Source: an uncultured Clostridia bacterium (GTDB lineage: Bacteria; Bacillota; Clostridia; TANB77; SIG350). Taken from it: a stretch of 64,000 nucleotides of DNA. Shown piece after piece: positions 1-64,000 of this stretch (the stretch's first letter is position 1; the number at the start of each line of letters is the position of its first letter). Position numbers and translations under genes: made by a program. Location: NCBI GenBank assembly GCA_944393615.1, contig CALYAQ010000011.1, forward strand, positions 16,661-80,660. Reading direction: 5' to 3'. The notes under the pieces are model-generated. The model worked only from the letters and a program-made list of their open reading frames with translations. It had not been told where the DNA came from and made no database searches.

Positions 1-336
1 AATATACAATCTGTAAAAGATTGTATACAAAAAGGCACTTGTATGGTCTTTGGTAATGCAACTAACAAACTGACATTAAAACATGCCGGAATTGAAAATG
101 CACTTGGACTTATCATTACATTCCCTGCATCAGCAAGTGATATTAGGGGTATTGTACACGCAGCACATAGTGTAAATCCTAATTTATATATTGCTACTCG
201 TGTTAAATATGCACAAGATATTCCTGCAATTGAAAATTTAGTAAACAAAGTTATTTGTGATGAACTAAATGTTGCCGAAGCATTTGCTCATGGTATGAAA
301 CTCGCAGTTCAAAAAGAAAACGAAAAAAAAGAATAA
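1..336 (+). CDS. 3'-terminal fragment of a cation transporter with an RCK/KTN (TrkA-N-like) NAD-binding domain; the ORF is open to the window edge
   Basis: The reading frame is open from base 1 with no upstream stop. The 'GIENALGLIITFPASASDIRGIVHAAH...IATRV' region looks like an RCK domain. A hairpin plus T-run follows at ~330-357. Confidence 0.4.
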   Translation, partial: NIQSVKDCIQKGTCMVFGNATNKLTLKHAGIENALGLIITFPASASDIRGIVHAAHSVNPNLYIATRVKYAQDIPAIENLVNKVICDELNVAEAFAHGMKLAVQKENEKKE

Positions 337-643
337 ATTCAAATTATTCTTTTTTTGTTTGCTATTCTTCAATGTAATAATTTAATTTTTAAGTTTATGA
401 GTTTTTTAAATAAAGAAAAAATAAAAAAATCTAACAAAAAAAGTATATTCTTCTAGCCTTAGATTTTATGCAAGTAAATTAATGTACACAGCTAAAAAAT
501 ATCTCCCTTTTAAGTTAAGTGTGGCTACTGCTCAAAATCCCAATCGAGATGCAGAATTATTCATGCTTTTCATCAAACACACTTATCTTGAAAAGGGACA
601 AAAATATTTAAGCTCAAATCATAAATTTTAATAATGTTGTTTT

Positions 644-1792
644 TTAAATATTGTATATTATGCTTGCTATTCTTTTGGCTGATTTCTTTAGTGAGGTAAG
701 ATAAGCATATTCATTTATAGAATGTGCAAATTTTCCTTCCACACCTATAGAATCTATACATGGTATCCCTTTTTGAGTTATATATGCAGCATCCGAACCG
801 CCATTACTCTTTACACCTGTTAAAATTGGAAGTCCATTTTCCTCAAAAATCTTGTTTGCCTTTTCTAGCAATTGTATATTTTTTTCTGTTTCATACATTG
901 CAGGTCTAAAAGCTATTTCTTCTACTGTACAATTTGCACCTTCTAACTCTGATTTTTCGGAAATTTCCTTTATTTTTCTTTTTACAAATTCTAATTCATT
1001 ATCACTCGCAAAACGAATATCAACAGTAAATGTACACATATCAGCAACTGTATTTGGTGCTGTTCCACCTGCTATCATTCCACAATTACAAGTTAAACCA
1101 TCAATATCTTTAATTTTTTCAAGTTCAATAATTTTGTGTGAAGCCTCCAATATAGCATTTACTCCTACCGTGCAAGAAGCTGAATGTACTGCCTTACCAG
1201 TTACTGTAAATCTATACCTTAAAATTCCCTTTCTAGTTAAAGTAACATTATTAGGTTTATGGCATTCACAATTTAAAAAGGCAATAGAAGTTTTAGCCTT
1301 ATCACAAATATATTCAATAGTTGCTTTTTTACTTAAAGCACTTCCTTTTTCTTCATCTGTTTGTATTAGTAATCTCACTGGTCTTTTATTAAAACCACAT
1401 TTATCTAAAGCATCCATAGCTAAAACTGCTGCAACTACTCCTCCTTTACAATCCATAACTCCTGGTCCATATATTTTTTCACTATCCTTTTTAACAATAG
1501 GTGTACCAAAAAATCCAACTGGATGCACAGTATCAATATGACCTGAAACACATACAAATTCCATTTGTACATTTGAATTTAAAGTAATACATATAGGGTT
1601 ACCTGCCACCTCTTGTTTAAATACTTCTACATCCCAACCATATTTTCTAGCAAGATTTACAAAGTACTCTCCAACCTTATCTACCCCTTCTTTATATTCA
1701 CTTGGACTTTCTATATTACAAACATCTTCCCATATTCCAACATATTCTTCATATAATTCATCAATTTTATCAAATACTTTTTCACATTTCAT
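644..1792 (-). CDS. M20 family metallopeptidase (ArgE/DapE/CPG2-like)
   Basis: 382 aa with the 'SGHIDTVHP', 'GPGVMDCKGG' and 'QTDEEKGS' metal-binding motifs typical of M20 peptidases. Confidence 0.8.
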   Translation of the reverse strand: MKCEKVFDKIDELYEEYVGIWEDVCNIESPSEYKEGVDKVGEYFVNLARKYGWDVEVFKQEVAGNPICITLNSNVQMEFVCVSGHIDTVHPVGFFGTPIVKKDSEKIYGPGVMDCKGGVVAAVLAMDALDKCGFNKRPVRLLIQTDEEKGSALSKKATIEYICDKAKTSIAFLNCECHKPNNVTLTRKGILRYRFTVTGKAVHSASCTVGVNAILEASHKIIELEKIKDIDGLTCNCGMIAGGTAPNTVADMCTFTVDIRFASDNELEFVKRKIKEISEKSELEGANCTVEEIAFRPAMYETEKNIQLLEKANKIFEENGLPILTGVKSNGGSDAAYITQKGIPCIDSIGVEGKFAHSINEYAYLTSLKKSAKRIASIIYNI

Positions 1793-1811
1793 AAATATTT
1801 TCCACTCCTAT

Positions 1812-1850
1812 TTCACACGAAAAAAGTCAGCTAATTACTGACTTTTAGGT
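1812..1850. terminator. Hairpin (AAAAGTCAGCTAATTACTGACTTTT) with flanking T/A runs; possible bidirectional terminator
   Basis: A 9-bp inverted repeat, followed by a T-run when read on the minus strand. Confidence 0.35.
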
Positions 1851-2221
1851 TTTAACTTTATTTTTTCAATACTAACCTATCTCTATGTATTTTAAGTCTA
1901 ATTTCTTAATATAATTTATCATAATATAAATAAATTTTCAAGGAATTTTCTATATATTTTCTAATGTTTCGTTACAACTCAGTAAGGAAAAGTAAAAAAC
2001 AATAAAATTATCCACTGAACGTATTTAAAATACTGTGGATAGTAATATGTTTGTAAAATAGATTTAATAATAATAAGTTTTACAGTTGCATTAAACAAAA
2101 AAGCCTTCAAGCTAGATTACGTCTAGTTTTTCTTTGTAAATTTTATTCATCTTTTTATTGTTGATTATTTACATTTTGTTTCATGATATAGTAAATACAT
2201 ATAAAAATAAAGTAGTTAAAT

Positions 2222-2790
2222 ATGTGTATTAAAAAAGGCATTAGTAATGGACATACATATCTTGTATTTGCACAAAGTTATAGAATAAATGAAAAAGTTA
2301 AGTATAAAACTATTGAAAAAATTGGATATTTAGATAATTTGGAAAAACACTATGATGACCCTATTGCTCATTTTAAAGAAATTACAAAACAAAAGTTACA
2401 AGAATTTTCGCCTGAATTTACCACTTAAAAATTAAATACCTCTGATAATATTTACTTTCTTGCTGGTAAGAATAAATTTTCTAATTTAGCCAGATATATT
2501 TATGGGCAATCAATTCGAAACGCTGATGAAGAATTTAAAAAATGGGTATTAAATCTTCAAAAATATGCTTACAAACAAAAAAGATATAGGAATTTAATAA
2601 TTAAAAGAGCTAAAGACTTAATTGCTAATCCCACAAAATATAATAAAGTTTACTGCTAGTGGTTCTGCCACCTATATTACTAATATTAAATTTGATAAAA
2701 CAACTGGTGCTATTGCGTTTGCTCGTTTTAACTGTAAAGTTCAAGATGATATACTATATTTGCCAAATTTTCAATATTCTTTTTCTAATT
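2222..2790 (+). pseudogene. Degenerate IS4/IS1634-like transposase remnant: an N-terminal 68-aa ORF plus out-of-frame C-terminal-like segments
   Basis: 'GHTYLVFAQSYRINEKVKYKTIEKIGYLDNL' resembles the IS1634-family transposase N-terminus. Downstream frames read 'ANPTKYNKV..SGSATYITNIKFDKTTGAI', which resembles the transposase C-terminal region. The middle of the gene is missing and stops are present. Confidence 0.35.
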
Positions 2791-2805
2791 TTATGCTTTT
2801 TGTAC

Positions 2806-3951
2806 TTATTTCTTTTTGCCTAAAACAATTTTTTCTTTATATGTCGTACCTTGGCTATCCATGTATTTTATACTTACAGTATCATTTGGACTTTTGGTAT
2901 ATAAATATTTTCTTAACTCTACCATACTATTCAAATTAACATTATCAATACTTAATAATATATCTCCTAATTTAATATTTGAACTGGCTAAAGGACCAAA
3001 TGTATCAATATTAGCTACTAGTATCCCTTCACTTACAGTTGTATTAGCATTGCTATATGATAGCAAAATATTATCATAAGCGAAAACTCCCAAATATGCC
3101 TCTTCAAATTCATCATATTCTTCAAATTGTGTAATTATTGATTTAACCGTATTTATTGGAATTGCAAATCCTATTCCCTCTGCATCTGTAACTTTTATAG
3201 TATTTACTCCTATAACTTCCCCATATTGATTAATTAAGGCTCCACCACTATTTCCTGGATTTATACTGGCATCTGTTTGTATAAGATTTTCCATATATCC
3301 TACCCCTGTACTGTCATTAACCTTTATAGTCCTATTTAAAGCGCTAACTATACCAGATGTAATAGTTCTTTGAAAATCTAATCCTAAAGGATTGCCTATT
3401 GCATAAGCTTTTTCTCCTAATTTCAAATCATCGGAATTTCCTAACTTAGCAACAGATAAGTTAGGTGCATCTATTTTTACAATTGCTAAATCTAGAACCA
3501 TATCAGACCACTTCGTTGTTCCTTTATATACATTACCATCACTTAAAGTTACATATACCATATCATTAGTACTGCCTGCCACATGTTGGTTTGTTAAAAT
3601 ATATCCTTTATTACTTACAATTATTCCACTTCCCATATTTAATGAATTGGTTGCGTTATTCTCTATCAATGAATTAGCATCTAATTTTAATACCGTTATA
3701 CCCACTATCGTTTTTATATTTTGTTCAAATATATTGGTAGCAGTTTCTTCTTCTTGCTCTAAAGTTAGTTCATTATTTGTATTTTGTATATTATTATTTG
3801 TTCTATAACTCACAAGCTGTCCGTTATTTTCTTGATTATCTCCTGTTTTATCTAAATAATATATATATGCTAATAGAAAAATAATTATTGCGATTAAAGT
3901 AATATATATAATTATTTTTAAAGCTGAACCTCTTTTTTCGTATATATACAT
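2806..3951 (-). CDS. htrA: HtrA/DegP-family serine protease (trypsin domain + PDZ, N-terminal membrane anchor)
   Basis: 'LTNQHVAGS', 'GNSGGALIN' and the catalytic triad context are present, followed by a C-terminal PDZ-like region. Confidence 0.9.
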   Translation of the reverse strand: MYIYEKRGSALKIIIYITLIAIIIFLLAYIYYLDKTGDNQENNGQLVSYRTNNNIQNTNNELTLEQEEETATNIFEQNIKTIVGITVLKLDANSLIENNATNSLNMGSGIIVSNKGYILTNQHVAGSTNDMVYVTLSDGNVYKGTTKWSDMVLDLAIVKIDAPNLSVAKLGNSDDLKLGEKAYAIGNPLGLDFQRTITSGIVSALNRTIKVNDSTGVGYMENLIQTDASINPGNSGGALINQYGEVIGVNTIKVTDAEGIGFAIPINTVKSIITQFEEYDEFEEAYLGVFAYDNILLSYSNANTTVSEGILVANIDTFGPLASSNIKLGDILLSIDNVNLNSMVELRKYLYTKSPNDTVSIKYMDSQGTTYKEKIVLGKKK

Positions 3952-4055
3952 TTATCTTATCACCCATATATATTATTAACAAAACTTTTTTATTTAAACA
4001 CAAAAGGACTATAGTAATATAATCCTTTAACAATGCATTGCGTTAATGAAAACGC

Positions 4056-4130
4056 TGGTGACGCATACGAGAATTGAACTCGTGCCTCAGCCTTGAGAGG
4101 GCCACGTCTTAGCCACTTGACTAATGCGCC
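4056..4130 (-). tRNA. tRNA-Glu family; a hand fold gives anticodon CUC
   Basis: The minus-strand sequence GGCGCAUUAGUCAAGUGGCUAAGACGUGGCCCUCUCAAGGCUGAGGCACGAGUUCAAUUCUCGUAUGCGUCACCA folds as a cloverleaf. It has a 7-bp acceptor stem, a GTTCAATT T-loop and an encoded CCA. Its D-arm and overall sequence parallel Bacillus tRNA-Glu. The anticodon loop is CUCUCAA. Confidence 0.7.
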
Positions 4131-4242
4131 ATAATGTATATATATTTTATCATGTAATAAAACATTTTTCAATAGGTACTAGCACTTTTTTTGTTTTAAA
4201 GAATAATATATAGCATAATATTACTTAAAAGGAGGAACAAAT

Positions 4243-4404
4243 ATGTTTAATGGATTTGGAGGAAGTGACACAATCTTATGGTTTGTAATATTATTTTTAC
4301 TACTTTTTTGGAATAACGGTAGATGTTGTGATAACAACTGTTGTTGTCCTGGTAACAATAACAATCATTGTTGCTGTGCGTGCAACAACAATAGAACCGA
4401 TTAA
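4243..4404 (+). CDS. Tiny (53 aa) Cys/Asn-rich membrane protein, YjcZ/'tiny TM' sporulation-type family
   Basis: It has a strong RBS (AAAGGAGGAACAAAT-ATG). Sequence: MFNGFGGSDTILWFVILFLLLFWNNGRCCDNNCCCPGNNNNHCCCACNNNRTD. It was not in the ORF track because it is under the length cutoff. Confidence 0.55.
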   Translation: MFNGFGGSDTILWFVILFLLLFWNNGRCCDNNCCCPGNNNNHCCCACNNNRTD

Positions 4405-4428
4405 CCAAAATTGAAAGGAGGAATTTAC

Positions 4429-4581
4429 ATGTCTGAAAGATGCGGATGCGGATGTGGATGTGGCGGATGCGGTTGCGGATTTGGTGGATGCGAATGGATT
4501 TGGATAATAATCTTAATCATTATCATTTGCTGTTGCTGTGGAAACGGTGGTTTCTTTGGTAACAATAACTGTTGCTGCTAA
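4429..4581 (+). CDS. Tiny (50 aa) Cys/Gly-rich membrane protein, a tandem paralog of the preceding ORF
   Basis: RBS GAAAGGAGGAATTTAC-ATG. Sequence: MSERCGCGCGCGGCGCGFGGCEWIWIIILIIIICCCCGNGGFFGNNNCCC. Confidence 0.55.
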   Translation: MSERCGCGCGCGGCGCGFGGCEWIWIIILIIIICCCCGNGGFFGNNNCCC

Positions 4582-4642
4582 AATCTCAAAATAACATATT
4601 GCGAAAACAAAAATATACAAAGTAAATATCTTTGTATATTTT

Positions 4643-5473
4643 TTATTTTTCTAATTCTTCTGTTATAAATTCACTAACTTGTTCTTCTGTTAAATTTGTA
4701 GATATTTTTCCGTCTACAGCTATTGATATTTTTCCAGTTTCTTCTGATACAACAACAGCTATACAATCCGCCACTTCGCTAATACCAATACAAGCTCTAT
4801 GTCTTGTTCCAAATTCTGACCTTAAATCATTTCTCTTTGTTAATGGTAATATACATGCTCCCGCCTTTATTTTATTTCCTTCTATTATAATTGCGCCGTC
4901 ATGTAATGGTGTATTAGGTTCAAATATATTTGTTATTAACTCTTGAGTTACATTTGCATCTAGCACAACTCCTGTTTGGATATACTCTCCTAACTTTACA
5001 TCTCTTGTAATAACCATTAATGCTCCTATTTTATTTTTTGAAAAATATTCACATGTTTTTGAAATTATACTAACCACGTTTTGACTAGTTGAATTTTCTT
5101 TTTCTAAATTAAATAATCTTGCTATTCTTTTATTTTTACCTATATCTCCAAGAGCTTTTCTAAGTTCTGGTTGGAATACAATCATTATCAATACTACTCC
5201 GTATGTCATAATTGATTTTAGAATAAAATTAAGTATATATAGTTGGCACCAACCACTAATAACTGTTATTAGTATTAGTATTAATATACCCTTTACTAAT
5301 TGTATAGCATTAGTATTTTTAATTAATTCGTATGCTTTTTTAGCTAAATATATAACCAATACAATATCTATACAAAGTAATATTATATGAATAGGATTAC
5401 TTTGCAACCACTGCAAATATGATTCAATATTTCTATAATATATATCATTTATTACCATTTGTAACTTTTCCAT
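4643..5473 (-). CDS. cdaA: Diadenylate cyclase CdaA (DisA_N domain with three N-terminal TM helices)
   Basis: 'DGAIIIEGNKIKAGACILPLT' and 'RHRACIGISEVADCIAVVVSEETG' match the DAC-domain signature. Confidence 0.85.
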   Translation of the reverse strand: MEKLQMVINDIYYRNIESYLQWLQSNPIHIILLCIDIVLVIYLAKKAYELIKNTNAIQLVKGILILILITVISGWCQLYILNFILKSIMTYGVVLIMIVFQPELRKALGDIGKNKRIARLFNLEKENSTSQNVVSIISKTCEYFSKNKIGALMVITRDVKLGEYIQTGVVLDANVTQELITNIFEPNTPLHDGAIIIEGNKIKAGACILPLTKRNDLRSEFGTRHRACIGISEVADCIAVVVSEETGKISIAVDGKISTNLTEEQVSEFITEELEK

Positions 5474-5482
5474 ACTCTACTC

Positions 5483-5590
5483 CTATGCAAAGAAATACAT
5501 AAACATTGTTATAGCTACAGGTATAACAAATACAGCCGCTATAAATATTGCCATTGCTCTTACTAAATACTTTTTTGTACGTTCTGACAT
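5483..5590 (-). CDS. Candidate 35-aa hydrophobic micro-protein upstream of cdaA
   Basis: Minus-strand RBS AAAAGGAGGAACATTAA-ATG. Sequence: MSERTKKYLVRAMAIFIAAVFVIPVAITMFMYFFA. It ends 7 nt before the cdaA start. Confidence 0.3.
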   Translation of the reverse strand: MSERTKKYLVRAMAIFIAAVFVIPVAITMFMYFFA

Positions 5591-5689
5591 TTAATGTTCC
5601 TCCTTTTAATGTTTTTATATAATTATTTTTACATATATTGTTATCAAAATCAAGTTATATTATATCATTTATTTATTTTTTTAGAAAAA

Positions 5690-5722
5690 ATATAGACTAA
5701 CTTCAAAAAAACTAAAGTTAGT
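5690..5722 (-). terminator. Rho-independent terminator downstream of pheT
   Basis: GACTAACTT...AAGTTAGTC 9-bp stem, followed on the minus strand by TATATTTTTTCT. Confidence 0.5.
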
Positions 5723-5732
5723 CCTTACTTTT

Positions 5733-8120
5733 TTATTTTCTTATAACTATACCCTTACTTTCAAAATATTCAATCAACATGTTAATGCAATTATTTATTT
5801 CTTCATTTGTTAAAGTATGTTCATAAGACCCTATTGTAAACTTAATTGTAATGCTTTTTTGTCCTGGTAATTTTTCTTCATTTTCAAAGATATCAACCAA
5901 TCTATATTTTATTATTTCTTTTAAATTACTATTTCTTATATATTCCTCAATATTTGAAAATACTTCTTTTTTATCTACTATTAAACTTAAATCAATATCA
6001 ACTAATGGATATTTCGAAATTTCTTTATATATTGTTTCTTCTTTTTGTATTTTACTAAATTCATCAAGATTTAATTCAATAATAACAGAGTTCATTTTTT
6101 TATCAATCGCATTTTTTATAAGTAAATTTAGTACTGATATATAGCCAATTTGTATATTATTATAACTTATTTGACCACAATTTACAGGGTTTACCCAACT
6201 GTATTTTATTAGGTTAGTGTTTGTAACAACAGGACTTACATTTTTATTTATTATAAATATATTTTTTATAACTTCCTGCGCTTTTATTAATAAATCTTTT
6301 TCAGATAATTTTTTACTTGCTAAAACAATACCCAAACTTTTTGTTTCAATACAATTTTCATTTTTATTTGGATATTCAAACACCTTGCCTATCTCAAAAA
6401 TGTTTACTTCTCCAAATGTTCTAATATTTTTATCTAATGTATTTAATAATGTTGGTATCATACTATGTCTTAAAATATTATTATCAGCATTTAGACTATT
6501 AATTATTTTAATGTTATCAGCAGTTTCTATTTTTAATTCGCTATTTGCTTTTTTATCATACCATATATAACTATGAATTTCAGACATATTATATTTTTGT
6601 GATAATATATCTTTTATTCTATTATCAATCGCCTGCGTTTCTTCTGTTTTAACAATTCTTAAAGGGTCTACAGTTGTTATTGGGTTTATGTTATCATACC
6701 CATAAATACGTGCTATTTCTTCTACCAAGTCAGCTTTTATGCTTATATCTTTTGTAGCTCTATAACTTGGAACAGATACTATCATTTTTTCTTCTTGAAT
6801 ATTAACTTCAAAACCTAAAGATGTTAATATTTTAACTATTTGTTCAGTTGATAAATCTACACCTATCAATCTATTTATATATTCTTTTGTGATTTCTATT
6901 TGTACTTTATCATATTTTTTAGGATAGCAATCTGTAACAGAAGATACCACTTTTATATCATTATCTACTTGTTTTAACAAAAATACATATCTTGCAATTG
7001 CTAATATTGTCATTTCTGGATCTAGTGTTTTTTCATATCTGGCACTCGCTTCCGTTCTTAAACCTATCTTCAAAGCTGTTTTTCTTGTCGTTACAGGGTT
7101 AAAATTTGCCGATTCTAAAAACAGACTATTTGTTGTATCTTTTATTTCGGTATCTTCTCCTCCCATGACCCCAGCAATACAAACAGGTCTATCATTGGTA
7201 CAAATCATTAATGTATCATCTGGTAATTCTCTTTCTATTGAATCTAGTGTCTTAAACTTTTGTGACTTTACAGTTTTTATATTAACACAGTCTACATATT
7301 TTTTATCAAATGCGTGCATTGGTTGCCCTAGTTCTAACATAATATAATTTGTTATATCTGCAAGTAAATTTATTGCTCTCGTTCCACAATAGTATAAACG
7401 TATTCTCATATTTAGGGTTGATACCTTTTTGTTTATATTCTCTATTGCAATAGCTGAATACCTATAACATTTTTCGCTATCTTCAATTTTTACATCTACT
7501 GTTGGTAAACTATTATACTGTTGTAGATTTTCTATTTTTAATGGTTCTAGTGGCCTATTTAGTAAAGCTGCAATTTCCCTTGCAATACCATAATGTCCCC
7601 AAAGGTCTGGCCTATGTGTTAATGATTTATTATCCACTTCAAAAATAATGTCCTCTATATCCATAATTTCCTTTATATCGATACCAATTTGTTCATTTGT
7701 TACTATATTATTTAATATCATTATTCCAGAGTGCTCATCACTTATGCCTAACTCTTTTTCAGATAAACAAACCCCTTGACTTTTTTCTTCTGCAATTATA
7801 CTTGGTTTTACTTCTATTCCATTTACCGTACTTCCAACAGGTGCAAAAGGTATTAATTGTCCAACTTCAACATTAGGTGCACCACATAAGCTTTGTATTA
7901 CTTCATTACCAATATTTACTTGTACTATTTTTAATTTTTCTGATTTAGGATGTTTTTGTATTTCCTTAATTTCTCCTACAACCACACCATTTGTGTTATA
8001 ACCATGTTTTATAACGCCTTCTACTTCTGCAGTTGATAAAGTAAATCTATTTATTAAATTATCTATATCCACATTATCCAAATTAACAAAATCTTTTATC
8101 CAATTTATTGATATATACAT
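5733..8120 (-). CDS. pheT: Phenylalanine--tRNA ligase beta subunit
   Basis: 795 aa. It has the N-terminal tRNA-binding domain, B3/4 and B5 regions and a C-terminal anticodon-binding domain. Confidence 0.95.
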   Translation of the reverse strand: MYISINWIKDFVNLDNVDIDNLINRFTLSTAEVEGVIKHGYNTNGVVVGEIKEIQKHPKSEKLKIVQVNIGNEVIQSLCGAPNVEVGQLIPFAPVGSTVNGIEVKPSIIAEEKSQGVCLSEKELGISDEHSGIMILNNIVTNEQIGIDIKEIMDIEDIIFEVDNKSLTHRPDLWGHYGIAREIAALLNRPLEPLKIENLQQYNSLPTVDVKIEDSEKCYRYSAIAIENINKKVSTLNMRIRLYYCGTRAINLLADITNYIMLELGQPMHAFDKKYVDCVNIKTVKSQKFKTLDSIERELPDDTLMICTNDRPVCIAGVMGGEDTEIKDTTNSLFLESANFNPVTTRKTALKIGLRTEASARYEKTLDPEMTILAIARYVFLLKQVDNDIKVVSSVTDCYPKKYDKVQIEITKEYINRLIGVDLSTEQIVKILTSLGFEVNIQEEKMIVSVPSYRATKDISIKADLVEEIARIYGYDNINPITTVDPLRIVKTEETQAIDNRIKDILSQKYNMSEIHSYIWYDKKANSELKIETADNIKIINSLNADNNILRHSMIPTLLNTLDKNIRTFGEVNIFEIGKVFEYPNKNENCIETKSLGIVLASKKLSEKDLLIKAQEVIKNIFIINKNVSPVVTNTNLIKYSWVNPVNCGQISYNNIQIGYISVLNLLIKNAIDKKMNSVIIELNLDEFSKIQKEETIYKEISKYPLVDIDLSLIVDKKEVFSNIEEYIRNSNLKEIIKYRLVDIFENEEKLPGQKSITIKFTIGSYEHTLTNEEINNCINMLIEYFESKGIVIRK

Positions 8121-8137
8121 CTTTATCCCCCTTACTT

Positions 8138-9166
8138 TTAATTTGTTTTAATTTGCTTTAAAATACGCAAATCTCCAGAATTTAATAACCTTAAATCTGT
8201 TATACCATATTTCATCATTGCAAGTCTTGAAAGTCCTAGACCAAATGCAAATCCCGAATATTCTTCTGAATCAATTCCGCCCATTTCTAACACTTTAGGG
8301 TGTATTAAACCACATGGGCATAATTCTATCCAACCTGAATTCTTACAAACTTTGCAACCTGTTCCACCACAATACATACAACTTATATCTAATTCAAACC
8401 CTGGTTCTACAAAAGGAAAGTACCCAGGTCTTAACCTTACATTTAACTCCTTATCAAATATTTGTGATAACATATTTTTCATAAAAAATATTAAGTTTGC
8501 AACTGAAATATTTTTATCTATCATCATTCCTTCTAATTGAAAGAATGTATTTTCGTGTGATGCGTCTAAATCTTCGTTTCTAAAACATCTACCTGGAAAT
8601 ATTGCTTTTAATGGCGCACCATATTTTTTCATAATTTTGTTTTGTGCTGCTGATGTTTGTGTTTTTAATAATTGTCCATTTTCTAACCAGAATGTATCTT
8701 GCATATCTCTTGCCGGATGATATTTAGGAACATTTACAGCTTCAAAATTATTGTATTCTGTTTCTACCTCAGAGCCTTCTTCTACCGTAAAGCCCATTGA
8801 CTTAAATATTTCTTCTATTTCTCTTTGAACTATTGTTATAGGGTGAAGTGAACCTATCTTTTCATCAACCGGAACAGTAAAGTCAAATTTTTCTGCATTT
8901 TCAAGTTGTTTTAATATATTTTCTTTTTCTATGTCATTTTTCTTTTTTTGTAGTTTTTTTTCTATTTCTTCCCTTATTTCATTTACAACCTTACCTATTA
9001 TAGGTCTTTGTTCTGGCGATAGACCTCCAACTTCTTTTAAAATTAGTGTTAGCTCTCCTTTTTTACCTAAAAAATTCACTTTTACCTCTTCTATTGTTTT
9101 TTCGTCTACAGCATTTTCAATTTGTTTTAAACATCTTTGTTTAATTTCCTCTAACTTTTCTTGCAT
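8138..9166 (-). CDS. pheS: Phenylalanine--tRNA ligase alpha subunit. The start is placed at internal 'MQEKLEEIKQ' with a GGAGG RBS. The ORF-track upstream extension is unlikely.
   Basis: Class II aaRS motifs are present ('FPFVEPGFELD', 'GWIELCPCGLIHP'). The sequence TTTTTTTTAGGAGGTTTTAAA-ATG puts the start at 9166. Confidence 0.93.
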   Translation of the reverse strand: MQEKLEEIKQRCLKQIENAVDEKTIEEVKVNFLGKKGELTLILKEVGGLSPEQRPIIGKVVNEIREEIEKKLQKKKNDIEKENILKQLENAEKFDFTVPVDEKIGSLHPITIVQREIEEIFKSMGFTVEEGSEVETEYNNFEAVNVPKYHPARDMQDTFWLENGQLLKTQTSAAQNKIMKKYGAPLKAIFPGRCFRNEDLDASHENTFFQLEGMMIDKNISVANLIFFMKNMLSQIFDKELNVRLRPGYFPFVEPGFELDISCMYCGGTGCKVCKNSGWIELCPCGLIHPKVLEMGGIDSEEYSGFAFGLGLSRLAMMKYGITDLRLLNSGDLRILKQIKTN

Positions 9167-9169
9167 TTT

Positions 9170-9440
9170 AAAACCTCCTAAAAAAATATAACTATACTTT
9201 GTCTTTAATAGGACGAAGTATAGTTTCGCGGTACCACCTAAATTTATATAACATTTATTTTTAAAAAACACATTATATACACTCTTTACTTTTAACGCAA
9301 GTTAAACGTCATTTTCTACTCTTTTCAAAAATGAATCTCAAAAGTGAAATTTCAACAAAGGCCGTTTTAGTAGGCTCCCAGCTAATAACCTACATTCTCT
9401 AATTTAAAACAGTTACTTTATTTACTTTGCTTTGTCATCG
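9170..9440 (-). ncRNA. T-box riboswitch leader for pheST
   Basis: The minus strand carries the conserved T-box sequence AAATTTAGGTGGTACCGCG (forward 9227-9239 = CGCGGTACCACCT). Immediately downstream is a terminator hairpin ACTATACTTCGTC/GACAAAGTATAGT plus U-run, just before the pheS RBS. A GAAATTTCA element containing a UUC (Phe) codon lies upstream. Confidence 0.65.
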
Positions 9441-9510
9441 ATTTTTATTAAACTATATATATATTATCATAATATTTAAAAAAAATCAACAAATTTTATA
9501 TAAAATATTG

Positions 9511-9545
9511 ACTTATGTTTTTTATTGTGTTATTATATTAAAGCA
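9511..9545 (+). promoter_or_regulatory. Sigma-A-like promoter for tRNA-Leu (TTGACT -35, TATTAT-like -10)
   Basis: TTGACT at 9511-9516, roughly a 17-nt spacer, an AT-rich -10, then the tRNA 5' end at 9549. Confidence 0.4.
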
Positions 9546-9548
9546 CAT

Positions 9549-9635
9549 GCAGGAGTGGCGGAACTGGCAGACGCACAGGACTTAAAATCCTGCGGGACTT
9601 ATACTCCCGTACCGGTTCGATTCCGGTTTCCTGCA
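9549..9635 (+). tRNA. tRNA-Leu (anticodon UAA), long variable arm
   Basis: GCAGGAG acceptor stem, anticodon loop CUUAAAA and T-arm ACCGGTTCGATTCCGGT. A hairpin plus T-run follows at 9702-9731. Confidence 0.9.
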
Positions 9636-9701
9636 ACAAAAAACATTACTCGAACCACATATATTTCTTATATAGTTTTGCGGTAAAAGTATATTTATAT
9701 C

Positions 9702-9731
9702 AAAAGGAAAGCATAACGCTTTCTTTTTTGC
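9702..9731 (+). terminator. Rho-independent terminator after tRNA-Leu
   Basis: GGAAAGCATAACGCTTTC hairpin followed by TTTTTTGC. Confidence 0.5.
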
Positions 9732-9993
9732 TTTTTTAAAAATATTTCTCCTATTTCTTATTTAATGCAATATTTGTTTTTTTATACTACTATATCTTAA
9801 TTTCAAAATCACATTATTTATAATTTCTTATTCTTTTAAACCAAAATCTTAGATTACTTACAAAAAGGTATTATGATTGATTTAATAATGACCTTTTCAA
9901 CAAACACTTTTTAAAAATTGATTTTCTGTTCCAAATGTGATAACATTTAGTTATATAAGTATTATAAAATAAATTGATTAAGGATAGCGATTA

Positions 9994-10707
9994 ATGGAAA
10001 GAATAGATAAAATAATTTCATCACAAGGAAAATATACAAGAAGTGAAATAAAAAAATTAGCTAGTAATGGAAAAATTTTAGTTGATGGAATTTTAATAAA
10101 AAAAACCGACTTGAAAGTTGATAAAAATAAATGTAGAATAGTTGTAAACGGAGAAGAATTAACTTTCAAGGAACACATATATTTAATATTAAACAAACCC
10201 AAGGGGTATATATCTGCAACAGAAGACAAAAATCAAAAAACTGTGCTAGATTTAGTTCCGCCCAATTTATATAGAGCAACACTATTTCCTGCTGGCAGAC
10301 TAGATAAAGACACTACTGGTTTAATGATAATAACTACTGACGGTATGTTAGCACATAATATTTTATCTCCTAAAAAACACATTAAAAAAATTTACGAAAT
10401 AACTTTAGATGTACCCGTAACACAAATAATGGTTGAAAAATTTGCAAATGAAATACAATTAAATGATGGACAATGTAAATCAGCATTGCTTGAAACAACT
10501 GGTATAAACACTTGTAAAGTAACAATTACAGAAGGTAGATATCATCAAATTAAAAGAATGTTTGGATGTTGTAGTGCAAAGGTTATAGAACTTAATAGGA
10601 TTTGTATGGGTAATTTATTTTTACCAAAAGATTTAAAACTCGGTGAATGTAGAGAATTAACCAATCAAGAATTAGAATTACTACAAATAGTCGATAAAAA
10701 AATATAA
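9994..10707 (+). CDS. RsuA/RluB-family rRNA pseudouridine synthase (S4 domain + catalytic domain)
   Basis: An N-terminal S4-like RNA-binding region is followed by 'GRLDKDTTGLMIITTDG', which carries the catalytic Asp motif. Confidence 0.85.
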   Translation: MERIDKIISSQGKYTRSEIKKLASNGKILVDGILIKKTDLKVDKNKCRIVVNGEELTFKEHIYLILNKPKGYISATEDKNQKTVLDLVPPNLYRATLFPAGRLDKDTTGLMIITTDGMLAHNILSPKKHIKKIYEITLDVPVTQIMVEKFANEIQLNDGQCKSALLETTGINTCKVTITEGRYHQIKRMFGCCSAKVIELNRICMGNLFLPKDLKLGECRELTNQELELLQIVDKKI

Positions 10708-10723
10708 CAAAGGAGAAATTTTT

Positions 10724-11623
10724 ATGAAAACAGAAAAAAATATTTTAATTGCATTTGTTTTAAATTTATTTTTTTCAATATTTGAATTGATAGGTGGATT
10801 TATTACGAATAGTATTTCTATAATATCAGATGCTATACACGATTTCGGAGATGCATTAAGTATAGGTATATCTTTTATTTTAGAAAAAATAAGTAAAAGA
10901 AAGCCTAATGAAAAATACACTTATGGATATGCTAGGTATTCCATTTTAGGTGCATTTATAACAACCTCTGTCTTAACAGTTGGGTCTGTTTTAGTTATAA
11001 TAGCTGGAATAAATAGAATAATAAACCCAATAGAAATTAATTATAATGGTATGATTATATTTGCAATATTGGGCGTAACAATAAATCTTTTAGCAGTATA
11101 TTTTACAAAAGGTGGAAATTCATTAAATCAAAAAGCGGTAAATTTACACATGCTTGAAGACGTTTTAGGTTGGATTGTTGTACTTATTGGTTCTATATTA
11201 ATGAAATATACAAATATATTAGCAATTGATGCAATCATGTCTATAGGTATAGCTATCTTTATACTTTTTAATGCTTTAAAAAATTTTAAAGAAATTTTAG
11301 ATTTATTTTTAGAAAAAACTCCTGAAAATATTTCATTAGAAGAAATAAAGCAACATATAACTCAAATAAATGGCGTAATAGATGTACATCACATTCATAT
11401 TTGGAGCATTGATGGAAATACTAATTATTCAACCATGCATATTGTAACTGATGCTAAAGATATTAATTGTTTAAAACAAAAAATACGATCGGAACTATCT
11501 GAGCACGGAATTAGTCATACAACCATTGAAATAGAAAACACAAATGATATTTGTAATGAGAAAGAATGTAAAATAAAAAATGAAAATATAAATTGTTCAA
11601 TTCATCATCACCATAACCATTAG
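10724..11623 (+). CDS. Cation diffusion facilitator (CDF/CzcD-like) metal efflux transporter with a His-rich C-terminus
   Basis: Six TM segments, 'HDFGDALS' and 'HMLEDVLGW' motifs, and a C-terminal HHHHNH. Confidence 0.85.
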   Translation: MKTEKNILIAFVLNLFFSIFELIGGFITNSISIISDAIHDFGDALSIGISFILEKISKRKPNEKYTYGYARYSILGAFITTSVLTVGSVLVIIAGINRIINPIEINYNGMIIFAILGVTINLLAVYFTKGGNSLNQKAVNLHMLEDVLGWIVVLIGSILMKYTNILAIDAIMSIGIAIFILFNALKNFKEILDLFLEKTPENISLEEIKQHITQINGVIDVHHIHIWSIDGNTNYSTMHIVTDAKDINCLKQKIRSELSEHGISHTTIEIENTNDICNEKECKIKNENINCSIHHHHNH

Positions 11624-11627
11624 TAAA

Positions 11628-12713
11628 TTATTTTCCCTTTTTTATCATATTGTCTTTTGCTATATTAAACAAAGTGCCTAGGCTTTTTGTAATTATCTCT
11701 TTACTTTTTTTATCAATATTTTGATATGATTTTAATACCATTTTTGTGTTATCAAACCATTTGTCGGTAAGTTCTGACAATGTTTTTGCTTTTGTTGAAT
11801 TAATTACTTGAAATACAATATTTACAAATTGTTCTCTTTGTTTACTATCCACCTCTATTAACCAAGTCTTTAGTGTTTTATCAATTATTTTACTGCCATC
11901 TGTAACCTCGTCAACATACAAAAATTGGGGACCCATCAATTGCCATGTGTATAAATCGTGTTGTAATAGTCCAACTTGTGTACTTTTTACAACCGTATAT
12001 TTTTCTTCGTGATTTAACAACCTTCCTACAATAGAAGATTGTGGTACAAATGTGTGTATCTTTTCTAATACTCTTTTATAATTTTGAGTATTAGTTATTT
12101 TTTCTCCAAAGCCAGGACCGTCGTTATTATATATTTCTATAATTCTTTTTTGATAAATAGCTTTACAAAAAGCCGATGCATAAACAGCTAAATTACCACC
12201 TTTCGAATGTCCTCCAACTCGTATAGGCACTCTTTTATGCGTATTTGCAACATTTTCTAAATATTGTACTGCATCTAATTGAGAATATATTATATCTTTA
12301 AAGCTCATATTGAAATCTTCTTTCCAGCCAACAATAGTATTGTCTGTTCCTCTATATGAAATATATATTGTTCTATCAGGTAATATAACTGTAATTGCTG
12401 AAAATTGTTTTTCTTCTTCAGTATCAATTTTGTTAACATATTTAGTTAAAATAAGATTAGCAAACCTTTTACTCTTGGCTAATGCAGGAAATAGCTCCAT
12501 ATCCTCTTTTTGTAATATTTCAACACTATTAATATCTTTTTTCTTAAATCTTTCATACGTTTGTTTTAAAGTAACTTCTTCATTTTCCCCTATTATATCA
12601 TCAAAAGGGAAATATGCAACTCTTGACAAAATTAAATTATCTATTTCGTTAAATTTAGCTTGAGTTATATCTAATTCTCCTCTCCATTGAACATAATCAA
12701 ATATATTAGCCAT
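11628..12713 (-). CDS. Alpha/beta-hydrolase-fold protein (DUF2974/Mbeg1-like, lipase-type GHSxG nucleophile elbow)
   Basis: 'GGHSKGGNLAVYASAF'. No signal peptide. Confidence 0.5.
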   Translation of the reverse strand: MANIFDYVQWRGELDITQAKFNEIDNLILSRVAYFPFDDIIGENEEVTLKQTYERFKKKDINSVEILQKEDMELFPALAKSKRFANLILTKYVNKIDTEEEKQFSAITVILPDRTIYISYRGTDNTIVGWKEDFNMSFKDIIYSQLDAVQYLENVANTHKRVPIRVGGHSKGGNLAVYASAFCKAIYQKRIIEIYNNDGPGFGEKITNTQNYKRVLEKIHTFVPQSSIVGRLLNHEEKYTVVKSTQVGLLQHDLYTWQLMGPQFLYVDEVTDGSKIIDKTLKTWLIEVDSKQREQFVNIVFQVINSTKAKTLSELTDKWFDNTKMVLKSYQNIDKKSKEIITKSLGTLFNIAKDNMIKKGK

Positions 12714-12782
12714 ATACTCATTTCCTTTCTATATATTTATTTAAAGTCCAGTTATACTATATTAACTGGACTTTTGCTTTTT

Positions 12783-13019
12783 CTATTTTTCTTCTATTTC
12801 TAAATTTTCTTGTACATTTTCTTTTGCTTGTTTTTCTTTTTCTAAACCTTCAAGATATTTAGCCATTGCCCTTCTATTTTTTAAAACTAATCCTGGGTTT
12901 TGATTTTGTTCTACTTTTGGCTTATCACTTGTATCAAATGTTTCTAGGTTTTCTTCTCCAAATTGTTCTTTGTTTTTTTCTTCTCTTTTCTCGATATCGT
13001 CTTCAATATCATACGCCAT
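12783..13019 (-). CDS. Small acidic hypothetical protein (78 aa, E/K-rich)
   Basis: The ORF has coding-like composition. No recognisable family. Confidence 0.45.
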   Translation of the reverse strand: MAYDIEDDIEKREEKNKEQFGEENLETFDTSDKPKVEQNQNPGLVLKNRRAMAKYLEGLEKEKQAKENVQENLEIEEK

Positions 13020-13158
13020 ATTATCACACCTTTCAAAAATAAAATACCATTATTTCTTTAAAAAGTCAACATTCATAATATAATTGTTATTGAATTTTAA
13101 TACATTTTATGTTAAAGTAAACTTAAATATTGTAAAAGCAGATTGAAAGGAAACTATT

Positions 13159-13722
13159 ATGAAAAACAAAATAACCAAATTTGATTTCAAAAAATATTTT
13201 ATATTTTTTATGCTATATGCAATTATAGGGTGGATGTATGAGGTTTTTTTAGAGGTTGTTGTATATGGGTGGGGATTTACAAATAGAGGTGTGTTATTCG
13301 GTCCATACTGCCCTGTATATGGTTTTGGAGCTTTGGCTTTTATATTTACTCTTTATAATTTAATAAAAGGAAAAAGTATAAAGCAAAAGCTTTTAATGAT
13401 TCCAATTGTTTTTTTAGGTTGTATGTTTATTGCAACAAGTATAGAATTGATAACTTCATATATTTGTGAATTTATATTAGGTTACTGGCCTTGGCAAACA
13501 TACGTTAATTATAGTATAAATTTTGAAGGAAGAATAGCTCTATCTCCTTCAATTAGGTTTGGAATTGGCGGACTTATATTCTTATATATATTACAACCTC
13601 TTTTCGAAAAATTATATAATTCAATAAAAAACACAGTATTGAAATTTGTTTTTTACACTTTAGCGCTAATATTATCTTGTGATATAATTATAACAATATT
13701 AACATTTATTCAATTAAACTAA
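13159..13722 (+). CDS. Integral membrane protein, 'putative ABC-transporter type IV'/DUF1113-like family; paralog of 26383..27120
   Basis: Shared motifs 'IGWxxE' and 'GPxxP(V/I)YG(F/V)GA' with the ORF at 26383..27120. Confidence 0.55.
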   Translation: MKNKITKFDFKKYFIFFMLYAIIGWMYEVFLEVVVYGWGFTNRGVLFGPYCPVYGFGALAFIFTLYNLIKGKSIKQKLLMIPIVFLGCMFIATSIELITSYICEFILGYWPWQTYVNYSINFEGRIALSPSIRFGIGGLIFLYILQPLFEKLYNSIKNTVLKFVFYTLALILSCDIIITILTFIQLN

Positions 13723-13737
13723 ATACACACATTGCTA

Positions 13738-13770
13738 TTGACTTGCGTGTGCATTTAGTTTAAAATATAG
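13738..13770 (+). promoter_or_regulatory. Promoter for the abiE pair (TTGACT -35 / TAAAAT -10), with a short inverted repeat ACACA..TGTGT flanking the -35
   Basis: TTGACTTGCGTGTGCATTTAGTTTAAAATAT. AbiEi antitoxins are known to autoregulate through inverted repeats at the promoter. Confidence 0.35.
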
Positions 13771-13774
13771 TTAG

Positions 13775-14326
13775 GTGATAAAAATGTTATATACACATAA
13801 AGAATTATTAAATAAATATAAATCAAATTATCAAATTGAAAAAGCGGTTAAAGAAAAGAAAATTTTTAAAATTGAAAAAGGTATTTATGCAGACAAAAAG
13901 AATCTTCATTACTTAGAATTACTTGTTAAAAAATACCCGAAAGCAATAATTACTGGTGAATCTGCTTATTATTATCATCATCTAACAGATGTGATACCAG
14001 ATAGAATATATTTAGCAACAAATAGAACTGCTGTAAGAATAAATAATAATAAAATTAAGCAAATTTCAGCAAGTGATAATCTATTTGAATTAGGAAAAGA
14101 AACTTTAGTTTATGAAGGTGTAACCATCAATATTTATAATAAAGAAAGAATGTTAATTGATTTAACTAGAAACAAAAAACAAATAGGATATGATTTATAT
14201 AAAGAAATAATATCTAATTATAGAAAATTAGCAAATTCATTAGATACACAAAAGATAGAAGAATATTTACAATACTTTGTAAATGGAGATAAATTTTTTG
14301 AAATAATACAAGATGAGGTGTTTTAA
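13775..14326 (+). CDS. abiEi: AbiEi-family antitoxin/transcriptional regulator (type IV toxin-antitoxin)
   Basis: 183 aa, with an N-terminal wHTH-like region ending in '..IEKGIYA'. It overlaps the downstream NTase gene by 1 nt (TAATG). Confidence 0.6.
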   Translation: MIKMLYTHKELLNKYKSNYQIEKAVKEKKIFKIEKGIYADKKNLHYLELLVKKYPKAIITGESAYYYHHLTDVIPDRIYLATNRTAVRINNNKIKQISASDNLFELGKETLVYEGVTINIYNKERMLIDLTRNKKQIGYDLYKEIISNYRKLANSLDTQKIEEYLQYFVNGDKFFEIIQDEVF

Positions 14327-15153
14327 TGGATATATATGAATTAGTAAACAAATATATATATGCAGGTTATTCTGAAAATGATGCTATTCCAAAAGTTGCT
14401 CAAGACATAGTTCTACTTAAAATTGGAAATAGCAAATATAATAAGAATATTACTGTAAAAGGTGGAGTTGTAATGCACAACATTTCTAAAGATATGCGTC
14501 GTGCAACTCGAGATATGGACATTGATTTTATAAAGTATTCTTTGGAAGATAAATCAATACTTAATTTTATAAAAGAATTAAATAATGTAGATGATGATAT
14601 AAAAATAAAAGTTACCGGAAAAATCGAAGCTTTACATCATCAAGATTACAATGGGAAAAGAATTTATATACAACTAACTGACAGTAATAAGTATTCAATA
14701 AGTTCTAAACTAGATATTGGAGTACATAAGTATTTTGATATAGAACAAGATGAGTATTATTTTGATTTAAATATAATTGATGAAAGTGTACGTCTTCTTA
14801 TAAATTCAAAGGAACAAATAATTGTTGAAAAATTAAAATCATTATTAAAATTTGGTATTACATCTACAAGATTTAAAGATATATTTGATTTTTATTATTT
14901 AATAAATAACGAAGATTTAAGTACGGACAAGCTAGTAAAATACATAGATATATTAATTTTTCAAGATGAAGACATGAGAGAAAATGAATTAAAAGATATA
15001 CATATTAGATTAACCAATATATTAAATAATCATAGATTTCAATCAAGAATTAACACAGCCAATAACAACTGGTTGGAAATACCTATAACAAATGTTATTA
15101 ATAATGTTTTGGAATATTTTGAAGATTTAATAAAAAAGCTACAAACAATTTAG
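14326..15153 (+). CDS. abiEii: AbiEii/AbiGii-family nucleotidyltransferase toxin (DUF1814)
   Basis: 'VKGGVVMHNISKDMRRATRDMDIDF' matches the AbiEii pattern KGGTAL...R.SEDLDF. The gene is translationally coupled to the upstream ORF. Confidence 0.65.
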   Translation: MDIYELVNKYIYAGYSENDAIPKVAQDIVLLKIGNSKYNKNITVKGGVVMHNISKDMRRATRDMDIDFIKYSLEDKSILNFIKELNNVDDDIKIKVTGKIEALHHQDYNGKRIYIQLTDSNKYSISSKLDIGVHKYFDIEQDEYYFDLNIIDESVRLLINSKEQIIVEKLKSLLKFGITSTRFKDIFDFYYLINNEDLSTDKLVKYIDILIFQDEDMRENELKDIHIRLTNILNNHRFQSRINTANNNWLEIPITNVINNVLEYFEDLIKKLQTI

Positions 15154-15301
15154 TTTTTAATGTTTTTGTAACAACCATGAAATATTCATGTAAAAAAATT
15201 CGTCAACATAATTGACTTTTCTTATGTTTCTTGATATACTAGTATAGTAATTATATAATAATTATACCAAATCTCTTTTAATTAAAAGAGAGGAGCCAAA
15301 C

Positions 15302-15769
15302 ATGAGATTTACTACAAAAGATTGGAAAGAATATGCACAAAATTGTGGTGTAGCAGAAGAGGACGTAAAAAAAATCATTACAATTGCAAATAAGATTGGA
15401 AAAAATATTTCTGATAAAGAGTTGGAATTATCCGTATTCCATGATGCAATGAGAATTTTTTTAGTTAATGTAAGAGCAAATGCAACTTTTAAACAAACAA
15501 ATGAAAAAGTATCAAATGAATTTTTCTTAAAGTTTGTTAACAAAGAAGTTCTTAATGTAGATGAAGTTACTAACCCACTTGAAGAATACATTTATGTATT
15601 AGGGCTAATTAGGCATTTACTTTTAAAAGAATCTTTCTCGTTCCTCCATTCTGCAGGATATATTGAAAAACTCAAAAAAGGTTTAACAGTTGAAACTGAC
15701 CTTGAAAAAGCATATTTTGTTTATGCATTTGAAGTTACCGAAGAGTATATATCTAAACAGTGTGTTTAA
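15302..15769 (+). CDS. Hypothetical protein (155 aa) downstream of the abiE pair, with its own promoter
   Basis: TTGACT...TATACT promoter at ~15209-15245 and an AAAAGAGAGGAG RBS. No family recognised. Confidence 0.45.
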   Translation: MRFTTKDWKEYAQNCGVAEEDVKKIITIANKIGKNISDKELELSVFHDAMRIFLVNVRANATFKQTNEKVSNEFFLKFVNKEVLNVDEVTNPLEEYIYVLGLIRHLLLKESFSFLHSAGYIEKLKKGLTVETDLEKAYFVYAFEVTEEYISKQCV

Positions 15770-15773
15770 TCTA

Positions 15774-15808
15774 TTTACATACAAAGCAAACATTTTGTTT
15801 GCTTTTTA
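15774..15808. terminator. Bidirectional terminator hairpin (AAAGCAAACATTTTGTTTGCTTTTT) between convergent ORFs
   Basis: Perfect 9-bp stem with flanking A/T runs. Confidence 0.55.
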
Positions 15809-16147
15809 TGTTTCTTGTGGTAATTGTCCTATTTTTCTTTTTAATCTTTCTATCTGTTCATCATACATTTTTATTAGTCCTGTTATTTGTTCTTTTGTTA
15901 ATTTTTCCTCTGAAATTAATTCATTATCATATTGTTCTTTTAAACTCATTAAATCCGCTTCTTTTTTTACTTCTTCAGTTACCTTTATATTATCTAGAAA
16001 ACCCTCTTTTGTTTCAACCTCTTCTTGATTTTGTATTGGCTGTTTTATTTGAACCTCTATTTCTTTTTTTCCAAATATTTTTTTAAAAAAGTTTTTTATT
16101 TTGTTTAAAATTCCTTTTTCTTCTACTTTTATTAAATTATTGTTCAT
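15806..16147 (-). CDS. Hypothetical K/E-rich coiled-coil-like protein (113 aa)
   Basis: The minus-strand ORF has natural composition and a GGGAGA RBS. The overlapping plus-strand ORFs are low-complexity antisense artefacts. Confidence 0.4.
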   Translation of the reverse strand: MNNNLIKVEEKGILNKIKNFFKKIFGKKEIEVQIKQPIQNQEEVETKEGFLDNIKVTEEVKKEADLMSLKEQYDNELISEEKLTKEQITGLIKMYDEQIERLKRKIGQLPQET

Positions 16148-16416
16148 ATTATTTCATCTCCCAACATTTTTTATTATTAAATCATATATAAAGCAAAATT
16201 ACAATATATAAATTCTTTTTTCCTATTGCATTAAATCCTTTTTTCGTATATAATAAAAAAAGATAAGGGAGTAATTAGCATACTAATATGTAATAAAGCC
16301 AACAGCCGATTTTTATAAAATCTGGTTTTATTGTAAATAATGAGACTTATCTGCATATAAAATTGCAGGCTCAAGTCTTGTTTTTGTATGTATAGTTATT
16401 AATTAAGGGGGAGAAA

Positions 16417-17391
16417 ATGATTGTAAATATTATATTAGTTGTTGTAGGTTTTTTACTATTAGTTAAGGGTGCGGACTTCTTAGTTGACGGTGCTAGTAGT
16501 GTAGCAAGAAAATTTAAAATTCCACAAATTGTAATTGGTCTTACTATTGTTGCTATTGGTACATCAACACCCGAATTGGTTGTAAGTTTAAATTCTGCTA
16601 TGAATGGACATTCTGACATCGCAATAGGCAATGTAATTGGCAGTAATTTAGTAAATTTGTTATTTATACTTGGTATATGTGCAATAATTAAGCCTCTACC
16701 CTTTCAAAAAGGTTCTGTAAAATTTGAAATACCTTTTTCTATCGCTATTACAGTTCTATTATTTATACTTTGTATAAATGGTAATGGAAACCTTTCAAAT
16801 ATAATTACACGTGGAGAAGGAATAGTATTATTAATATTATGCATTTTATTTATATTATATAATTTTAAATTATCTAAACAAAGTAGAGAATTATATGAAG
16901 AAACAAGCGAAACAAATGAAGATAACACCAAATTTTCTTTATTAAAATCAATAGGTTTTATCACTATTGGTATTTTAGGACTTAAATTCGGCGGCGATTT
17001 AGTTGTTAATGGTTGTGTTGAAATTGCAACTATATTAGGTATAAGTGAAAAACTAATTGGCCTTACTATTATTGCTATTGGAACAAGCTTACCAGAATTA
17101 TTCACATCTGTAGTCGCTACTAGAAAAGGTGAAACAGATATAGCTATTGGTAATATTTTAGGTTCTCAAATATTTAATATATTGCTTATTATTGGTGTTT
17201 CGTCTATTATATCACCTATATCTTATGCAATTAGCTATAACAAGGATATAATATTGTTAATTATAGTTTCTGCAATTTTTGGATTATTCCCATTTTTGGG
17301 ACAGAAAAATTATATGACTAAATCAAACGGTATATTATTTGTTAGTATTTATTTAATTTATATTATTACATTAGTATTTATGGATGCTTAA
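16417..17391 (+). CDS. Ca2+/Na+ antiporter, CaCA family (YrbG-like)
   Basis: Two alpha-repeat motifs, 'GTSTPELVVS' and 'GTSLPELFTS'. Confidence 0.85.
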   Translation: MIVNIILVVVGFLLLVKGADFLVDGASSVARKFKIPQIVIGLTIVAIGTSTPELVVSLNSAMNGHSDIAIGNVIGSNLVNLLFILGICAIIKPLPFQKGSVKFEIPFSIAITVLLFILCINGNGNLSNIITRGEGIVLLILCILFILYNFKLSKQSRELYEETSETNEDNTKFSLLKSIGFITIGILGLKFGGDLVVNGCVEIATILGISEKLIGLTIIAIGTSLPELFTSVVATRKGETDIAIGNILGSQIFNILLIIGVSSIISPISYAISYNKDIILLIIVSAIFGLFPFLGQKNYMTKSNGILFVSIYLIYIITLVFMDA

Positions 17392-17412
17392 AAATACTTA
17401 AAGGAGATAAAA

Positions 17413-18060
17413 GTGGAAAAAACCAAGAAAATTTTCTTAAAAAATATAAAGTGGTTTGTATTATTGCTAGCCCTAATATTTTTTATTTATATTTTACAAA
17501 ATATTTATTCAAACGAAGAATTAATTGTAGATAGTATTTTTTACAGTTTTATTGTTGAACAATTGCGTAGTGATTTTTTGACATCTGTTTTTACAATTAT
17601 AACTCAATTAGCAAGTGCTCCTATCTTAATTGCAATTTGTATATTATCTTTTATTATATTAAAAAATAAAGAAATAGGACTATTTTTAACTAGCAATTTG
17701 GTTATATCATATATTATAAATATTGTTCTTAAAAACATAGTTCAAAGGCAACGACCTGTTGATTTTAGGCTGATAGAAGAATCAGGATATAGTTTTCCTT
17801 CTGGTCATTCAATGATTAGTATGGCTTTTTATGGACTTATAATTTATTTTATTTATACTAAAGTACAAAATAAATATTTAAAATGGTTTTTATGTATTTT
17901 GTTTGGGTTACTAATACCTTTAATCGGGTTAAGTAGAATTTATTTAGGGGTTCATTATGCAAGTGATGTTATTGCAGGTTTTGTAATATCTATTGCCTAT
18001 TTAATAATTTTCACTAGTGTAATTTCTACTATACAAACTCGTTATCCTGAAAGCCAATAG
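17413..18060 (+). CDS. PAP2-family membrane phosphatase (undecaprenyl-diphosphatase-like)
   Basis: 'KNIVQRQRP', 'PSGHS' and 'SRIYLGVHYASDV' PAP2 motifs. Confidence 0.85.
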   Translation: MEKTKKIFLKNIKWFVLLLALIFFIYILQNIYSNEELIVDSIFYSFIVEQLRSDFLTSVFTIITQLASAPILIAICILSFIILKNKEIGLFLTSNLVISYIINIVLKNIVQRQRPVDFRLIEESGYSFPSGHSMISMAFYGLIIYFIYTKVQNKYLKWFLCILFGLLIPLIGLSRIYLGVHYASDVIAGFVISIAYLIIFTSVISTIQTRYPESQ

Positions 18061-18128
18061 GCCTTCCTTAACAAAAAACTTTTTTTGTTGTATACTTTCA
18101 TTGAAATAAAATTTTAAGAGGTATCTTT

Positions 18129-18344
18129 ATGTGTAGTATACCAAAACCAAAAAAATGTCGAAAAGAAGTGATTAAATTTATTCAAAAAAGAATAAAAAAA
18201 TCATCAAAAAAAGGAAAAGGACATTGCCATGTAGAACATCTTCCCAAAAATATTATGCAAAAACTTTTCAAAAAAGGTTATCTTGTAGAAACAACACGTT
18301 TTGATACAGGATATAAATTCTATACTATTTATTGGGATAAATAA
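18129..18344 (+). CDS. Small basic hypothetical protein (71 aa); terminator hairpin at 18345-18372
   Basis: AAGAGG RBS. The CAAAACAGATAAATTTATCTGTTTTG hairpin follows the stop. Confidence 0.4.
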   Translation: MCSIPKPKKCRKEVIKFIQKRIKKSSKKGKGHCHVEHLPKNIMQKLFKKGYLVETTRFDTGYKFYTIYWDK

Positions 18345-18421
18345 CAAAACAGATAAATTTATCTGTTTTGTCTTTGTTTTTATTCTTTTATCTGATATAA
18401 TTAAAATATGGAGGAGTTATT

Positions 18422-18928
18422 ATGAAAAGAATGGCAGAAATTATCACATCTATTTTATTTATAACTAATGGTATCTTATGTATAACTTGTGCTGATTTAT
18501 TACAAGATGTTTTACCTATTATTTCAGCATCAATAGCAATATTATCAGGAATAATTTTGTTAATAAAAGCTATAAAAGAAAAAGAATACACAAGATTAGA
18601 AACAAAAGATACTGCAACAGCTATTATTATGATTATAATGGGAATAGCAATATTGTTTAACACGTCTAATGCTATATATTTAATAGGCGTATCTTGGGGA
18701 ATATATGGACTAGTTAAAGGAATTAATGGTATAAATACCGCATTATATAATAAATATCATAACAACAAATTTATATTAATAACACTACATGCTAGTATAG
18801 AAATAATGTTAGCAATTGCTTTAGTTTTTAATCCTTTTGAAAAAATATCTCATCATATTGTTTTATTAGGTATAGAAATGATTCTGGTGTCTGGTCGAAA
18901 TTTATTTAAAGAAAACAAAAAAGCATAG
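18422..18928 (+). CDS. Polytopic membrane protein (HdeD/DUF308-like), hypothetical
   Basis: GGAGG RBS and 5-6 predicted TM helices. Confidence 0.5.
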   Translation: MKRMAEIITSILFITNGILCITCADLLQDVLPIISASIAILSGIILLIKAIKEKEYTRLETKDTATAIIMIIMGIAILFNTSNAIYLIGVSWGIYGLVKGINGINTALYNKYHNNKFILITLHASIEIMLAIALVFNPFEKISHHIVLLGIEMILVSGRNLFKENKKA

Positions 18929-18960
18929 AAAAAAAGAGAAATTGGTAATTTACTAATTTC

Positions 18961-20079
18961 TCATTTTAAATTTTCTGGATTTAAGCATTCAAGTTCTGGC
19001 AATACAAACCTACCGTCTTTTCTAATCAAAATATCATCAAACCAAATTTCTCCTCCACCATATTCTGGTGTTTGAATACAAATCAAATCCCAATGCTCAA
19101 TAGAAATATTACCATTTGACGCCTTATTATAGCAACATCCTGGAGTTAAATGGAAACTTCCACAAATCTTTTCATCAAACAAAGTGTCTACCATTGGTTT
19201 AGTAATGTATGGATGTAATCCGATTGCAAATTCTCCAAAATATCTTGCCCCTTCATCGATATCAAGGAACTTATTTATTTTTTCATTATCATTTGCAGTC
19301 GCTTCAATAATTCTTCCTTCTTTAACACTTAACTTTATATTTTCAATTATACAGCCATTATGTTTGGAAGGTACATTATATGAAATTACTCCATTTACAG
19401 AATTTTTTACCGGTGCTGTATATACCTCACCATCAGGAATATTTCTTCTTCCACAAGCTTTAACAACTGGAATATCTTTTATTGAAAAAGATATATCCGT
19501 TTGTGGTCCTACAATTCTTACCTTATCAGTTCTAGACATTAATTCTACTAAATTATCCATTTTCCTTGACATTTTTTCATAATCAAAACAACAAACATTG
19601 AAATAAAAGTCTTCAAATTCTTCTAAACTACTATTGTTTTTTTGTGCCAATGAATTATTTGGATAAACAAGTATGCACCATTTAGTATTATTTACTCTTT
19701 CCTTCATATGTACTGGATCTATATAATACTTTTGGTATAAATTCATTTGTGTTGAATTAACATTTGATAATTCTGACAAGTTGGAATATGATGCGATAGC
19801 AATGTATGCATCCATATCTTTCATTTGATTTACAGAATATTGTGCAAGCTGTTCAAACTGTTCTTGGTTTGAATTTTCAATAGCCAATCTTAAAAGTTCA
19901 TGGTTTACAATATTTACAAATGGTTTTGCACCTAGTTTATATGCTTTTTTTACCAATTCTTTTACAAGTGGTTGGCTATCTTCTCCTCTTTGCTCAATCA
20001 AAATGCTTTCTCCTTCTTTCAATTCGCAAGAATAGGTTAATAAATTTTCTGCTAATTTTTCTAATCTTAAATCTTTCAT
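18961..20079 (-). CDS. M29 family aminopeptidase (AmpS/PepS/aminopeptidase T-like)
   Basis: 372 aa. The N-terminal 'MKDLRLEKLAENLLTYSCELKEGE' and overall length are typical of M29 thermophilic-type aminopeptidases. Confidence 0.75.
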   Translation of the reverse strand: MKDLRLEKLAENLLTYSCELKEGESILIEQRGEDSQPLVKELVKKAYKLGAKPFVNIVNHELLRLAIENSNQEQFEQLAQYSVNQMKDMDAYIAIASYSNLSELSNVNSTQMNLYQKYYIDPVHMKERVNNTKWCILVYPNNSLAQKNNSSLEEFEDFYFNVCCFDYEKMSRKMDNLVELMSRTDKVRIVGPQTDISFSIKDIPVVKACGRRNIPDGEVYTAPVKNSVNGVISYNVPSKHNGCIIENIKLSVKEGRIIEATANDNEKINKFLDIDEGARYFGEFAIGLHPYITKPMVDTLFDEKICGSFHLTPGCCYNKASNGNISIEHWDLICIQTPEYGGGEIWFDDILIRKDGRFVLPELECLNPENLK

Positions 20080-20177
20080 GATTTGACCTCATAAATTATA
20101 TTTTTCTCATATATTATATACCAAATTATCATCGCTGTCAATTATGTATACAAAAATATAAAAGAGCTTTCTCTCCT

Positions 20178-23100
20178 TTATACTTTCATTGATATTAATT
20201 TAGTGACACCTTGTTCTTGCATTGTTACACCATATAGGGTTTCTGCTACTTCCATAGTACCTTTTCTATGAGTAATTATCAAAAATTGCGTATTTGCTGT
20301 ATATTCTTTTACATATTGTGCAAATCTGAATACATTTATATCATCTAGAGCCGCTTCTATCTCGTCTAATATACAAAACGGTGATGGATTTGTTCTTAAT
20401 ATTCCAAATAGCAAAGCTATGGCTGTTAGTGCTTTTTCTCCACCAGATAATAGCATCATATTTTGTAATTTCTTTCCTGGTGGTTGAGATTCAATTTCTA
20501 CTCCGCAATTTAATATGTCTTCTTCATCTGTTAATTTAAGTTCTGCATGTCCTCCTCCAAACAATTTTTCAAAAACCTCACCAAAAGATTCGTTTATAAG
20601 TTTGAATTTTGTTCTAAATTGTTCTTTCATAATAACTGTAATTTCTTGTATTAATTTTTTCAATTTACTTTCTGTTGCTTCCAAATCATCTCTTTGTTCA
20701 GATAAAAAATCAAACCTTTCTTTACTTTCTTTGTATTCTTCTATAGCTTCAATATTTATATTTCCTAGTTCTTTTATATTCTTCTTTAATACATTAATTT
20801 CTTTTTGTACTTTTGCAGGCTCTAGAACTTCAATTTCTTGTTTTATAAGTTGTTCCAATGGTATTTCATATTCCTCTACCATTTTAGTTTTTAATTCTTC
20901 GATTTCGTCTTCAACTCTTATTTTTTTAGCTTCTATTTTTGATAAATCTGTTTTTAATAATGCTATTTCATTTAAAGTTTCTTCTATTTGTTTATCTAAA
21001 TTATCTAACAACTTGTTTTTTTCTTCTTTTTCTAATTTTACTTGTTCTACTGTTTGTCCAATATTCTCCTTTTTTGCAATAGTTTCTTGTATTTGTTTTT
21101 TACATTCTTCATTTCTAATTGAAAATTCTTCATTTTCTTTTGTTATCTTTATTTTTTGTTCTTCTTTTTTAGAAATATTTGCATTCGCTTTTTGTATTTC
21201 TGTATCAATCATTGTTATCATATCTTCGTATGATACGTTACTCTCATCAAAAGAAGATATAGATATTTTTAAATCTGTTATTTCGTCTTTTAAATTGTCG
21301 ATAGCGATTTGTTCTTCTTTAAATCTTTCCGAATATTCTTGAATTTCTTTTTGTAAAATATTCTTTTGTTCTTCGATTTTTAATATTTCGTTTTCGTTTT
21401 GGTTTATTTTTTCTTCTCTTTGTTTTTCATTTTCAATTATTTCTTCTTTTTCATTTCTTATTTTTTCTATTCTATTAGAAATATTATCAATTTCACTATT
21501 TATCATTTCAACTTTTTGTTTGCTAGTCGCCACTTCTATATTAATATTATTCGACTTTTCATTTAATTCAATATAGTTAATTGAGCCTGTATCAATATTA
21601 TTTTCGAAATCTTCTTTTTTATTTTCTTCTTCCTTTATACTGTCTTCTAATTTTTTTATTTCCTTTTCTAATTGTTCAATTTCCTTATTTCTTCCTAGTA
21701 TACTTGAGGTTTTTTTCTCAACACTACCACCTGTCATCTGTCCACTTGTAGAAATTATATCTCCGTCTAATGTTACTATTTTAAAATATGTATTAAATTT
21801 TTTGCTAATATTTATTCCACTATCTATGCTATCTACAATTATAGTTTTTCCAAGTAAACTAACAATTATTTCTTCATATTTTTTATTATATTTAACCAAA
21901 TTACTAGCAATTCCTATAAAACCTTTTTCTTTTGATATTTTTTCTATATCACTCGATTTTGTATTTTTTACAGATGATAAAGGTAAAAAAGATGCTCTTC
22001 CAAATCTATTCTCTTTTAAATAATTTATACATTTCTTTGCACTTTCTTGGTCTAGCGTAACAATATTTTGTAAATATCCACCCAAAGCCATTTCTATTGC
22101 AACCTCGTATTCTTTCGGCGTAGAAATTATATCTGCTACACTACCTTCTACACCTGTTGCAAACTCCTTATTCTTTTGAGTATTAAGAAGAATTTCTTTT
22201 ACTGCTTTTGCATATCCTTCTCTTTCTCTTTGTATTTCACACAAAAAAGTATATCTAGATTTTTTCGTTCTATATTCATGTGTAAACTTTTCTATATTAT
22301 ATTCAAATTCTTGTATTTTATTGTTTATCTGCTCTTGCTTTACTTTTATATTTTCCAATTGTTTATCTATTTCACTTTTTGTTTTCAATTTTTCATTTAA
22401 TATATTTTCTAGCTCTTCTTTTTCTAATTTTTTAGAATCTTTTTCACTTATTTTTTCTCTTTCTTCTTTTTCTAATTTTAAATAATATATTTTTTGATTT
22501 TCATTGTCATTTTTAAAATTATTTATTTCCATTTTAAAATTAATTTCTTTTTCATGTTCTTTTTCTATAATTTCTTTTTTAGCCTCTACTTCTTCACCTT
22601 TTTTACTTAATTTACTATATAATTCGTCGTATTGAATTTGCTTTTCATTTAATTCATTTTCAAATCTTTTTTTGTTGGCATTTAATAATTCTATTTTATC
22701 TCTTCTATTTTTCTTTTCTTCTTCATTTGTAGTTATCATTGTTTTTAATTCTGTTATTTCTTTTTCCAATACTTCGAAATTCGCAATATTATTTTCTTTT
22801 TGCATTTGTAACATTGCAATTTCCGAATTTAATTTTTCAACATTATTCTCGCTTTCAAATATAAATTGTTGTATTTCTTCTTGTTTAGCAAATATAGCTT
22901 CGACACTTTCTTTTGTTTCGATTTTTAATTCTTGTGCTTTTTGTAATTGTTCTTGTTTTTCATTTATTTGTTCATTTGATATTTTCAATTTTTCTTCTAT
23001 TTCTTCTAGTGATTTATTATTTTTTTGCATATTAAAATTAAACAAACTAATTTCTTTTGTTTTTAATTCATCTCTGTAATTCAAATATTGTTTTGCTTTT

Positions 23101-23729
23101 TCTGATTGAATACAAAGTGTCTCTAATCTTCCGTCAATTTCTTTTATTATATCTGTGACTCTTGTTAGGTTATTGCGTGTGTATTCTAATTTTTTCTCCG
23201 CCTCATTTTTTCTATATCTATATTTTAGTATTCCAGCCGCTTCTTCAAACATATATCTTCTGTCTTCTGATTTAGAATTAAGTATTTCCTCTACTTTTCC
23301 TTGTCCTATTATACTATATCCTTCTTTACCTACACCAGTGTTTAAAAATAATTGTTGTATATCTTTTAATCTACAAGCTGTTTTATTTATTAAATATTCA
23401 CTTTCTCCACTACGATATAGTCTACGAGTTATAACTACTTCTTCATATTCTATTGGTAATGTTCCCTTACTATTATCAACATGCAAGCTAACCTCTGCGA
23501 AACCTACGGGTTTCCTTGATTGAGTTCCTGCAAAAATTATATCTTCTGATTTGTGTCCGCGAAGACTTTTCATGCTTTGCTCACCTAAAACCCACCTAAT
23601 ACTATCTACAACATTACTCTTTCCACTACCATTTGGACCTATAACTGTTGTTATTCCTGAAGGTAATTCTATTACTGTTTTATCTGCAAAAGACTTAAAT
23701 CCTTGTATTTCTATTTTTTTTAAAAACAT
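20178..23729 (-). CDS. smc: Chromosome segregation protein SMC
   Basis: 1183 aa. N-terminal Walker A 'GPNGSGKSN', long coiled coils, a hinge, and C-terminal 'LSGGEKALTAIALLF' with a Walker B 'CILDEIEAALD'. Confidence 0.95.
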   Translation of the reverse strand: MFLKKIEIQGFKSFADKTVIELPSGITTVIGPNGSGKSNVVDSIRWVLGEQSMKSLRGHKSEDIIFAGTQSRKPVGFAEVSLHVDNSKGTLPIEYEEVVITRRLYRSGESEYLINKTACRLKDIQQLFLNTGVGKEGYSIIGQGKVEEILNSKSEDRRYMFEEAAGILKYRYRKNEAEKKLEYTRNNLTRVTDIIKEIDGRLETLCIQSEKAKQYLNYRDELKTKEISLFNFNMQKNNKSLEEIEEKLKISNEQINEKQEQLQKAQELKIETKESVEAIFAKQEEIQQFIFESENNVEKLNSEIAMLQMQKENNIANFEVLEKEITELKTMITTNEEEKKNRRDKIELLNANKKRFENELNEKQIQYDELYSKLSKKGEEVEAKKEIIEKEHEKEINFKMEINNFKNDNENQKIYYLKLEKEEREKISEKDSKKLEKEELENILNEKLKTKSEIDKQLENIKVKQEQINNKIQEFEYNIEKFTHEYRTKKSRYTFLCEIQREREGYAKAVKEILLNTQKNKEFATGVEGSVADIISTPKEYEVAIEMALGGYLQNIVTLDQESAKKCINYLKENRFGRASFLPLSSVKNTKSSDIEKISKEKGFIGIASNLVKYNKKYEEIIVSLLGKTIIVDSIDSGINISKKFNTYFKIVTLDGDIISTSGQMTGGSVEKKTSSILGRNKEIEQLEKEIKKLEDSIKEEENKKEDFENNIDTGSINYIELNEKSNNINIEVATSKQKVEMINSEIDNISNRIEKIRNEKEEIIENEKQREEKINQNENEILKIEEQKNILQKEIQEYSERFKEEQIAIDNLKDEITDLKISISSFDESNVSYEDMITMIDTEIQKANANISKKEEQKIKITKENEEFSIRNEECKKQIQETIAKKENIGQTVEQVKLEKEEKNKLLDNLDKQIEETLNEIALLKTDLSKIEAKKIRVEDEIEELKTKMVEEYEIPLEQLIKQEIEVLEPAKVQKEINVLKKNIKELGNINIEAIEEYKESKERFDFLSEQRDDLEATESKLKKLIQEITVIMKEQFRTKFKLINESFGEVFEKLFGGGHAELKLTDEEDILNCGVEIESQPPGKKLQNMMLLSGGEKALTAIALLFGILRTNPSPFCILDEIEAALDDINVFRFAQYVKEYTANTQFLIITHRKGTMEVAETLYGVTMQEQGVTKLISMKV

Positions 23730-24360
23730 ATTTTTTCTCTCCTATCAATACTATATATTATTAATATATACTAAAAAGCGCTTAAAATCAATATTTTATA
23801 TAGAAAAAATTATATAAAAGATGCTACATATAACGGAATTGATTTTATATTATTATTAAACTCCAAATTTTTTGTAGATATTTTTATTGAGTAAATTGGT
23901 TTATACTTTTCGAAGTAGCATTATCTAATGCTTTAACTTCAATAGGTATTATATCTCCATCTATGTTTATAACAAAATCAGCTTCATATAGCAAATTTAT
24001 CAACAATAGAATACCTAAAATTCTTTATTTCTCTTCCTAATTGCCCTAGAATAGAGTTATATATTTTTATAGTTTCAGTGTTTTTGTGATTTTTTCACGT
24101 TTGTTCCAATCAAAAAACAGTTATATCTTAATTTATAACTGTTACTATTTGTATAAAACACTTGTATGTATTTGTGTTAGTTTATTTTCTTCTTTATTCT
24201 TTATTCTTTTTCTCTGTTTTTACGTTGCTATTTATATATATTTTTTTGTTTTTCTTTGTTTTTTTCTTTTTATATTACATTTTTATTTATTCCATATCTG
24301 TTTTTTGATATATTTATTATATACTACATTTGACTATTTGTCAATAGTTTTTTTTAAAAT

Positions 24361-24906
24361 TTATACATTATTTAATTCTTCATTTGTAATTTCTACACCC
24401 ATTTCATTTATATATACCTTTTTATTTTCATCAAACGTAAATATTCCTTGGAAACCACAAAAAGTTTTATATACACCATTTTCAATTATTAAGAAAATTA
24501 AATATTGTTTATTATTTTCTAAATCTATATTTTCTTTTGCTGTTGCCTCGTAAACAATTTCATTTTTCTCATTAATTACTGGTTTTGATGTCATATATCC
24601 ATCATCTTGCATTACAATTTGTTGTTCTTTTTGTAAATTTCCTTTATACACATTATTTATATTTAATACATATTCTTTTACTGGTACGCTCTTTTGTGCT
24701 ATTTCTATATTTTTTTCCGTTGCTTCAAGACTTGTAATTTCTGCAATTATAGGTGCTTGAGTTAAAAATTTTTCTTTTGATACCAACTCATAAAAAGCAC
24801 TATTAGTTTCAATCACATCATTATTTTGAATATATATTCCTATTATTACCGCTCCTATAATTAAAATACCACTTACAATTATACTATTTCTTTTTAATCT
24901 ACTCAT
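24361..24906 (-). CDS. Membrane-anchored hypothetical protein (181 aa)
   Basis: N-terminal TM helix. No family recognised. Confidence 0.45.
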   Translation of the reverse strand: MSRLKRNSIIVSGILIIGAVIIGIYIQNNDVIETNSAFYELVSKEKFLTQAPIIAEITSLEATEKNIEIAQKSVPVKEYVLNINNVYKGNLQKEQQIVMQDDGYMTSKPVINEKNEIVYEATAKENIDLENNKQYLIFLIIENGVYKTFCGFQGIFTFDENKKVYINEMGVEITNEELNNV

Positions 24907-24961
24907 AAAATCTCCTTATAGCAAAAAAGATATGAGAATACTCATACCTTTTTTTATATAA

Positions 24962-25201
24962 TTAACTGTTGTGCGAAATGTATTCCACCACATCATTAAC
25001 AGTTGTTACCTTTTCAGCCTCAGCATCAGGTATTTCAATATCAAATTCTTCCTCTAATGCCATTATTAACTCAACAATATCAAGAGAATCAGCACCTAAA
25101 TCATCTATAAATGAAGCTTCGCTTTTAACAATATCTTCTTCAACTCCTAATTGTTCTACTATTATTTCCTTTACTTTATCAAAAATTGCATCTGAACCCA
25201 T
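24962..25201 (-). CDS. acpP: Acyl carrier protein (start moved to ATG at 25201 with a GGAGG RBS)
   Basis: '[20 protein letters not shown]' phosphopantetheine attachment motif. The ORF-track TTG start (MRGGEL) is unlikely. Confidence 0.9.
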
Positions 25202-25293
25202 AAGTTCACCTCCTCTCAATTTTTTATTCTTTATATAATTACATTATTATATGTTGAATAAAATGTCAATACATTTTGTATTTTTTTAGCAAT

Positions 25294-26301
25294 TTATTTT
25301 TCTAATTCTTTTTTTATTTTTTCTATTGCATTGCTTTTTGCATATTTCTCAGCTTGAATAATTGTTGTTTTAAACAATTTTTCTTTTGCTCCACCATGAC
25401 ATTTTACCAATGGTTTTTCTATTCCTAATAGAATTCCTCCACCATATTCTGTGTAATCAAGTCTTTTTTTGAATCTTTTTAATGGTTTTGTTAGCATAAG
25501 TGCTATTAATTTAGTCCATACATTTTTCATTAATTCTTCTTTTAAAATTTTAGTAACAGTAGCACCTAAACCTTCTGAGGTTTTTATCGCTACATTACCA
25601 CTAAACCCGTCAGAAACTATAACATCAACATTGCCATCAAAAATATATCTTCCCTCAATATTACCTACAAAATTTATTTCTTTATCTTCTTTTAAAAGCT
25701 TATAGCTTTCTTTTATTAATTCAGTTCCTTTTTCTTCTTCTGCACCTATATTTAAAAGTGCAACTTTTGGTTTTTCTATTCCCATTACTTTTTCCATATA
25801 TATACTACCCATATGCGCAAATTGTGTAAAATTTATAGGTCTACAATTTGCATTTGCCCCTGCATCAACAATCATAAAGCTACCTTTATATGCTGGCATA
25901 ATAGCTGTTAGAGCTGGTCTATCAATTCCATCTATTCTTCCAACTAATAATGTGCCACCAGCCATAAACGCACCTGTATTTCCTGAAGATACAAAAACAT
26001 CAACCTCATCATTTTGTACAAGTTCAAAACCTTTTACCATAGAAGCATCTTTTTTAGTTTTTATTGCTTTAAGTGGTTTGTCTGTATTTTCTACAACCTC
26101 CGTTGCATTTATAACTGATAATCTGCTTGAAACATCTGATAGTTTTTCTTTTCCATAAAATTCTTTTACTTTTTCATTTATTAATTTTTCATTACCAATT
26201 AGAATAATTTCACTTTCTATTTCTTCTAAAGCACTGACAGCACCTTTTATTGCCTCATCAGGGCAATGGTCGCCTCCCATTGCATCTAATAATATTTTCA
26301 T
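25294..26301 (-). CDS. plsX: Phosphate acyltransferase PlsX
   Basis: 335 aa. 'MKILLDAMGGDHCPDEAIKG' and 'IVSDGFSGNVAIKTSEG' are present. Confidence 0.9.
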   Translation of the reverse strand: MKILLDAMGGDHCPDEAIKGAVSALEEIESEIILIGNEKLINEKVKEFYGKEKLSDVSSRLSVINATEVVENTDKPLKAIKTKKDASMVKGFELVQNDEVDVFVSSGNTGAFMAGGTLLVGRIDGIDRPALTAIMPAYKGSFMIVDAGANANCRPINFTQFAHMGSIYMEKVMGIEKPKVALLNIGAEEEKGTELIKESYKLLKEDKEINFVGNIEGRYIFDGNVDVIVSDGFSGNVAIKTSEGLGATVTKILKEELMKNVWTKLIALMLTKPLKRFKKRLDYTEYGGGILLGIEKPLVKCHGGAKEKLFKTTIIQAEKYAKSNAIEKIKKELEK

Positions 26302-26382
26302 TTTTCTTCCACCTCTTTAATGATATATATATTTAACATGGTAAAGTATATTACATTTTTTTCGTATTTACAATACTAATTT

Positions 26383-27120
26383 TTAATTTCTATTTTTTAT
26401 ATCGTTTATAACGTCTCTAAGACGTCTATTTAGTTTTAAGTACGTTAATTTTGGATAGATTTTAAGCAATCTTTTTGACCTTTTTAATATTTTTTCTGTT
26501 AGTTCTGATATATCTTCTTTTAGTTCTGCTGGTTCTTTAAATTTGCCTGTATCAGTTTTGTATACAAAATTTCTTATTCTTTCTTGTAAATTTAAAACTC
26601 CAACCAATGTTATTATATAATCTATAATAAAATATATGAAAAAAATCACTATTCCTAACTGACCTATTTCATACGGAATTTTTGATACTACTCCAACTAT
26701 TGCGGGATGCAAAACTTTTAATAAAAAAACACTTAAAAATCCCCAATAAATAGAATTTTCTAAACACACCTTTCCCTTTATATTCATGAAATTGTCAGAA
26801 TAATCCCACCAACTAGTATTAAACATTTTTTCCATAACAGTTCCAACAATATACTCCATTAATGTCATAAGTATAAAACCTAGTATAAACAATAAGAATA
26901 TGTTGTTAATAAAAGGTGATAAAAATGTTATTACCAAAACTGCACCAACACCATATATTGGAATAAAAGGACCATGCAAAAAACCACTATTTATCACTTT
27001 TTTAAACAGAAGCGACTTAAATGTTGATTCAACAATCCACCCCATAAACGAATATATTATAAAGTAATATATCATATTATATATATTTATATCTTTTATT
27101 ATTTCCATAAATTCCTCCAA
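26383..27120 (-). CDS. Integral membrane protein, paralog of 13159..13722 (DUF1113/'ABC-transporter type IV'-like)
   Basis: 'MGWIVESTFKSL' and 'GPFIPIYGVGAVLVITFL' motifs shared with the other copy. Confidence 0.55.
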   Translation of the reverse strand: MEEFMEIIKDINIYNMIYYFIIYSFMGWIVESTFKSLLFKKVINSGFLHGPFIPIYGVGAVLVITFLSPFINNIFLLFILGFILMTLMEYIVGTVMEKMFNTSWWDYSDNFMNIKGKVCLENSIYWGFLSVFLLKVLHPAIVGVVSKIPYEIGQLGIVIFFIYFIIDYIITLVGVLNLQERIRNFVYKTDTGKFKEPAELKEDISELTEKILKRSKRLLKIYPKLTYLKLNRRLRDVINDIKNRN

Positions 27121-27212
27121 CCTTATATCAATAAGTTATATCATAAAACATTTAATATTGCAACAAGCATCAAAAAACTTGTATTTTTTTTAAATTCGTA
27201 GTAATATATTAT

Positions 27213-28967
27213 GTGGGAGTTGAGAAAATGGGTGGAAAAAAAATATATGATACAAGACATATAACCGATTTAAAGGATATGTTAAAACAAAGTGTAGAAC
27301 TTTATGGAACTAAAACAGCTTTTAAACTTAAACCAAATAAAGAGATAGAAGAATATATTGATATATCATATAATCAATTTGCAAACGATGTAAATAATTT
27401 AGGAACTGCTCTTTTAAATTTAGGATTAAAAGATGAAACCATTAATATTATTTCTGATAATAGGTATGAATGGGCTGTTAGTTATTTAGCTGTTGCGAAC
27501 GGAGTAGGAATTGTAGCACCTTTAGATAAGGCACTAACTGGTAATGAGATTAAATCTTTAGTGGAAAGATCTTTTTCTGAAGCTGTTATATTTAGTGAAC
27601 CATATTTAGAAACAATGTTGGAAATTATGGAAGAACCAAATTGCAAGGTTAAATATTTTATCTGTATGGATACAGTTGATAATCCTAAAACAATTAATTA
27701 TTCTGAATTAATAAAAACCGGTGAAGTTAGTATTAATAACGGTAATAAAGAATATATTGATGCAACTATAAACGCAGAAAAATTTAATATATTATTATTT
27801 ACGTCTGGTACTACTAGTCAATCAAAAGCTGTTATGTTATCGCATAAAAACATAGTGACTAATATTATTGATTGCAAAAAATATCTAAATGTAAATTCTA
27901 GTGATATCACATTATCGTTTTTACCATTGCATCATACTTTTGAATGTACAACAAATTTTCTACTAATGATATATAGTGGTGCAATGATAACTTATTGTGA
28001 CGGTATTAGACATATTGCAAAAAACATTAAAGAATATGGCGTATCTGCTATGATTTGTGTTCCCATTCTTTATGAAAATATGTATAAAAAATTAGTAAGT
28101 GCTATTAAAGAAAAAGGTAAATGGGATATAGTTCAAAAAGCAACTGTTTTATTTGGCGGATTAGAAGCTATAGGTATAAATACTTATGAACTTAAGCGTA
28201 AAGCTTTTAAAGATATTTATTCCAATTTAAGTCCTAATTTAAGACTATTTGTATCTGGAGCTGCACCAATTAGTAAAGATGTTGTAAAAGGCTTTAACGA
28301 TTTAGGTATTCAATTTTTTCAAGGATATGGTTTAACCGAAACCTCTCCTGTTATTGCTTGCGAAAACGAAAAAGTTCATAAACCTGGTTCTGTTGGTCAA
28401 CCTTTACCTGATTGTGAAGTAGAAATAAGAAATGTTGATAATTTAGGTATAGGAGAAATATGGGTTAATGCACCTTATGTAATGCTTGGATATTATCATA
28501 ATAGGGAAGAAACTGCCAACGTTATACAAGATGGATGGTTTAATACTGGTGATTTAGGATATCTTGATAAAAACGGACTTTTATACATACAAGGTAGAAA
28601 GAAAAATGTTATTGTTTTAAAAAATGGAAAAAATATTTTTCCAGAAGAATTAGAGGAATTATTAAATTCATCACCATATATAATTGAATCTATGGTATTT
28701 GGCAAACCTGACAAAAAAGGTGATATTGATATTTGTGCTAAAATTGTTTATGATAAATCTAATATAATTGAAAATTTCGGAAATATTGATGATAAAGAAA
28801 TTTATAAAATTATAAAAAGGGAAATTAAAAACGTACACAAAAATATTCCTGCATATAAATATATTAGAGATTTCATATTAACAGATGAAGAATTAATTAA
28901 AACAACAACAAAAAAAATAAAAAGGCATGAAGAATTAAAAAACATGGGAATAGACCCTACTAAATAA
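27213..28967 (+). CDS. Long-chain fatty acid--CoA ligase (AMP-binding enzyme)
   Basis: AMP-binding signature 'LFTSGTTSQSKAVMLSHKNI', 'GYGLTETS', and a C-terminal lysine region. Confidence 0.85.
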   Translation: MGVEKMGGKKIYDTRHITDLKDMLKQSVELYGTKTAFKLKPNKEIEEYIDISYNQFANDVNNLGTALLNLGLKDETINIISDNRYEWAVSYLAVANGVGIVAPLDKALTGNEIKSLVERSFSEAVIFSEPYLETMLEIMEEPNCKVKYFICMDTVDNPKTINYSELIKTGEVSINNGNKEYIDATINAEKFNILLFTSGTTSQSKAVMLSHKNIVTNIIDCKKYLNVNSSDITLSFLPLHHTFECTTNFLLMIYSGAMITYCDGIRHIAKNIKEYGVSAMICVPILYENMYKKLVSAIKEKGKWDIVQKATVLFGGLEAIGINTYELKRKAFKDIYSNLSPNLRLFVSGAAPISKDVVKGFNDLGIQFFQGYGLTETSPVIACENEKVHKPGSVGQPLPDCEVEIRNVDNLGIGEIWVNAPYVMLGYYHNREETANVIQDGWFNTGDLGYLDKNGLLYIQGRKKNVIVLKNGKNIFPEELEELLNSSPYIIESMVFGKPDKKGDIDICAKIVYDKSNIIENFGNIDDKEIYKIIKREIKNVHKNIPAYKYIRDFILTDEELIKTTTKKIKRHEELKNMGIDPTK

Positions 28968-28971
28968 AAAA

Positions 28972-29005
28972 ACAGCGAATACATTTGTGTATTCGTTTAT
29001 TTTTA
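28972..29005 (+). terminator. Rho-independent terminator after the CoA-ligase gene
   Basis: CGAATACATTTGTGTATTCG palindrome followed by TTTATTTTT. Confidence 0.55.
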
Positions 29006-29407
29006 CTTTATAATTAATTTTACTAACCCATTATATTCTGATATTTTTTCTATTTTAAAATTTCTTACAGTAGCCAATTTTTCTATTTTTTCCACTTCAC
29101 CTTCTAATATTTCTATTATAACAGCATTATTATCTAAAAATATTTGCATGTGAACAAATTGATCTGATATTGAACTAATCCATTTTAATTTATTACTCGA
29201 TTCAAAATATATTAATGTAAATACTATTGCCCAATATGCAACCAATCCTATACAGCATACCCAAATCAATTGCATATATGTTACTAAATTAGAAAACACT
29301 CTTGAAAAAAACACATATATTACGCATATTATAATTAACCAACAAAGGCACATTGCAATTTTATTTTCTCTTACAAATCTTACTAATCTATCCATATTTA
29401 CCCTCAC
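29003..29407 (-). CDS. Hypothetical membrane protein (134 aa)
   Basis: Two TM helices. No family recognised. Confidence 0.4.
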   Translation of the reverse strand: MRVNMDRLVRFVRENKIAMCLCWLIIICVIYVFFSRVFSNLVTYMQLIWVCCIGLVAYWAIVFTLIYFESSNKLKWISSISDQFVHMQIFLDNNAVIIEILEGEVEKIEKLATVRNFKIEKISEYNGLVKLIIK

Positions 29408-29443
29408 ATTCTTTATTTATTATATATTTATATTAATAAATTG

Positions 29444-30010
29444 TCAATCGTATTTTAGAAAATATTTATCGTATTTTTGCAAACTTGCAAACCCCAATAA
29501 ATATATTCCTATAAAAACTAATTGTATTGTTTGAAAATTAATATACATATAAATACAAATTATTACTAAAATAATACAAAATGTTTTTTGTATTATTTCT
29601 ATTATTTTTTTATTTTTAATTATTTCTAACAATATTTTTCCTCCGTCTAAAGGATATATTGGTAACATATTAAATATAAACAATGTTAAATTACACAGTA
29701 TAAAAAATATTTGTTCTTCTCCCCAAAAAGTATATGTAAAAATTGCTATTATTAAATTAATTATTGGACCACTAAATAATATTATTATCTTTTTTATTTT
29801 TTTTATTTGAAAATCATAGAATTGTAACGACAATCCACTAAAAGAAATAGTTGTACTTTTAATTTTTATCCCCATACCAACACCTACAATAGCATGTGTT
29901 ATTTCATGTATACAAATTGCTAAAAAAAATATTAAATAGTATTGGAGTAAATTACAAAAAAATAATATGAGAAGATATACAATAAATGAATAATGTATTT
30001 TTAAACTCAT
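29444..30010 (-). CDS. Minimal site-2 (M50) intramembrane metalloprotease, SpoIVFB-like, lacking a CBS domain
   Basis: 'CIHEITHAIVG' (HExxH within a TM helix) and 'NMLPIYPLDGGKIL' (the LDG zinc-ligand motif). Confidence 0.7.
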   Translation of the reverse strand: MSLKIHYSFIVYLLILFFCNLLQYYLIFFLAICIHEITHAIVGVGMGIKIKSTTISFSGLSLQFYDFQIKKIKKIIILFSGPIINLIIAIFTYTFWGEEQIFFILCNLTLFIFNMLPIYPLDGGKILLEIIKNKKIIEIIQKTFCIILVIICIYMYINFQTIQLVFIGIYLLGFASLQKYDKYFLKYD

Positions 30011-30027
30011 ATTATCACCGACCTTAC

Positions 30028-30906
30028 TTATCTAAAATCTATTAAGTATTCAGGATTTATTACTGCACCATTTTTTCTTACTTCAAAGTGTAGGTGCACA
30101 CCTGTTGCCAGACCTGTTTTTCCCATTTGTGCTATAACATCTCCTGGTTTTACTTTTTCTCCTTCTTTAACTAAAATTTTACTACAATGTGCATACACAA
30201 TTAATATATCATCCATTTGTACTTTAATATAATTTCCATATATTGAATTATTCGATACGTCCGAAATTCTTCCCTCCATAGCTGCCATAATATTAGTTCC
30301 CATAGCATTAGCTATATCAATTCCCAAATGGAATGTTGATATATCTTGATTATCAGACTGTCTGTTACCAAACGGACACGATACTTGACCTGTAGTTGGT
30401 TTTACCAATGTATATTTATTTTTTATTTCCTGAGCCATAATTTGCATATTGTTATATGATTGTATTTCTTTTTGTTGTATTTCATTTATTAAACTAGTAT
30501 TTTCTTGTTGTACAATATTATTATCTTCAGTAGGGATATCTAATATATTTTCATTATTATTCACTAATGGTATTGTTGTTATTGTTTCCTTTTCATTTAA
30601 AGGTATATCTTTTAATGGTATATTAAATTGAAACTTCTCATTAAGTATATTTGCTATTTTGTTATATGTACCTTCATAAGTCATGTTATATTGTAAAACC
30701 CAACCATATTTACTTTTGTTATATTCAAAGCTTAATGGATCTGCAATTTTATATAACCATATACTTCCTAATATTACAATGCAAAAGAAAACTTGAAAAA
30801 CAAATTTATTTACGAGCGTTATTTTTTTGTCATTATCATTTTTTAGTAAACTATCAATTTGAGGATTAATTTTTAAATTTTTTCTTTTTTTTAAAACTTC
30901 TTCCAT
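30028..30906 (-). CDS. M23/LytM-domain membrane peptidase (SpoIVFA/SpoIIQ-like position, directly upstream of the M50 protease)
   Basis: N-terminal TM helix. 'FHLGIDIA' (HxxxD) and 'GVHLHFEV' (HxH) M23 motifs are intact. Confidence 0.8.
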   Translation of the reverse strand: MEEVLKKRKNLKINPQIDSLLKNDNDKKITLVNKFVFQVFFCIVILGSIWLYKIADPLSFEYNKSKYGWVLQYNMTYEGTYNKIANILNEKFQFNIPLKDIPLNEKETITTIPLVNNNENILDIPTEDNNIVQQENTSLINEIQQKEIQSYNNMQIMAQEIKNKYTLVKPTTGQVSCPFGNRQSDNQDISTFHLGIDIANAMGTNIMAAMEGRISDVSNNSIYGNYIKVQMDDILIVYAHCSKILVKEGEKVKPGDVIAQMGKTGLATGVHLHFEVRKNGAVINPEYLIDFR

Positions 30907-30937
30907 TTTACCACCTTAATTATATATATTCAAGTGT

Positions 30938-31195
30938 TTAAAATTTATTACCATTCCCCTTAACCTTGTCTATTATCTTATGAAAAAAGTTTTTCTTAAT
31001 TAAGCTTTCTTGTTCTAATTTATACATACAATCTTCAACTATATTTTGTGCCTCCTCTATTGCGCTTTTTATTCTTATATCTTGTCCTTCTAATTTTATA
31101 TTTTCTTTAAGTTCAATATCGTCTTTTAAAACTAATATTGCTTCACTTAAAATATTAGAGTGTAAATTGTTTAAAACAATAACTTTTTTTAACAT
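30938..31195 (-). CDS. Hypothetical protein (85 aa)
   Basis: The ORF has coding-like composition. Unknown family. Confidence 0.4.
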   Translation of the reverse strand: MLKKVIVLNNLHSNILSEAILVLKDDIELKENIKLEGQDIRIKSAIEEAQNIVEDCMYKLEQESLIKKNFFHKIIDKVKGNGNKF

Positions 31196-31210
31196 TATAT
31201 TAGCTCCTTT

Positions 31211-31762
31211 CTAACTAATATAATTATTTACAATATTGTTATTTTTTAAACATATACTTTTTAAGATTGCTTTTACCACTGTATTAGATAAATTTATTAT
31301 ATTGTATAGTTTTACATTTCTTAATTCTTCGAAATTTTGGTTGCTATTTAAACCAACAACAGCATTTATATATAGATCTCCTACTTTCTTGTTTTTCTTA
31401 TTTAACGCACTACCAGGTATAATTCCTCCTTTTCCTACTACAATCTTATTAATCATTTCTTCTTGTCCTAATGCTGAATCAATTACAACTATATACGGTT
31501 CTTTATATTTCTTTTTAATTTTTTCTACATATTGTTTTAAATTTGTACCATTCACAGTATTTTTTAAATCTCCATATACAATATATTGATTTTGTTTTAA
31601 AAAATGTCCTACTATTGGTCCAAATGCATCTCCTATTATTTTGTCTGTTCCTATGCATAAAAAAATAACTTCTTTTTTGGTTTTTTCTATAACTTTTTCA
31701 TTACAATATCTAAGACAATCAGTTAAGCCGTTTATATCATTATTTTCAAAAAAAAATTGCAT
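31211..31762 (-). CDS. yyaC: Sporulation protein YyaC (putative spore protease, DUF1256)
   Basis: 'FLCIGTDKIIGDAFGPIVG' matches the YyaC signature. YyaC conventionally neighbours parB near oriC. Confidence 0.7.
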   Translation of the reverse strand: MQFFFENNDINGLTDCLRYCNEKVIEKTKKEVIFLCIGTDKIIGDAFGPIVGHFLKQNQYIVYGDLKNTVNGTNLKQYVEKIKKKYKEPYIVVIDSALGQEEMINKIVVGKGGIIPGSALNKKNKKVGDLYINAVVGLNSNQNFEELRNVKLYNIINLSNTVVKAILKSICLKNNNIVNNYIS

Positions 31763-31847
31763 ATATACCTCCTAAATTTATCAATAGTATATGCATTTTA
31801 AAAAATAATATAACAAAAACATTATACATATTCGTATAATGCTTTTT

Positions 31848-31924
<77 letters not shown>

Positions 31925-32011
31925 AATTATTATAACAATAATAATCTTAACATTTTATTTGAGATTTGTCAATGATTTTTAGAAAAAAACAATTATTTTT
32001 AGATAATTGTT

Positions 32012-32341
32012 TCAAAATTTATACACAGGCATTAAATCTGTTTTTGGATCATATATTCTTGGTGTTCCATTTGAATTAACAAGTAATTCAAACGTTGTAG
32101 AAATACTACCAGTTCTCCTTGAATACTGATATGTATATATATATATTACCCCTGTTTGCGAATCAACCCAAAATTCAATATTGTCTATTTTGGACTGTCC
32201 ATTGTTTGAATCTCTAAAATCAATAGTATCCTTTGTTTCTGTACTTATGCAACCTGCTACTACTGTAAAAGATAATAATATAAAAACAAGAGCTACAAAT
32301 ATGCTAGTTTTTTTTATAAATTCTTTTTTCATTTTCATCAA
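32012..32341 (-). CDS. Putative lipoprotein (signal peptide with VVAGC lipobox)
   Basis: 'MMKMKKEFIKKTSIFVALVFILLSFTVVAGC'. Confidence 0.5.
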   Translation of the reverse strand: MMKMKKEFIKKTSIFVALVFILLSFTVVAGCISTETKDTIDFRDSNNGQSKIDNIEFWVDSQTGVIYIYTYQYSRRTGSISTTFELLVNSNGTPRIYDPKTDLMPVYKF

Positions 32342-32430
32342 CTCTTTATATACTTATTTAAGCATATAATTAAAATAACTTTAAAATATATTAATATTAT
32401 ATCCTTTTTTCTATACTTTTTCAATCTATT

Positions 32431-33390
32431 TTAATAATTAATAGCGGTCATAATAATTCCAAAATTTTCTTTATATATTTGATTAAATTGACTTATCGGT
32501 AATGGATTTTCTCCTAATCCCGCTTCTATTGTAAATCCTGGTCTATTATATTGCTGAATAAACCAATCTTTATAACCCGCAAAACTTGATGCATACAGAG
32601 TTTCTTCTAATGCATATCCGCTTAGCCTTGACATTTCTCTTGCTATTTTCAATGTATCAGGCGGTAACATATCTAAATATTTATAATATATTACCTGTCC
32701 TTGTGTATGATATGCAACTATTCTTTCGAAATCATGATTCAATGTAAAATTATATAGTGCTAAACTTTCAGGTTCTGTCAACGGGCCCTTTCCCACAAAA
32801 TCTCTTGGGCCAGGTACAGTAAAGCCTTGTGCAAATTTCACTTCTTTTGCTCTTTCCCAATTAGCTGGAAACTGTAAATTCAAGTCTACACCATTAAAAT
32901 TAGCTTTCCAACCATTTGGAAACGGTATATTAGGATATTTTTTTGATAAATCATACATATTATTTATTTGTTCTTGTGTTAATCCATTATTTAATAAATC
33001 TACGCCATCCGGATTAACCATTGGTACAAAAAATATTTTTCTATTGTTAAAAATGTCTTCTAATTTATATAATTCATATCTATCATTTTTTTGTTTATAT
33101 GTATATGACAACCATTCTATAAATTTCATTAAAACCAGTGTTGTTATCCATTCATTTGAATGTATTGATGCACTAAACATTATTTCCTTATTACCTTTTC
33201 CCCAAACAATATATGGTATACTTTTTCCTAACACACTATATCCTATATTTTCAACTTCTAAAAAAGGATATCTTTCTTTTAACAGTTTTACATCTTCTTG
33301 TAATATTTTTGAATTATATACTTTAGTAATTTGTACAATCTCTCCATTACTCATATTTATCACCCATAATATATATATTAAAAAACACAT
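32431..33390 (-). CDS. M14-family zinc carboxypeptidase (gamma-D-glutamyl-meso-diaminopimelate peptidase-like)
   Basis: 'SASIHSNEWIT' (HxxE zinc ligands). Its length and order match endopeptidase I-like spore/cell-wall peptidases. Confidence 0.7.
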   Translation of the reverse strand: MCFLIYILWVINMSNGEIVQITKVYNSKILQEDVKLLKERYPFLEVENIGYSVLGKSIPYIVWGKGNKEIMFSASIHSNEWITTLVLMKFIEWLSYTYKQKNDRYELYKLEDIFNNRKIFFVPMVNPDGVDLLNNGLTQEQINNMYDLSKKYPNIPFPNGWKANFNGVDLNLQFPANWERAKEVKFAQGFTVPGPRDFVGKGPLTEPESLALYNFTLNHDFERIVAYHTQGQVIYYKYLDMLPPDTLKIAREMSRLSGYALEETLYASSFAGYKDWFIQQYNRPGFTIEAGLGENPLPISQFNQIYKENFGIIMTAINY

Positions 33391-33418
33391 ATATTATTCT
33401 AAATATGTGTTTTAATCA
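33381..33418. terminator. Terminator hairpin (AAACACATATATTATTCTAAATATGTGTTT) at the end of the parAB operon
   Basis: 10-bp perfect stem with flanking T/A runs, between the stop of 33426..33965 and the start of the M14 gene. Confidence 0.5.
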
Positions 33419-33425
33419 ATTTATG

Positions 33426-33965
33426 TTATATTGTTGCAAAATATGTACCAGCATTTCTTTTTGCTAAATCTATAGCTTGTACCTCTTCTGTTGATAATGT
33501 ATATGTTGAACTTCCTTTATTTACAGGTTTTGCATATGTTGCTGAACCTTCTCTTGAATAAATACCATTTATAACAACTCCAGAGTCTTCATAATCTAAT
33601 AAAGCTATTGCAAAACACAAATCGCTACCAGTATCTTCAAAAGCATTATATCTAACCATACCTACTTTTTGTATGCATTTAACTATTTTTTCATCTAATC
33701 TATTACAATAATCTAATACTTCCGTATTTTTTTTATCTACTTTTTCAACAGTTTCTATATAACCTCTTATCATAGTTTCTAAATTTGTACCATTTCCTAG
33801 TTTTCTCATTAGAGAATTATATTTCTTTATTGTTTTTTTTGTTTTAATATTATTAGCTATTGCCATAATAGTTACTAAAATAATTAGTATAAATACTATT
33901 ACATTAAAATATTCTTGGTTTGTTATATTAACAATTCCCATATATAAATTATTTAAAAACTCCAT
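33426..33965 (-). CDS. DUF4446-like membrane protein commonly found downstream of parB
   Basis: N-terminal TM helix. 179 aa. Lies directly after parB. Confidence 0.5.
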   Translation of the reverse strand: MEFLNNLYMGIVNITNQEYFNVIVFILIILVTIMAIANNIKTKKTIKKYNSLMRKLGNGTNLETMIRGYIETVEKVDKKNTEVLDYCNRLDEKIVKCIQKVGMVRYNAFEDTGSDLCFAIALLDYEDSGVVINGIYSREGSATYAKPVNKGSSTYTLSTEEVQAIDLAKRNAGTYFATI

Positions 33966-33967
33966 TT

Positions 33968-34858
33968 TTACCCCCTATTTATAATATCTAATATTCTATC
34001 TAATTCGTCGTTAGAATAATATTCAACTATTATTTTTCCTCTATTTGAATTATTATGTTTTATTTGTACTTTAGTTTGAAAGAAATTTTTAAATTTTTCT
34101 TCAACATCATTTATCCATATATCATTTTCTTTTTCTTTTTTAATTTTTTTATTATTTGTTTTTTCTTCTTTTAACGATTTTATATTTTCTTCTAGTTGCC
34201 TAACACTTAAACCTTCTATAACAACTTTTTGTGCTAATAAGTTTTGTAATTCTGGGTTTTGTATAGATACAAGTATTTTACAGTGTCCTTCAGTTAATTC
34301 ATCATTTTTTATATATTCTTTTATTTTATCATCTAAATTTAGAATTCTCAATGAATTAGCGATAGAGCTTCTACTTTTTCCCAAATTACTTGCCAATTGT
34401 TCTTGAGTTAAATTATATTTATCCATAATATATTTATATGCTTGTGCTTGTTCTAATGTATTTAAATCTTCTCTTTGTATATTTTCAATTAAAGATATTT
34501 CACTTTTCGTTTGCTCGTCATATTCTTTTACTACAACTGGAACATTTTGCAAACCTATTGATTTAGCTGCTCTTAATCTTCTTTCTCCTGCAATTAAATC
34601 ATAATTGTCATTATTTTTTGTTACAACCAACGGTTGCACTATACCATATTTTTTTATAGATTGTGCCAATTCATCTAATTGCTCTTGTCCAAACACTTTT
34701 CTAGGCTGTTCCTCATTTGTTTTTATGTCATTTACATTTAAAAAAACTATTTCATTGTTATTTATTTTTGTCTCTAGTTGTACTGTTTTTTCAACAACAT
34801 TTTTTGCTGAAGGTTGGAATAGTGCATCTAATCCTCTTCCTAATCCCATTTTAGCCAT
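33968..34858 (-). CDS. parB: ParB/Spo0J chromosome partitioning protein
   Basis: 'GLGRGLDALF', 'LIAGERRLRAAK' ParB box, and an HTH region 'QEQLASNLGKSRSSIANSLR'. Confidence 0.9.
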   Translation of the reverse strand: MAKMGLGRGLDALFQPSAKNVVEKTVQLETKINNNEIVFLNVNDIKTNEEQPRKVFGQEQLDELAQSIKKYGIVQPLVVTKNNDNYDLIAGERRLRAAKSIGLQNVPVVVKEYDEQTKSEISLIENIQREDLNTLEQAQAYKYIMDKYNLTQEQLASNLGKSRSSIANSLRILNLDDKIKEYIKNDELTEGHCKILVSIQNPELQNLLAQKVVIEGLSVRQLEENIKSLKEEKTNNKKIKKEKENDIWINDVEEKFKNFFQTKVQIKHNNSNRGKIIVEYYSNDELDRILDIINRG

Positions 34859-35628
34859 TATCTTTTCACCTCGTTATTTCTTATTATTTCATTTGCCAAA
34901 CTAGTATAACACACTGCACCTTTGGATCTTTTATCATATAAAGATATTGGTAATCCATGACTTGGTGCTTCACTTAATCTAACGTTTCTAGGTATAATTG
35001 TTGTATAAACTTTTGTATTAAAATACCTTTTTACTTCTTCCACAACTTGCATTGATAAATTAGTTCTAGAATCATACATCGTTAGTACAACTCCTTCTAT
35101 ATCTAAGTTTTTATTTAAATGTTTTTGTACTAAATCAATTGTACTCATTAATTGTCCTAATCCTTCTAATGCATAATATTCACATTGTATTGGAACTAAA
35201 ACTGAATCAGCTGCTGTAAATGCATTTAACGTTATTAGCCCTAAAGAAGGAGGGCAATCTAATATTATATAATCGTAATCATATCTTATTTTTTCTATTG
35301 CCATTTTTAATCTGTTTTCTCTTGATATTACAGATACCAATTCAACTTCTGCTCCTGCTAAATTTATATTAGAAGGACAAACTTCTAAATTAGGTAAATC
35401 TGTAGCTTGTAGGGTATCTTCTATATCTTCATTATTTATAATTACATCATATACCGATTTGGGTACTTGTTTATTTGCTCCTAAACCACTTGTAGCATTT
35501 CCCTGTGGATCTATATCTATAATTAAAGTCTTTTTTCCTGCTTGAGCTAGGCAAGCACTTAAATTTACTGCTGTTGTTGTTTTTCCAACTCCGCCTTTTT
35601 GATTTGCAATTGCAATAATCTTACTCAT
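34858..35628 (-). CDS. parA: ParA/Soj ATPase
   Basis: Deviant Walker A 'ANQKGGVGKTTTAVNLSA'. 256 aa. Overlaps the parB start. Confidence 0.9.
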   Translation of the reverse strand: MSKIIAIANQKGGVGKTTTAVNLSACLAQAGKKTLIIDIDPQGNATSGLGANKQVPKSVYDVIINNEDIEDTLQATDLPNLEVCPSNINLAGAEVELVSVISRENRLKMAIEKIRYDYDYIILDCPPSLGLITLNAFTAADSVLVPIQCEYYALEGLGQLMSTIDLVQKHLNKNLDIEGVVLTMYDSRTNLSMQVVEEVKRYFNTKVYTTIIPRNVRLSEAPSHGLPISLYDKRSKGAVCYTSLANEIIRNNEVKR

Positions 35629-35854
35629 ATTTCCCTCCTATTGTTACTTTTATTTCTACTTTTTGTTACACAAATATATTATCATAAAACTATTATTAAT
35701 TAAATAGTTTTTATAAAAAAATGTGTTTTTTTATAAAATTCTTTTTTCCGTAAGATATAGTATTTTTGTTTTATGTAAACTTATTCTTTTTTGTATACAT
35801 AATATTAAAACTAATTAAGTATTGATAACAAACCGATTCTATATTTTTTATTAA

Positions 35855-36068
35855 TGTTCCACGTGGAACATTTCTTTTTTTAATTATTTGTTTTCTATTT
35901 AATTATTTCTTTATTATTAATTAATTATCTAATTATTTTCTTATTTTTATTTTTGTTCCACGTGGAACATTTCTTTTTTTATTTATTTATTTTCCAATTA
36001 ATTATTTCTTTATTATTAATTAATTATCTAATTATCTTCTTATTTTTATTTTTGTTCCACGTGGAACA
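35855..36068. repeat. Tandem ~99-bp AT-rich direct repeat (2.5 units), each unit carrying the perfect palindrome TGTTCCACGTGGAACA (parS-like). Copies at 35855, 35954 and 36053.
   Basis: Three exact 16-mers spaced exactly 99 bp apart, with near-identical intervening sequence. Located between the parA start and the rsmG stop. Confidence 0.85.
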
Positions 36069-36071
36069 TTT

Positions 36072-36782
36072 CTATTTTAATGGTTTTTCGCTAGGTGTAC
36101 CTGCTTTTCTAGGATATTTGCTTGGCGTTGTTTTTACTTTTCTAATTATTACTAAATTATATTCTATTTCTATACTTGGTAATTTATATTTAATTATTTC
36201 TTCTATTTTACCTCCTAGTATATCTATTGCTGATTTACTTTCTTCTATTTCTTCTAATACATTAGGTCCCTTCATACAAATGATAATACCATTTTTTTTA
36301 ACAAATGGTATTAGATATTCTACTAAAGTTCCCATATTAGCTACAGCTCTTGATATAGCTATATCAAATTTCTCTCTATACTCTTTATTTTGTCCAAAAT
36401 CTTCTGCCCTACCATGAATTATATTTATCTTTTTTAATTCTAACTTTTTTGCAATATCATTTAAATATACTAGTTTTTTATTAATGCTATCTAATAATGT
36501 CATTTCACAATTTTCAAAGAATATTTTTATAGGTATACCTGGAAAGCCTGCACCAGTTCCCACATCTATTATTTTTGAATTTTCTTTTATATATTTGCAT
36601 GGTAATAATGAATCTATAAAATGTTTTATATATATATCTTTATCATCTGTTATTCTTGTTAAATTAATTTTTTTATTCCATTCTATTAATTCTAATTTAA
36701 CTTCTTCAAATTGTTTTAATTGTTTATTATTTAATTCTATATTAACATCTTTCAATAAATTATTAAAATAATTATTTTCCAT
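36072..36782 (-). CDS. rsmG: 16S rRNA (guanine527-N7)-methyltransferase RsmG (GidB)
   Basis: SAM-binding '[11 protein letters not shown]'. 236 aa. Overlaps the mnmG end. Confidence 0.9.
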
Positions 36783-38673
36783 TGCTTTTTCTCCCTCTTA
36801 ATTGCTCTAAATATATTAATAGCACAGATATATCAGCTGGTGAAACTCCTGATATTCTAGATGCTTGACCTAAATTTAATGGTTTGAATTTATTTAATTT
36901 TTGCCTAGCTTCTAAACTTATACCTTTTATTTCTTCATAATTTATATCTATTGGTAATTGCTTTTTTTCTAAATTTCTAAATTTATTTACTTGTTCTTGT
37001 TGTATTTTTATATATCCCTCATATTTCACTTCTATTTCCACTTCTTCACATATACTTTTTTCAATATTAGGTCTATCTTCGTCTATCTCTTTTAATATTT
37101 CATAACTTAATTCTGTTCTTTTTAGTAATTCTGACAGCTTTATACCTGTTTCTAATTCTGAAGAATTGTATTTTCTTAAAAATGCTTGTACTTTTTCTGT
37201 TGGTTTTATATTTACTTTTTTAATTCTATTAATTTCTTTTTCTATTAATTCTTTTTTATTTATAAATTTTTGATATCTTTCTTTTGAAATAAGACCAATC
37301 TTATATCCTTTTTCAGTAAGCCTTATATCTGCATTATCTTGCCTTAATAATAATCTATATTCAGCTCTAGATGTCATCATTCTGTATGGCTCATTAGTTC
37401 CTTTTGTTACTAAATCGTCAATTAAAACACCTATATATGCCTCTGCTCTATCCAATACCAAAGGTTCTTCGTTTTTTATTTTTAAAGATGCATTTATTCC
37501 TGCCATTAACCCCTGTGCTGCTGCTTCTTCATATCCAGAACTACCATTTATTTGCCCTGCAAAATATAGCCCTGAAATTTTCTTATGCTCTAATGTTGGA
37601 TATAGCATTGTTGAGTCTATACAATCATATTCAATAGCATATGCTGGTCTCATTATTTCACAATTTTCCAATCCTGGTATAGATTTATATATTTCTAATT
37701 GCACTTCTTCCGGTAAACTAGATGACATACCTTGTATATACATTTCCTCCGTATTTTCACCCATAGGTTCTATAAATATTTGATGTCTTTCTTTATCTGC
37801 AAATCTCATGATTTTATCCTCTATAGAAGGACAATACCTTGGCCCTATACCTTCAATAACACCAGAATAAAGTGGTGATTTATGTATATTTTTTCTAATA
37901 ATTTCATGTGTTTTTGGTGTTGTATATGTTAAATAGCATGAATATTGTTCTTTTTTATATTCTTTATTTTCAAATGAAAACGGTATTATATTTTTATCTC
38001 CCTTTTGTTCTTCCATTTTTGAAAAATCAATACTTCTTTTATTAACTCTTGCTGGGGTACCTGTTTTAAATCTTCTTAACTCTACACCAATTTCTTTTAA
38101 AGATTGTGATAATTTATTTGCCGGAAATACACCGTCAGGTCCAGATTCATAATTAACATCTCCAATAAATATTTTACCTTTTAAATATGTACCTGTTGCT
38201 AATATTAAAGCTTTTGTTTCATATCTAGCACCTATTTGTGTAGTTACAGCTTTAATTTTATTATCTTCAACTTCTATCTCTACAATTTCTGCTTGTTTAA
38301 CATCTAAATTTTCTTGTAATTCTAATACATGTTTCATATCTTGATGATATTTTTTTCTATCAGCTTGTACTCTTAATGAAAAAACCGCCGGTCCTTTAGA
38401 TGTATTTAACATTCTAGATTGAAGTGTTGATTTATCAGCATTTTTCCCCATTTCTCCACCTAGTGCATCTATTTCTCTAACCAAATGACCTTTTGAAGTC
38501 CCTCCTATATTAGGATTACAAGGCATATTTGCTATACATTCTAAGCTTATAGAAAATATAACTGTCTTTAAACCCATTCTACTACATGCTAAAGCTGCTT
38601 CACATCCAGCATGTCCTGCTCCTATAATTGCTACATCATATTTTTTTCCATCGTATTTCATTTTTACCTCCAT
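36772..38673 (-). CDS. mnmG: tRNA uridine-5-carboxymethylaminomethyl modification enzyme MnmG (GidA)
   Basis: FAD-binding '[14 protein letters not shown]'. 633 aa. Confidence 0.95.
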
Positions 38674-38758
38674 TATTCCATATAGAACATTATATATTTT
38701 ACTCCTTTTTTAATTGTTTTACAATATTTATTGTTCATATTTCTTATTTTTATATTAT

Positions 38759-39232
38759 TGTTCCACGTGGAACATTTTGCTTTTTTTATTTTATTTATTA
38801 TTTTTCTATTTTTTTATTTAATCATTTTTTATTTATTAATTTGTTTATTTTCTGTTTTATATTATTGTTCCACGTGGAACATTTTACTTTTTTTATTTTA
38901 CTTATTATTTTTCTATTATTTTATTTAATCATTTTTTATTTATTAATTTGTTTATTTACTATTTTATATTATTGTTCCACGTGGAACATTTTGCTTTTTT
39001 TATTTTATTTATTATTTTTCTATTTTTTTATTTAATCATTTTTTATTTATTAATTTGTTTATTTACTGTTTTATATTATTGTTCCACGTGGAACATTTTA
39101 CTTTTTTATTTTATTTATTATTTTTCTATTTTTTATTTAATCATTTTTTATTTATTAATTTGTTTATTTACTATTTTATATTATTTATTTATTTTTTCTT
39201 GCTTGCTAATAAAAAATGTTCCACGTGGAACA
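38759..39232. repeat. Tandem ~107-bp AT-rich direct repeat (4 units + 1), each unit carrying the same palindrome TGTTCCACGTGGAACA. Copies at 38759, 38866, 38973, 39080 and 39217.
   Basis: Five exact 16-mers. The first four are spaced exactly 107 bp apart. Lies between the mnmG start and the mnmE stop. It generates the spurious 'LLFHVEHF'-containing ORFs in the track. Confidence 0.85.
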
Positions 39233-39236
39233 TTTT

Positions 39237-40604
39237 TTATTTTCCTAAACAAAACTTAGAAAATATCTTATTTATTACTTCTTCACTAACAGTTTTACCT
39301 GTAATCTCACCTAATAATTGTAATAAATCCATTATTTTGACAGAAACAATGTCAATTGGCGTTTTTTTGCTTACATCAAGGTTTATATCGTCTATTTTAT
39401 TTAAAGCTGTAGAAACTATGTTTTTGTGCCTCGAATTTGTTAAGAGTGTTTCATTTTCATTTATTATACTATCTAGATTGCACATTTCATATATTTCTTT
39501 TTCTAATTTTTCTAATCCTATATTTTCTTTTGCCGATATTTCTACAATCACTTTATTATCAAAAATCTGTTTTATTTCCTCTTTTTTTAATTTATTTTTT
39601 AAATCTATTTTATTCAATATTATTATTATATTATTGTTATTAACATTCTTAATTATATCATAATCATCTTGTGTGAAATCTTCTGAATAGTCAAAAGCAA
39701 CCAATACTATTTCCGCTGTTTTCGATATATCTATAGATTTTTCAATTCCAATTTTTTCCACTATGTTTTCACTTTTTCTTATGCCTGCTGTATCTATTAT
39801 TTTTACAGGTATTCCTTTTATATTAATGTATTCTTCTATTGTATCTCTTGTAGTTCCTGCAATATCTGTAACAATAGCTCTTTCTTCTCTTAATAACATA
39901 TTTAATATAGATGATTTTCCCACATTTGGTTTTCCAATAATAGCTATACTAATGCCTTCTCTCAATATTTTTCCTGCATCAAAACTCTTTTCTAGTTTTT
40001 GTAGTTTTTCTCTTATACTCTCTATACTATTAGTTAATTTTTGGTTTGATACTTCTTCCACATCATATTCAGGATAATCAATATTAGCCTCTATATCAGA
40101 TATTATATCTAATATTTCATTTTCTATTTCTTTTATTTTTTTAGATAAAACACCTTCTAATTGTTTTTGCGATTCCTTTAAACTCTTTTCTGTTTTTGAA
40201 TTTATAATATCTACAACAGCTTCAGCTTGTGTTAAATCAATTCTTCCATTTAAAAATGCTCTTTTAGTAAATTCTCCAGGTTCAGCTAATCTTGCACCGT
40301 TCTTTAGCACAATACTTAATATTTTATTTAATATAACAGTTCCACCATGGCAATTTATTTCACAAACATTTTCTCTTGTAAATGAAATTGGTTTTATAAA
40401 AAATGAAACTAAAACTTCATCTATTATTTCTTTATCATCTATAATATGTCCATAGCGTATTTTTTGATGTTCTATTTTAAAGCTTCCCTTTTTAGGTTTA
40501 AATATTTTTTCTATTATTTCAAAAGTTTTTTCTCCACTTATTCTTATAATTCCTACACTTGATATTGCTGATGATGTTACTATTGCTGCTATTGTATCTT
40601 CCAT
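39237..40604 (-). CDS. mnmE: tRNA modification GTPase MnmE (TrmE)
   Basis: G-domain motifs 'GKPNVGKSS' and 'DTAG', and a C-terminal 'CLGK' tail. Confidence 0.95.
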   Translation of the reverse strand: MEDTIAAIVTSSAISSVGIIRISGEKTFEIIEKIFKPKKGSFKIEHQKIRYGHIIDDKEIIDEVLVSFFIKPISFTRENVCEINCHGGTVILNKILSIVLKNGARLAEPGEFTKRAFLNGRIDLTQAEAVVDIINSKTEKSLKESQKQLEGVLSKKIKEIENEILDIISDIEANIDYPEYDVEEVSNQKLTNSIESIREKLQKLEKSFDAGKILREGISIAIIGKPNVGKSSILNMLLREERAIVTDIAGTTRDTIEEYINIKGIPVKIIDTAGIRKSENIVEKIGIEKSIDISKTAEIVLVAFDYSEDFTQDDYDIIKNVNNNNIIIILNKIDLKNKLKKEEIKQIFDNKVIVEISAKENIGLEKLEKEIYEMCNLDSIINENETLLTNSRHKNIVSTALNKIDDINLDVSKKTPIDIVSVKIMDLLQLLGEITGKTVSEEVINKIFSKFCLGK

Positions 40605-40646
40605 TTTTACATCTCCTTTAGAAAAAAAGTAACTTTGCAGTTACTT

Positions 40647-41342
40647 TTATTTTAATTTTACTACAACTTTTCTATATGGTTCTTCACCAACACTCAATGT
40701 TTCGATTTTATCATTTTCCTGAAGTGTTAAATGTATAATTTTTCTTTCATAAGCAACCATAGGTTCTAAAGTTATACTTTTTCCTGTTCTTATTACGCTT
40801 TGTGCCACTTTGTTAGCTAAATCAACTAGTATTTTCTTTCTTTTTTCTCTATAATTTTCAATATCCAATTGTATTTTTATATTACTATTCATTTTATTAT
40901 TTATAACTAATGTAAGTATTGATTGTAGAGCGTCCAACACTTCACCTCTATACCCTATTAAAATTTTAGCATCTTTGCTTTTTATCTCAATCTTTAACAT
41001 ATTTTCATTAAAATCAATTGTATAATTATATTCAATTTTTAATGAAGAAAAAAGGCTATTTAAAAAATCTATTGATATTTTCTTTATCTCTTCTTTTTCT
41101 AAATCATTAAATTCTACTTTTCTATTAATTTTTAAATCATTGTTTTGTTTTTCTATTTTTGAATTATCTATAGCTTTTGCTTTTATAATTACATATTTAG
41201 GTGCTAAAATACTAAATAATGTTTTATTTGTTTCTTCTATAATTTCATAAGAAATATTTTCTTTAGTTGTTTTTAATTCTTTTTGAGCTATTGTTAATGC
41301 TTCTTCTAAATTTTTTCCTTTAATTTCTACTTCATTTATCAT
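40647..41342 (-). CDS. jag: Jag/KhpB RNA-binding protein (KH + R3H domains)
   Basis: 231 aa with a C-terminal R3H-like 'LEPMVAYERKIIHLTLQ'. Confidence 0.85.
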   Translation of the reverse strand: MINEVEIKGKNLEEALTIAQKELKTTKENISYEIIEETNKTLFSILAPKYVIIKAKAIDNSKIEKQNNDLKINRKVEFNDLEKEEIKKISIDFLNSLFSSLKIEYNYTIDFNENMLKIEIKSKDAKILIGYRGEVLDALQSILTLVINNKMNSNIKIQLDIENYREKRKKILVDLANKVAQSVIRTGKSITLEPMVAYERKIIHLTLQENDKIETLSVGEEPYRKVVVKLK

Positions 41343-42159
41343 TTACAACCACCCCATTTTCAATCGTTTCTTGCTTTTTGAAATATATCATCATACCAAT
41401 AGAAATTATAGTTTGTATTAAATTACTAAACAACCAATATAACCCTAATCCTAGTGGCACTTGATATGCTATATAACCAGACATAATCGGTAAAATATAA
41501 TTTAACATATTCATCGATTTTTGTGTTTCTTGATATTGAGGATTATCTTTATTAAAACTGTCATTCATTCTTTTAGTTATTACAACTGATAACATTGTAA
41601 TTATAACTGATAACACCGGTATTATTAATAATGCATAATTTGATGGATTTTTTGCAGGTATATCACCTAAATTAATTCCTAAAAAGTTTAAGTTTATTCC
41701 TAATTCATCAGATTTTTTGATTATTTCTATTTCATCATAACTATACATACCATTAGTATTTTCTATTTGTAATTCTTGTTTTATAGTTTGTATTTGCTCT
41801 TGATCCATTTTAACCATGTGGGTTAATGGTTTTGAAACTATAAAAAACATTCCTAATATTATAGGTATTTGTATTAGTGCTATTAAACAACCTGTAAAAG
41901 GATTAAAACCTTCTTCCTTTTGAAATTTAGCTATTTCTTGAGCATACAACTCTTTATTATCTTTGTATTTCTCTTGTAGTTCTAATAATTTAGGTTGTAC
42001 TTTAGCCATATTTTTAATTGATTTTTGCTGTTTTATATTTAATGGTAATAAACAAAGTTTTATTATTATAGTAAATAATATAATTGCTATACCAAAATTA
42101 CCACATAATTCATATAAAAAATTCAAAACATAACCTAACAAATTTGCTATAGTATCCAT
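41332..42159 (-). CDS. yidC: Membrane protein insertase YidC/OxaA (SpoIIIJ-like)
   Basis: 275 aa with five TM helices and 'KQQKSIKNMAKVQPKLLELQEKYKD'. Confidence 0.9.
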   Translation of the reverse strand: MDTIANLLGYVLNFLYELCGNFGIAIILFTIIIKLCLLPLNIKQQKSIKNMAKVQPKLLELQEKYKDNKELYAQEIAKFQKEEGFNPFTGCLIALIQIPIILGMFFIVSKPLTHMVKMDQEQIQTIKQELQIENTNGMYSYDEIEIIKKSDELGINLNFLGINLGDIPAKNPSNYALLIIPVLSVIITMLSVVITKRMNDSFNKDNPQYQETQKSMNMLNYILPIMSGYIAYQVPLGLGLYWLFSNLIQTIISIGMMIYFKKQETIENGVVVNDK

Positions 42160-42173
42160 TCTATTCTCCTTTA

Positions 42174-42386
42174 TTATACTAGTGGGTCATATCCACCTTT
42201 ACAAAATGGATTACACCTTATTATTCTTTTTAAACCTTTTATACACCCTTTAAATGCTCCATATTTTTCAATTGCTTGTTTTGTATATTCAGAACAAGTT
42301 GGATAAAATCTACATTGATTTCCTAAAAAAGGTGAAAAAATTCCTTTATATAAATAAATTAAAAAAATGCAAATTCTTTTCATCAT
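42174..42386 (-). CDS. yidD: Membrane protein insertion efficiency factor YidD
   Basis: 70 aa. 'YKGIFSPFLGNQCRFYPTCSEY' is the canonical YidD motif. Confidence 0.85.
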   Translation of the reverse strand: MMKRICIFLIYLYKGIFSPFLGNQCRFYPTCSEYTKQAIEKYGAFKGCIKGLKRIIRCNPFCKGGYDPLV

Positions 42387-42730
42387 AATAACATTTCTCT
42401 TTCTTTAAATATTTTTTGCATATCATCATATACCACATCACATTTAATATTTTTGGTGGTTTCTTTTGACTTCCACATAATTAAAATGTTATATCCTTTT
42501 TTTATTTTACTTTCTAAATCAGAATATGCTTGTCTTAACAATCTTCTTATTCTATTACGAAAAACACTATTTCCAGCTTTTTTACTAACAATAAAACAAA
42601 TTCTATTTATTCCTTGTAGTTTTTCAGATTTTTTTAAATATATAGTTAAATATTTTCCCCTTGTCCATTTTCCTTTTGCAAGTAAATATTTTACTTCAAA
42701 ATTCTTTTTTATAGTTATTGTATTTTTCAT
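42383..42730 (-). CDS. rnpA: Ribonuclease P protein component
   Basis: 115 aa, basic, with 'RNRIRRLLRQAY' (RNR motif). Confidence 0.85.
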   Translation of the reverse strand: MKNTITIKKNFEVKYLLAKGKWTRGKYLTIYLKKSEKLQGINRICFIVSKKAGNSVFRNRIRRLLRQAYSDLESKIKKGYNILIMWKSKETTKNIKCDVVYDDMQKIFKEREMLL

Positions 42731-42778
42731 AAAATCCTCTCATTGCAATTAAAGACTACATTATATTGCAGTCTTTAA

Positions 42779-42913
42779 TTATGCGCAAATTTCTTTTCTT
42801 CCTTTTGCTTTCCTTCTTTTTAAAACATTTCTTCCTGATGCTGTTTTCATTCTTTTTCTAAAACCATGTTCTTTTGCTCTTTGGATTTTCTTTGGTTGAT
42901 ATGTTCTTTTCAT
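42779..42913 (-). CDS. rpmH: 50S ribosomal protein L34
   Basis: Minus-strand translation [44 protein letters not shown], with a GGAGG RBS. Not in the ORF track because it is under the cutoff. A hairpin lies between rpmH and rnpA. Confidence 0.85.
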
Positions 42914-42954
42914 TTTGCACCTCCTAATTTTTTATTATATATATTGATGCTTAC

Positions 42955-43446
42955 TTAAATATTGTTACTAATTTTTATAACGTATATTCTTTCAACAACT
43001 TTATCATTATTTTTTTCAATAATAATTTTATAATCATTATCGTCTATAATTTTAGTATATTCTGTACTATTAGTTATTCTAGCATTAGTCATCATTATAA
43101 TACTTGCATTTTCTTTAGTTGCATTTGTTTCTTCAATAGCATTCTCACTTATATATACTATAATATTAGTTAAATTTTGTGTACTAATATCTAATAACAT
43201 TTGTTTAAAAATAGAACCTTTTATTATACCTTCGTACTTATCTAAAATATTTTTTTCTATTTTTTCATCTGTATTATTATTTTCAACATTATCACTAGTA
43301 CCTGTTCCACTTATATATTGTGGATTTAAGTATATTATTTCGTTTTTTAATAAAATTATTAAACTTGCACTTATCAATGCTATCATAATAAATATCGTAA
43401 CAACAACAGATAGTACATTTCCTCTTTTTAAATTAATATACTCCAT
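42955..43446 (-). CDS. Hypothetical membrane-anchored protein (163 aa) between rpmH and oriC
   Basis: N-terminal TM helix. N/I/K-rich. No family recognised. Confidence 0.4.
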   Translation of the reverse strand: MEYINLKRGNVLSVVVTIFIMIALISASLIILLKNEIIYLNPQYISGTGTSDNVENNNTDEKIEKNILDKYEGIIKGSIFKQMLLDISTQNLTNIIVYISENAIEETNATKENASIIMMTNARITNSTEYTKIIDDNDYKIIIEKNNDKVVERIYVIKISNNI

Positions 43447-43571
43447 TTAATCACTTTCCAATCTATTTTTTATATAAATGCTTATAAATTATATCTTAAA
43501 AGTGTTTAATTGTCAATCAAATTACATAATTTTTTTATGTTTTTTCAATATTTTTTAAACAAAATTAAGAC

Positions 43572-43769
43572 TTATCCACAGGTTTTTCAAAATTATGCAC
43601 ATAGTTTTCCACAGTTTTTTTTGTTTTTTTTAAAAAAGTCTTGATTATTTGATAGTATTTTGATATATTGTGTAATAGCTTATTTAGGGAAATAGGCTTT
43701 ACATAATAATAAGATAAAAAAATCACTCTAAATTTTATGGTGATTATAAAAATAAAAACATGTGGATAA
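43572..43769. promoter_or_regulatory. oriC upstream DnaA-box cluster: TTATCCACA (43572), TTATGCACA (43593), TTTTCCACA (43606) and TGTGGATAA (43761, immediately upstream of the dnaA RBS)
   Basis: Perfect and 1-mismatch matches to the DnaA box consensus TTATCCACA. Confidence 0.8.
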
Positions 43770-43779
43770 GGTGAATTTT

Positions 43780-45099
43780 ATGAAACAATTTGATGAAACT
43801 TGGGATAAAGTAATTGATATGATAAAAGAAGAAATACCTGTTATTAGTCTTGAAACATGGATTAAACCTTTAGTTTTGTTAGAAGTTACAGATACAAAAT
43901 TAATTTTTAAAGCTAGCACAGATTATCATAAAACATTAGTTGAAACTAGATATATTGACTTGATTAGAACAGCTTTAAAATATGTTACTTCTAAAGATTA
44001 CGATGTATCAATTATTTTAGACGACGAAACAAAAGAAGAAAATAATAAGATAATTGCAAATATGTATGGTTATTCAAGCACATTTTTAAATCCTAAATAC
44101 ACATTTGAAAATTTTGTTATAGGTAATAATTCTAGATTTGCTCATGCTGCTTGTATAGCTTCAGCAGAAGCACCTACAGCCGCATATAACCCATTATTCA
44201 TATATGGGGGAGTTGGTTTAGGAAAGACACATTTAATGCATGCTATTGGTAATTTCAGATTGAAAAATAACCCTAATACAAAAGTTCTATATGTTACATC
44301 CGAAAGATTTCTTAATGATTTAATTAACGCTATAAGCGAAAACAAAAACGAGGAATTTAGGTTAAAATATCGTAATATAGACCTTTTACTAATTGATGAT
44401 ATTCAATTTATTGCTAAAAAAGAAAGATTTCAAGAAGAATTTTTTAATACTTTTAACGCCCTATATGAACAAGGTAAACAAATAGTATTAACTAGTGATA
44501 GACCACCAAAAGATATTAATCCTTTGGAAGAAAGATTAAAATCAAGATTTGAATGGGGACTTATTGCGGATATTGGTATGCCAGATTACGAAACGCGTTT
44601 AGCAATTTTGAAAAAAAAGGTTCAAAATGATAAACTTGTAGTTGATGATAATATATTAGAACATATAGCATCTAAAATAGACACTAATATTAGGGAATTA
44701 GAGGGTACATTAAACAAAATTGTTGCTGAAGCATCCTTAACTAATAAACCAATTACTTTAGAAAGTGCATTAAGAGCAATTAGTCACATGTCATCTTCAA
44801 ACAATAAAACAATAACAGCCTCAACAATAAAAGAATGTGTTTCTAGCTATTTTGATATATCAGTTACAGATTTAACAAATCAAAGTAGAGTAGCTGCAAA
44901 CACTTTACCAAGGCAAATCGCAATGTACTTATGTAGAGATGTTATCCAAATGTCTTTTCCCAAAATTAGTGCTGAATTTGGCAGAAAAGATCACACCACA
45001 GCAATGCATGCTTACGAAAAAATTTCAGAAGCAATAAAAGGAAATGGTTCTTTAAAAGAAACTGTGGATAACATCAAAGAATTGTGGATAACTAAATAA
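43780..45099 (+). CDS. dnaA: Chromosomal replication initiator DnaA. Start at ATG 43780 ('MKQFDETW') with an AAGGTG RBS.
   Basis: AAA+ 'GGVGLGKTHLMHAIG', and a C-terminal DNA-binding 'TLPRQIAMYLCRDV..SFPKISAEFGRKDHTTAMHA'. Confidence 0.95.
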   Translation: MKQFDETWDKVIDMIKEEIPVISLETWIKPLVLLEVTDTKLIFKASTDYHKTLVETRYIDLIRTALKYVTSKDYDVSIILDDETKEENNKIIANMYGYSSTFLNPKYTFENFVIGNNSRFAHAACIASAEAPTAAYNPLFIYGGVGLGKTHLMHAIGNFRLKNNPNTKVLYVTSERFLNDLINAISENKNEEFRLKYRNIDLLLIDDIQFIAKKERFQEEFFNTFNALYEQGKQIVLTSDRPPKDINPLEERLKSRFEWGLIADIGMPDYETRLAILKKKVQNDKLVVDDNILEHIASKIDTNIRELEGTLNKIVAEASLTNKPITLESALRAISHMSSSNNKTITASTIKECVSSYFDISVTDLTNQSRVAANTLPRQIAMYLCRDVIQMSFPKISAEFGRKDHTTAMHAYEKISEAIKGNGSLKETVDNIKELWITK

Positions 45100-45200
45100 G
45101 TCTTGATTTCCGTAGTTTGAAGTGCATATTTTACATAAAAAAAAGTTATGGACAAAGTGTATTAAATATTCTAACCTTACTTACGGAATACTTTGATATA

Positions 45201-45357
45201 GTTATCAACAGGTTGTTGCGAGTTTACTGTGGATAACTTGTGGATAACTTTAAAAAATTTTCAAAAAAAAATTATACACATTTTATACACAGACTTATAC
45301 ACAGATTTATACACAAGATAAAGTTTAGTATTTACTAGGGAAAATAGGGTTTTCCAC
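45201..45357. promoter_or_regulatory. oriC downstream DnaA-box cluster: TTATCAACA; 2x TGTGGATAA (45227, 45238); 4x TTATACACA phased ~11-12 bp apart (45271, 45282, 45294, 45306); TTTTCCACA (45349). An A-rich candidate unwinding element lies at ~45247-45273.
   Basis: Read directly from the sequence. This is the bipartite arrangement flanking dnaA that is typical of Firmicutes oriC. Confidence 0.8.
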
Positions 45358-45416
45358 AGAATCCACAACACTTACTATTATTATTACTAAATAAATATAA
45401 ATATTTAAAAGGAGTT

Positions 45417-46532
45417 TTGGAAATGAAAATTATATGTGAAAAAGAAAATTTAATAAAAGGATTAAACAATGTATTAAAAGTAAGTAGTTCAAAAACAACA
45501 ATGCCTATATTACAAGGAATATTATTGCAAACTAACAATAATGAATTAAAGTTAACCACTTATGATTTAGAAATAGGTATAGAAACTATTATACAATGCG
45601 AAATTTCAGAACAAGGAGCAATTGTTGTAGATAGTAGAATGTTTTCGGAAATAATAAAAAAATTACCTGATAGTCAAATCAGAATAGAATTATTAGAAAA
45701 TAATTTATTAGAAATAGAATGCTTAGATAGCTTATATAAATTATCAACAATGAATCCTGAAGAATTTCCAGAGTTACCAAAAATAGATATTGAAAAATCT
45801 ATATCTATTAGTGATTTTAAATTAAAAAATATGATTAAAAAAACTATTTTTGCTATTAGTTTAGATGAAACTAAACCTATATTTACAGGTTGTTTGTTAG
45901 AAGTATTAAAAGAAAAAGTTAATTTAGTAGCTATTGATGGTTTTAGAATGGCATTTACATCTGATATGATAGTAAATAACTGTGAACCATTTAAAGCTGT
46001 TATACCAGGAAAAACATTAGGAGAAATAAATAAAATTCTTGCTGAAGAAGGAATAGAAGTAAAAATAGGCGTTGCTAAAAATCAAATATTATTTGAAATG
46101 GATAACTGCAAGGTTATTTCTAGATTACTAGAAGGAGAATTTATAAATTATGAAAATGTTATACCAAAAACAAGAGAAACAAGAATAAAAGTAAAAACTC
46201 AAGAAATAATAACTGTTTTAGAAAGGGCATCTTTAGTTAGCTTTTCAATGGAAGAAAAAAGCAAAAAATTTCCTACTAAATTTCATATAGAGGTGGGAAA
46301 ATTAACTTTAACATGTAGTGGTAGTTTAGGAAACTCGAAAGAAGAAATGTATCTAGAAACAGAAGGTAAAGAGTTGGAAATAGGATTTAATCATAAATAC
46401 TTACTTGATGCTCTAAAGGCTTGTGAGGATGAAGAAGTATATATTGATTTTGCAACTAATATAGCACCTTGCTTAATAAAGCCTATTGAAAACGAAACAT
46501 ATTTATTTATGGTTTTACCTGTTAGATTATGA
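45417..46532 (+). CDS. dnaN: DNA polymerase III beta subunit (sliding clamp)
   Basis: 371 aa. Three-domain beta-clamp with 'LTTYDLEIGIE'. Confidence 0.95.
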   Translation: MEMKIICEKENLIKGLNNVLKVSSSKTTMPILQGILLQTNNNELKLTTYDLEIGIETIIQCEISEQGAIVVDSRMFSEIIKKLPDSQIRIELLENNLLEIECLDSLYKLSTMNPEEFPELPKIDIEKSISISDFKLKNMIKKTIFAISLDETKPIFTGCLLEVLKEKVNLVAIDGFRMAFTSDMIVNNCEPFKAVIPGKTLGEINKILAEEGIEVKIGVAKNQILFEMDNCKVISRLLEGEFINYENVIPKTRETRIKVKTQEIITVLERASLVSFSMEEKSKKFPTKFHIEVGKLTLTCSGSLGNSKEEMYLETEGKELEIGFNHKYLLDALKACEDEEVYIDFATNIAPCLIKPIENETYLFMVLPVRL

Positions 46533-46540
46533 TAAAATAA

Positions 46541-48472
<1,932 letters not shown>

Positions 48473-48475
48473 AAT

Positions 48476-48506
48476 AAAAAGGCTTCAAATGAAGTCTTTT
48501 TATTTT
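48476..48506. terminator. Bidirectional terminator between gyrB and the convergent SLH gene
   Basis: AAAAAGGCTTCAAATGAAGTCTTTTTATTTT. Confidence 0.55.
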
Positions 48507-49066
48507 ACAATATTTAAGCAGTTATAGATAATTATAAAAGAATTTCCCCTATTTATAATATCTCCAGAATTATAATTTGTATTTTTGGTTATATTAATAG
48601 AATCAGCTTTATCAATATAATCATCAGGCCAATTAACTAAATCTTGGTCTTTATTTAAAATTCTAACCATTATAGTTAAAACTTCTTCATATTTTATAGG
48701 ATCATTTGGTCTAAATTTACCATCGCCATCACCGATTAAATAACCATTATTTACACATTTGTATATTGAAGAATATCCCCAAAATTCTTTAGTTACATCT
48801 GAAAATTTTAACACTGTATCAGGAATAGGTGTATTTTCTAATACAAGAAGCCTAGCTATTATTGTTGCAAATTCAGCTCTTGTTAAATTGTTTTCGAGCA
48901 TTAAATCCCCATTTTCATTTCCTATTATTATTTTCATTTTTTTTAATACTGTTGATGCTTGTTCTATATATTGAGTGTTTGCAAAGCAAACTGTACTGCA
49001 AAAAATTAATACTATTAATGATATTATAAATGTTTTTTTCATATTGAGCTCCTTTTCTATATTCAT
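48500..49066 (-). CDS. Secreted protein with S-layer homology (SLH) domains
   Basis: A signal peptide, then SLH-like 'LTRAEFATIIARLL' and 'GDGDGKFRPNDPIKYEEVLTIMVRIL'. Confidence 0.65.
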   Translation of the reverse strand: MNIEKELNMKKTFIISLIVLIFCSTVCFANTQYIEQASTVLKKMKIIIGNENGDLMLENNLTRAEFATIIARLLVLENTPIPDTVLKFSDVTKEFWGYSSIYKCVNNGYLIGDGDGKFRPNDPIKYEEVLTIMVRILNKDQDLVNWPDDYIDKADSINITKNTNYNSGDIINRGNSFIIIYNCLNIVK

Positions 49067-49120
49067 ATAATATTATATATTTAGAAAAAAATCAATGGAA
49101 AATAACAGTAAAAATAAATA

Positions 49121-49646
49121 TTAAAAAATTTTAAAAATATATACACTACACAATATTACAGCCAAATCAGCTGATAGGGCAGCTATAACTAATTGCTTTG
49201 TGATTTTCGTTTTTAATACAGATGAATATATTGCTATTGTAAAAAATGTTGTTTCTGCAGCTCCCATAATTGTAGATGATACTTTACCTAAATAAGAATC
49301 AACACCAAAAACTTGTAAGTTTTGTTGTAATAGTGCCATTGAACCACTTCCTGATATAGGGCGTAATAATGCTAAAGGTAAGATTTCTTGAGGAATGTTT
49401 AATAAATTAGTAAATGGTGCTATTATGCCTGTAATTAGTCCTAATAATCCGAGATGTTTGTATAATATTAATTGCTAAAAATAAAGCGATTAAATTTGGA
49501 AAAATATTAAAAACTACTTTTACACCATCTTTACACCCTGTAATAAAAGTATCGAAAATAGGTACTTTTTCTTTTAGACCTACAACAATAACGCAAAGTA
49601 TAAAAAAAGGTACGATTAATGAGGTTAAATAGTTGATTATATTCAT
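49121..49646 (-). pseudogene. spmB: Spore maturation protein B (spmB), interrupted by a frameshift near 49455-49475
   Basis: The N-terminal half is in one frame (…FNIFPNLIALFLAINIIQ). The continuation is in the -1 frame (…LGLLGLITGIIAPFTNLLNIPQEILPLALLRPISGSGSMALLQQNLQVFGVDSYLGKV…TTFFTIAIY). Both halves are recognisably SpmB. Confidence 0.65.
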
Positions 49647-49647
49647 A

Positions 49648-50214
49648 TCAAGACACCTTTCTTGTTAAAAAATAATATACTGCTAAAGCTGTACAAATGG
49701 AAATTATAGAACAAAGCCATATATGAAATATTATTCCATTAGGATTTGTACTTCCTAAACTAGATCTTAAGCCTATAATTGTTGAGGGTATTAATTGTAA
49801 TGCAGCAGTATTTATAAGGATTAATTTTAAAGCACTATTACTTTGTTTCTCTGTTTTTTCTAATTCTGTTACAGCTGTTAAGCCTAGAGGTGTTGCTGCA
49901 TTACCAAGTCCTAATAAATTTGCAGTAAAGTTTAAACAAATATATTTATATGCTTTTGAGGCCTTATCAACGCCTTTAAAAATTATTGATAGAAAAGGCG
50001 ATATAATTTTTGTTAAAAAACCCATAATACTTGTTTTTTCTAATATTGCCATAATTCCGTTCCACAAACTTATTATTCCCAACATTAGTATTGTTAGCTC
50101 TATTGCTTGTTTGGTTGAATCAAACATAGAATTTGTTACTAGGTCTAATTTGTTTGTAAGTATTGCAAATGCTAATGAACCGATTATCATAAATCCCCAA
50201 ATATAATTCATCAT
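49648..50214 (-). CDS. spmA: Spore maturation protein A (nucleoside-recognition/Gate domain)
   Basis: 'NFTANLLGLGNAATPLGLTAVTEL'. 188 aa. Directly upstream of spmB. Confidence 0.8.
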   Translation of the reverse strand: MMNYIWGFMIIGSLAFAILTNKLDLVTNSMFDSTKQAIELTILMLGIISLWNGIMAILEKTSIMGFLTKIISPFLSIIFKGVDKASKAYKYICLNFTANLLGLGNAATPLGLTAVTELEKTEKQSNSALKLILINTAALQLIPSTIIGLRSSLGSTNPNGIIFHIWLCSIISICTALAVYYFLTRKVS

Positions 50215-50296
50215 AAATTATCACCAATATAATTTTATAAAAAAAATTAAAAAATATGACAAGATAAAACAAGCGTAAATACAGTGTTTTCAACGG

Positions 50297-50354
50297 TTTT
50301 GTCGAATTTTGTCGAACGATTTTTCTTGACATTTATTATTTTTTGTTATATTAT
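50297..50354 (+). promoter_or_regulatory. Consensus sigma-A promoter (TTGACA-17-TATTAT) preceded by the tandem 10-bp direct repeat TTTTGTCGAA x2; a candidate operator
   Basis: TTGACA at 50326-50331 and TATTAT at 50349-50354. Repeats at 50297-50306 and 50307-50316. Confidence 0.45.
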
Positions 50355-50362
50355 ATTAGCAG

Positions 50363-52752
50363 GTGGTGAAACAAATAAAAAATACACAAATTTTGTTTGA
50401 CATATTAGATATACAAAAAGGCATATTAATTTTAAAGAATAACTGTTTTGCAAGAATAATAAAAATACAACCTATTAATTTTAATTTAAAATCTGAACAT
50501 GAAAAAGACCTTGTAATAGACAGTTATAGGCAATTTTTAAAAGTTTGCAATTTTGATTTTCAAATTATTGTAAAAACAAGAAAAGAAAATACAAAATCAC
50601 ATGTAGATTATATTTGTAATAATAAAAATGCTCCTAAACACATTCAAAAACAATATTGTAATTATATTAATGAATTAAAAAACTCAAATTATATATTTCT
50701 TAAAAGTTTCTATTTGATTTATTCAATAAAACAAGATTATCTCAAAAATTTAATTAAAGTTGAGAAGGAGTTAAATTCAAAATATAGTTTAATAAAAGAG
50801 TGTTTAGAAAAATGCGGAAACGATGTTTATGATTTATCAGAATATAATGATGATAAACTGTGTGAACTTATATCAAATTTTATAAATGAAGGGGAAAGTT
50901 TGTATGAATTTTATTAAAAATTTATTAAAAAAGATTACAAGCAAAAAGCCATTGAATAACAATGATTATTGTTTTCAAAATAATATTATAGATAAATTAT
51001 CAAGTGATTCTATTATATATAGAACACATCGGTTACCTAGAAATTAATAATAAGTTCTTTTCTGGAGTAATTATTGTTGATTATCCAAGAATAATTGATA
51101 ATAAATTTATGGAAAATATAATTTATTTGGATATACCTTTTAATATATCAATGTTTTACGAACCTATAAATAAATACGAAGTAATAAAAAAATTAACATA
51201 TCACTTGGGTAATGTAAAAAGTGAAATTAAGACTAGTTCAAAAAATAAAGAAGATTATGAATATTTAAATATTACATATAATGATGCAATTGATATAAGA
51301 AAAGAATTGCAAATTAATAACGAAAATATATATAATTTTTACTTATACATTACAATATATGATAATGATTTACAAAGATTAAATCAAAATATTAACACTA
51401 TAAAATCATTACTTTATAGTTATGGAGTAATATCTAAAGTGCCTTATTTTAGACATATTAGCTTATATAAAGCGACAAATCCTTTTAATATAAATCCAGA
51501 AGAAATAAAGTTTGATACTAAAAGAAATATGATATCTAAAACATTAAGCTCATTCTATCCGTTTATATCGACTAATATTTATGATATAAAAGGTGTATTA
51601 TATGGGATTAACAACCAAAACAAATCACTAATCATAATTGATAGATTTGATAAGAAAAAATATATAAATTCAAATATGAGTATATTTGGAACAAGTGGTG
51701 CAGGAAAATCTTATTTTATAAAATTACAAATAATTAGAAATAGCCTTTTAGATATAAAACAACTTGTAATAGATCCAGAAGGTGAGTATATGAAAGTTTG
51801 TAATGAGGTAGGTGGAACGTATATTTCTTTAGGAGGAAAAAATAATTATCATATAAATATTTTTGATATATATAATGAATGTGATATTGAGTCTAATAAT
51901 AGTATTTTGGAAAACAAAATACAAAATTTAATGATATTTTTTTCAATGGTTTTACCTGAAATTAATAATATTGAAAAAGCATATTTGGAAGAAAAAATAA
52001 TAGAAATATATAAAGAAAAAGGCATAACATTTGACAATAAAACATTGTACAATTATTATGAAAATAATAAAATTTTATTAAGGCCTAATATAAAAAATAA
52101 TAAGCAATTTCCAATAATTCAAGATTTATACGATATAATTCTTAAAGATAATAAATATCCGGAAATGTTATACTTATTAAAACCTTTTATTAGTGGAAGA
52201 TTAAAGTATCTAAATAATCATACTAATTTTGATAGTAGCAATAAAATTTTAATAATAGATATATCTAATATTAAAGAAGAATTTATGGATATACATTTAT
52301 TTATCATAATAGAATTATTTTGGAATATTATAAAACAAGATACTAATTTAAAAAAGATTATTTATATAGATGAAATTTGGAGATTAATAGGTCAAAAAAG
52401 TAACTCTTTGAGTGCTAATTTTGTAGTGCAAATTTTTAAAACAATTAGGAAATATAATGGTGCAGCTACAGCAATAACACAAGATATATCAGATTTGATT
52501 ATTAATAAAAATATATATGGAAAAGCAATAATTAACAACTCTTATTTTAAATGTATTTTTAAAATGGATGAAGAAAATGTTAAAAATTTAAGTGAGTTAG
52601 TATTGTTATCAGAGAGTGAAAAAATAAAAATAAATAAAATAAAAAGAGGAGAATGTTTGCTAATGTTAAATAATAATAATTCTATATTAAATATATGCAG
52701 TTCCGAATATGAAAAGTCAATAATAGAACAAGGGGAGGGATGTGATGTATAA
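50363..52752 (+). pseudogene. VirB4/TrsE/TcpF-like type IV secretion ATPase broken by two frameshifts. Three frame segments: 50363-50917, 50903-51050 and 51004-52752.
   Basis: N-terminal 'IIKIQPINFNLKSEHEKDLV', then 'GVIIVDYPRII' (Gram-positive VirB4 signature), Walker A 'GTSGAGKS', 'VIDPEGEY' (CagE/TrbE/VirB motif) and Walker B 'IIYIDEIW'. The combined length is ~795 aa, typical for VirB4. Confidence 0.6.

Positions 52753-64000: not shown

Follow-up and report, generated by a model that had tools for sequence, protein, structure and literature searches.

The locus considered here raises the question of whether two very short tandem reading frames, rich in cysteine (Cys), glycine, and asparagine, are real genes and, if so, to which protein family and cellular process they belong. 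Both lie in the window, i.e., the whole 64-kb stretch of DNA that was analysed. ORF1 (4243-4404, forward strand) encodes a protein of 53 aa, MFNGFGGSDTILWFVILFLLLFWNNGRCCDNNCCCPGNNNNHCCCACNNNRTD, comprised of the core DTILWFVILFLLLFWNNG and a C-terminal tail rich in Cys and Asn. ORF2 follows on the same strand, 24 nt separating the ORF1 stop from its start; it begins with ATG (4429-4581) and encodes 50 aa, MSERCGCGCGCGGCGCGFGGCEWIWIIILIIIICCCCGNGGFFGNNNCCC, in which the core GFGGCEWIWIIILIIIICCCCGNGG lies between an N-terminal tail of CG repeats and a short C-terminal tail rich in Cys. These coordinates and sequences agree with the initial annotation, which had quoted two tiny proteins of 53 and 50 aa, and the strong ribosome-binding sites claimed there are found as AGGAGG at 4230-4235 and 4416-4421 (forward strand), each located 7 nt 5′ of the respective ATG. 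Two antisense frames on the minus strand (53 aa, 4247-4408, and 46 aa, 4425-4565) were taken as mirror images of repetitive codons and not as genes.

The two proteins are the most Cys-dense reading frames of the whole window, in the remainder of which no further copies of them were found. A Cys content of about 25% had been proposed for both; this value is reached by ORF2 (14 of 50 residues, 28%) and not by ORF1 (9 of 53, 17%), the combined figure being 22%. Cys, Gly, and Asn together account for 49% of ORF1 and 62% of ORF2. A single hydrophobic stretch is present in each protein, the highest Kyte-Doolittle mean over 19 residues being 1.91 in ORF1 and 2.47 in ORF2. For ORF2, AlphaFold2 predicts one helix (residues 22-37) between tails that are disordered, in line with the single hydrophobic helix per protein assumed at the outset. 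The confidence of this model is low (mean pLDDT 49), and therefore only the helix is informative. The hydrophobic runs comprise 13-15 residues, which is short for a membrane span.

Evidence that the two frames are real genes comes from two metagenomic contigs, L001 and L002, which share the gene order of the window (tRNA-Glu, the tandem ORF1 and ORF2, a convergent cdaA, a tiny ORF, and pheT). In a three-way DNA alignment of the window and both contigs, the start codons, the ribosome-binding sites (including that of ORF1), and the hydrophobic cores are conserved, and the sequence TTGAAAGGAGG at the ribosome-binding site of ORF2 shows no variation; by contrast, the sequence has diverged in the intergenic DNA and in the Cys/Asn tail of ORF1. 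This tail is not the same in length and composition in L001 as in L002, where ORF1 has just 32 aa. Compared with L002, the type B core of ORF2 has accumulated 11 synonymous and 0-1 non-synonymous substitutions, and the type A core of ORF1 7 synonymous and 2-3 non-synonymous ones, when only about 18-20% of random changes are expected to be synonymous. The cores of both ORFs are thus under purifying selection, and since the synonymous excess lies far above the random expectation, a chance ORF is excluded: ORF1 and ORF2 are real genes and more than low-complexity frames that happen to be open. Loss of the frames in relatives, which the initial annotation had named as an argument against them, was not observed, as frames and ribosome-binding sites are kept in both contigs. 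The exact proteins of the window are absent from a collection of 15 billion proteins. When genomes were searched with the neighbouring CdaA protein, the best match was 44% identical, and the tiny genes were present in 0 of 25 loci. In addition, the gene calls on the related contigs omit one partner of the pair in L001-L008.

The two proteins represent two types, with distinct cores and variable tails, of one family. ORF1 is of type A, whose core reads [ND]D[TE][IL]LWF[IV]ILFLLLF; with a profile, 235 relatives (32-78 aa) were retrieved, in which LWF.ILF.L.F is invariant. ORF2 is of type B, with the consensus MPENRGCGCGFGFGDDCIWIIIVLILICCCCGGN..GCC and a core pattern that can be written as GFG(G/D)..W[IV]II[IL]....CCCG or as GFGG..WIIIL..CCCGNG; a search of 1.84 billion proteins with its profile yielded 78 representative clusters (E<=1e-3). 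Alignment of the two profiles (91.8% probability, E = 7.5e-7, 24 columns) suggests that types A and B may be distant paralogues, such scores being inflated by hydrophobic helices. The named sources of type A homologues (Acetivibrio, Petroclostridium, and Pseudoclostridium) are all Clostridia, and the relatives bear only the name 'hypothetical protein'. A metagenome scan with the type A alignment gave at least 600 pattern matches, of which 9 passed tblastn, probably owing to the shortness of the peptides.

The tails differ by lineage. They are rich in CG, CC, or N in that of the window and in GYGYGY in members resembling Petroclostridium, and other members have acidic tails; the helix remains nearly unchanged. 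The median Cys content is 6% among type A homologues and 14.5% among type B representatives, and some type B members, such as that of P. thermosuccinogenes, have just 2-3 Cys. The sole near-invariant Cys feature is the CCC(C)G that comes right after the B helix. The extreme Cys content is a lineage-variable decoration of the tails.

The initial annotation had described a tandem pair. The tandem arrangement holds, and the relationship goes beyond a mere pair, as two distinct conserved types travel together. Membership of an A/B pair was defined by the two cores, with A lying 5′ of B in the same orientation, an arrangement which ORF1 and ORF2 show. In the window, L001, and L002, the A-B pair lies between tRNA-Glu and cdaA; in L003-L008 and L037, between a TRAM/methyltransferase gene and dnaE; and in L038-L040, next to genes of a V-ATPase; these last loci contain P0058, which NCBI names for Pseudoclostridium thermosuccinogenes. 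A further A-B pair is found in L053, the order A'-A-B in L041-L043 and in L044, and the order A'-B-A in L054. Taken from gene order, type A followed by type B is a bicistronic module in at least 8 distinct Clostridia loci with unrelated neighbours, and because the neighbouring genes share nothing between loci, the pair itself is the conserved unit. Exceptions are L034-36, in which two B units are fused in one 86-aa protein and the A gene is absent, and stand-alone type A genes, chiefly of the acidic-tail subfamily (L045-L052, L055, and L056). Since many A genes occur without B, an A-B complex cannot be obligatory. Weak contextual hints were noted at two loci: the gene of L034 lies directly 3′ of a gene for a Csp-like S8 protease of 571 aa, and the L041 cluster adjoins a DUF421/DUF4363 operon. 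A DUF421 gene of C. difficile is regulated by sigma-G (PMC3789822).

With regard to the genomic setting, the window (G+C content 26%) covers the region of the replication origin, with dnaA, dnaN, gyrB, gyrA, yidC, jag, mnmE, mnmG, rsmG, parA, and parB, and its GC skew switches sign at about 43-44 kb. It also encodes the spore protease YyaC (123.8 bits, equivalog cutoff 84.9), which points to an endospore-forming lineage, sporulation being deduced here from this one gene. The stops of ORF2 and the convergent cdaA are separated by a hairpin (4609-4643), the 14-bp stem of which has a T-run on either side. Its folding energy is -12.3 kcal/mol, and the mean of shuffled sequences is -2.7 (z = -5.85); 0 of 200 shuffles were as stable. 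It is probably a bidirectional terminator common to the pair and cdaA, missed by a consensus terminator scan because its stem is AT-rich.

Upstream of ORF1, a candidate promoter of sigma-K type was recognized on the forward strand. It is comprised of a -35 'AC' (4184-4185) and, 16 nt further 3′, a -10 element AATAATATA (4202-4210), which fits [C/A]ATAnTAT[A/G]. The -10 element and the probable transcription start are spanned by a 26-nt block, AGAATAATATATAGCATAATATTACT (4200-4225), which is invariant in the window, L001, and L002 and has variable flanks, and the GCAC at the -35 position is identical in all three despite the diverged spacer around it. The consensus used was taken from two papers (PMC3789822 and PMC517825): sigma-K promoters have AC at -35 and a -10 element such as CATATAAT in C. 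difficile, and sigma-E promoters have a near-identical -10 element with ATA at -35 (PMC3789822).

A shared two-part motif, (GT)AAC followed after 16-17 nt by [C/A]ATAnTAT[A/G], is also present upstream of independent loci of the family. AC stands at 16-17 nt from the -10 element in 17 of 18 aligned loci, mostly as GTAAC, and the -10 element lies 30-51 nt ahead of the start codon in 17 of 18. In 13 of 14 loci, the strict form is found in the 150 nt that precede the first tiny gene, whereas the background rate, measured on 450 kb of fetched DNA, is 0.008 per 150 nt; this enrichment is inflated because the motif was refined on the same loci that it scores. By the published B. subtilis-type consensus, AC-N16/17-CATAnnnTA, which was fixed beforehand, 3 of 14 upstream regions match, well over the background of 0.0077. 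The strict motif was also found in L053, L055, L056, and L054, and L034, a locus of higher G+C content, has the canonical AC-N16-CATATGATA. The initial annotation had pointed to the upstream DNA as a place where sigma-E or sigma-K motifs might be found; a sigma-K-type promoter is indeed seen there, and AC-N16/17-[C/A]ATAnnnT[A/G] precedes the first tiny gene at 18 of 19 independent loci (17 in the strict form and L034 by the published consensus).

In the AT-rich window by itself, the motif is not enriched (4 matches, 2.8 expected), and about half of the -10 elements, including that of the window, start with A and not with the usually conserved C. As read from the aligned upstream regions, the weight of the promoter evidence is its conservation across loci. 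From the motif match, transcription of the pair would depend on sigma-K, a call that rests on the two-base AC because sigma-E and sigma-K hardly differ in their -10 elements. Several other promoter types were considered and set aside. Reading by eye, no ATA at -35 was found for sigma-E and no AGGA-type -35 element for sigma-H, and the -35 elements for sigma-A are poor, with promoter-like sites at 8 against 5.3 expected (no enrichment). When GAATA was taken as the -35 element of a sigma-G/sigma-F promoter, no conserved -10 element followed at a distance of 15-18 nt, and in half of the loci CATA is found instead. A second CATAATAT (4214-4221) has no AC or ATA at the proper distance, and the family alignment fixes the upstream element as the -10. 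As a by-product, these alignments provide a clean phylogenetic footprint of a putative mother-cell promoter across uncultured Clostridia.

The explanation we favour, with a probability of roughly 55%, is that the pair belongs to an undescribed late-sporulation family of tiny, single-helix hydrophobic proteins, widespread in Clostridia, which are expressed in the mother cell and bear cross-linkable tails. The two genes would form an operon that is delimited by the promoter (4184-4210) and the terminator (4609-4643), has two strong ribosome-binding sites, provides one A and one B protein, and is read in the mother cell by RNA polymerase with sigma-K at a late stage of sporulation. We infer that the conserved hydrophobic helices (A, ILWFIILFLLLFW; B, WIWIIILIIII) would bring the proteins into the outer forespore membrane, the mother-cell membrane, or a hydrophobic matrix of the coat, that A and B would interact, and that disulfides would cross-link the tails. 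As A and B are co-inherited, they would probably act as a hetero-oligomer. The disordered, low-complexity tails would then serve as a cross-linkable matrix, by CGCG/CCCC disulfides here and by Gly/Tyr tails in other lineages, which would harden upon mother-cell lysis and thiol oxidation. A structural matrix role is favoured over a specific metal site because the tail chemistry switches between Cys-rich and Gly/Tyr-rich, the helix is invariant, and there is no conserved enzyme or transporter partner. A more specific version can be put forward only as a doubtful extension: in anaerobic spore formers, the invariant helices of A and B may join them in a hetero-oligomeric array in the outer forespore membrane, the CCCC/CGCG tracts of which, next to the membrane, would be reduced in the mother-cell cytoplasm and then, upon lysis of the mother cell and entry of oxygen, form an intermolecular disulfide lattice that hardens or anchors the coat. 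If true, such a lattice would be a spore-envelope component without a described counterpart.

Several other explanations have to be weighed against late sporulation. It is unlikely that the proteins are membrane-anchored thiol or metal buffers, similar to metallothioneins, in which CXC/CCCC tracts bind Cu(I), Zn, Cd, or an Fe-S-type cluster at the surface of the membrane, in vegetative cells or spores, and the helix is only an anchor. ORF2 does carry CGCGCGCGGCGCG and CCCC tracts, and the CCC(C)G beside the helix is near-invariant in type B; however, type A tails are mostly poor in Cys and switch to Gly/Tyr-rich or acidic ones, type B members with 2-3 Cys exist, and neither a metallothionein nor any other metal-binding model of Pfam or NCBIfam was matched. 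Some loci have metal-related genes in their vicinity (in L053, for an HMA-domain protein; in L054, for Csp, which is a copper storage family, and for a regulator of ArsR type; in L034, for an Fe-dependent repressor; and in the window, a cation-efflux (CDF) gene 6 kb away), but these vary by locus and are on the opposite strand or in other operons. In addition, the conserved promoter is of a sporulation type and not metal-regulated, which would still be compatible with metal binding inside the spore. It is quite unlikely that the proteins are membrane-active peptides, resembling holins or type I toxins, which time mother-cell lysis and spore release or act as the toxin of a selfish module. In their size, their lone hydrophobic helix, and their arrangement as two genes, they recall holin/antiholin pairs and type I toxins, the loci shift between genomic contexts, and sigma-K timing coincides with mother-cell lysis in B. 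subtilis sporulation. On the other hand, Cys/Gly/Tyr-rich tails are foreign to known holins and type I toxins, a lysin gene is beside none of the loci, and no relatives were found in viral contigs; a tblastn search of plasmids with a YjcZ-like sequence and the type A homologue P0037 gave no match either, probably because of the low-complexity filter. A type I toxin is further disfavoured by the strong, accessible ribosome-binding sites and by the absence of a conserved antisense promoter, the lone antisense sigma-70-like site (4589-4562, 9 of 12 matches) being of a kind that is not enriched over shuffled sequence.

It is very improbable that the genes encode RiPP precursors, the Cys-rich tracts of which would give rise, e.g., to thioether or sactipeptide-like products or to bacteriocins. 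Clostridial peptides that are rich in Cys and 40-55 aa long are reminiscent of SCIFF and further substrates of radical-SAM enzymes, and L034 has a radical-SAM gene, yet this encodes a MiaB-like UPF0004/TRAM_2 enzyme on the opposite strand. No match to SCIFF or any other NCBIfam precursor model was obtained, no maturase, protease, or exporter is conserved beside the genes across about 19 loci, and the best conserved part is the hydrophobic helix rather than a leader or core peptide. Hardly credible is the view that the region has no protein product, being either a non-coding element or TG-rich, low-complexity DNA in which frames are open by chance: small size, repetitive composition, and the openness of both sense and antisense strands would fit it, but the strongly skewed ratio of synonymous to non-synonymous changes, the conserved start codons and ribosome-binding sites, the hundreds of homologues whose protein core is invariant while the DNA diverges, and the gene order kept across unrelated contexts all speak against it. 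Late sporulation accounts better than any of these rivals for the combination of a conserved promoter and A-B pairing.

If the late-sporulation assignment is true, a spore-envelope protein pair that is widespread in Clostridia has escaped annotation, without a Pfam or NCBIfam model. Tiny proteins of this kind are easily overlooked by gene callers, and tryptic proteomics would probably miss the pair, ORF2 having one Arg and no Lys and ORF1 two Arg. It would also provide a compact, testable model for how Cys-rich or Gly/Tyr-rich tails borne by membrane helices contribute to coat assembly, resistance, and surface properties.

Searches against curated families are consistent with an undescribed family. 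Neither ORF1 nor ORF2 matched any NCBIfam or Pfam model at E<=10, among them the models of the CotY/CotZ and CdeC/CdeM families and of bacterial metallothioneins, the latter being soluble Cys/His metal-cluster folds, whereas the ORFs carry a hydrophobic helix. In an NCBIfam scan of 16 homologues, 15 had no match, and the exception, P0010, scored 17 bits against a provisional 'hypothetical protein' model with a cutoff of 71 bits; a Pfam scan of nine homologues gave insignificant matches to prion families only, far under the cutoff. The core sequence was not found in any paper of the literature library searched, and the phrase 'tiny transmembrane' is absent from the 10 top-ranked papers.

Among known systems, the closest likeness is to the YjcZ family of Bacillus and relatives (TIGR01732, 'tiny_TM_bacill'), to which the initial annotation had compared the pair. 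Its members are also shorter than about 60 aa, have a variable Gly-rich N-terminus followed by a conserved, very hydrophobic helix, and commonly occur in several copies per genome. In B. subtilis, yjcZ has been assigned to the sigma-K regulon (PMC517825), and the A/B family carries promoter motifs of the same type. The tiny single-helix architecture and the promoter thus bear out the comparison; membership does not hold. The TIGR01732 model (26 positions, cutoff 21.35 bits), against which the initial annotation had proposed a search, matched neither ORF1 nor ORF2 nor any of the 16 homologues at E<=10, while two YjcZ-like sequences used as positive controls scored 48.6 and 50.5 bits, and hence the two proteins are not YjcZ members. 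Profile alignment (hhalign) with a YjcZ-like stand-in, which is accepted by TIGR01732 and is not a genuine YjcZ, gave a probability of only 24.5% for type A and 5.2% for type B. The A/B cores, ILWFIILFLLLFW or WIWIIIL..CCCG, have no detectable sequence relationship to FALIVVLFILLIIVG of YjcZ, and, unlike YjcZ, the A/B family is a heterotypic gene pair with Cys-rich tails and was seen in Clostridia only. Tiny hydrophobic sporulation proteins are therefore already known; there seems to be no earlier description of the A/B family, of its pairing of two types, of its Cys chemistry, or of its occurrence across Clostridia, and the pair, if the late-sporulation assignment is true, would be a Clostridial counterpart to the poorly understood YjcZ-type proteins.

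Other spore proteins are comparable in one respect or another. CotY/CotZ of B. subtilis and CdeC/CdeM of C. difficile are late mother-cell products, the high Cys content of which is thought to cross-link the outer spore layers by disulfides; unlike A and B, they are much larger and soluble, have no hydrophobic helix, and share no sequence similarity with them. SpoVM and CmpA guide coat and cortex assembly in B. subtilis. Both are very small (26-37 aa), made in the mother cell, and act at the forespore surface (PMC10730256). However, they are sigma-E dependent, not rich in Cys, and without sequence similarity to A or B, and the helix of SpoVM is amphipathic whereas the A/B helix is hydrophobic. 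Outside bacteria, the keratin-associated proteins of hair fall into high-sulfur and high-Gly/Tyr classes; they are eukaryotic and have no membrane helix. They are unrelated to A and B, and the likeness is one of analogy only: ultra-Cys and Gly/Tyr low-complexity tails alternate in them as they do in types A and B, which suggests by analogy that the A/B tails may have a role in matrix cross-linking.

The chromosomal replication origin lies within the window, at approximately 33,900-48,500, where dnaA (43762-45099), dnaN, and gyrB are encoded on the plus strand and yidC, jag, mnmE, mnmG, rsmG, parA, and parB on the minus strand, and where the sign of the GC skew flips at about 43-44 kb. The two tiny-protein genes are located approximately 39 kb from this origin. 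Nearly all genes around the pair lie on the strand opposite to its own, and the pair is thus transcribed head-on to replication. Directly upstream of its proposed sigma-K-type promoter is a gene for tRNA-Glu (anticodon CTC; 4056-4130, minus strand), which is divergent from the pair, an arrangement that is kept in both syntenic metagenomic contigs (L001 and L002). Open antisense frames of 53 and 46 aa (4247-4408 and 4425-4565, minus strand) span both genes of the pair; these frames were attributed to the repetitive TGY/GGN/AAY codons and were not regarded as genes.

Another tiny ORF is found beside the diadenylate cyclase gene (cdaA), which is convergent with the pair. This conserved 35-aa single-helix ORF (MSERTKKYLVRAMAIFIAAVFVIPVAITMFMYFFA; 5483-5590, minus strand) has a ribosome-binding site, AAAGGAGG, ends 9 nt before the start codon of cdaA, and has orthologues at the same position in L001 (1763-1870) and L002 (2749-2853). 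The product is probably a small membrane protein whose gene shares a transcript with cdaA.

Different arrangements of the tiny genes were observed at other loci. In L034 (3188-5261), and likewise in L035 and L036, an 86-aa protein with two helices represents a fused double type B protein (type B being the form with the GFGG..WIIIL..CCCGNG core), and its gene carries the canonical promoter motif AC-N16-CATATGATA. A gene for a 571-aa Peptidase_S8 (Csp-like) protein is located directly upstream of the fused gene and is itself preceded by CATACAAT, a putative -10 element of mother-cell type. In some genomes, three consecutive tiny genes are present in the order A'-A-B or A'-B-A (L041, 3868-4320; L044, 1302-1710; L054, 2036-2641), in which the extra type A copy (A') has an ILFF core and not the ILWF of type A.

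With regard to the remainder of the window, the spore protease YyaC (31211-31762, minus strand; TIGR02841, 123.8 bits versus a cutoff of 84.9) was the sole clear sporulation marker among the approximately 45 proteins scanned. A gene for an AbiEii-type nucleotidyltransferase toxin (14326-15153, plus strand) abuts a 183-aa ORF without a Pfam match (13775-14326, plus strand), and the two probably form a pair of the type IV toxin-antitoxin or abortive-infection kind. In the 50363-56636 stretch (plus strand), a 184-aa ORF weakly resembles the N-terminal part of VirB4-like conjugation ATPases and is followed by several large ORFs; the G+C content of this region is low (21% at 52-56 kb). This stretch may be the remnant of a conjugative element adjoining the origin.

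Follow-up and report, generated by a model that had tools for sequence, protein, structure and literature searches.

An intact AbiEi/AbiEii cassette, very probably self-contained and mobile, in the chromosome of an uncultured gut Bacillota

Introduction

How much of a run of four small genes in the chromosome of an uncultured, low-GC gut Bacillota belongs to a toxin-antitoxin system, and what might that system do there? The question arises in a 64,000-nt stretch of contig CALYAQ010000011.1 (hereafter the window), in which a first-pass annotation had read four ORFs, all present where it had placed them, as a small defence islet: an AbiEi/AbiEii pair followed by two genes of no recognisable family, ORF3 and ORF4. 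AbiE, first classed as a type IV toxin-antitoxin/abortive-infection system and moved to type VII in a 2026 reclassification (bioRxiv 10.64898/2026.01.19.700257), is among the commonest bacterial defence/toxin-antitoxin systems: according to the DefenseFinder preprint, 10-17% of genomes carry AbiEii. The family corresponds to COG5340-COG2253/DUF1814. We argue that positions 13712 to ~15153 of the window are an AbiE cassette of two genes that is complete in itself and moves horizontally (Table 1); taken as a whole, including a mechanism transferred by homology, this explanation is very probably correct.

Table 1. Features of the AbiE cassette and of the two genes downstream (window positions)
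Feature	Position	Strand	Description
Inverted repeat, left arm	13714..13730	+	TTAAACTAAATACACAC; upstream of -35; marks left cassette edge
abiE promoter	13738..13766	+	-35 TTGACT 13738-13743, 17-nt spacer, -10 TAAAAT 13761-13766; sigma-70-like
Inverted repeat, right arm	13747..13763	+	GTGTGCATTTAGTTTAA; fills promoter spacer, covers first 3 nt of -10
abiEi Shine-Dalgarno (SD)	13773-13778	+	AGGTGA, ahead of ATG 13784
abiEi	13784..14326	+	180-aa antitoxin, predicted autorepressor; wHTH N-terminal domain and C-terminal domain; PADLOC AbiEi full length
abiEii SD	14315-14320	+	GAGGTG, within abiEi
abiEii	14326..15153	+	275-aa DUF1814 nucleotidyltransferase toxin (by homology); predicted translational coupling to abiEi via TAATG
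ORF3 promoter	15231-15259	+	TTGATA-17-TATAAT, 11/12, near-consensus
ORF3 SD	15290-15295	+	Strong
ORF3	15302..15769	+	155 aa; lineage-specific chromosomal gene; outside AbiE system
Terminator-like hairpin	15783-15805		Bidirectional; ORF3 and ORF4 converge on it
ORF4	15806..16147	-	113 aa, K/E-rich; backbone gene; outside AbiE system

Results

Identity of the gene pair

Profile, structure and residue evidence all bear out the AbiEi/AbiEii identification. The toxin matches Pfam PF08843 (score 60.7 bits, cutoff 22.5; E 2.6e-16), PADLOC AbiEii PDLC02310 (1.3e-103, residues 1-267 of 275) and PDB 9HLO_B (5e-8). Its translation contains the expected motif KGGVV...RATRDMDIDF, in which K45-G46-G47 is followed after 15 residues by D63-M-D65, and R59, K169 and K184-D185-I-F-D188 complete the nucleotidyltransferase (NTase) motifs I (hGG), II (R..DhD), III (a K within a hydrophobic helix) and IV (+DxxD); the GG pair, R59, T61, D63, D65, K169 and KDxxD align to GG, R63, T65, D67, D69, K173 and K188-D192 of Streptococcus agalactiae AbiEii. 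These key residues are identical in all six cassette copies discussed below and invariant, or nearly so in the case of D63, in 27 homologues. T61, the predicted phospho-acceptor two residues ahead of D63, is invariant in copies and homologues alike; its equivalents are T65 in S. agalactiae and S78 in MenT3 (family literature; bioRxiv 10.64898/2026.01.19.700257). The exception lies in the second basic residue of motif III: S. agalactiae R180, which influences the UTP/CTP preference and on which toxicity depends (bioRxiv 10.64898/2026.01.19.700257), aligns to F176, with K175 adjoining, so that the nucleotide and tRNA specificity of the window toxin cannot be inferred. The AF2 model of the toxin (pLDDT 85.7, pTM 0.81) assigns it the DUF1814 NTase fold: its top eight Foldseek matches in the PDB are all MenT3/TglT or MenT1 (E 5e-7; MenT3 TM 0.54-0.57).

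The antitoxin, a COG5340-type AbiEi, is recognised by PADLOC AbiEi PDLC02238 over the whole profile (2.7e-67, 1-180/180) and by 19 further AbiEi models, and residues 19-161 match PDB 6Y8Q_A/9HLO_A at 1e-7. The Pfam AbiEi families and NCBIfam return nothing for it at E<=0.1; PADLOC and the PDB were needed for a match, and the profile check proposed for the pair thus succeeds through PF08843 and the PADLOC AbiEi and AbiEii models. The first-pass annotation had begun abiEi at GTG 13775, a placement that we revise: this codon falls within the Shine-Dalgarno sequence, and, because residues 4-183 of the GTG-initiated version cover all 180 positions of the PADLOC profile and genes called in public databases are 180 aa long, the start is almost certainly ATG 13784. 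A loop, T68-D69-V70-I71-P72, is kept as TDV[I/V]P in every cassette copy and aligns to TDEIP of S. agalactiae AbiEi, whose D85-E86-I87 are required for toxin binding and neutralisation (bioRxiv 10.64898/2026.01.19.700257).

As annotated at first, the genes overlap by 1 nt at a TAATG junction (TAA 14324-14326, ATG 14326-14328), and TAATG or TGATG is kept in 6/6 copies. The antitoxin gene comes first, the toxin gene overlaps it and has its own SD inside abiEi, a layout that appears bicistronic. Among the cassette copies dN/dS is 0.15-0.31 for abiEi and 0.10-0.12 for abiEii (0.10-0.31 across the pair), which points to purifying selection on both genes. Judged by these features, the pair is an ordinary intact copy of a very common AbiEi/AbiEii toxin-antitoxin (abortive-infection) system. 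The system is already known: the subfamily has dedicated PADLOC models and named entries, public databases annotate cluster mates of both proteins as AbiEi and AbiEii, and the antitoxin shares a >=90% cluster with the UniRef "AbiEi antitoxin" of Candidatus Merdicola faecigallinarum.

Promoter and operator-like repeat

In DNA of 26% GC a promoter scan is of little help, with 36 promoter-like matches found and 29 expected, barely above chance; the abiE promoter is therefore called on the strength of its conservation, as in 6/6 distinct cassette copies the -10 reads TAAAAT without variation and the -35 reads T[T/C]GAC. An inverted repeat with 17-nt arms (16/17 complementary, 94%) separated by 16 nt lies around the -35 and reaches into the -10, and its left arm contains the stop codon (13720-13722) of the upstream CmpB-like gene. 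Over the six distinct copies the arms are 92% complementary, as against 26-48% for slid controls, and 6/17 positions have changed on both arms. This covariation fits an AbiEi operator, an indication, not a conclusion, given a sample of six operator sequences (n=6). Conservation and covariation thus uphold the shared promoter with an inverted repeat around its -35 that had been proposed for the pair, the operator role being a prediction.

Extent and mobility of the cassette

A 1.4-kb unit (13712 to ~15136) recurs in five other, unrelated contexts at 75-90% DNA identity, compared with ~70% between the window backbone and its nearest relative. All alignments begin at 13712-13714 and end at 15047-15136, just inside the 3' end of abiEii, beyond which the genes all differ. 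The six contexts in all include an integrase/relaxase element; sister cassettes ride integrative elements that carry an integrase (L089) or an integrase, a DUF6076 gene and a relaxase (L092-L097). Delimited by these alignments, the inserted unit measures ~1.4 kb, with the CmpB-like gene on its left and ORF3 on its right. The earlier placement of an insertion between a membrane-protein gene and the CaCA antiporter gene hence stands on its left side, where the neighbour is CmpB-like, and gives way on its right, since the unit stops before ORF3 instead of running 2.4 kb to CaCA. Lengths agree closely between the window pair (180 and 275 aa) and the sister cassettes (180 and 273-275 aa), and identical copies occur in at least four independent metagenome assemblies.

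Neither target-site duplications flanking the cassette nor a recombinase for its movement was detected, and there are no mobile-element genes within about 8-10 kb of the window copy. The genes around it are housekeeping genes, so the site is not a defence island. Composition is uninformative, as the cassette (GC 22.8%, GC3 0.10-0.14) is only slightly below the backbone. Genome contigs scanned with the flanking CaCA protein gave at best 47% identity, hence no close relative and no useful empty site, and the CmpB-like protein, used as query against metagenomes, found relatives of 54-68% only, none with abiE, ORF3 or ORF4. With AbiEii as query, viral contigs yielded nothing, a phage collection one 25% match and no close homologue, and plasmids only matches below 30% identity.

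The two downstream genes

ORF3 belongs to a very rare family, with three clusters (its own and two others) among 1.84 billion representatives. Both other clusters adjoin Mbeg1-like genes without abiE. At the same chromosomal position in the relative L067, genes for an Mbeg1-like protein and an acidic protein are followed by ORF3, ORF4 and then CaCA, as in the window; L068/L069 carry the Mbeg1-like gene and ORF3. The ORF3 promoter region (15212-15301) aligns with L068, a second relative in which the ORF3 homologue keeps this position. The ORF4 homologue in L067 is 60% identical and syntenic; more distant ones (39-46%) come from contigs of only 1-3 kb, on which no abiE is called alongside. All five other cassette contexts are devoid of both genes. 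The neighbourhood comparison that had been suggested for ORF3 and ORF4 thus finds homologues occurring apart from abiE, and cassettes occurring apart from them. On this distribution, they are unrelated backbone genes of the host lineage, not defence genes.

The descriptive part of the first-pass annotation holds for these genes: ORF3 has its own near-consensus promoter, conserved in L068, ORF4 converges on it, the two meeting at a hairpin, and neither falls into a recognisable family, searches of PHROGs, PADLOC, Pfam and NCBIfam returning nothing credible. One nominal hit, of ORF4 to phrog_88 "major tail protein" (E 0.0033), covers the K/E-rich region and was rejected as a presumed low-complexity match. 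The AF2 model of ORF3 is all-helical (pLDDT 52.6) and, coming from a three-sequence alignment, too poor for a fold search. Rfam gave nothing over 15150-16430 but a sub-threshold RefA9 match on the terminator hairpin, and no convincing terminator was found between abiEii and ORF3.

Comparison with known systems

The closest characterised counterpart is AbiEi-AbiEii of S. agalactiae V/R 2603 (PDB 6Y8Q, 9HLO; Dy et al. 2014, PMC3985639; Arrowsmith et al. 2026), which likewise has overlapping genes with the antitoxin first, a two-domain antitoxin (about 180-196 aa across the two systems), a DUF1814 toxin (275-287 aa), a TD[E/V]IP loop and the catalytic and regulatory residues GG, R63, T65, D67, D69, K173 and KDxxD192, all matched in the window toxin. 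Its promoter, PabiE, has the same -10 hexamer TAAAAT and an inverted-repeat pair over the promoter (PMC3985639), and the AbiEi-bound IR1/IR2 offer an analogue of the window repeat (PMC3985639, PMC7319586). The differences are nonetheless considerable: the proteins are only distantly similar (phmmer E 1e-7 to 5e-8), the genes overlap by 1 nt in the window and by 4 nt in S. agalactiae, the operators are unrelated in sequence and differ in geometry (17-nt arms and a 16-nt gap versus 23-nt arms and a 3-nt gap), and R180 is replaced by F176.

Much closer is the pair of Ca. Merdicola faecigallinarum (HIU51855.1/HIU51854.1; L087, GCA_018714565.1), which is 89.5% identical in DNA over the whole 1.4-kb cassette, shares the operator-like repeat, promoter, TAATG junction and 90% AbiEi cluster, and has proteins that UniRef already calls AbiEi antitoxin and NCBI already assigns to the AbiEii/AbiGii toxin family. 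It differs in genomic context, in the C-terminal tail of AbiEii and in a gene for a 432-aa Ser/Thr kinase that begins 15 nt after abiEii and has no counterpart in the window. In structure, the AbiEii model comes closest (TM 0.56, probability 1.00) to the toxins of Mycobacterium tuberculosis MenA3-MenT3 (Rv1044-Rv1045, TglT/TakA) and MenT1, which are just 10-12% identical to it in sequence. MenT toxins are DUF1814 NTases that target tRNA acceptor stems and are neutralised through antitoxin-dependent Ser/Thr phosphorylation near the catalytic aspartates, and nucleotide and tRNA specificities vary among family members (PMC7450476, PMC7205606). The family was founded on a two-gene abortive-infection system, AbiE (pNP40)/AbiG of Lactococcus lactis, which, unlike the window copy, is plasmid-borne; in tblastn the window AbiEii matches lactococcal plasmid AbiEii/AbiGii genes across 64% of its length with about 27% identity. 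The lactococcal AbiE antitoxin is longer than the window AbiEi.

Discussion

A proposed mechanism

The comparisons show directly which two genes the cassette holds, that their catalytic and regulatory residues are intact and that selection on them is purifying; they also show the co-varying palindromic operator-like repeat that overlaps the promoter, the boundaries of the cassette and its mobility. Because the characterised S. agalactiae proteins resemble the window pair only distantly in sequence, the mechanism is carried over by homology only, from S. agalactiae AbiE and M. tuberculosis MenAT (bioRxiv 10.64898/2026.01.19.700257). We posit that two AbiEi monomers would occupy the two 17-nt arms, around the -35 and over the -10, and thereby repress the bicistronic operon, while the TDVIP loop of AbiEi would bind AbiEii and induce its auto-phosphorylation on T61, switching off nucleotidyltransferase activity. 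Were AbiEi depleted or the phosphate removed, for example upon phage infection or element loss, AbiEii would add nucleotides to tRNA 3' ends, as its S. agalactiae homolog adds pyrimidines (bioRxiv 10.64898/2026.01.19.700257). The ensuing stop in translation and bacteriostasis could abort phage replication, stabilise the cassette-bearing DNA, or both. Phage defence by the window cassette is unproven, and S. agalactiae AbiE expressed in Escherichia coli protected against 0/32 coliphages (bioRxiv 10.64898/2026.01.19.700257).

Alternative readings

That ORF3 and ORF4 are accessory or independent defence genes, which arrived along with abiE in the interval from the CmpB-like gene to CaCA, is very unlikely and already largely refuted. 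The two genes do adjoin abiE, read-through is possible for want of a convincing terminator after abiEii, neither gene is assigned to a family, and ORF3 is extremely rare, like many defence genes; yet L067 has both and L068/L069 have ORF3 without abiE, the ORF3 promoter aligns with that of L068, the distant ORF4 homologues have no abiE called nearby (on contigs of just 1-3 kb), homology to the five other cassette contexts stops before ORF3 with different genes downstream, and neither gene has a PADLOC match. The four-gene defence islet accordingly dissolves into a two-gene cassette and its neighbours. At the left edge, the overlap of the repeat with the CmpB stop codon could suggest a transcription terminator of that gene in place of an operator, and arm covariation would suit an RNA hairpin equally well. 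This too is highly improbable: the repeat accompanies the cassette in six settings whose upstream regions are unrelated, its 16-nt "loop" holds the conserved -35, the right arm is followed by the conserved -10 and no T-tract, and a terminator scan makes no call there. Nor does the cassette look like a decaying, non-functional remnant, an idea we find scarcely credible. It could be prompted by the C-terminal 9-10 residues of AbiEii, which are unlike those of the sister copies and lie where homology ends; against it stand two full-length ORFs with all catalytic residues, the low dN/dS, an intact promoter, operator-like repeat, SDs and TAATG coupling, and the identical copies in independent assemblies.

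More serious is the question of what an active AbiE module does here. It might act mainly as a selfish or addiction module that stabilises DNA, not as phage defence, which we regard as possible but rather doubtful. Several observations point that way: sister cassettes ride integrative elements, published AbiE systems stabilise plasmids and ICEs (PMC3985639, PMC11062541), and the S. agalactiae system failed to protect against 32 coliphages. The window cassette, however, sits among housekeeping genes, and the lack of mobile-element genes nearby leaves nothing obvious to stabilise; moreover, L. lactis AbiE does protect its host from phage, as do the relatives from Serratia and RlegTA/SanaTA. One role does not preclude the other.

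Significance and kinase-linked sisters

Beyond correct annotation, the AbiE cassette has little significance. The mobile unit is precisely delimited, from the operator-like repeat to the abiEii stop; ORF3 and ORF4 should not be annotated as defence genes; and the six co-varying operator/antitoxin pairs are a possible set for specificity studies.

Operator-like repeat, abiEi and abiEii very probably move as a discrete 1.4-kb module that ends on the left exactly at the repeat arm. In some sister copies this module is followed, 11-15 nt after abiEii, by a gene for a Ser/Thr kinase, which is of interest as a lead now that phosphorylation has recently been found to control AbiEii. One could imagine that the kinase of the sisters acts on the T61 phospho-switch to give a three-component, kinase-controlled AbiE variant, and that the window copy is the kinase-less ancestral or reduced form. 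We consider this scenario unlikely; a weaker variant would link ORF3 functionally to abiE by read-through in the host lineage.

The AbiE pair

All four ORFs of the first-pass annotation are present at the positions it gave, and the two that it read as an AbiEi/AbiEii pair share the claimed 1-nt overlap (TAATG, between the ORF ending at 14326 and the next). The downstream member carries the predicted nucleotidyltransferase motif, KGGVVMHNISKDMRRATRDMDIDF, matches Pfam PF08843 at 60.7 bits (cutoff 22.5), is covered full length by its PADLOC model at 1.3e-103, and hits Streptococcus agalactiae AbiEii (9HLO_B, 5e-8) in a search of solved structures. The sole significant PDB matches of its AlphaFold model (27-homologue input; pLDDT 85.7, pTM 0.81) are Mycobacterium tuberculosis MenT3/TglT (TM ~0.56, probability 1.00) and MenT1. 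A HMMER alignment to 9HLO_B, read with published mutagenesis (PMC3985639; bioRxiv 10.64898/2026.01.19.700257), located the key residues (table), which six cassette copies share without change and which are invariant, D63 nearly so, among 27 homologues (67-89% identity); homologues number 2932 at E<=1e-10, the nearest ~90% identical. The sole differing key residue is S. agalactiae R180, needed for toxicity and tied to UTP/CTP preference (bioRxiv 10.64898/2026.01.19.700257); its counterpart is F176, adjoined by K175, so the nucleotide preference of the window AbiEii is not predictable.

AbiEi matches its best PADLOC model over the full length (2.7e-67), 19 further AbiEi models, and the S. agalactiae AbiEi structures at 1e-7. 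The profile check suggested earlier thus succeeded with PADLOC for both proteins and with Pfam for AbiEii; for AbiEi, no Pfam or NCBIfam model matched at E<=0.1. The identity proposed for AbiEi stands, but not the start: GTG 13775 falls within the Shine-Dalgarno AGGTGA (13773-13778), 5 nt 5' of ATG 13784, residues 4-183 of the GTG form align with positions 1-180/180 of the best PADLOC model, and public gene calls give 180 aa, so translation almost certainly begins at ATG 13784. The S. agalactiae loop D85-E86-I87, within TDEIP, is essential to bind and neutralise the toxin (bioRxiv 10.64898/2026.01.19.700257); its counterpart at aa 68-72 is TDVIP, and TDV[I/V]P recurs in all copies. Purifying selection acts on both genes (dN/dS 0.15-0.31 for abiEi, 0.10-0.12 for abiEii). 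Everything testable that bears on AbiE membership was found, a Pfam antitoxin match excepted, and the system is intact and probably active. UniRef and NCBI already give cluster mates the names AbiEi antitoxin and AbiEii/AbiGii toxin, PADLOC models span each protein end to end, and AbiEii ranks with the commonest defence genes (10-17% of genomes; DefenseFinder preprint); the pair is therefore an already known system.

Features of the abiE cassette, its neighbours and comparison loci (window coordinates unless a locus is named)
Feature	Position	Strand	Remarks
T-box leader 5' of pheS/pheT, adjacent tRNA-Leu(taa)	9206-9447; 9548-9637	-; +	Rfam 114.7 bits
Inverted repeat	arms 13714-13730 and 13747-13763		17 nt, 16/17 complementary
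abiE promoter	-35 13738-13743; -10 13761-13766	+	TTGACT, 17-nt spacer, TAAAAT; upstream of abiEi
abiEi	13784-14326	+	180-aa AbiEi antitoxin; PADLOC PDLC02238, PDB 6Y8Q_A/9HLO_A
abiEii	14326-15153	+	DUF1814 toxin; PF08843, PADLOC PDLC02310
AbiEii motif I	G46, G47		glycines present
AbiEii motif II	R59, D63, D65		S. agalactiae R63, D67, D69
AbiEii predicted phospho-acceptor	T61		S. agalactiae T65
AbiEii motif III	K169		S. agalactiae K173
AbiEii motif IV	K184-D185-x-x-D188		S. agalactiae K188 to D192
ORF3	15302-15769	+	promoter 15231-15259 (11/12, near-consensus), SD GAGGAG
Hairpin	15783-15805		convergence point of ORF3 and ORF4
ORF4	16147-15806	-	convergent with ORF3
CaCA leader	16148-16416		270 nt, intergenic
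ORF3 homologues	L067:1632-2084, L068:2766-3239
ORF4 relatives	L062:962-1351, L064:396-770, L065:569-931
Sister context	L084-L088		Ca. Merdicola faecigallinarum and relatives; 388-aa gene, abiE, kinase
Sister context	L090		NUDIX, abiE, kinase
Sister context	L089		386-aa gene, abiE, integrase on opposite strand
Sister context	L091		YpeB, abiE
Sister context	L092-L097		integrative element: integrase, DUF6076, abiE, DUF7695, relaxase
Integrative mobilisable element	L092:233-8822 (also L093-L097)		tyrosine integrase; cassette within
Different integrase with HipA-like genes	L089:7041-8387		adjoins cassette
386-388-aa gene 5' of abiEi	L084:3769-4935, L089:3964-5124		~70% DNA identity between them
Kinase gene	L084:6837-8135, L090:6836-8134, also L085-L088

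A candidate operator on the promoter

Promoter-like matches in this AT-rich DNA are barely enriched (36 observed versus 29 expected), so the abiE promoter call rests on conservation. In an alignment of six distinct cassette copies (the window and the sister loci L084, L089, L090, L091 and L092), every copy has TAAAAT as its -10, and the -35 reads TTGAC in five and TCGAC in one. The inverted repeat that had been noticed around the -35, its left arm 5' of that element and its right arm occupying the spacer and running into the -10, is kept and co-varies: the 17-nt arms remain complementary in 92% of cells, and both arms change at 6/17 positions, with paired changes such as AAAC/GTTT to AACC/GGTT, CTAAA/TTTAG to CTAAT/ATTAG and ACAC/GTGT to CTCC/GGAG. 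When, as a control, one arm was shifted against its partner by 1-3 nt, pairing fell to 26-48%. A role for the repeat as terminator of the CmpB-like gene upstream is unlikely: it accompanies the cassette behind unrelated upstream regions, the terminator "loop" would consist of the conserved -35, and the right arm is not followed by a T-tract. As a candidate operator, the repeat follows the promoter-overlapping logic of the S. agalactiae abiE promoter, where two AbiEi monomers have been shown experimentally to bind an inverted-repeat pair (PMC3985639, PMC7319586), although arm length, spacing and sequence differ. Across the six copies, AbiEi diverges faster from the window protein (60-90% aa identity) than AbiEii does (72-87%), consistent with antitoxin-operator co-evolution; together the copies offer a set of naturally occurring variants in antitoxin/operator specificity.

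A mobile cassette in a housekeeping backbone

The first-pass annotation had placed all four genes in a 2.4-kb defence islet reaching the CaCA gene. Judged by its recurring boundaries, the abiE unit is instead a 1.4-kb mobile cassette. In five further contexts, blastn matches to the window always start at 13712-13714, at the outer edge of the left arm, and end at 15047-15136, within the final ~100 nt of abiEii (75-89.5% identity); 3' of the cassette, window and sister sequences are unrelated. A search for a flanking target duplication found none. The two integrase-bearing contexts are plausible vehicles for cassette spread. The final codons and TAA stop of the CmpB-like gene (13712-13722) are supplied by the left arm; with this 3' end lying in cassette-derived sequence, insertion appears to have replaced the original one. 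The 386-388-aa gene, which has no Pfam or PADLOC match, may be an occasional companion, found in two otherwise different contexts.

Gene order and DNA alignment identify ORF3 and ORF4 as backbone genes. A relative without abiE (L067) has the order Mbeg1-like (68%), acidic small protein (48%), ORF3 (43%), ORF4 (60%), CaCA (74%), with neither CmpB nor abiE in it, and aligns to window 11637-13034 and 15442-16567. In a second (L068/L069), also without abiE, the ORF3 homologue adjoins the Mbeg1-like gene (72%), and L068 aligns to 11638-12726 and then 15212-15406, ORF3 promoter included. The CmpB-like gene is absent from both, and no closer relative was found. Nor did the suggested co-occurrence with abiE emerge, downstream sequence being unrelated in sister cassettes and the loci of the two other ORF3 clusters lacking abiE; none was called beside distant ORF4 homologues (39-46%), on contigs of only 1-3 kb. 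The ORF3 family comprises two other clusters only (44% and 38% identity) in an exhaustive HMMER search of 1.84 billion representatives. The neighbourhood consists of housekeeping genes (pheST with its T-box leader, cation-efflux, Mbeg1-like, CaCA, PAP2, M29 peptidase, SMC, ACP, plsX), and the locus is not a defence island.

The independent promoter and convergent arrangement described for ORF3 and ORF4 were borne out, and ORF3 looks well expressed from its strong promoter and Shine-Dalgarno sequence. ORF3 is predicted to be all-helical, its structure model being low-confidence and too weak to use, and it is always divergent from a nearby Mbeg1-like (PF11187) hydrolase gene. The ORF4 family shares an N-terminal NL[IV]K.EE...K[IV]KNFF.K[IL]F and a C-terminal LT.EQI..L..LYD.QI; distant relatives follow a 41-43-aa ORF and, in L063, also a SpoIIE-type phosphatase gene. 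The leader 5' of the CaCA gene lies within the L067 blastn alignment (~70% overall); it drew no match from Rfam and may have a regulatory role.

Proposed mechanism and a linked kinase

Extrapolating from the homologous S. agalactiae AbiE and MenAT systems (bioRxiv 10.64898/2026.01.19.700257, PMC3985639), we posit that AbiEi binds the DNA of both arms and thereby represses the operon, and that its binding to AbiEii would lead to auto-phosphorylation of T61, silencing the nucleotidyltransferase. Upon AbiEi loss or dephosphorylation, AbiEii would be free to add nucleotides to its presumed substrate, tRNA 3' ends, which could stop translation and result in abortive infection and/or stabilisation of the carrier DNA. 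S. agalactiae AbiE gave E. coli no protection against 32 phages (bioRxiv 10.64898/2026.01.19.700257). As to defence or addiction, sister copies lie on integrative elements and the window copy among housekeeping genes.

In sister cassettes with ~81-90% DNA identity to that of the window, abiEii is followed after 11-15 nt by a gene that encodes a 432-aa Ser/Thr kinase, has its own RBS and is missing from the window; the product matches Pfam Pkinase (2.4e-22), PADLOC PD-T4-6 (5.8e-34) and PADLOC Stk2. Since AbiEii neutralisation by Thr phosphorylation has been reported (bioRxiv 10.64898/2026.01.19.700257), the linked kinase gene might encode a regulator, or might just be a defence gene that happens to lie alongside.

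Follow-up and report, generated by a model that had tools for sequence, protein, structure and literature searches.

Why would a bacterial chromosome carry eight exact copies of one 16-bp palindrome within 3.4 kb, right beside its partition genes? The question was raised by the first-pass annotation of the window (the whole 64-kb stretch of DNA analyzed here, which comes from a metagenome assembly), and it falls into three parts: what the palindrome is, how its copies arose, and whether such an arrangement is out of the ordinary.

Eight exact copies of a canonical parS sequence occupy two spacers beside parAB

All eight palindromes were recovered as exact matches to TGTTCCACGTGGAACA, where 0.01 match would be expected in the 64-kb window on the basis of dinucleotide shuffles. 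Three lie in the rsmG-parA spacer, at 35855 to 35870 (copy 1, closest to parA), 35954 to 35969 (copy 2), and 36053 to 36068 (copy 3, 3 bp beyond the rsmG stop codon). The other five lie in the mnmE-mnmG spacer, at 38759 to 38774 (copy 4, closest to mnmG), 38866 to 38881 (copy 5), 38973 to 38988 (copy 6), 39080 to 39095 (copy 7), and 39217 to 39232 (copy 8, a solo site that begins 4 bp beyond the mnmE stop codon and is embedded in a longer A6...T6 palindrome). A scan for variants with one or two mismatches, which the annotation had proposed for the whole genome, found none in the 64-kb window, and GTTNCACGTGNAAC with one mismatch allowed gave no further sites there. Outside the two spacers, the window is free of parS sites. 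Within it, then, the sites are confined to the parAB locus, and since eight of eight copies lie in two adjacent spacers, a REP-like dispersed element was rejected.

The annotation had called the palindrome parS-like. In all eight copies the 16-mer fits the chromosomal parS pattern tGTTNCACGTGNAACa, and it equals, letter for letter, the experimentally bound parS2 and parS3 sites of Pseudomonas aeruginosa; by its sequence, it is canonical parS. The sequence in view is 64 kb, and other parS sites or a Noc paralogue may lie elsewhere in the genome; the string for a search for parS at genome scale, with up to two mismatches, is TGTTNCACGTGNAACA.

The sites adjoin a chromosomal partition operon near oriC

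Gene calls agree with the earlier placement of parAB, rsmG, mnmG, and mnmE beside the sites. On the minus strand lie mnmE (39237 to 40604), mnmG (36772 to 38673), rsmG (36072 to 36782), parA/soj (34858 to 35628), parB (33968 to 34858), and, directly after parB, a DUF4446 gene (33426 to 33965; PF14584, 170 bits) that is kept in the operon in all relatives examined (synteny of loci L003 to L013). The parA stop codon overlaps the parB start codon at 34858. The ParA partition ATPase (256 amino acids [aa]) matches the ParA family, has the deviant Walker A motif KGGVGKT at residues 11 to 17, lacks an N-terminal HTH extension, and is predicted to be a standard chromosomal ParA. ParB (296 aa) is predicted to be a parS-binding CTPase clamp. 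It scores 183.6 bits against TIGR00180, has the Pfam domains ParB_N, HTH_ParB, and ParB_C, and contains the CTP-switch motif GERRLRA and the N-terminal motif GLGRGLDALF; the closest solved structures are those of Bacillus subtilis Spo0J (6sdk) and the Helicobacter pylori Spo0J/ParB homologue (4umk). Against the Noc model it remains below the cutoff (246 versus 315 bits). Its specificity positions (in GKSR, IANS, ILNL, and EGH) read R-S-N-G, which is the parS type; R173 and G201 are invariant in ParB, while Noc proteins have Q, K, K, and R (PMC7383237). No second ParB-family gene was found in the 64-kb window.

The context of the locus is chromosomal, with dnaA (43762 to 45099), dnaN, gyrB, and rpmH-side genes. 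DnaA boxes form two clusters: the left part of oriC, upstream of dnaA (43572 to 43769), has four TTATNCACA-type boxes, and the right part, which spans the 3' end of dnaA and part of the dnaA-dnaN spacer (45063 to 45358), has nine boxes and includes a 12-bp tandem repeat, TTATACACA, in four copies. The cumulative GC skew reaches its minimum at ~42 to 44 kb. The distance from the parS sites to the DnaA-box clusters is about 4.3 to 9.5 kb, and the claim that the sites are near oriC thus stands (about 4 to 9 kb in round figures).

Seven of the sites are carried on recently duplicated units of ~100 bp

TRF delimited an array with a 99-bp period in the rsmG-parA spacer (array 1, 35845 to 36078; 2.4 copies, 94% matches) and one with a 107-bp period in the mnmE-mnmG spacer (array 2, 38748 to 39185; 4.1 copies, 96% matches). 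The former corresponds to the array of three copies that had been described between parA and rsmG. Of the five copies assigned earlier to the 107-bp array, four do belong to it, but the fifth (copy 8) stands alone, 137 bp from the fourth site of its group and with unrelated flanks that are 47 to 50% identical to the array units. In both arrays the units run head to tail with one parS site per unit. The full units of array 1 share 91% identity, and the first three units of array 2 are 95 to 98% identical in pairwise, ungapped comparisons; identities of 91 to 98% indicate that the duplication is recent. The unit of the third site of array 1 is truncated and abuts the rsmG stop codon. The palindrome is invariant in 8 of 8 copies, while the units of array 1 align only loosely with those of array 2, a contrast that points to selection on the palindrome.

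The suggestion that the repeats might be intrinsically bent was not borne out. A wedge model put the two arrays at 6.5 and 8.6 degrees per turn, shuffled sequences at 9.8 to 9.9, and a phased A-tract control at 28.6, and the Fourier spectrum of AA/TT in the arrays had no peak at 10 to 11 bp. With curvature at or below that of the shuffles and no AA/TT peak, the arrays are not predicted to be bent. Rfam at gathering thresholds yielded only three tRNAs and one T-box in the window and nothing within the arrays. Promoter-like matches showed no excess (26 versus 31.1 in shuffles), and the long plus-strand open reading frames that span the arrays are by-products of the T-rich repeats. Sequence searches with the spacers returned matches at this locus and in conspecific contigs only, and a mobile-element origin of the arrays was rejected on these grounds. 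A scan of viral contigs for paired sites gave only 4 contigs and thus no reason to suspect that the arrays came from phages or plasmids.

Relatives carry parS sites at the corresponding gene ends

A scan of genome contigs with back-translated ParB patterns, which were too specific, recovered two loci only, and the loci of relatives were obtained from contigs encoding relatives of ParB. A search of related genomes, which the first-pass annotation had recommended, located sites at the two corresponding gene ends. In loci L009 to L011, whose ParB shows 66% identity, an exact parS site follows mnmE at 3 bp and another follows rsmG at 25 bp; L012 and L013 have a parS site with 1 mismatch in each of these places; and L001 has four parS sites in the region, two of them within the rsmG-parA spacer. 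Since relatives have single parS sites at the corresponding two gene ends, the arrays are, on comparison of these sequences, lineage-specific tandem amplifications of ancestral sites. Copy 3 is probably the ancestral site of the rsmG-parA spacer, because the single or first parS site of L009 to L011 and L001 comes right after rsmG; copy 8 is probably that of the mnmE-mnmG spacer, because it has an orthologous single site past mnmE in L009 to L011. Among closer relatives, L006 has a degenerate site, GTTCCACGTAGAAC, and L007 has no good parS site at these positions, which indicates that the positions are not indispensable.

Four other assemblies, made independently from the strain of the window (100% identity in parA DNA), have N-gaps or contig ends within the arrays, and the exact copy numbers (3 and 4 + 1) are therefore not secure. 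Read with the caution that short-read assemblies give unreliable array copy numbers, the rsmG-parA array reaches 4 or more copies in the conspecific loci L014 and L015 versus 3 in the window, and the mnmE-mnmG spacer has 3 sites in the conspecific locus L003 versus 5 in the window (two fewer units).

Dense parS clusters are not exceptional

The annotation had assumed that genomes scatter a few parS sites over hundreds of kilobases and had therefore regarded eight sites in 3.4 kb as unusual. Clustering of parS sites is described as the rule, however, and scattering as a peculiarity of the Bacilli; several parS sites per 5-kb bin have been reported in gut Clostridia. With that premise gone, the claim of an unusual architecture fails as well. 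A search of metagenome contigs for at least three exact sites spaced 86 to 116 bp apart gave at least 120 contigs with sites at ~100-bp spacing; because the search pattern itself sets the spacing range, no preferred array period can be inferred from these matches. Among the matches listed, 34 contigs carry at least 8 sites, GC content ranges from 25 to 74%, up to 26 sites occur in 1.9 kb, and many arrays are placed between rsmG and parA in that order. At 124 listed loci (120 metagenome contigs and 4 viral contigs), the array has ParA beside it in 54 cases, ParB in 41, and RsmG in 33. The spacers are less than 60% identical in 45 of 110 listed arrays, with the palindromes perfectly kept.

The architecture is also present in an Acidobacteriota-like contig and in Butyrivibrio. 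In the cultured Clostridia isolate Butyrivibrio sp. AE2032, whose ParA exactly matches the ParA of locus L030, the gyrB-parA spacer holds TGTTCCACGTGGAACA five times without mismatch, in the ~450 bp that directly precede parA. Unlike in the window, the spacers between these sites are mutually unrelated (no recent tandem duplication), and parAB follow gyrB rather than rsmG. No specific account of tandem parS arrays in Clostridia was found in the literature searched.

Among studied systems, Myxococcus xanthus has a multicopy cluster near parAB in the origin region that is denser than the one described here: 22 of 24 parS sites lie in ~3 kb, ~4 kb upstream of parA, and are bound by ParB in vitro. 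Its sites are variable, with a consensus ending in G (TGTTCCACGTGGAACG), and form one cluster, whereas the window has two arrays in successive spacers; moreover, M. xanthus is a high-GC deltaproteobacterium. In Corynebacterium glutamicum, ten consensus sites (parS1 to parS10, nine of them intergenic) form a single 35-kb cluster, where ParB chromatin immunoprecipitation sequencing (ChIP-seq) peaks coincide with parS and SMC-dependent arm alignment starts; this cluster is ~10 times less dense than that in the window and lies 73 kb from oriC. P. aeruginosa has the identical palindrome in parS2 and parS3, the sites that ParB binds with the highest affinity, and its parS1 to parS4 cluster is, as here, origin proximal and near parAB, but there are only two perfect copies, not in tandem, and six dispersed degenerate sites. 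B. subtilis shares the gene neighborhood mnmE-mnmG-rsmG-soj-spo0J, and its parS-359 site within spo0J (TGTTCCACGTGAAACA) differs by one base from the 16-mer; its sites, in contrast, are single, some of them intragenic, and scattered over tens to hundreds of kilobases. B. subtilis also has noc between rsmG and soj, where the window has none.

The F-plasmid centromere sopC consists of 12 tandem repeats of 43 bp, each with a 16-bp SopB-binding palindrome. It resembles the arrays described here in being a head-to-tail array with one binding palindrome for a ParB-family protein per unit but belongs to a plasmid system of type Ia, with a different palindrome and a ParA that has an N-terminal DNA-binding domain, whereas the window has a chromosomal system, the universal parS, and a short ParA. 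A plasmid-type, sopC-like centromere was therefore rejected, given the chromosomal context, the ParA without an N-terminal HTH, and the universal chromosomal parS. The locus is best read as an ordinary origin-proximal ParB loading cluster of an already known kind of arrangement.

A predicted ParB loading region and its alternatives

We consider it very probable that the eight palindromes are chromosomal centromere (parS) sites, forming a predicted ParB loading region whose arrays arose by tandem duplication. The identification as parS rests on the canonical 16-mer, its position in spacers next to parAB, the nearby DnaA boxes, the motifs and specificity residues of ParB, and the sites of relatives. 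The ParB/SMC loading platform that had been proposed is best read in this way, as a predicted ParB loading region at which a role of SMC is inferred. Going by established ParABS biology, ParB dimers would bind each parS site, bind CTP, and close into sliding clamps, which would spread over the neighboring few kilobases, covering parAB-rsmG-mnmG-mnmE and reaching toward oriC. The result would be a single partition complex, moved by ParA and loading SMC-ScpAB; as no more than 3.4 kb holds all the sites, the starting points of SMC would in effect coincide. Close packing of several sites may increase the loading rate and make the complex more robust. As for their history, unequal recombination or replication slippage may have duplicated a ~100-bp unit holding the ancestral gene-end parS site, with the palindrome staying invariant while the spacers would drift and the copy number would fluctuate.

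Formally, the sites could be parS and their amplification functionally neutral, with the unit copied when an AT-rich spacer underwent slippage or unequal crossing-over, a drifting copy number, and, in part, an assembly artifact; one or two sites would then serve equally well. We regard this as possible but lean against it. Relatives manage with one site per spacer, and P. aeruginosa and C. glutamicum can segregate their chromosomes with just a single parS site, so the gain from additional copies may be small; the recent duplication of units that are 91 to 98% identical, the species-specific spacers, the variation in copy number among contigs with 100% identical parA, and the breaks of assemblies inside the arrays are likewise consistent with neutrality. 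However, independently recurring multicopy arrays are present in at least 120 contigs that differ widely in GC content, and 45 of 110 listed arrays have kept perfect palindromes between diverged spacers, a pattern that speaks for selection to maintain multiplicity as such. Condensation in vitro also scales with site number: the ParB-dependent force grows with 7, 13, and 26 parS sites.

A second alternative, that the palindromes mainly terminate transcription or act as insulators where the mnmE, mnmG-rsmG, and parAB units adjoin, with only a secondary resemblance to parS, seems to us improbable. Copy 8, after mnmE, would fold into an A6-palindrome-T6 RNA hairpin (−16.4 kcal/mol; z = −7.2), the sites that follow rsmG in L009 and L001 resemble it (−14.0 and −14.9 kcal/mol), and a scan gave nine terminator-like sites versus 0.6 expected, seven of the nine being parS copies. 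Those seven matches, however, are on the plus strand, whereas all genes of the region are encoded on the other one; when the seven array copies are read along the gene strand, A-runs come after them and the stem has only 6 bp (−7.1 kcal/mol). Termination also leaves unexplained the exact conservation of the 16-mer across phyla and its association with parAB. It is at most a second job of the gene-end copies; copy 8 is possibly the mnmE terminator hairpin as well.

The first-pass annotation had also envisaged that the arrays help to trap the origin in the forespore. In B. subtilis, origin capture is aided by Soj-Spo0J, the window has a yyaC match above the curated cutoff, and an M23 peptidase weakly resembles SpoIIQ (below the cutoff). 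A sporulation-specific device is nevertheless highly improbable: nothing in the sequence is specific to sporulation, spore-forming relatives of equal gene order have single sites, and the shared architecture of the Acidobacteriota-like lineage and Butyrivibrio, which are not known to form spores, makes this role unnecessary.

Finally, a 16-bp perfect palindrome and an array upstream of the parAB promoter region would also suit an operator, either for a Noc-like protein or for an unrelated HTH regulator that acts as a dimer. This reading is very unlikely indeed, since such arrays occur together with parAB in dozens of unrelated lineages and across many diverse metagenome contigs, the 16-mer is identical to validated parS and differs from the Noc site consensus ATTTCCCGGGAAAT, and the only ParB-family protein of the window has the R-S-N-G residues and falls short of the Noc cutoff.

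Significance of parS multiplicity

A broader and more tentative idea, which we consider rather unlikely, is that tandem, satellite-like parS arrays are a widespread, fast-evolving form of centromere, in which an ancestral gene-end parS site is repeatedly duplicated locally, the number of copies differs even between members of one strain population, and multiplicity is selected to tune ParB-clamp loading and condensate size. The literature searched contained no systematic survey of such arrays. If this idea were true, the window would be a clean and recent example (units 91 to 98% identical; 3 versus at least 4 copies). For ParABS biology as such, the locus matters little, being an expected centromere in the expected place. 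In practical terms, short-read assemblies fragment at the origin because of these arrays, a point relevant to the binning and closing of metagenome-assembled genomes. The predicted sites mark the segregation origin in a low-GC lineage of uncultured Clostridia and illustrate clearly how a centromere site in bacteria has been amplified via recent tandem duplication. Viewed alongside the metagenomic arrays, of which there are at least 120, they suggest that parS multiplicity is common and dynamic and that it may be used to study how the number of sites sets ParB loading and SMC entry.

Identity of the palindrome and its partition proteins

Exact search of the window for TGTTCCACGTGGAACA returned the eight copies listed by the first-pass annotation (35855, 35954, 36053, 38759, 38866, 38973, 39080, and 39217), against a chance expectation of 0.01 in dinucleotide-preserving shuffles. 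Within the same 64 kb, there were no 1- or 2-mismatch variants of TGTTCCACGTGGAACA, and a looser search with GTTNCACGTGNAAC plus one mismatch found no further sites. On sequence grounds, the 16-mer is a canonical parS, more than merely parS-like. It is identical to parS2 and parS3 of P. aeruginosa, perfect palindromes that are best bound by ParB (PMC4368675), and is one base apart from the optimal B. subtilis site, TGTTCCACGTGAAACA (PMC8299390). The window's ParB (33968-34858, minus strand) fits the ParB model, scores under the Noc cutoff, and carries an N-terminal GLGRGLDALF peptide and a GERRLRA CTP-switch box; its closest solved structures are B. subtilis Spo0J (6sdk) and the H. pylori Spo0J/ParB homologue 4umk. 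In alignment, it has R-S-N-G at the four positions deciding between parS and NBS (Noc-binding site) specificity; ParB proteins invariably have R173 and G201, and the Noc residues are Q-K-K-R (PMC7383237). No second ParB-family gene lies within the 64-kb window. ParA (34858-35628, minus strand) has a deviant Walker A motif, KGGVGKT, and lacks an N-terminal extension. The 16-mer's identity, the parS-type ParB, the origin-proximal position, and conservation all support the centromere reading proposed at first pass.

Ten isolated half-parS heptamers (GTTCCAC) were also seen outside the arrays (e.g., 1062, 7381, 8361, 40339, 43304, 47400, 48410, 50059, 51812, and 59043), with ~2 expected per whole window and a maximum of 6 in 100 shuffles lacking codon-bias control. 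P. aeruginosa ParB is reported to bind half-sites.

Gene neighborhood and origin

A DUF4446 gene (33426-33965), parB, parA, rsmG (36072-36782), mnmG (36772-38673), mnmE (39237-40604), and jag, yidC, and rnpA form one minus-strand stretch. On the plus strand, dnaA (43762-45099) is followed by dnaN and gyrB (46562-48472). DnaA-box clusters at 43572-43769 and 45063-45358 place the parS sites 4 to 9 kb from oriC, and the cumulative GC skew minimum falls at ~42 to 44 kb. GC content is ~25%, and the genes include a yyaC spore-protease gene. Proteins from uncultured-metagenome contigs match the ParB at 100% identity; among its named relatives, Clostridia/Clostridiales MAGs are nearest.

Several other features were noted. 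The dnaA-dnaN spacer (45272-45315) holds four DnaA boxes (TTATACACA) as a tandem repeat of 12-bp period. A 163-aa ORF (42955-43446, minus strand), between the rpmH side and dnaA and adjoining the left DnaA-box cluster, had no match in Pfam or NCBIfam; ORFs of 160 to 164 aa occupy the equivalent position in the related contigs L003, L007, L009, and L012. Between gyrB and gyrA (57411-59873), a block of ~21% GC (50363-56225, plus strand) carries an inserted Tad/Flp-pilus-like gene set, comprising a HerA/TraG-like ATPase, a CpaE/ParA-like ATPase (26% identical to ParA), a T2SSE ATPase, and a T2SSF protein. Upstream of parA, a conserved TTCC(C)TACGGAAAA-like motif (35743-35760; ~2888-2903 in L006 and ~9104-9122 in L007, both from relatives) could represent an operator or a parS that has decayed. 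A conserved extended -10-like element, TGnTAATAT, is found ~45 nt ahead of parA both in the window and in its relatives.

Origin of the arrays

Tandem Repeats Finder delimited a 99-bp-period array in the rsmG-parA spacer (35845-36078; 2.4 copies, 94%) and a 107-bp-period array in the mnmE-mnmG spacer (38748-39185; 4.1 copies, 96%). The first holds three sites, as annotated at first pass; the fifth site assigned to the second (39217) in fact lies outside it, 137 bp from the seventh site and with unrelated flanks. This solo copy starts 4 bp past the mnmE stop codon, and the third parS lies 3 bp past that of rsmG. Outside the palindrome, units of one array still align with those of the other better than do 499 of 500 shuffles. 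The spacer sequences were absent elsewhere in the window and from all retrieved loci except conspecific contigs. These results indicate local duplication and not a mobile element.

We searched fetched contigs encoding ParB relatives for parS. L009 to L013 (ParB identity, 65 to 66%) share the window's gene order and carry one site 3 bp past mnmE and one ~25 bp past rsmG, exact in L009 to L011 and with one mismatch in L012 and L013. Four sites occur in L001 (59%), two of which lie within the rsmG-parA spacer; in L006 (83%), the equivalent positions hold variant sites, GTTCCACGTAGAAC; and L007 (72%) retains only a degenerate remnant. The ancestral state was thus probably one parS after each of mnmE and rsmG, both of which were amplified into tandem arrays in the window's species.

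Copy number was compared with four other assemblies of the strain (parA DNA 100% identical). L003 has two fewer 107-bp units, whereas the rsmG-parA array reaches at least four copies in L014 and L015 versus three in the window. Runs of N fall within arrays in L003 (8850-8949) and L014 (~1637-1736), and the contigs of L015 and L004 start inside a parS. The differences are either real polymorphism or assembler collapse, and the window's copy numbers are not secure. Such gaps and ends, recurring in independent assemblies of one strain, mark the arrays as an assembly breakpoint in the MAG origin region.

Alternative readings

The parS copies could instead be transcription terminators, and a terminator scan flagged seven of them. 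However, the flagged matches are antisense; read on the gene strand, the array copies fold into a 6-bp stem of -7.1 kcal/mol with A-runs after it. The solo copy past mnmE is stronger (-16.4 kcal/mol, with A6/T6 flanks); in folding predictions, resemblance to bidirectional terminators is limited to this copy and the sites following rsmG in L009 and L001. Post-stop-codon parS sites sit inside longer A-run/T-run palindromes of -14 to -16 kcal/mol in the window (39211-39238), L009 (9083-9112), and L001 (8955-8986), and these copies may double as centromere site and terminator. An Rfam search gave no matches within the arrays. The suggested forespore trapping is unneeded as an explanation, since some array carriers are not known to form spores. 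The suggested intrinsic bending was not predicted for the arrays. A scan of viral contigs found a pair of sites in only four, giving no hint that the arrays come from a phage or plasmid.

Prevalence and proposed function

The first-pass view of this density as unusual was not borne out. M. xanthus has 22 of its 24 parS sites in a 3-kb cluster ~4 kb upstream of parA (PMC3899335; PMC3778016), C. glutamicum has ten across 35 kb (PMC7083940), and gut Clostridia have several in 5-kb bins (PMC10197239). A preprint treats clustered sites as the usual case and scattered ones as peculiar to Bacilli. At least 120 metagenome contigs matched a scan for three exact sites at 86- to 116-bp spacing, and at least 34 carry 8 or more. 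Among the matches listed, GC spans 25 to 74% and arrays have up to 26 sites in 1.9 kb (L028), with 22 sites in L036. In tblastn searches with the window's proteins against 124 loci (120 listed metagenome matches and 4 viral contigs), ParA lay beside the array in 54, ParB in 41, RsmG in 33, and MnmG in 16; many listed loci have the order rsmG-[array]-parA-parB. Because 36 arrays reach a locus end, these counts are lower bounds. By exact or 90%-cluster ParA match, carriers fall in Clostridiales MAGs, an Acidobacteriota MAG cluster, and the cultured isolate Butyrivibrio sp. AE2032, where ~450 bp upstream of parA hold five exact sites. Among 110 listed arrays, spacers are at least 80% identical in 28, recent tandem duplications of the window's kind, and under 60% identical in 45, old arrays in which the palindromes alone were kept. 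The window's parS cluster is an ordinary origin-proximal one.

Many listed arrays (L034, L036, L063, L066, L083, L095, L100, L101, L119, and L120) have short regular periods (38 or 43 to 48 bp), reminiscent of the 43-bp sopC repeat of the F plasmid; L095 has 14 sites at exactly 38 bp. The search pattern biases spacings, so no period preference can be claimed. A subset of the arrays (L048, 8113-8924; L102, 5062-6418; L118, 5218-6368; L079, 3187-4012; GC, 35 to 50%) neighbors a TSP3-repeat gene instead of parAB, and in L048 and L102 the opposite flank holds a DHH/DHHA1 gene; these arrays appear to represent a distinct conserved centromere locus of another lineage.

Site identity, cognate proteins, position, and conservation were observed directly; from established ParABS biology (including PMC8299390 and a preprint), we infer how the cluster would act. 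ParB dimers would nucleate at every parS, take up CTP, close as clamps, and slide across adjacent kilobases, giving a single partition complex over parAB-rsmG-mnmG-mnmE that would be moved by ParA and load SMC. More sites would mean more ParB loading, as expected from in vitro condensation force growing with 7, 13, and 26 sites (PMC8299390). Packing within 3.4 kb would let SMC enter at effectively one point and so avoid the collisions discussed for scattered sites (preprint). One parS is enough in P. aeruginosa (PMC4368675) and C. glutamicum (PMC7083940), so by analogy extra copies may be only mildly beneficial, or neutral. The modest interest of the cluster is that ancestral parS sites at gene ends have recently been amplified in tandem, a process that, from the metagenome scan, appears common across bacteria.
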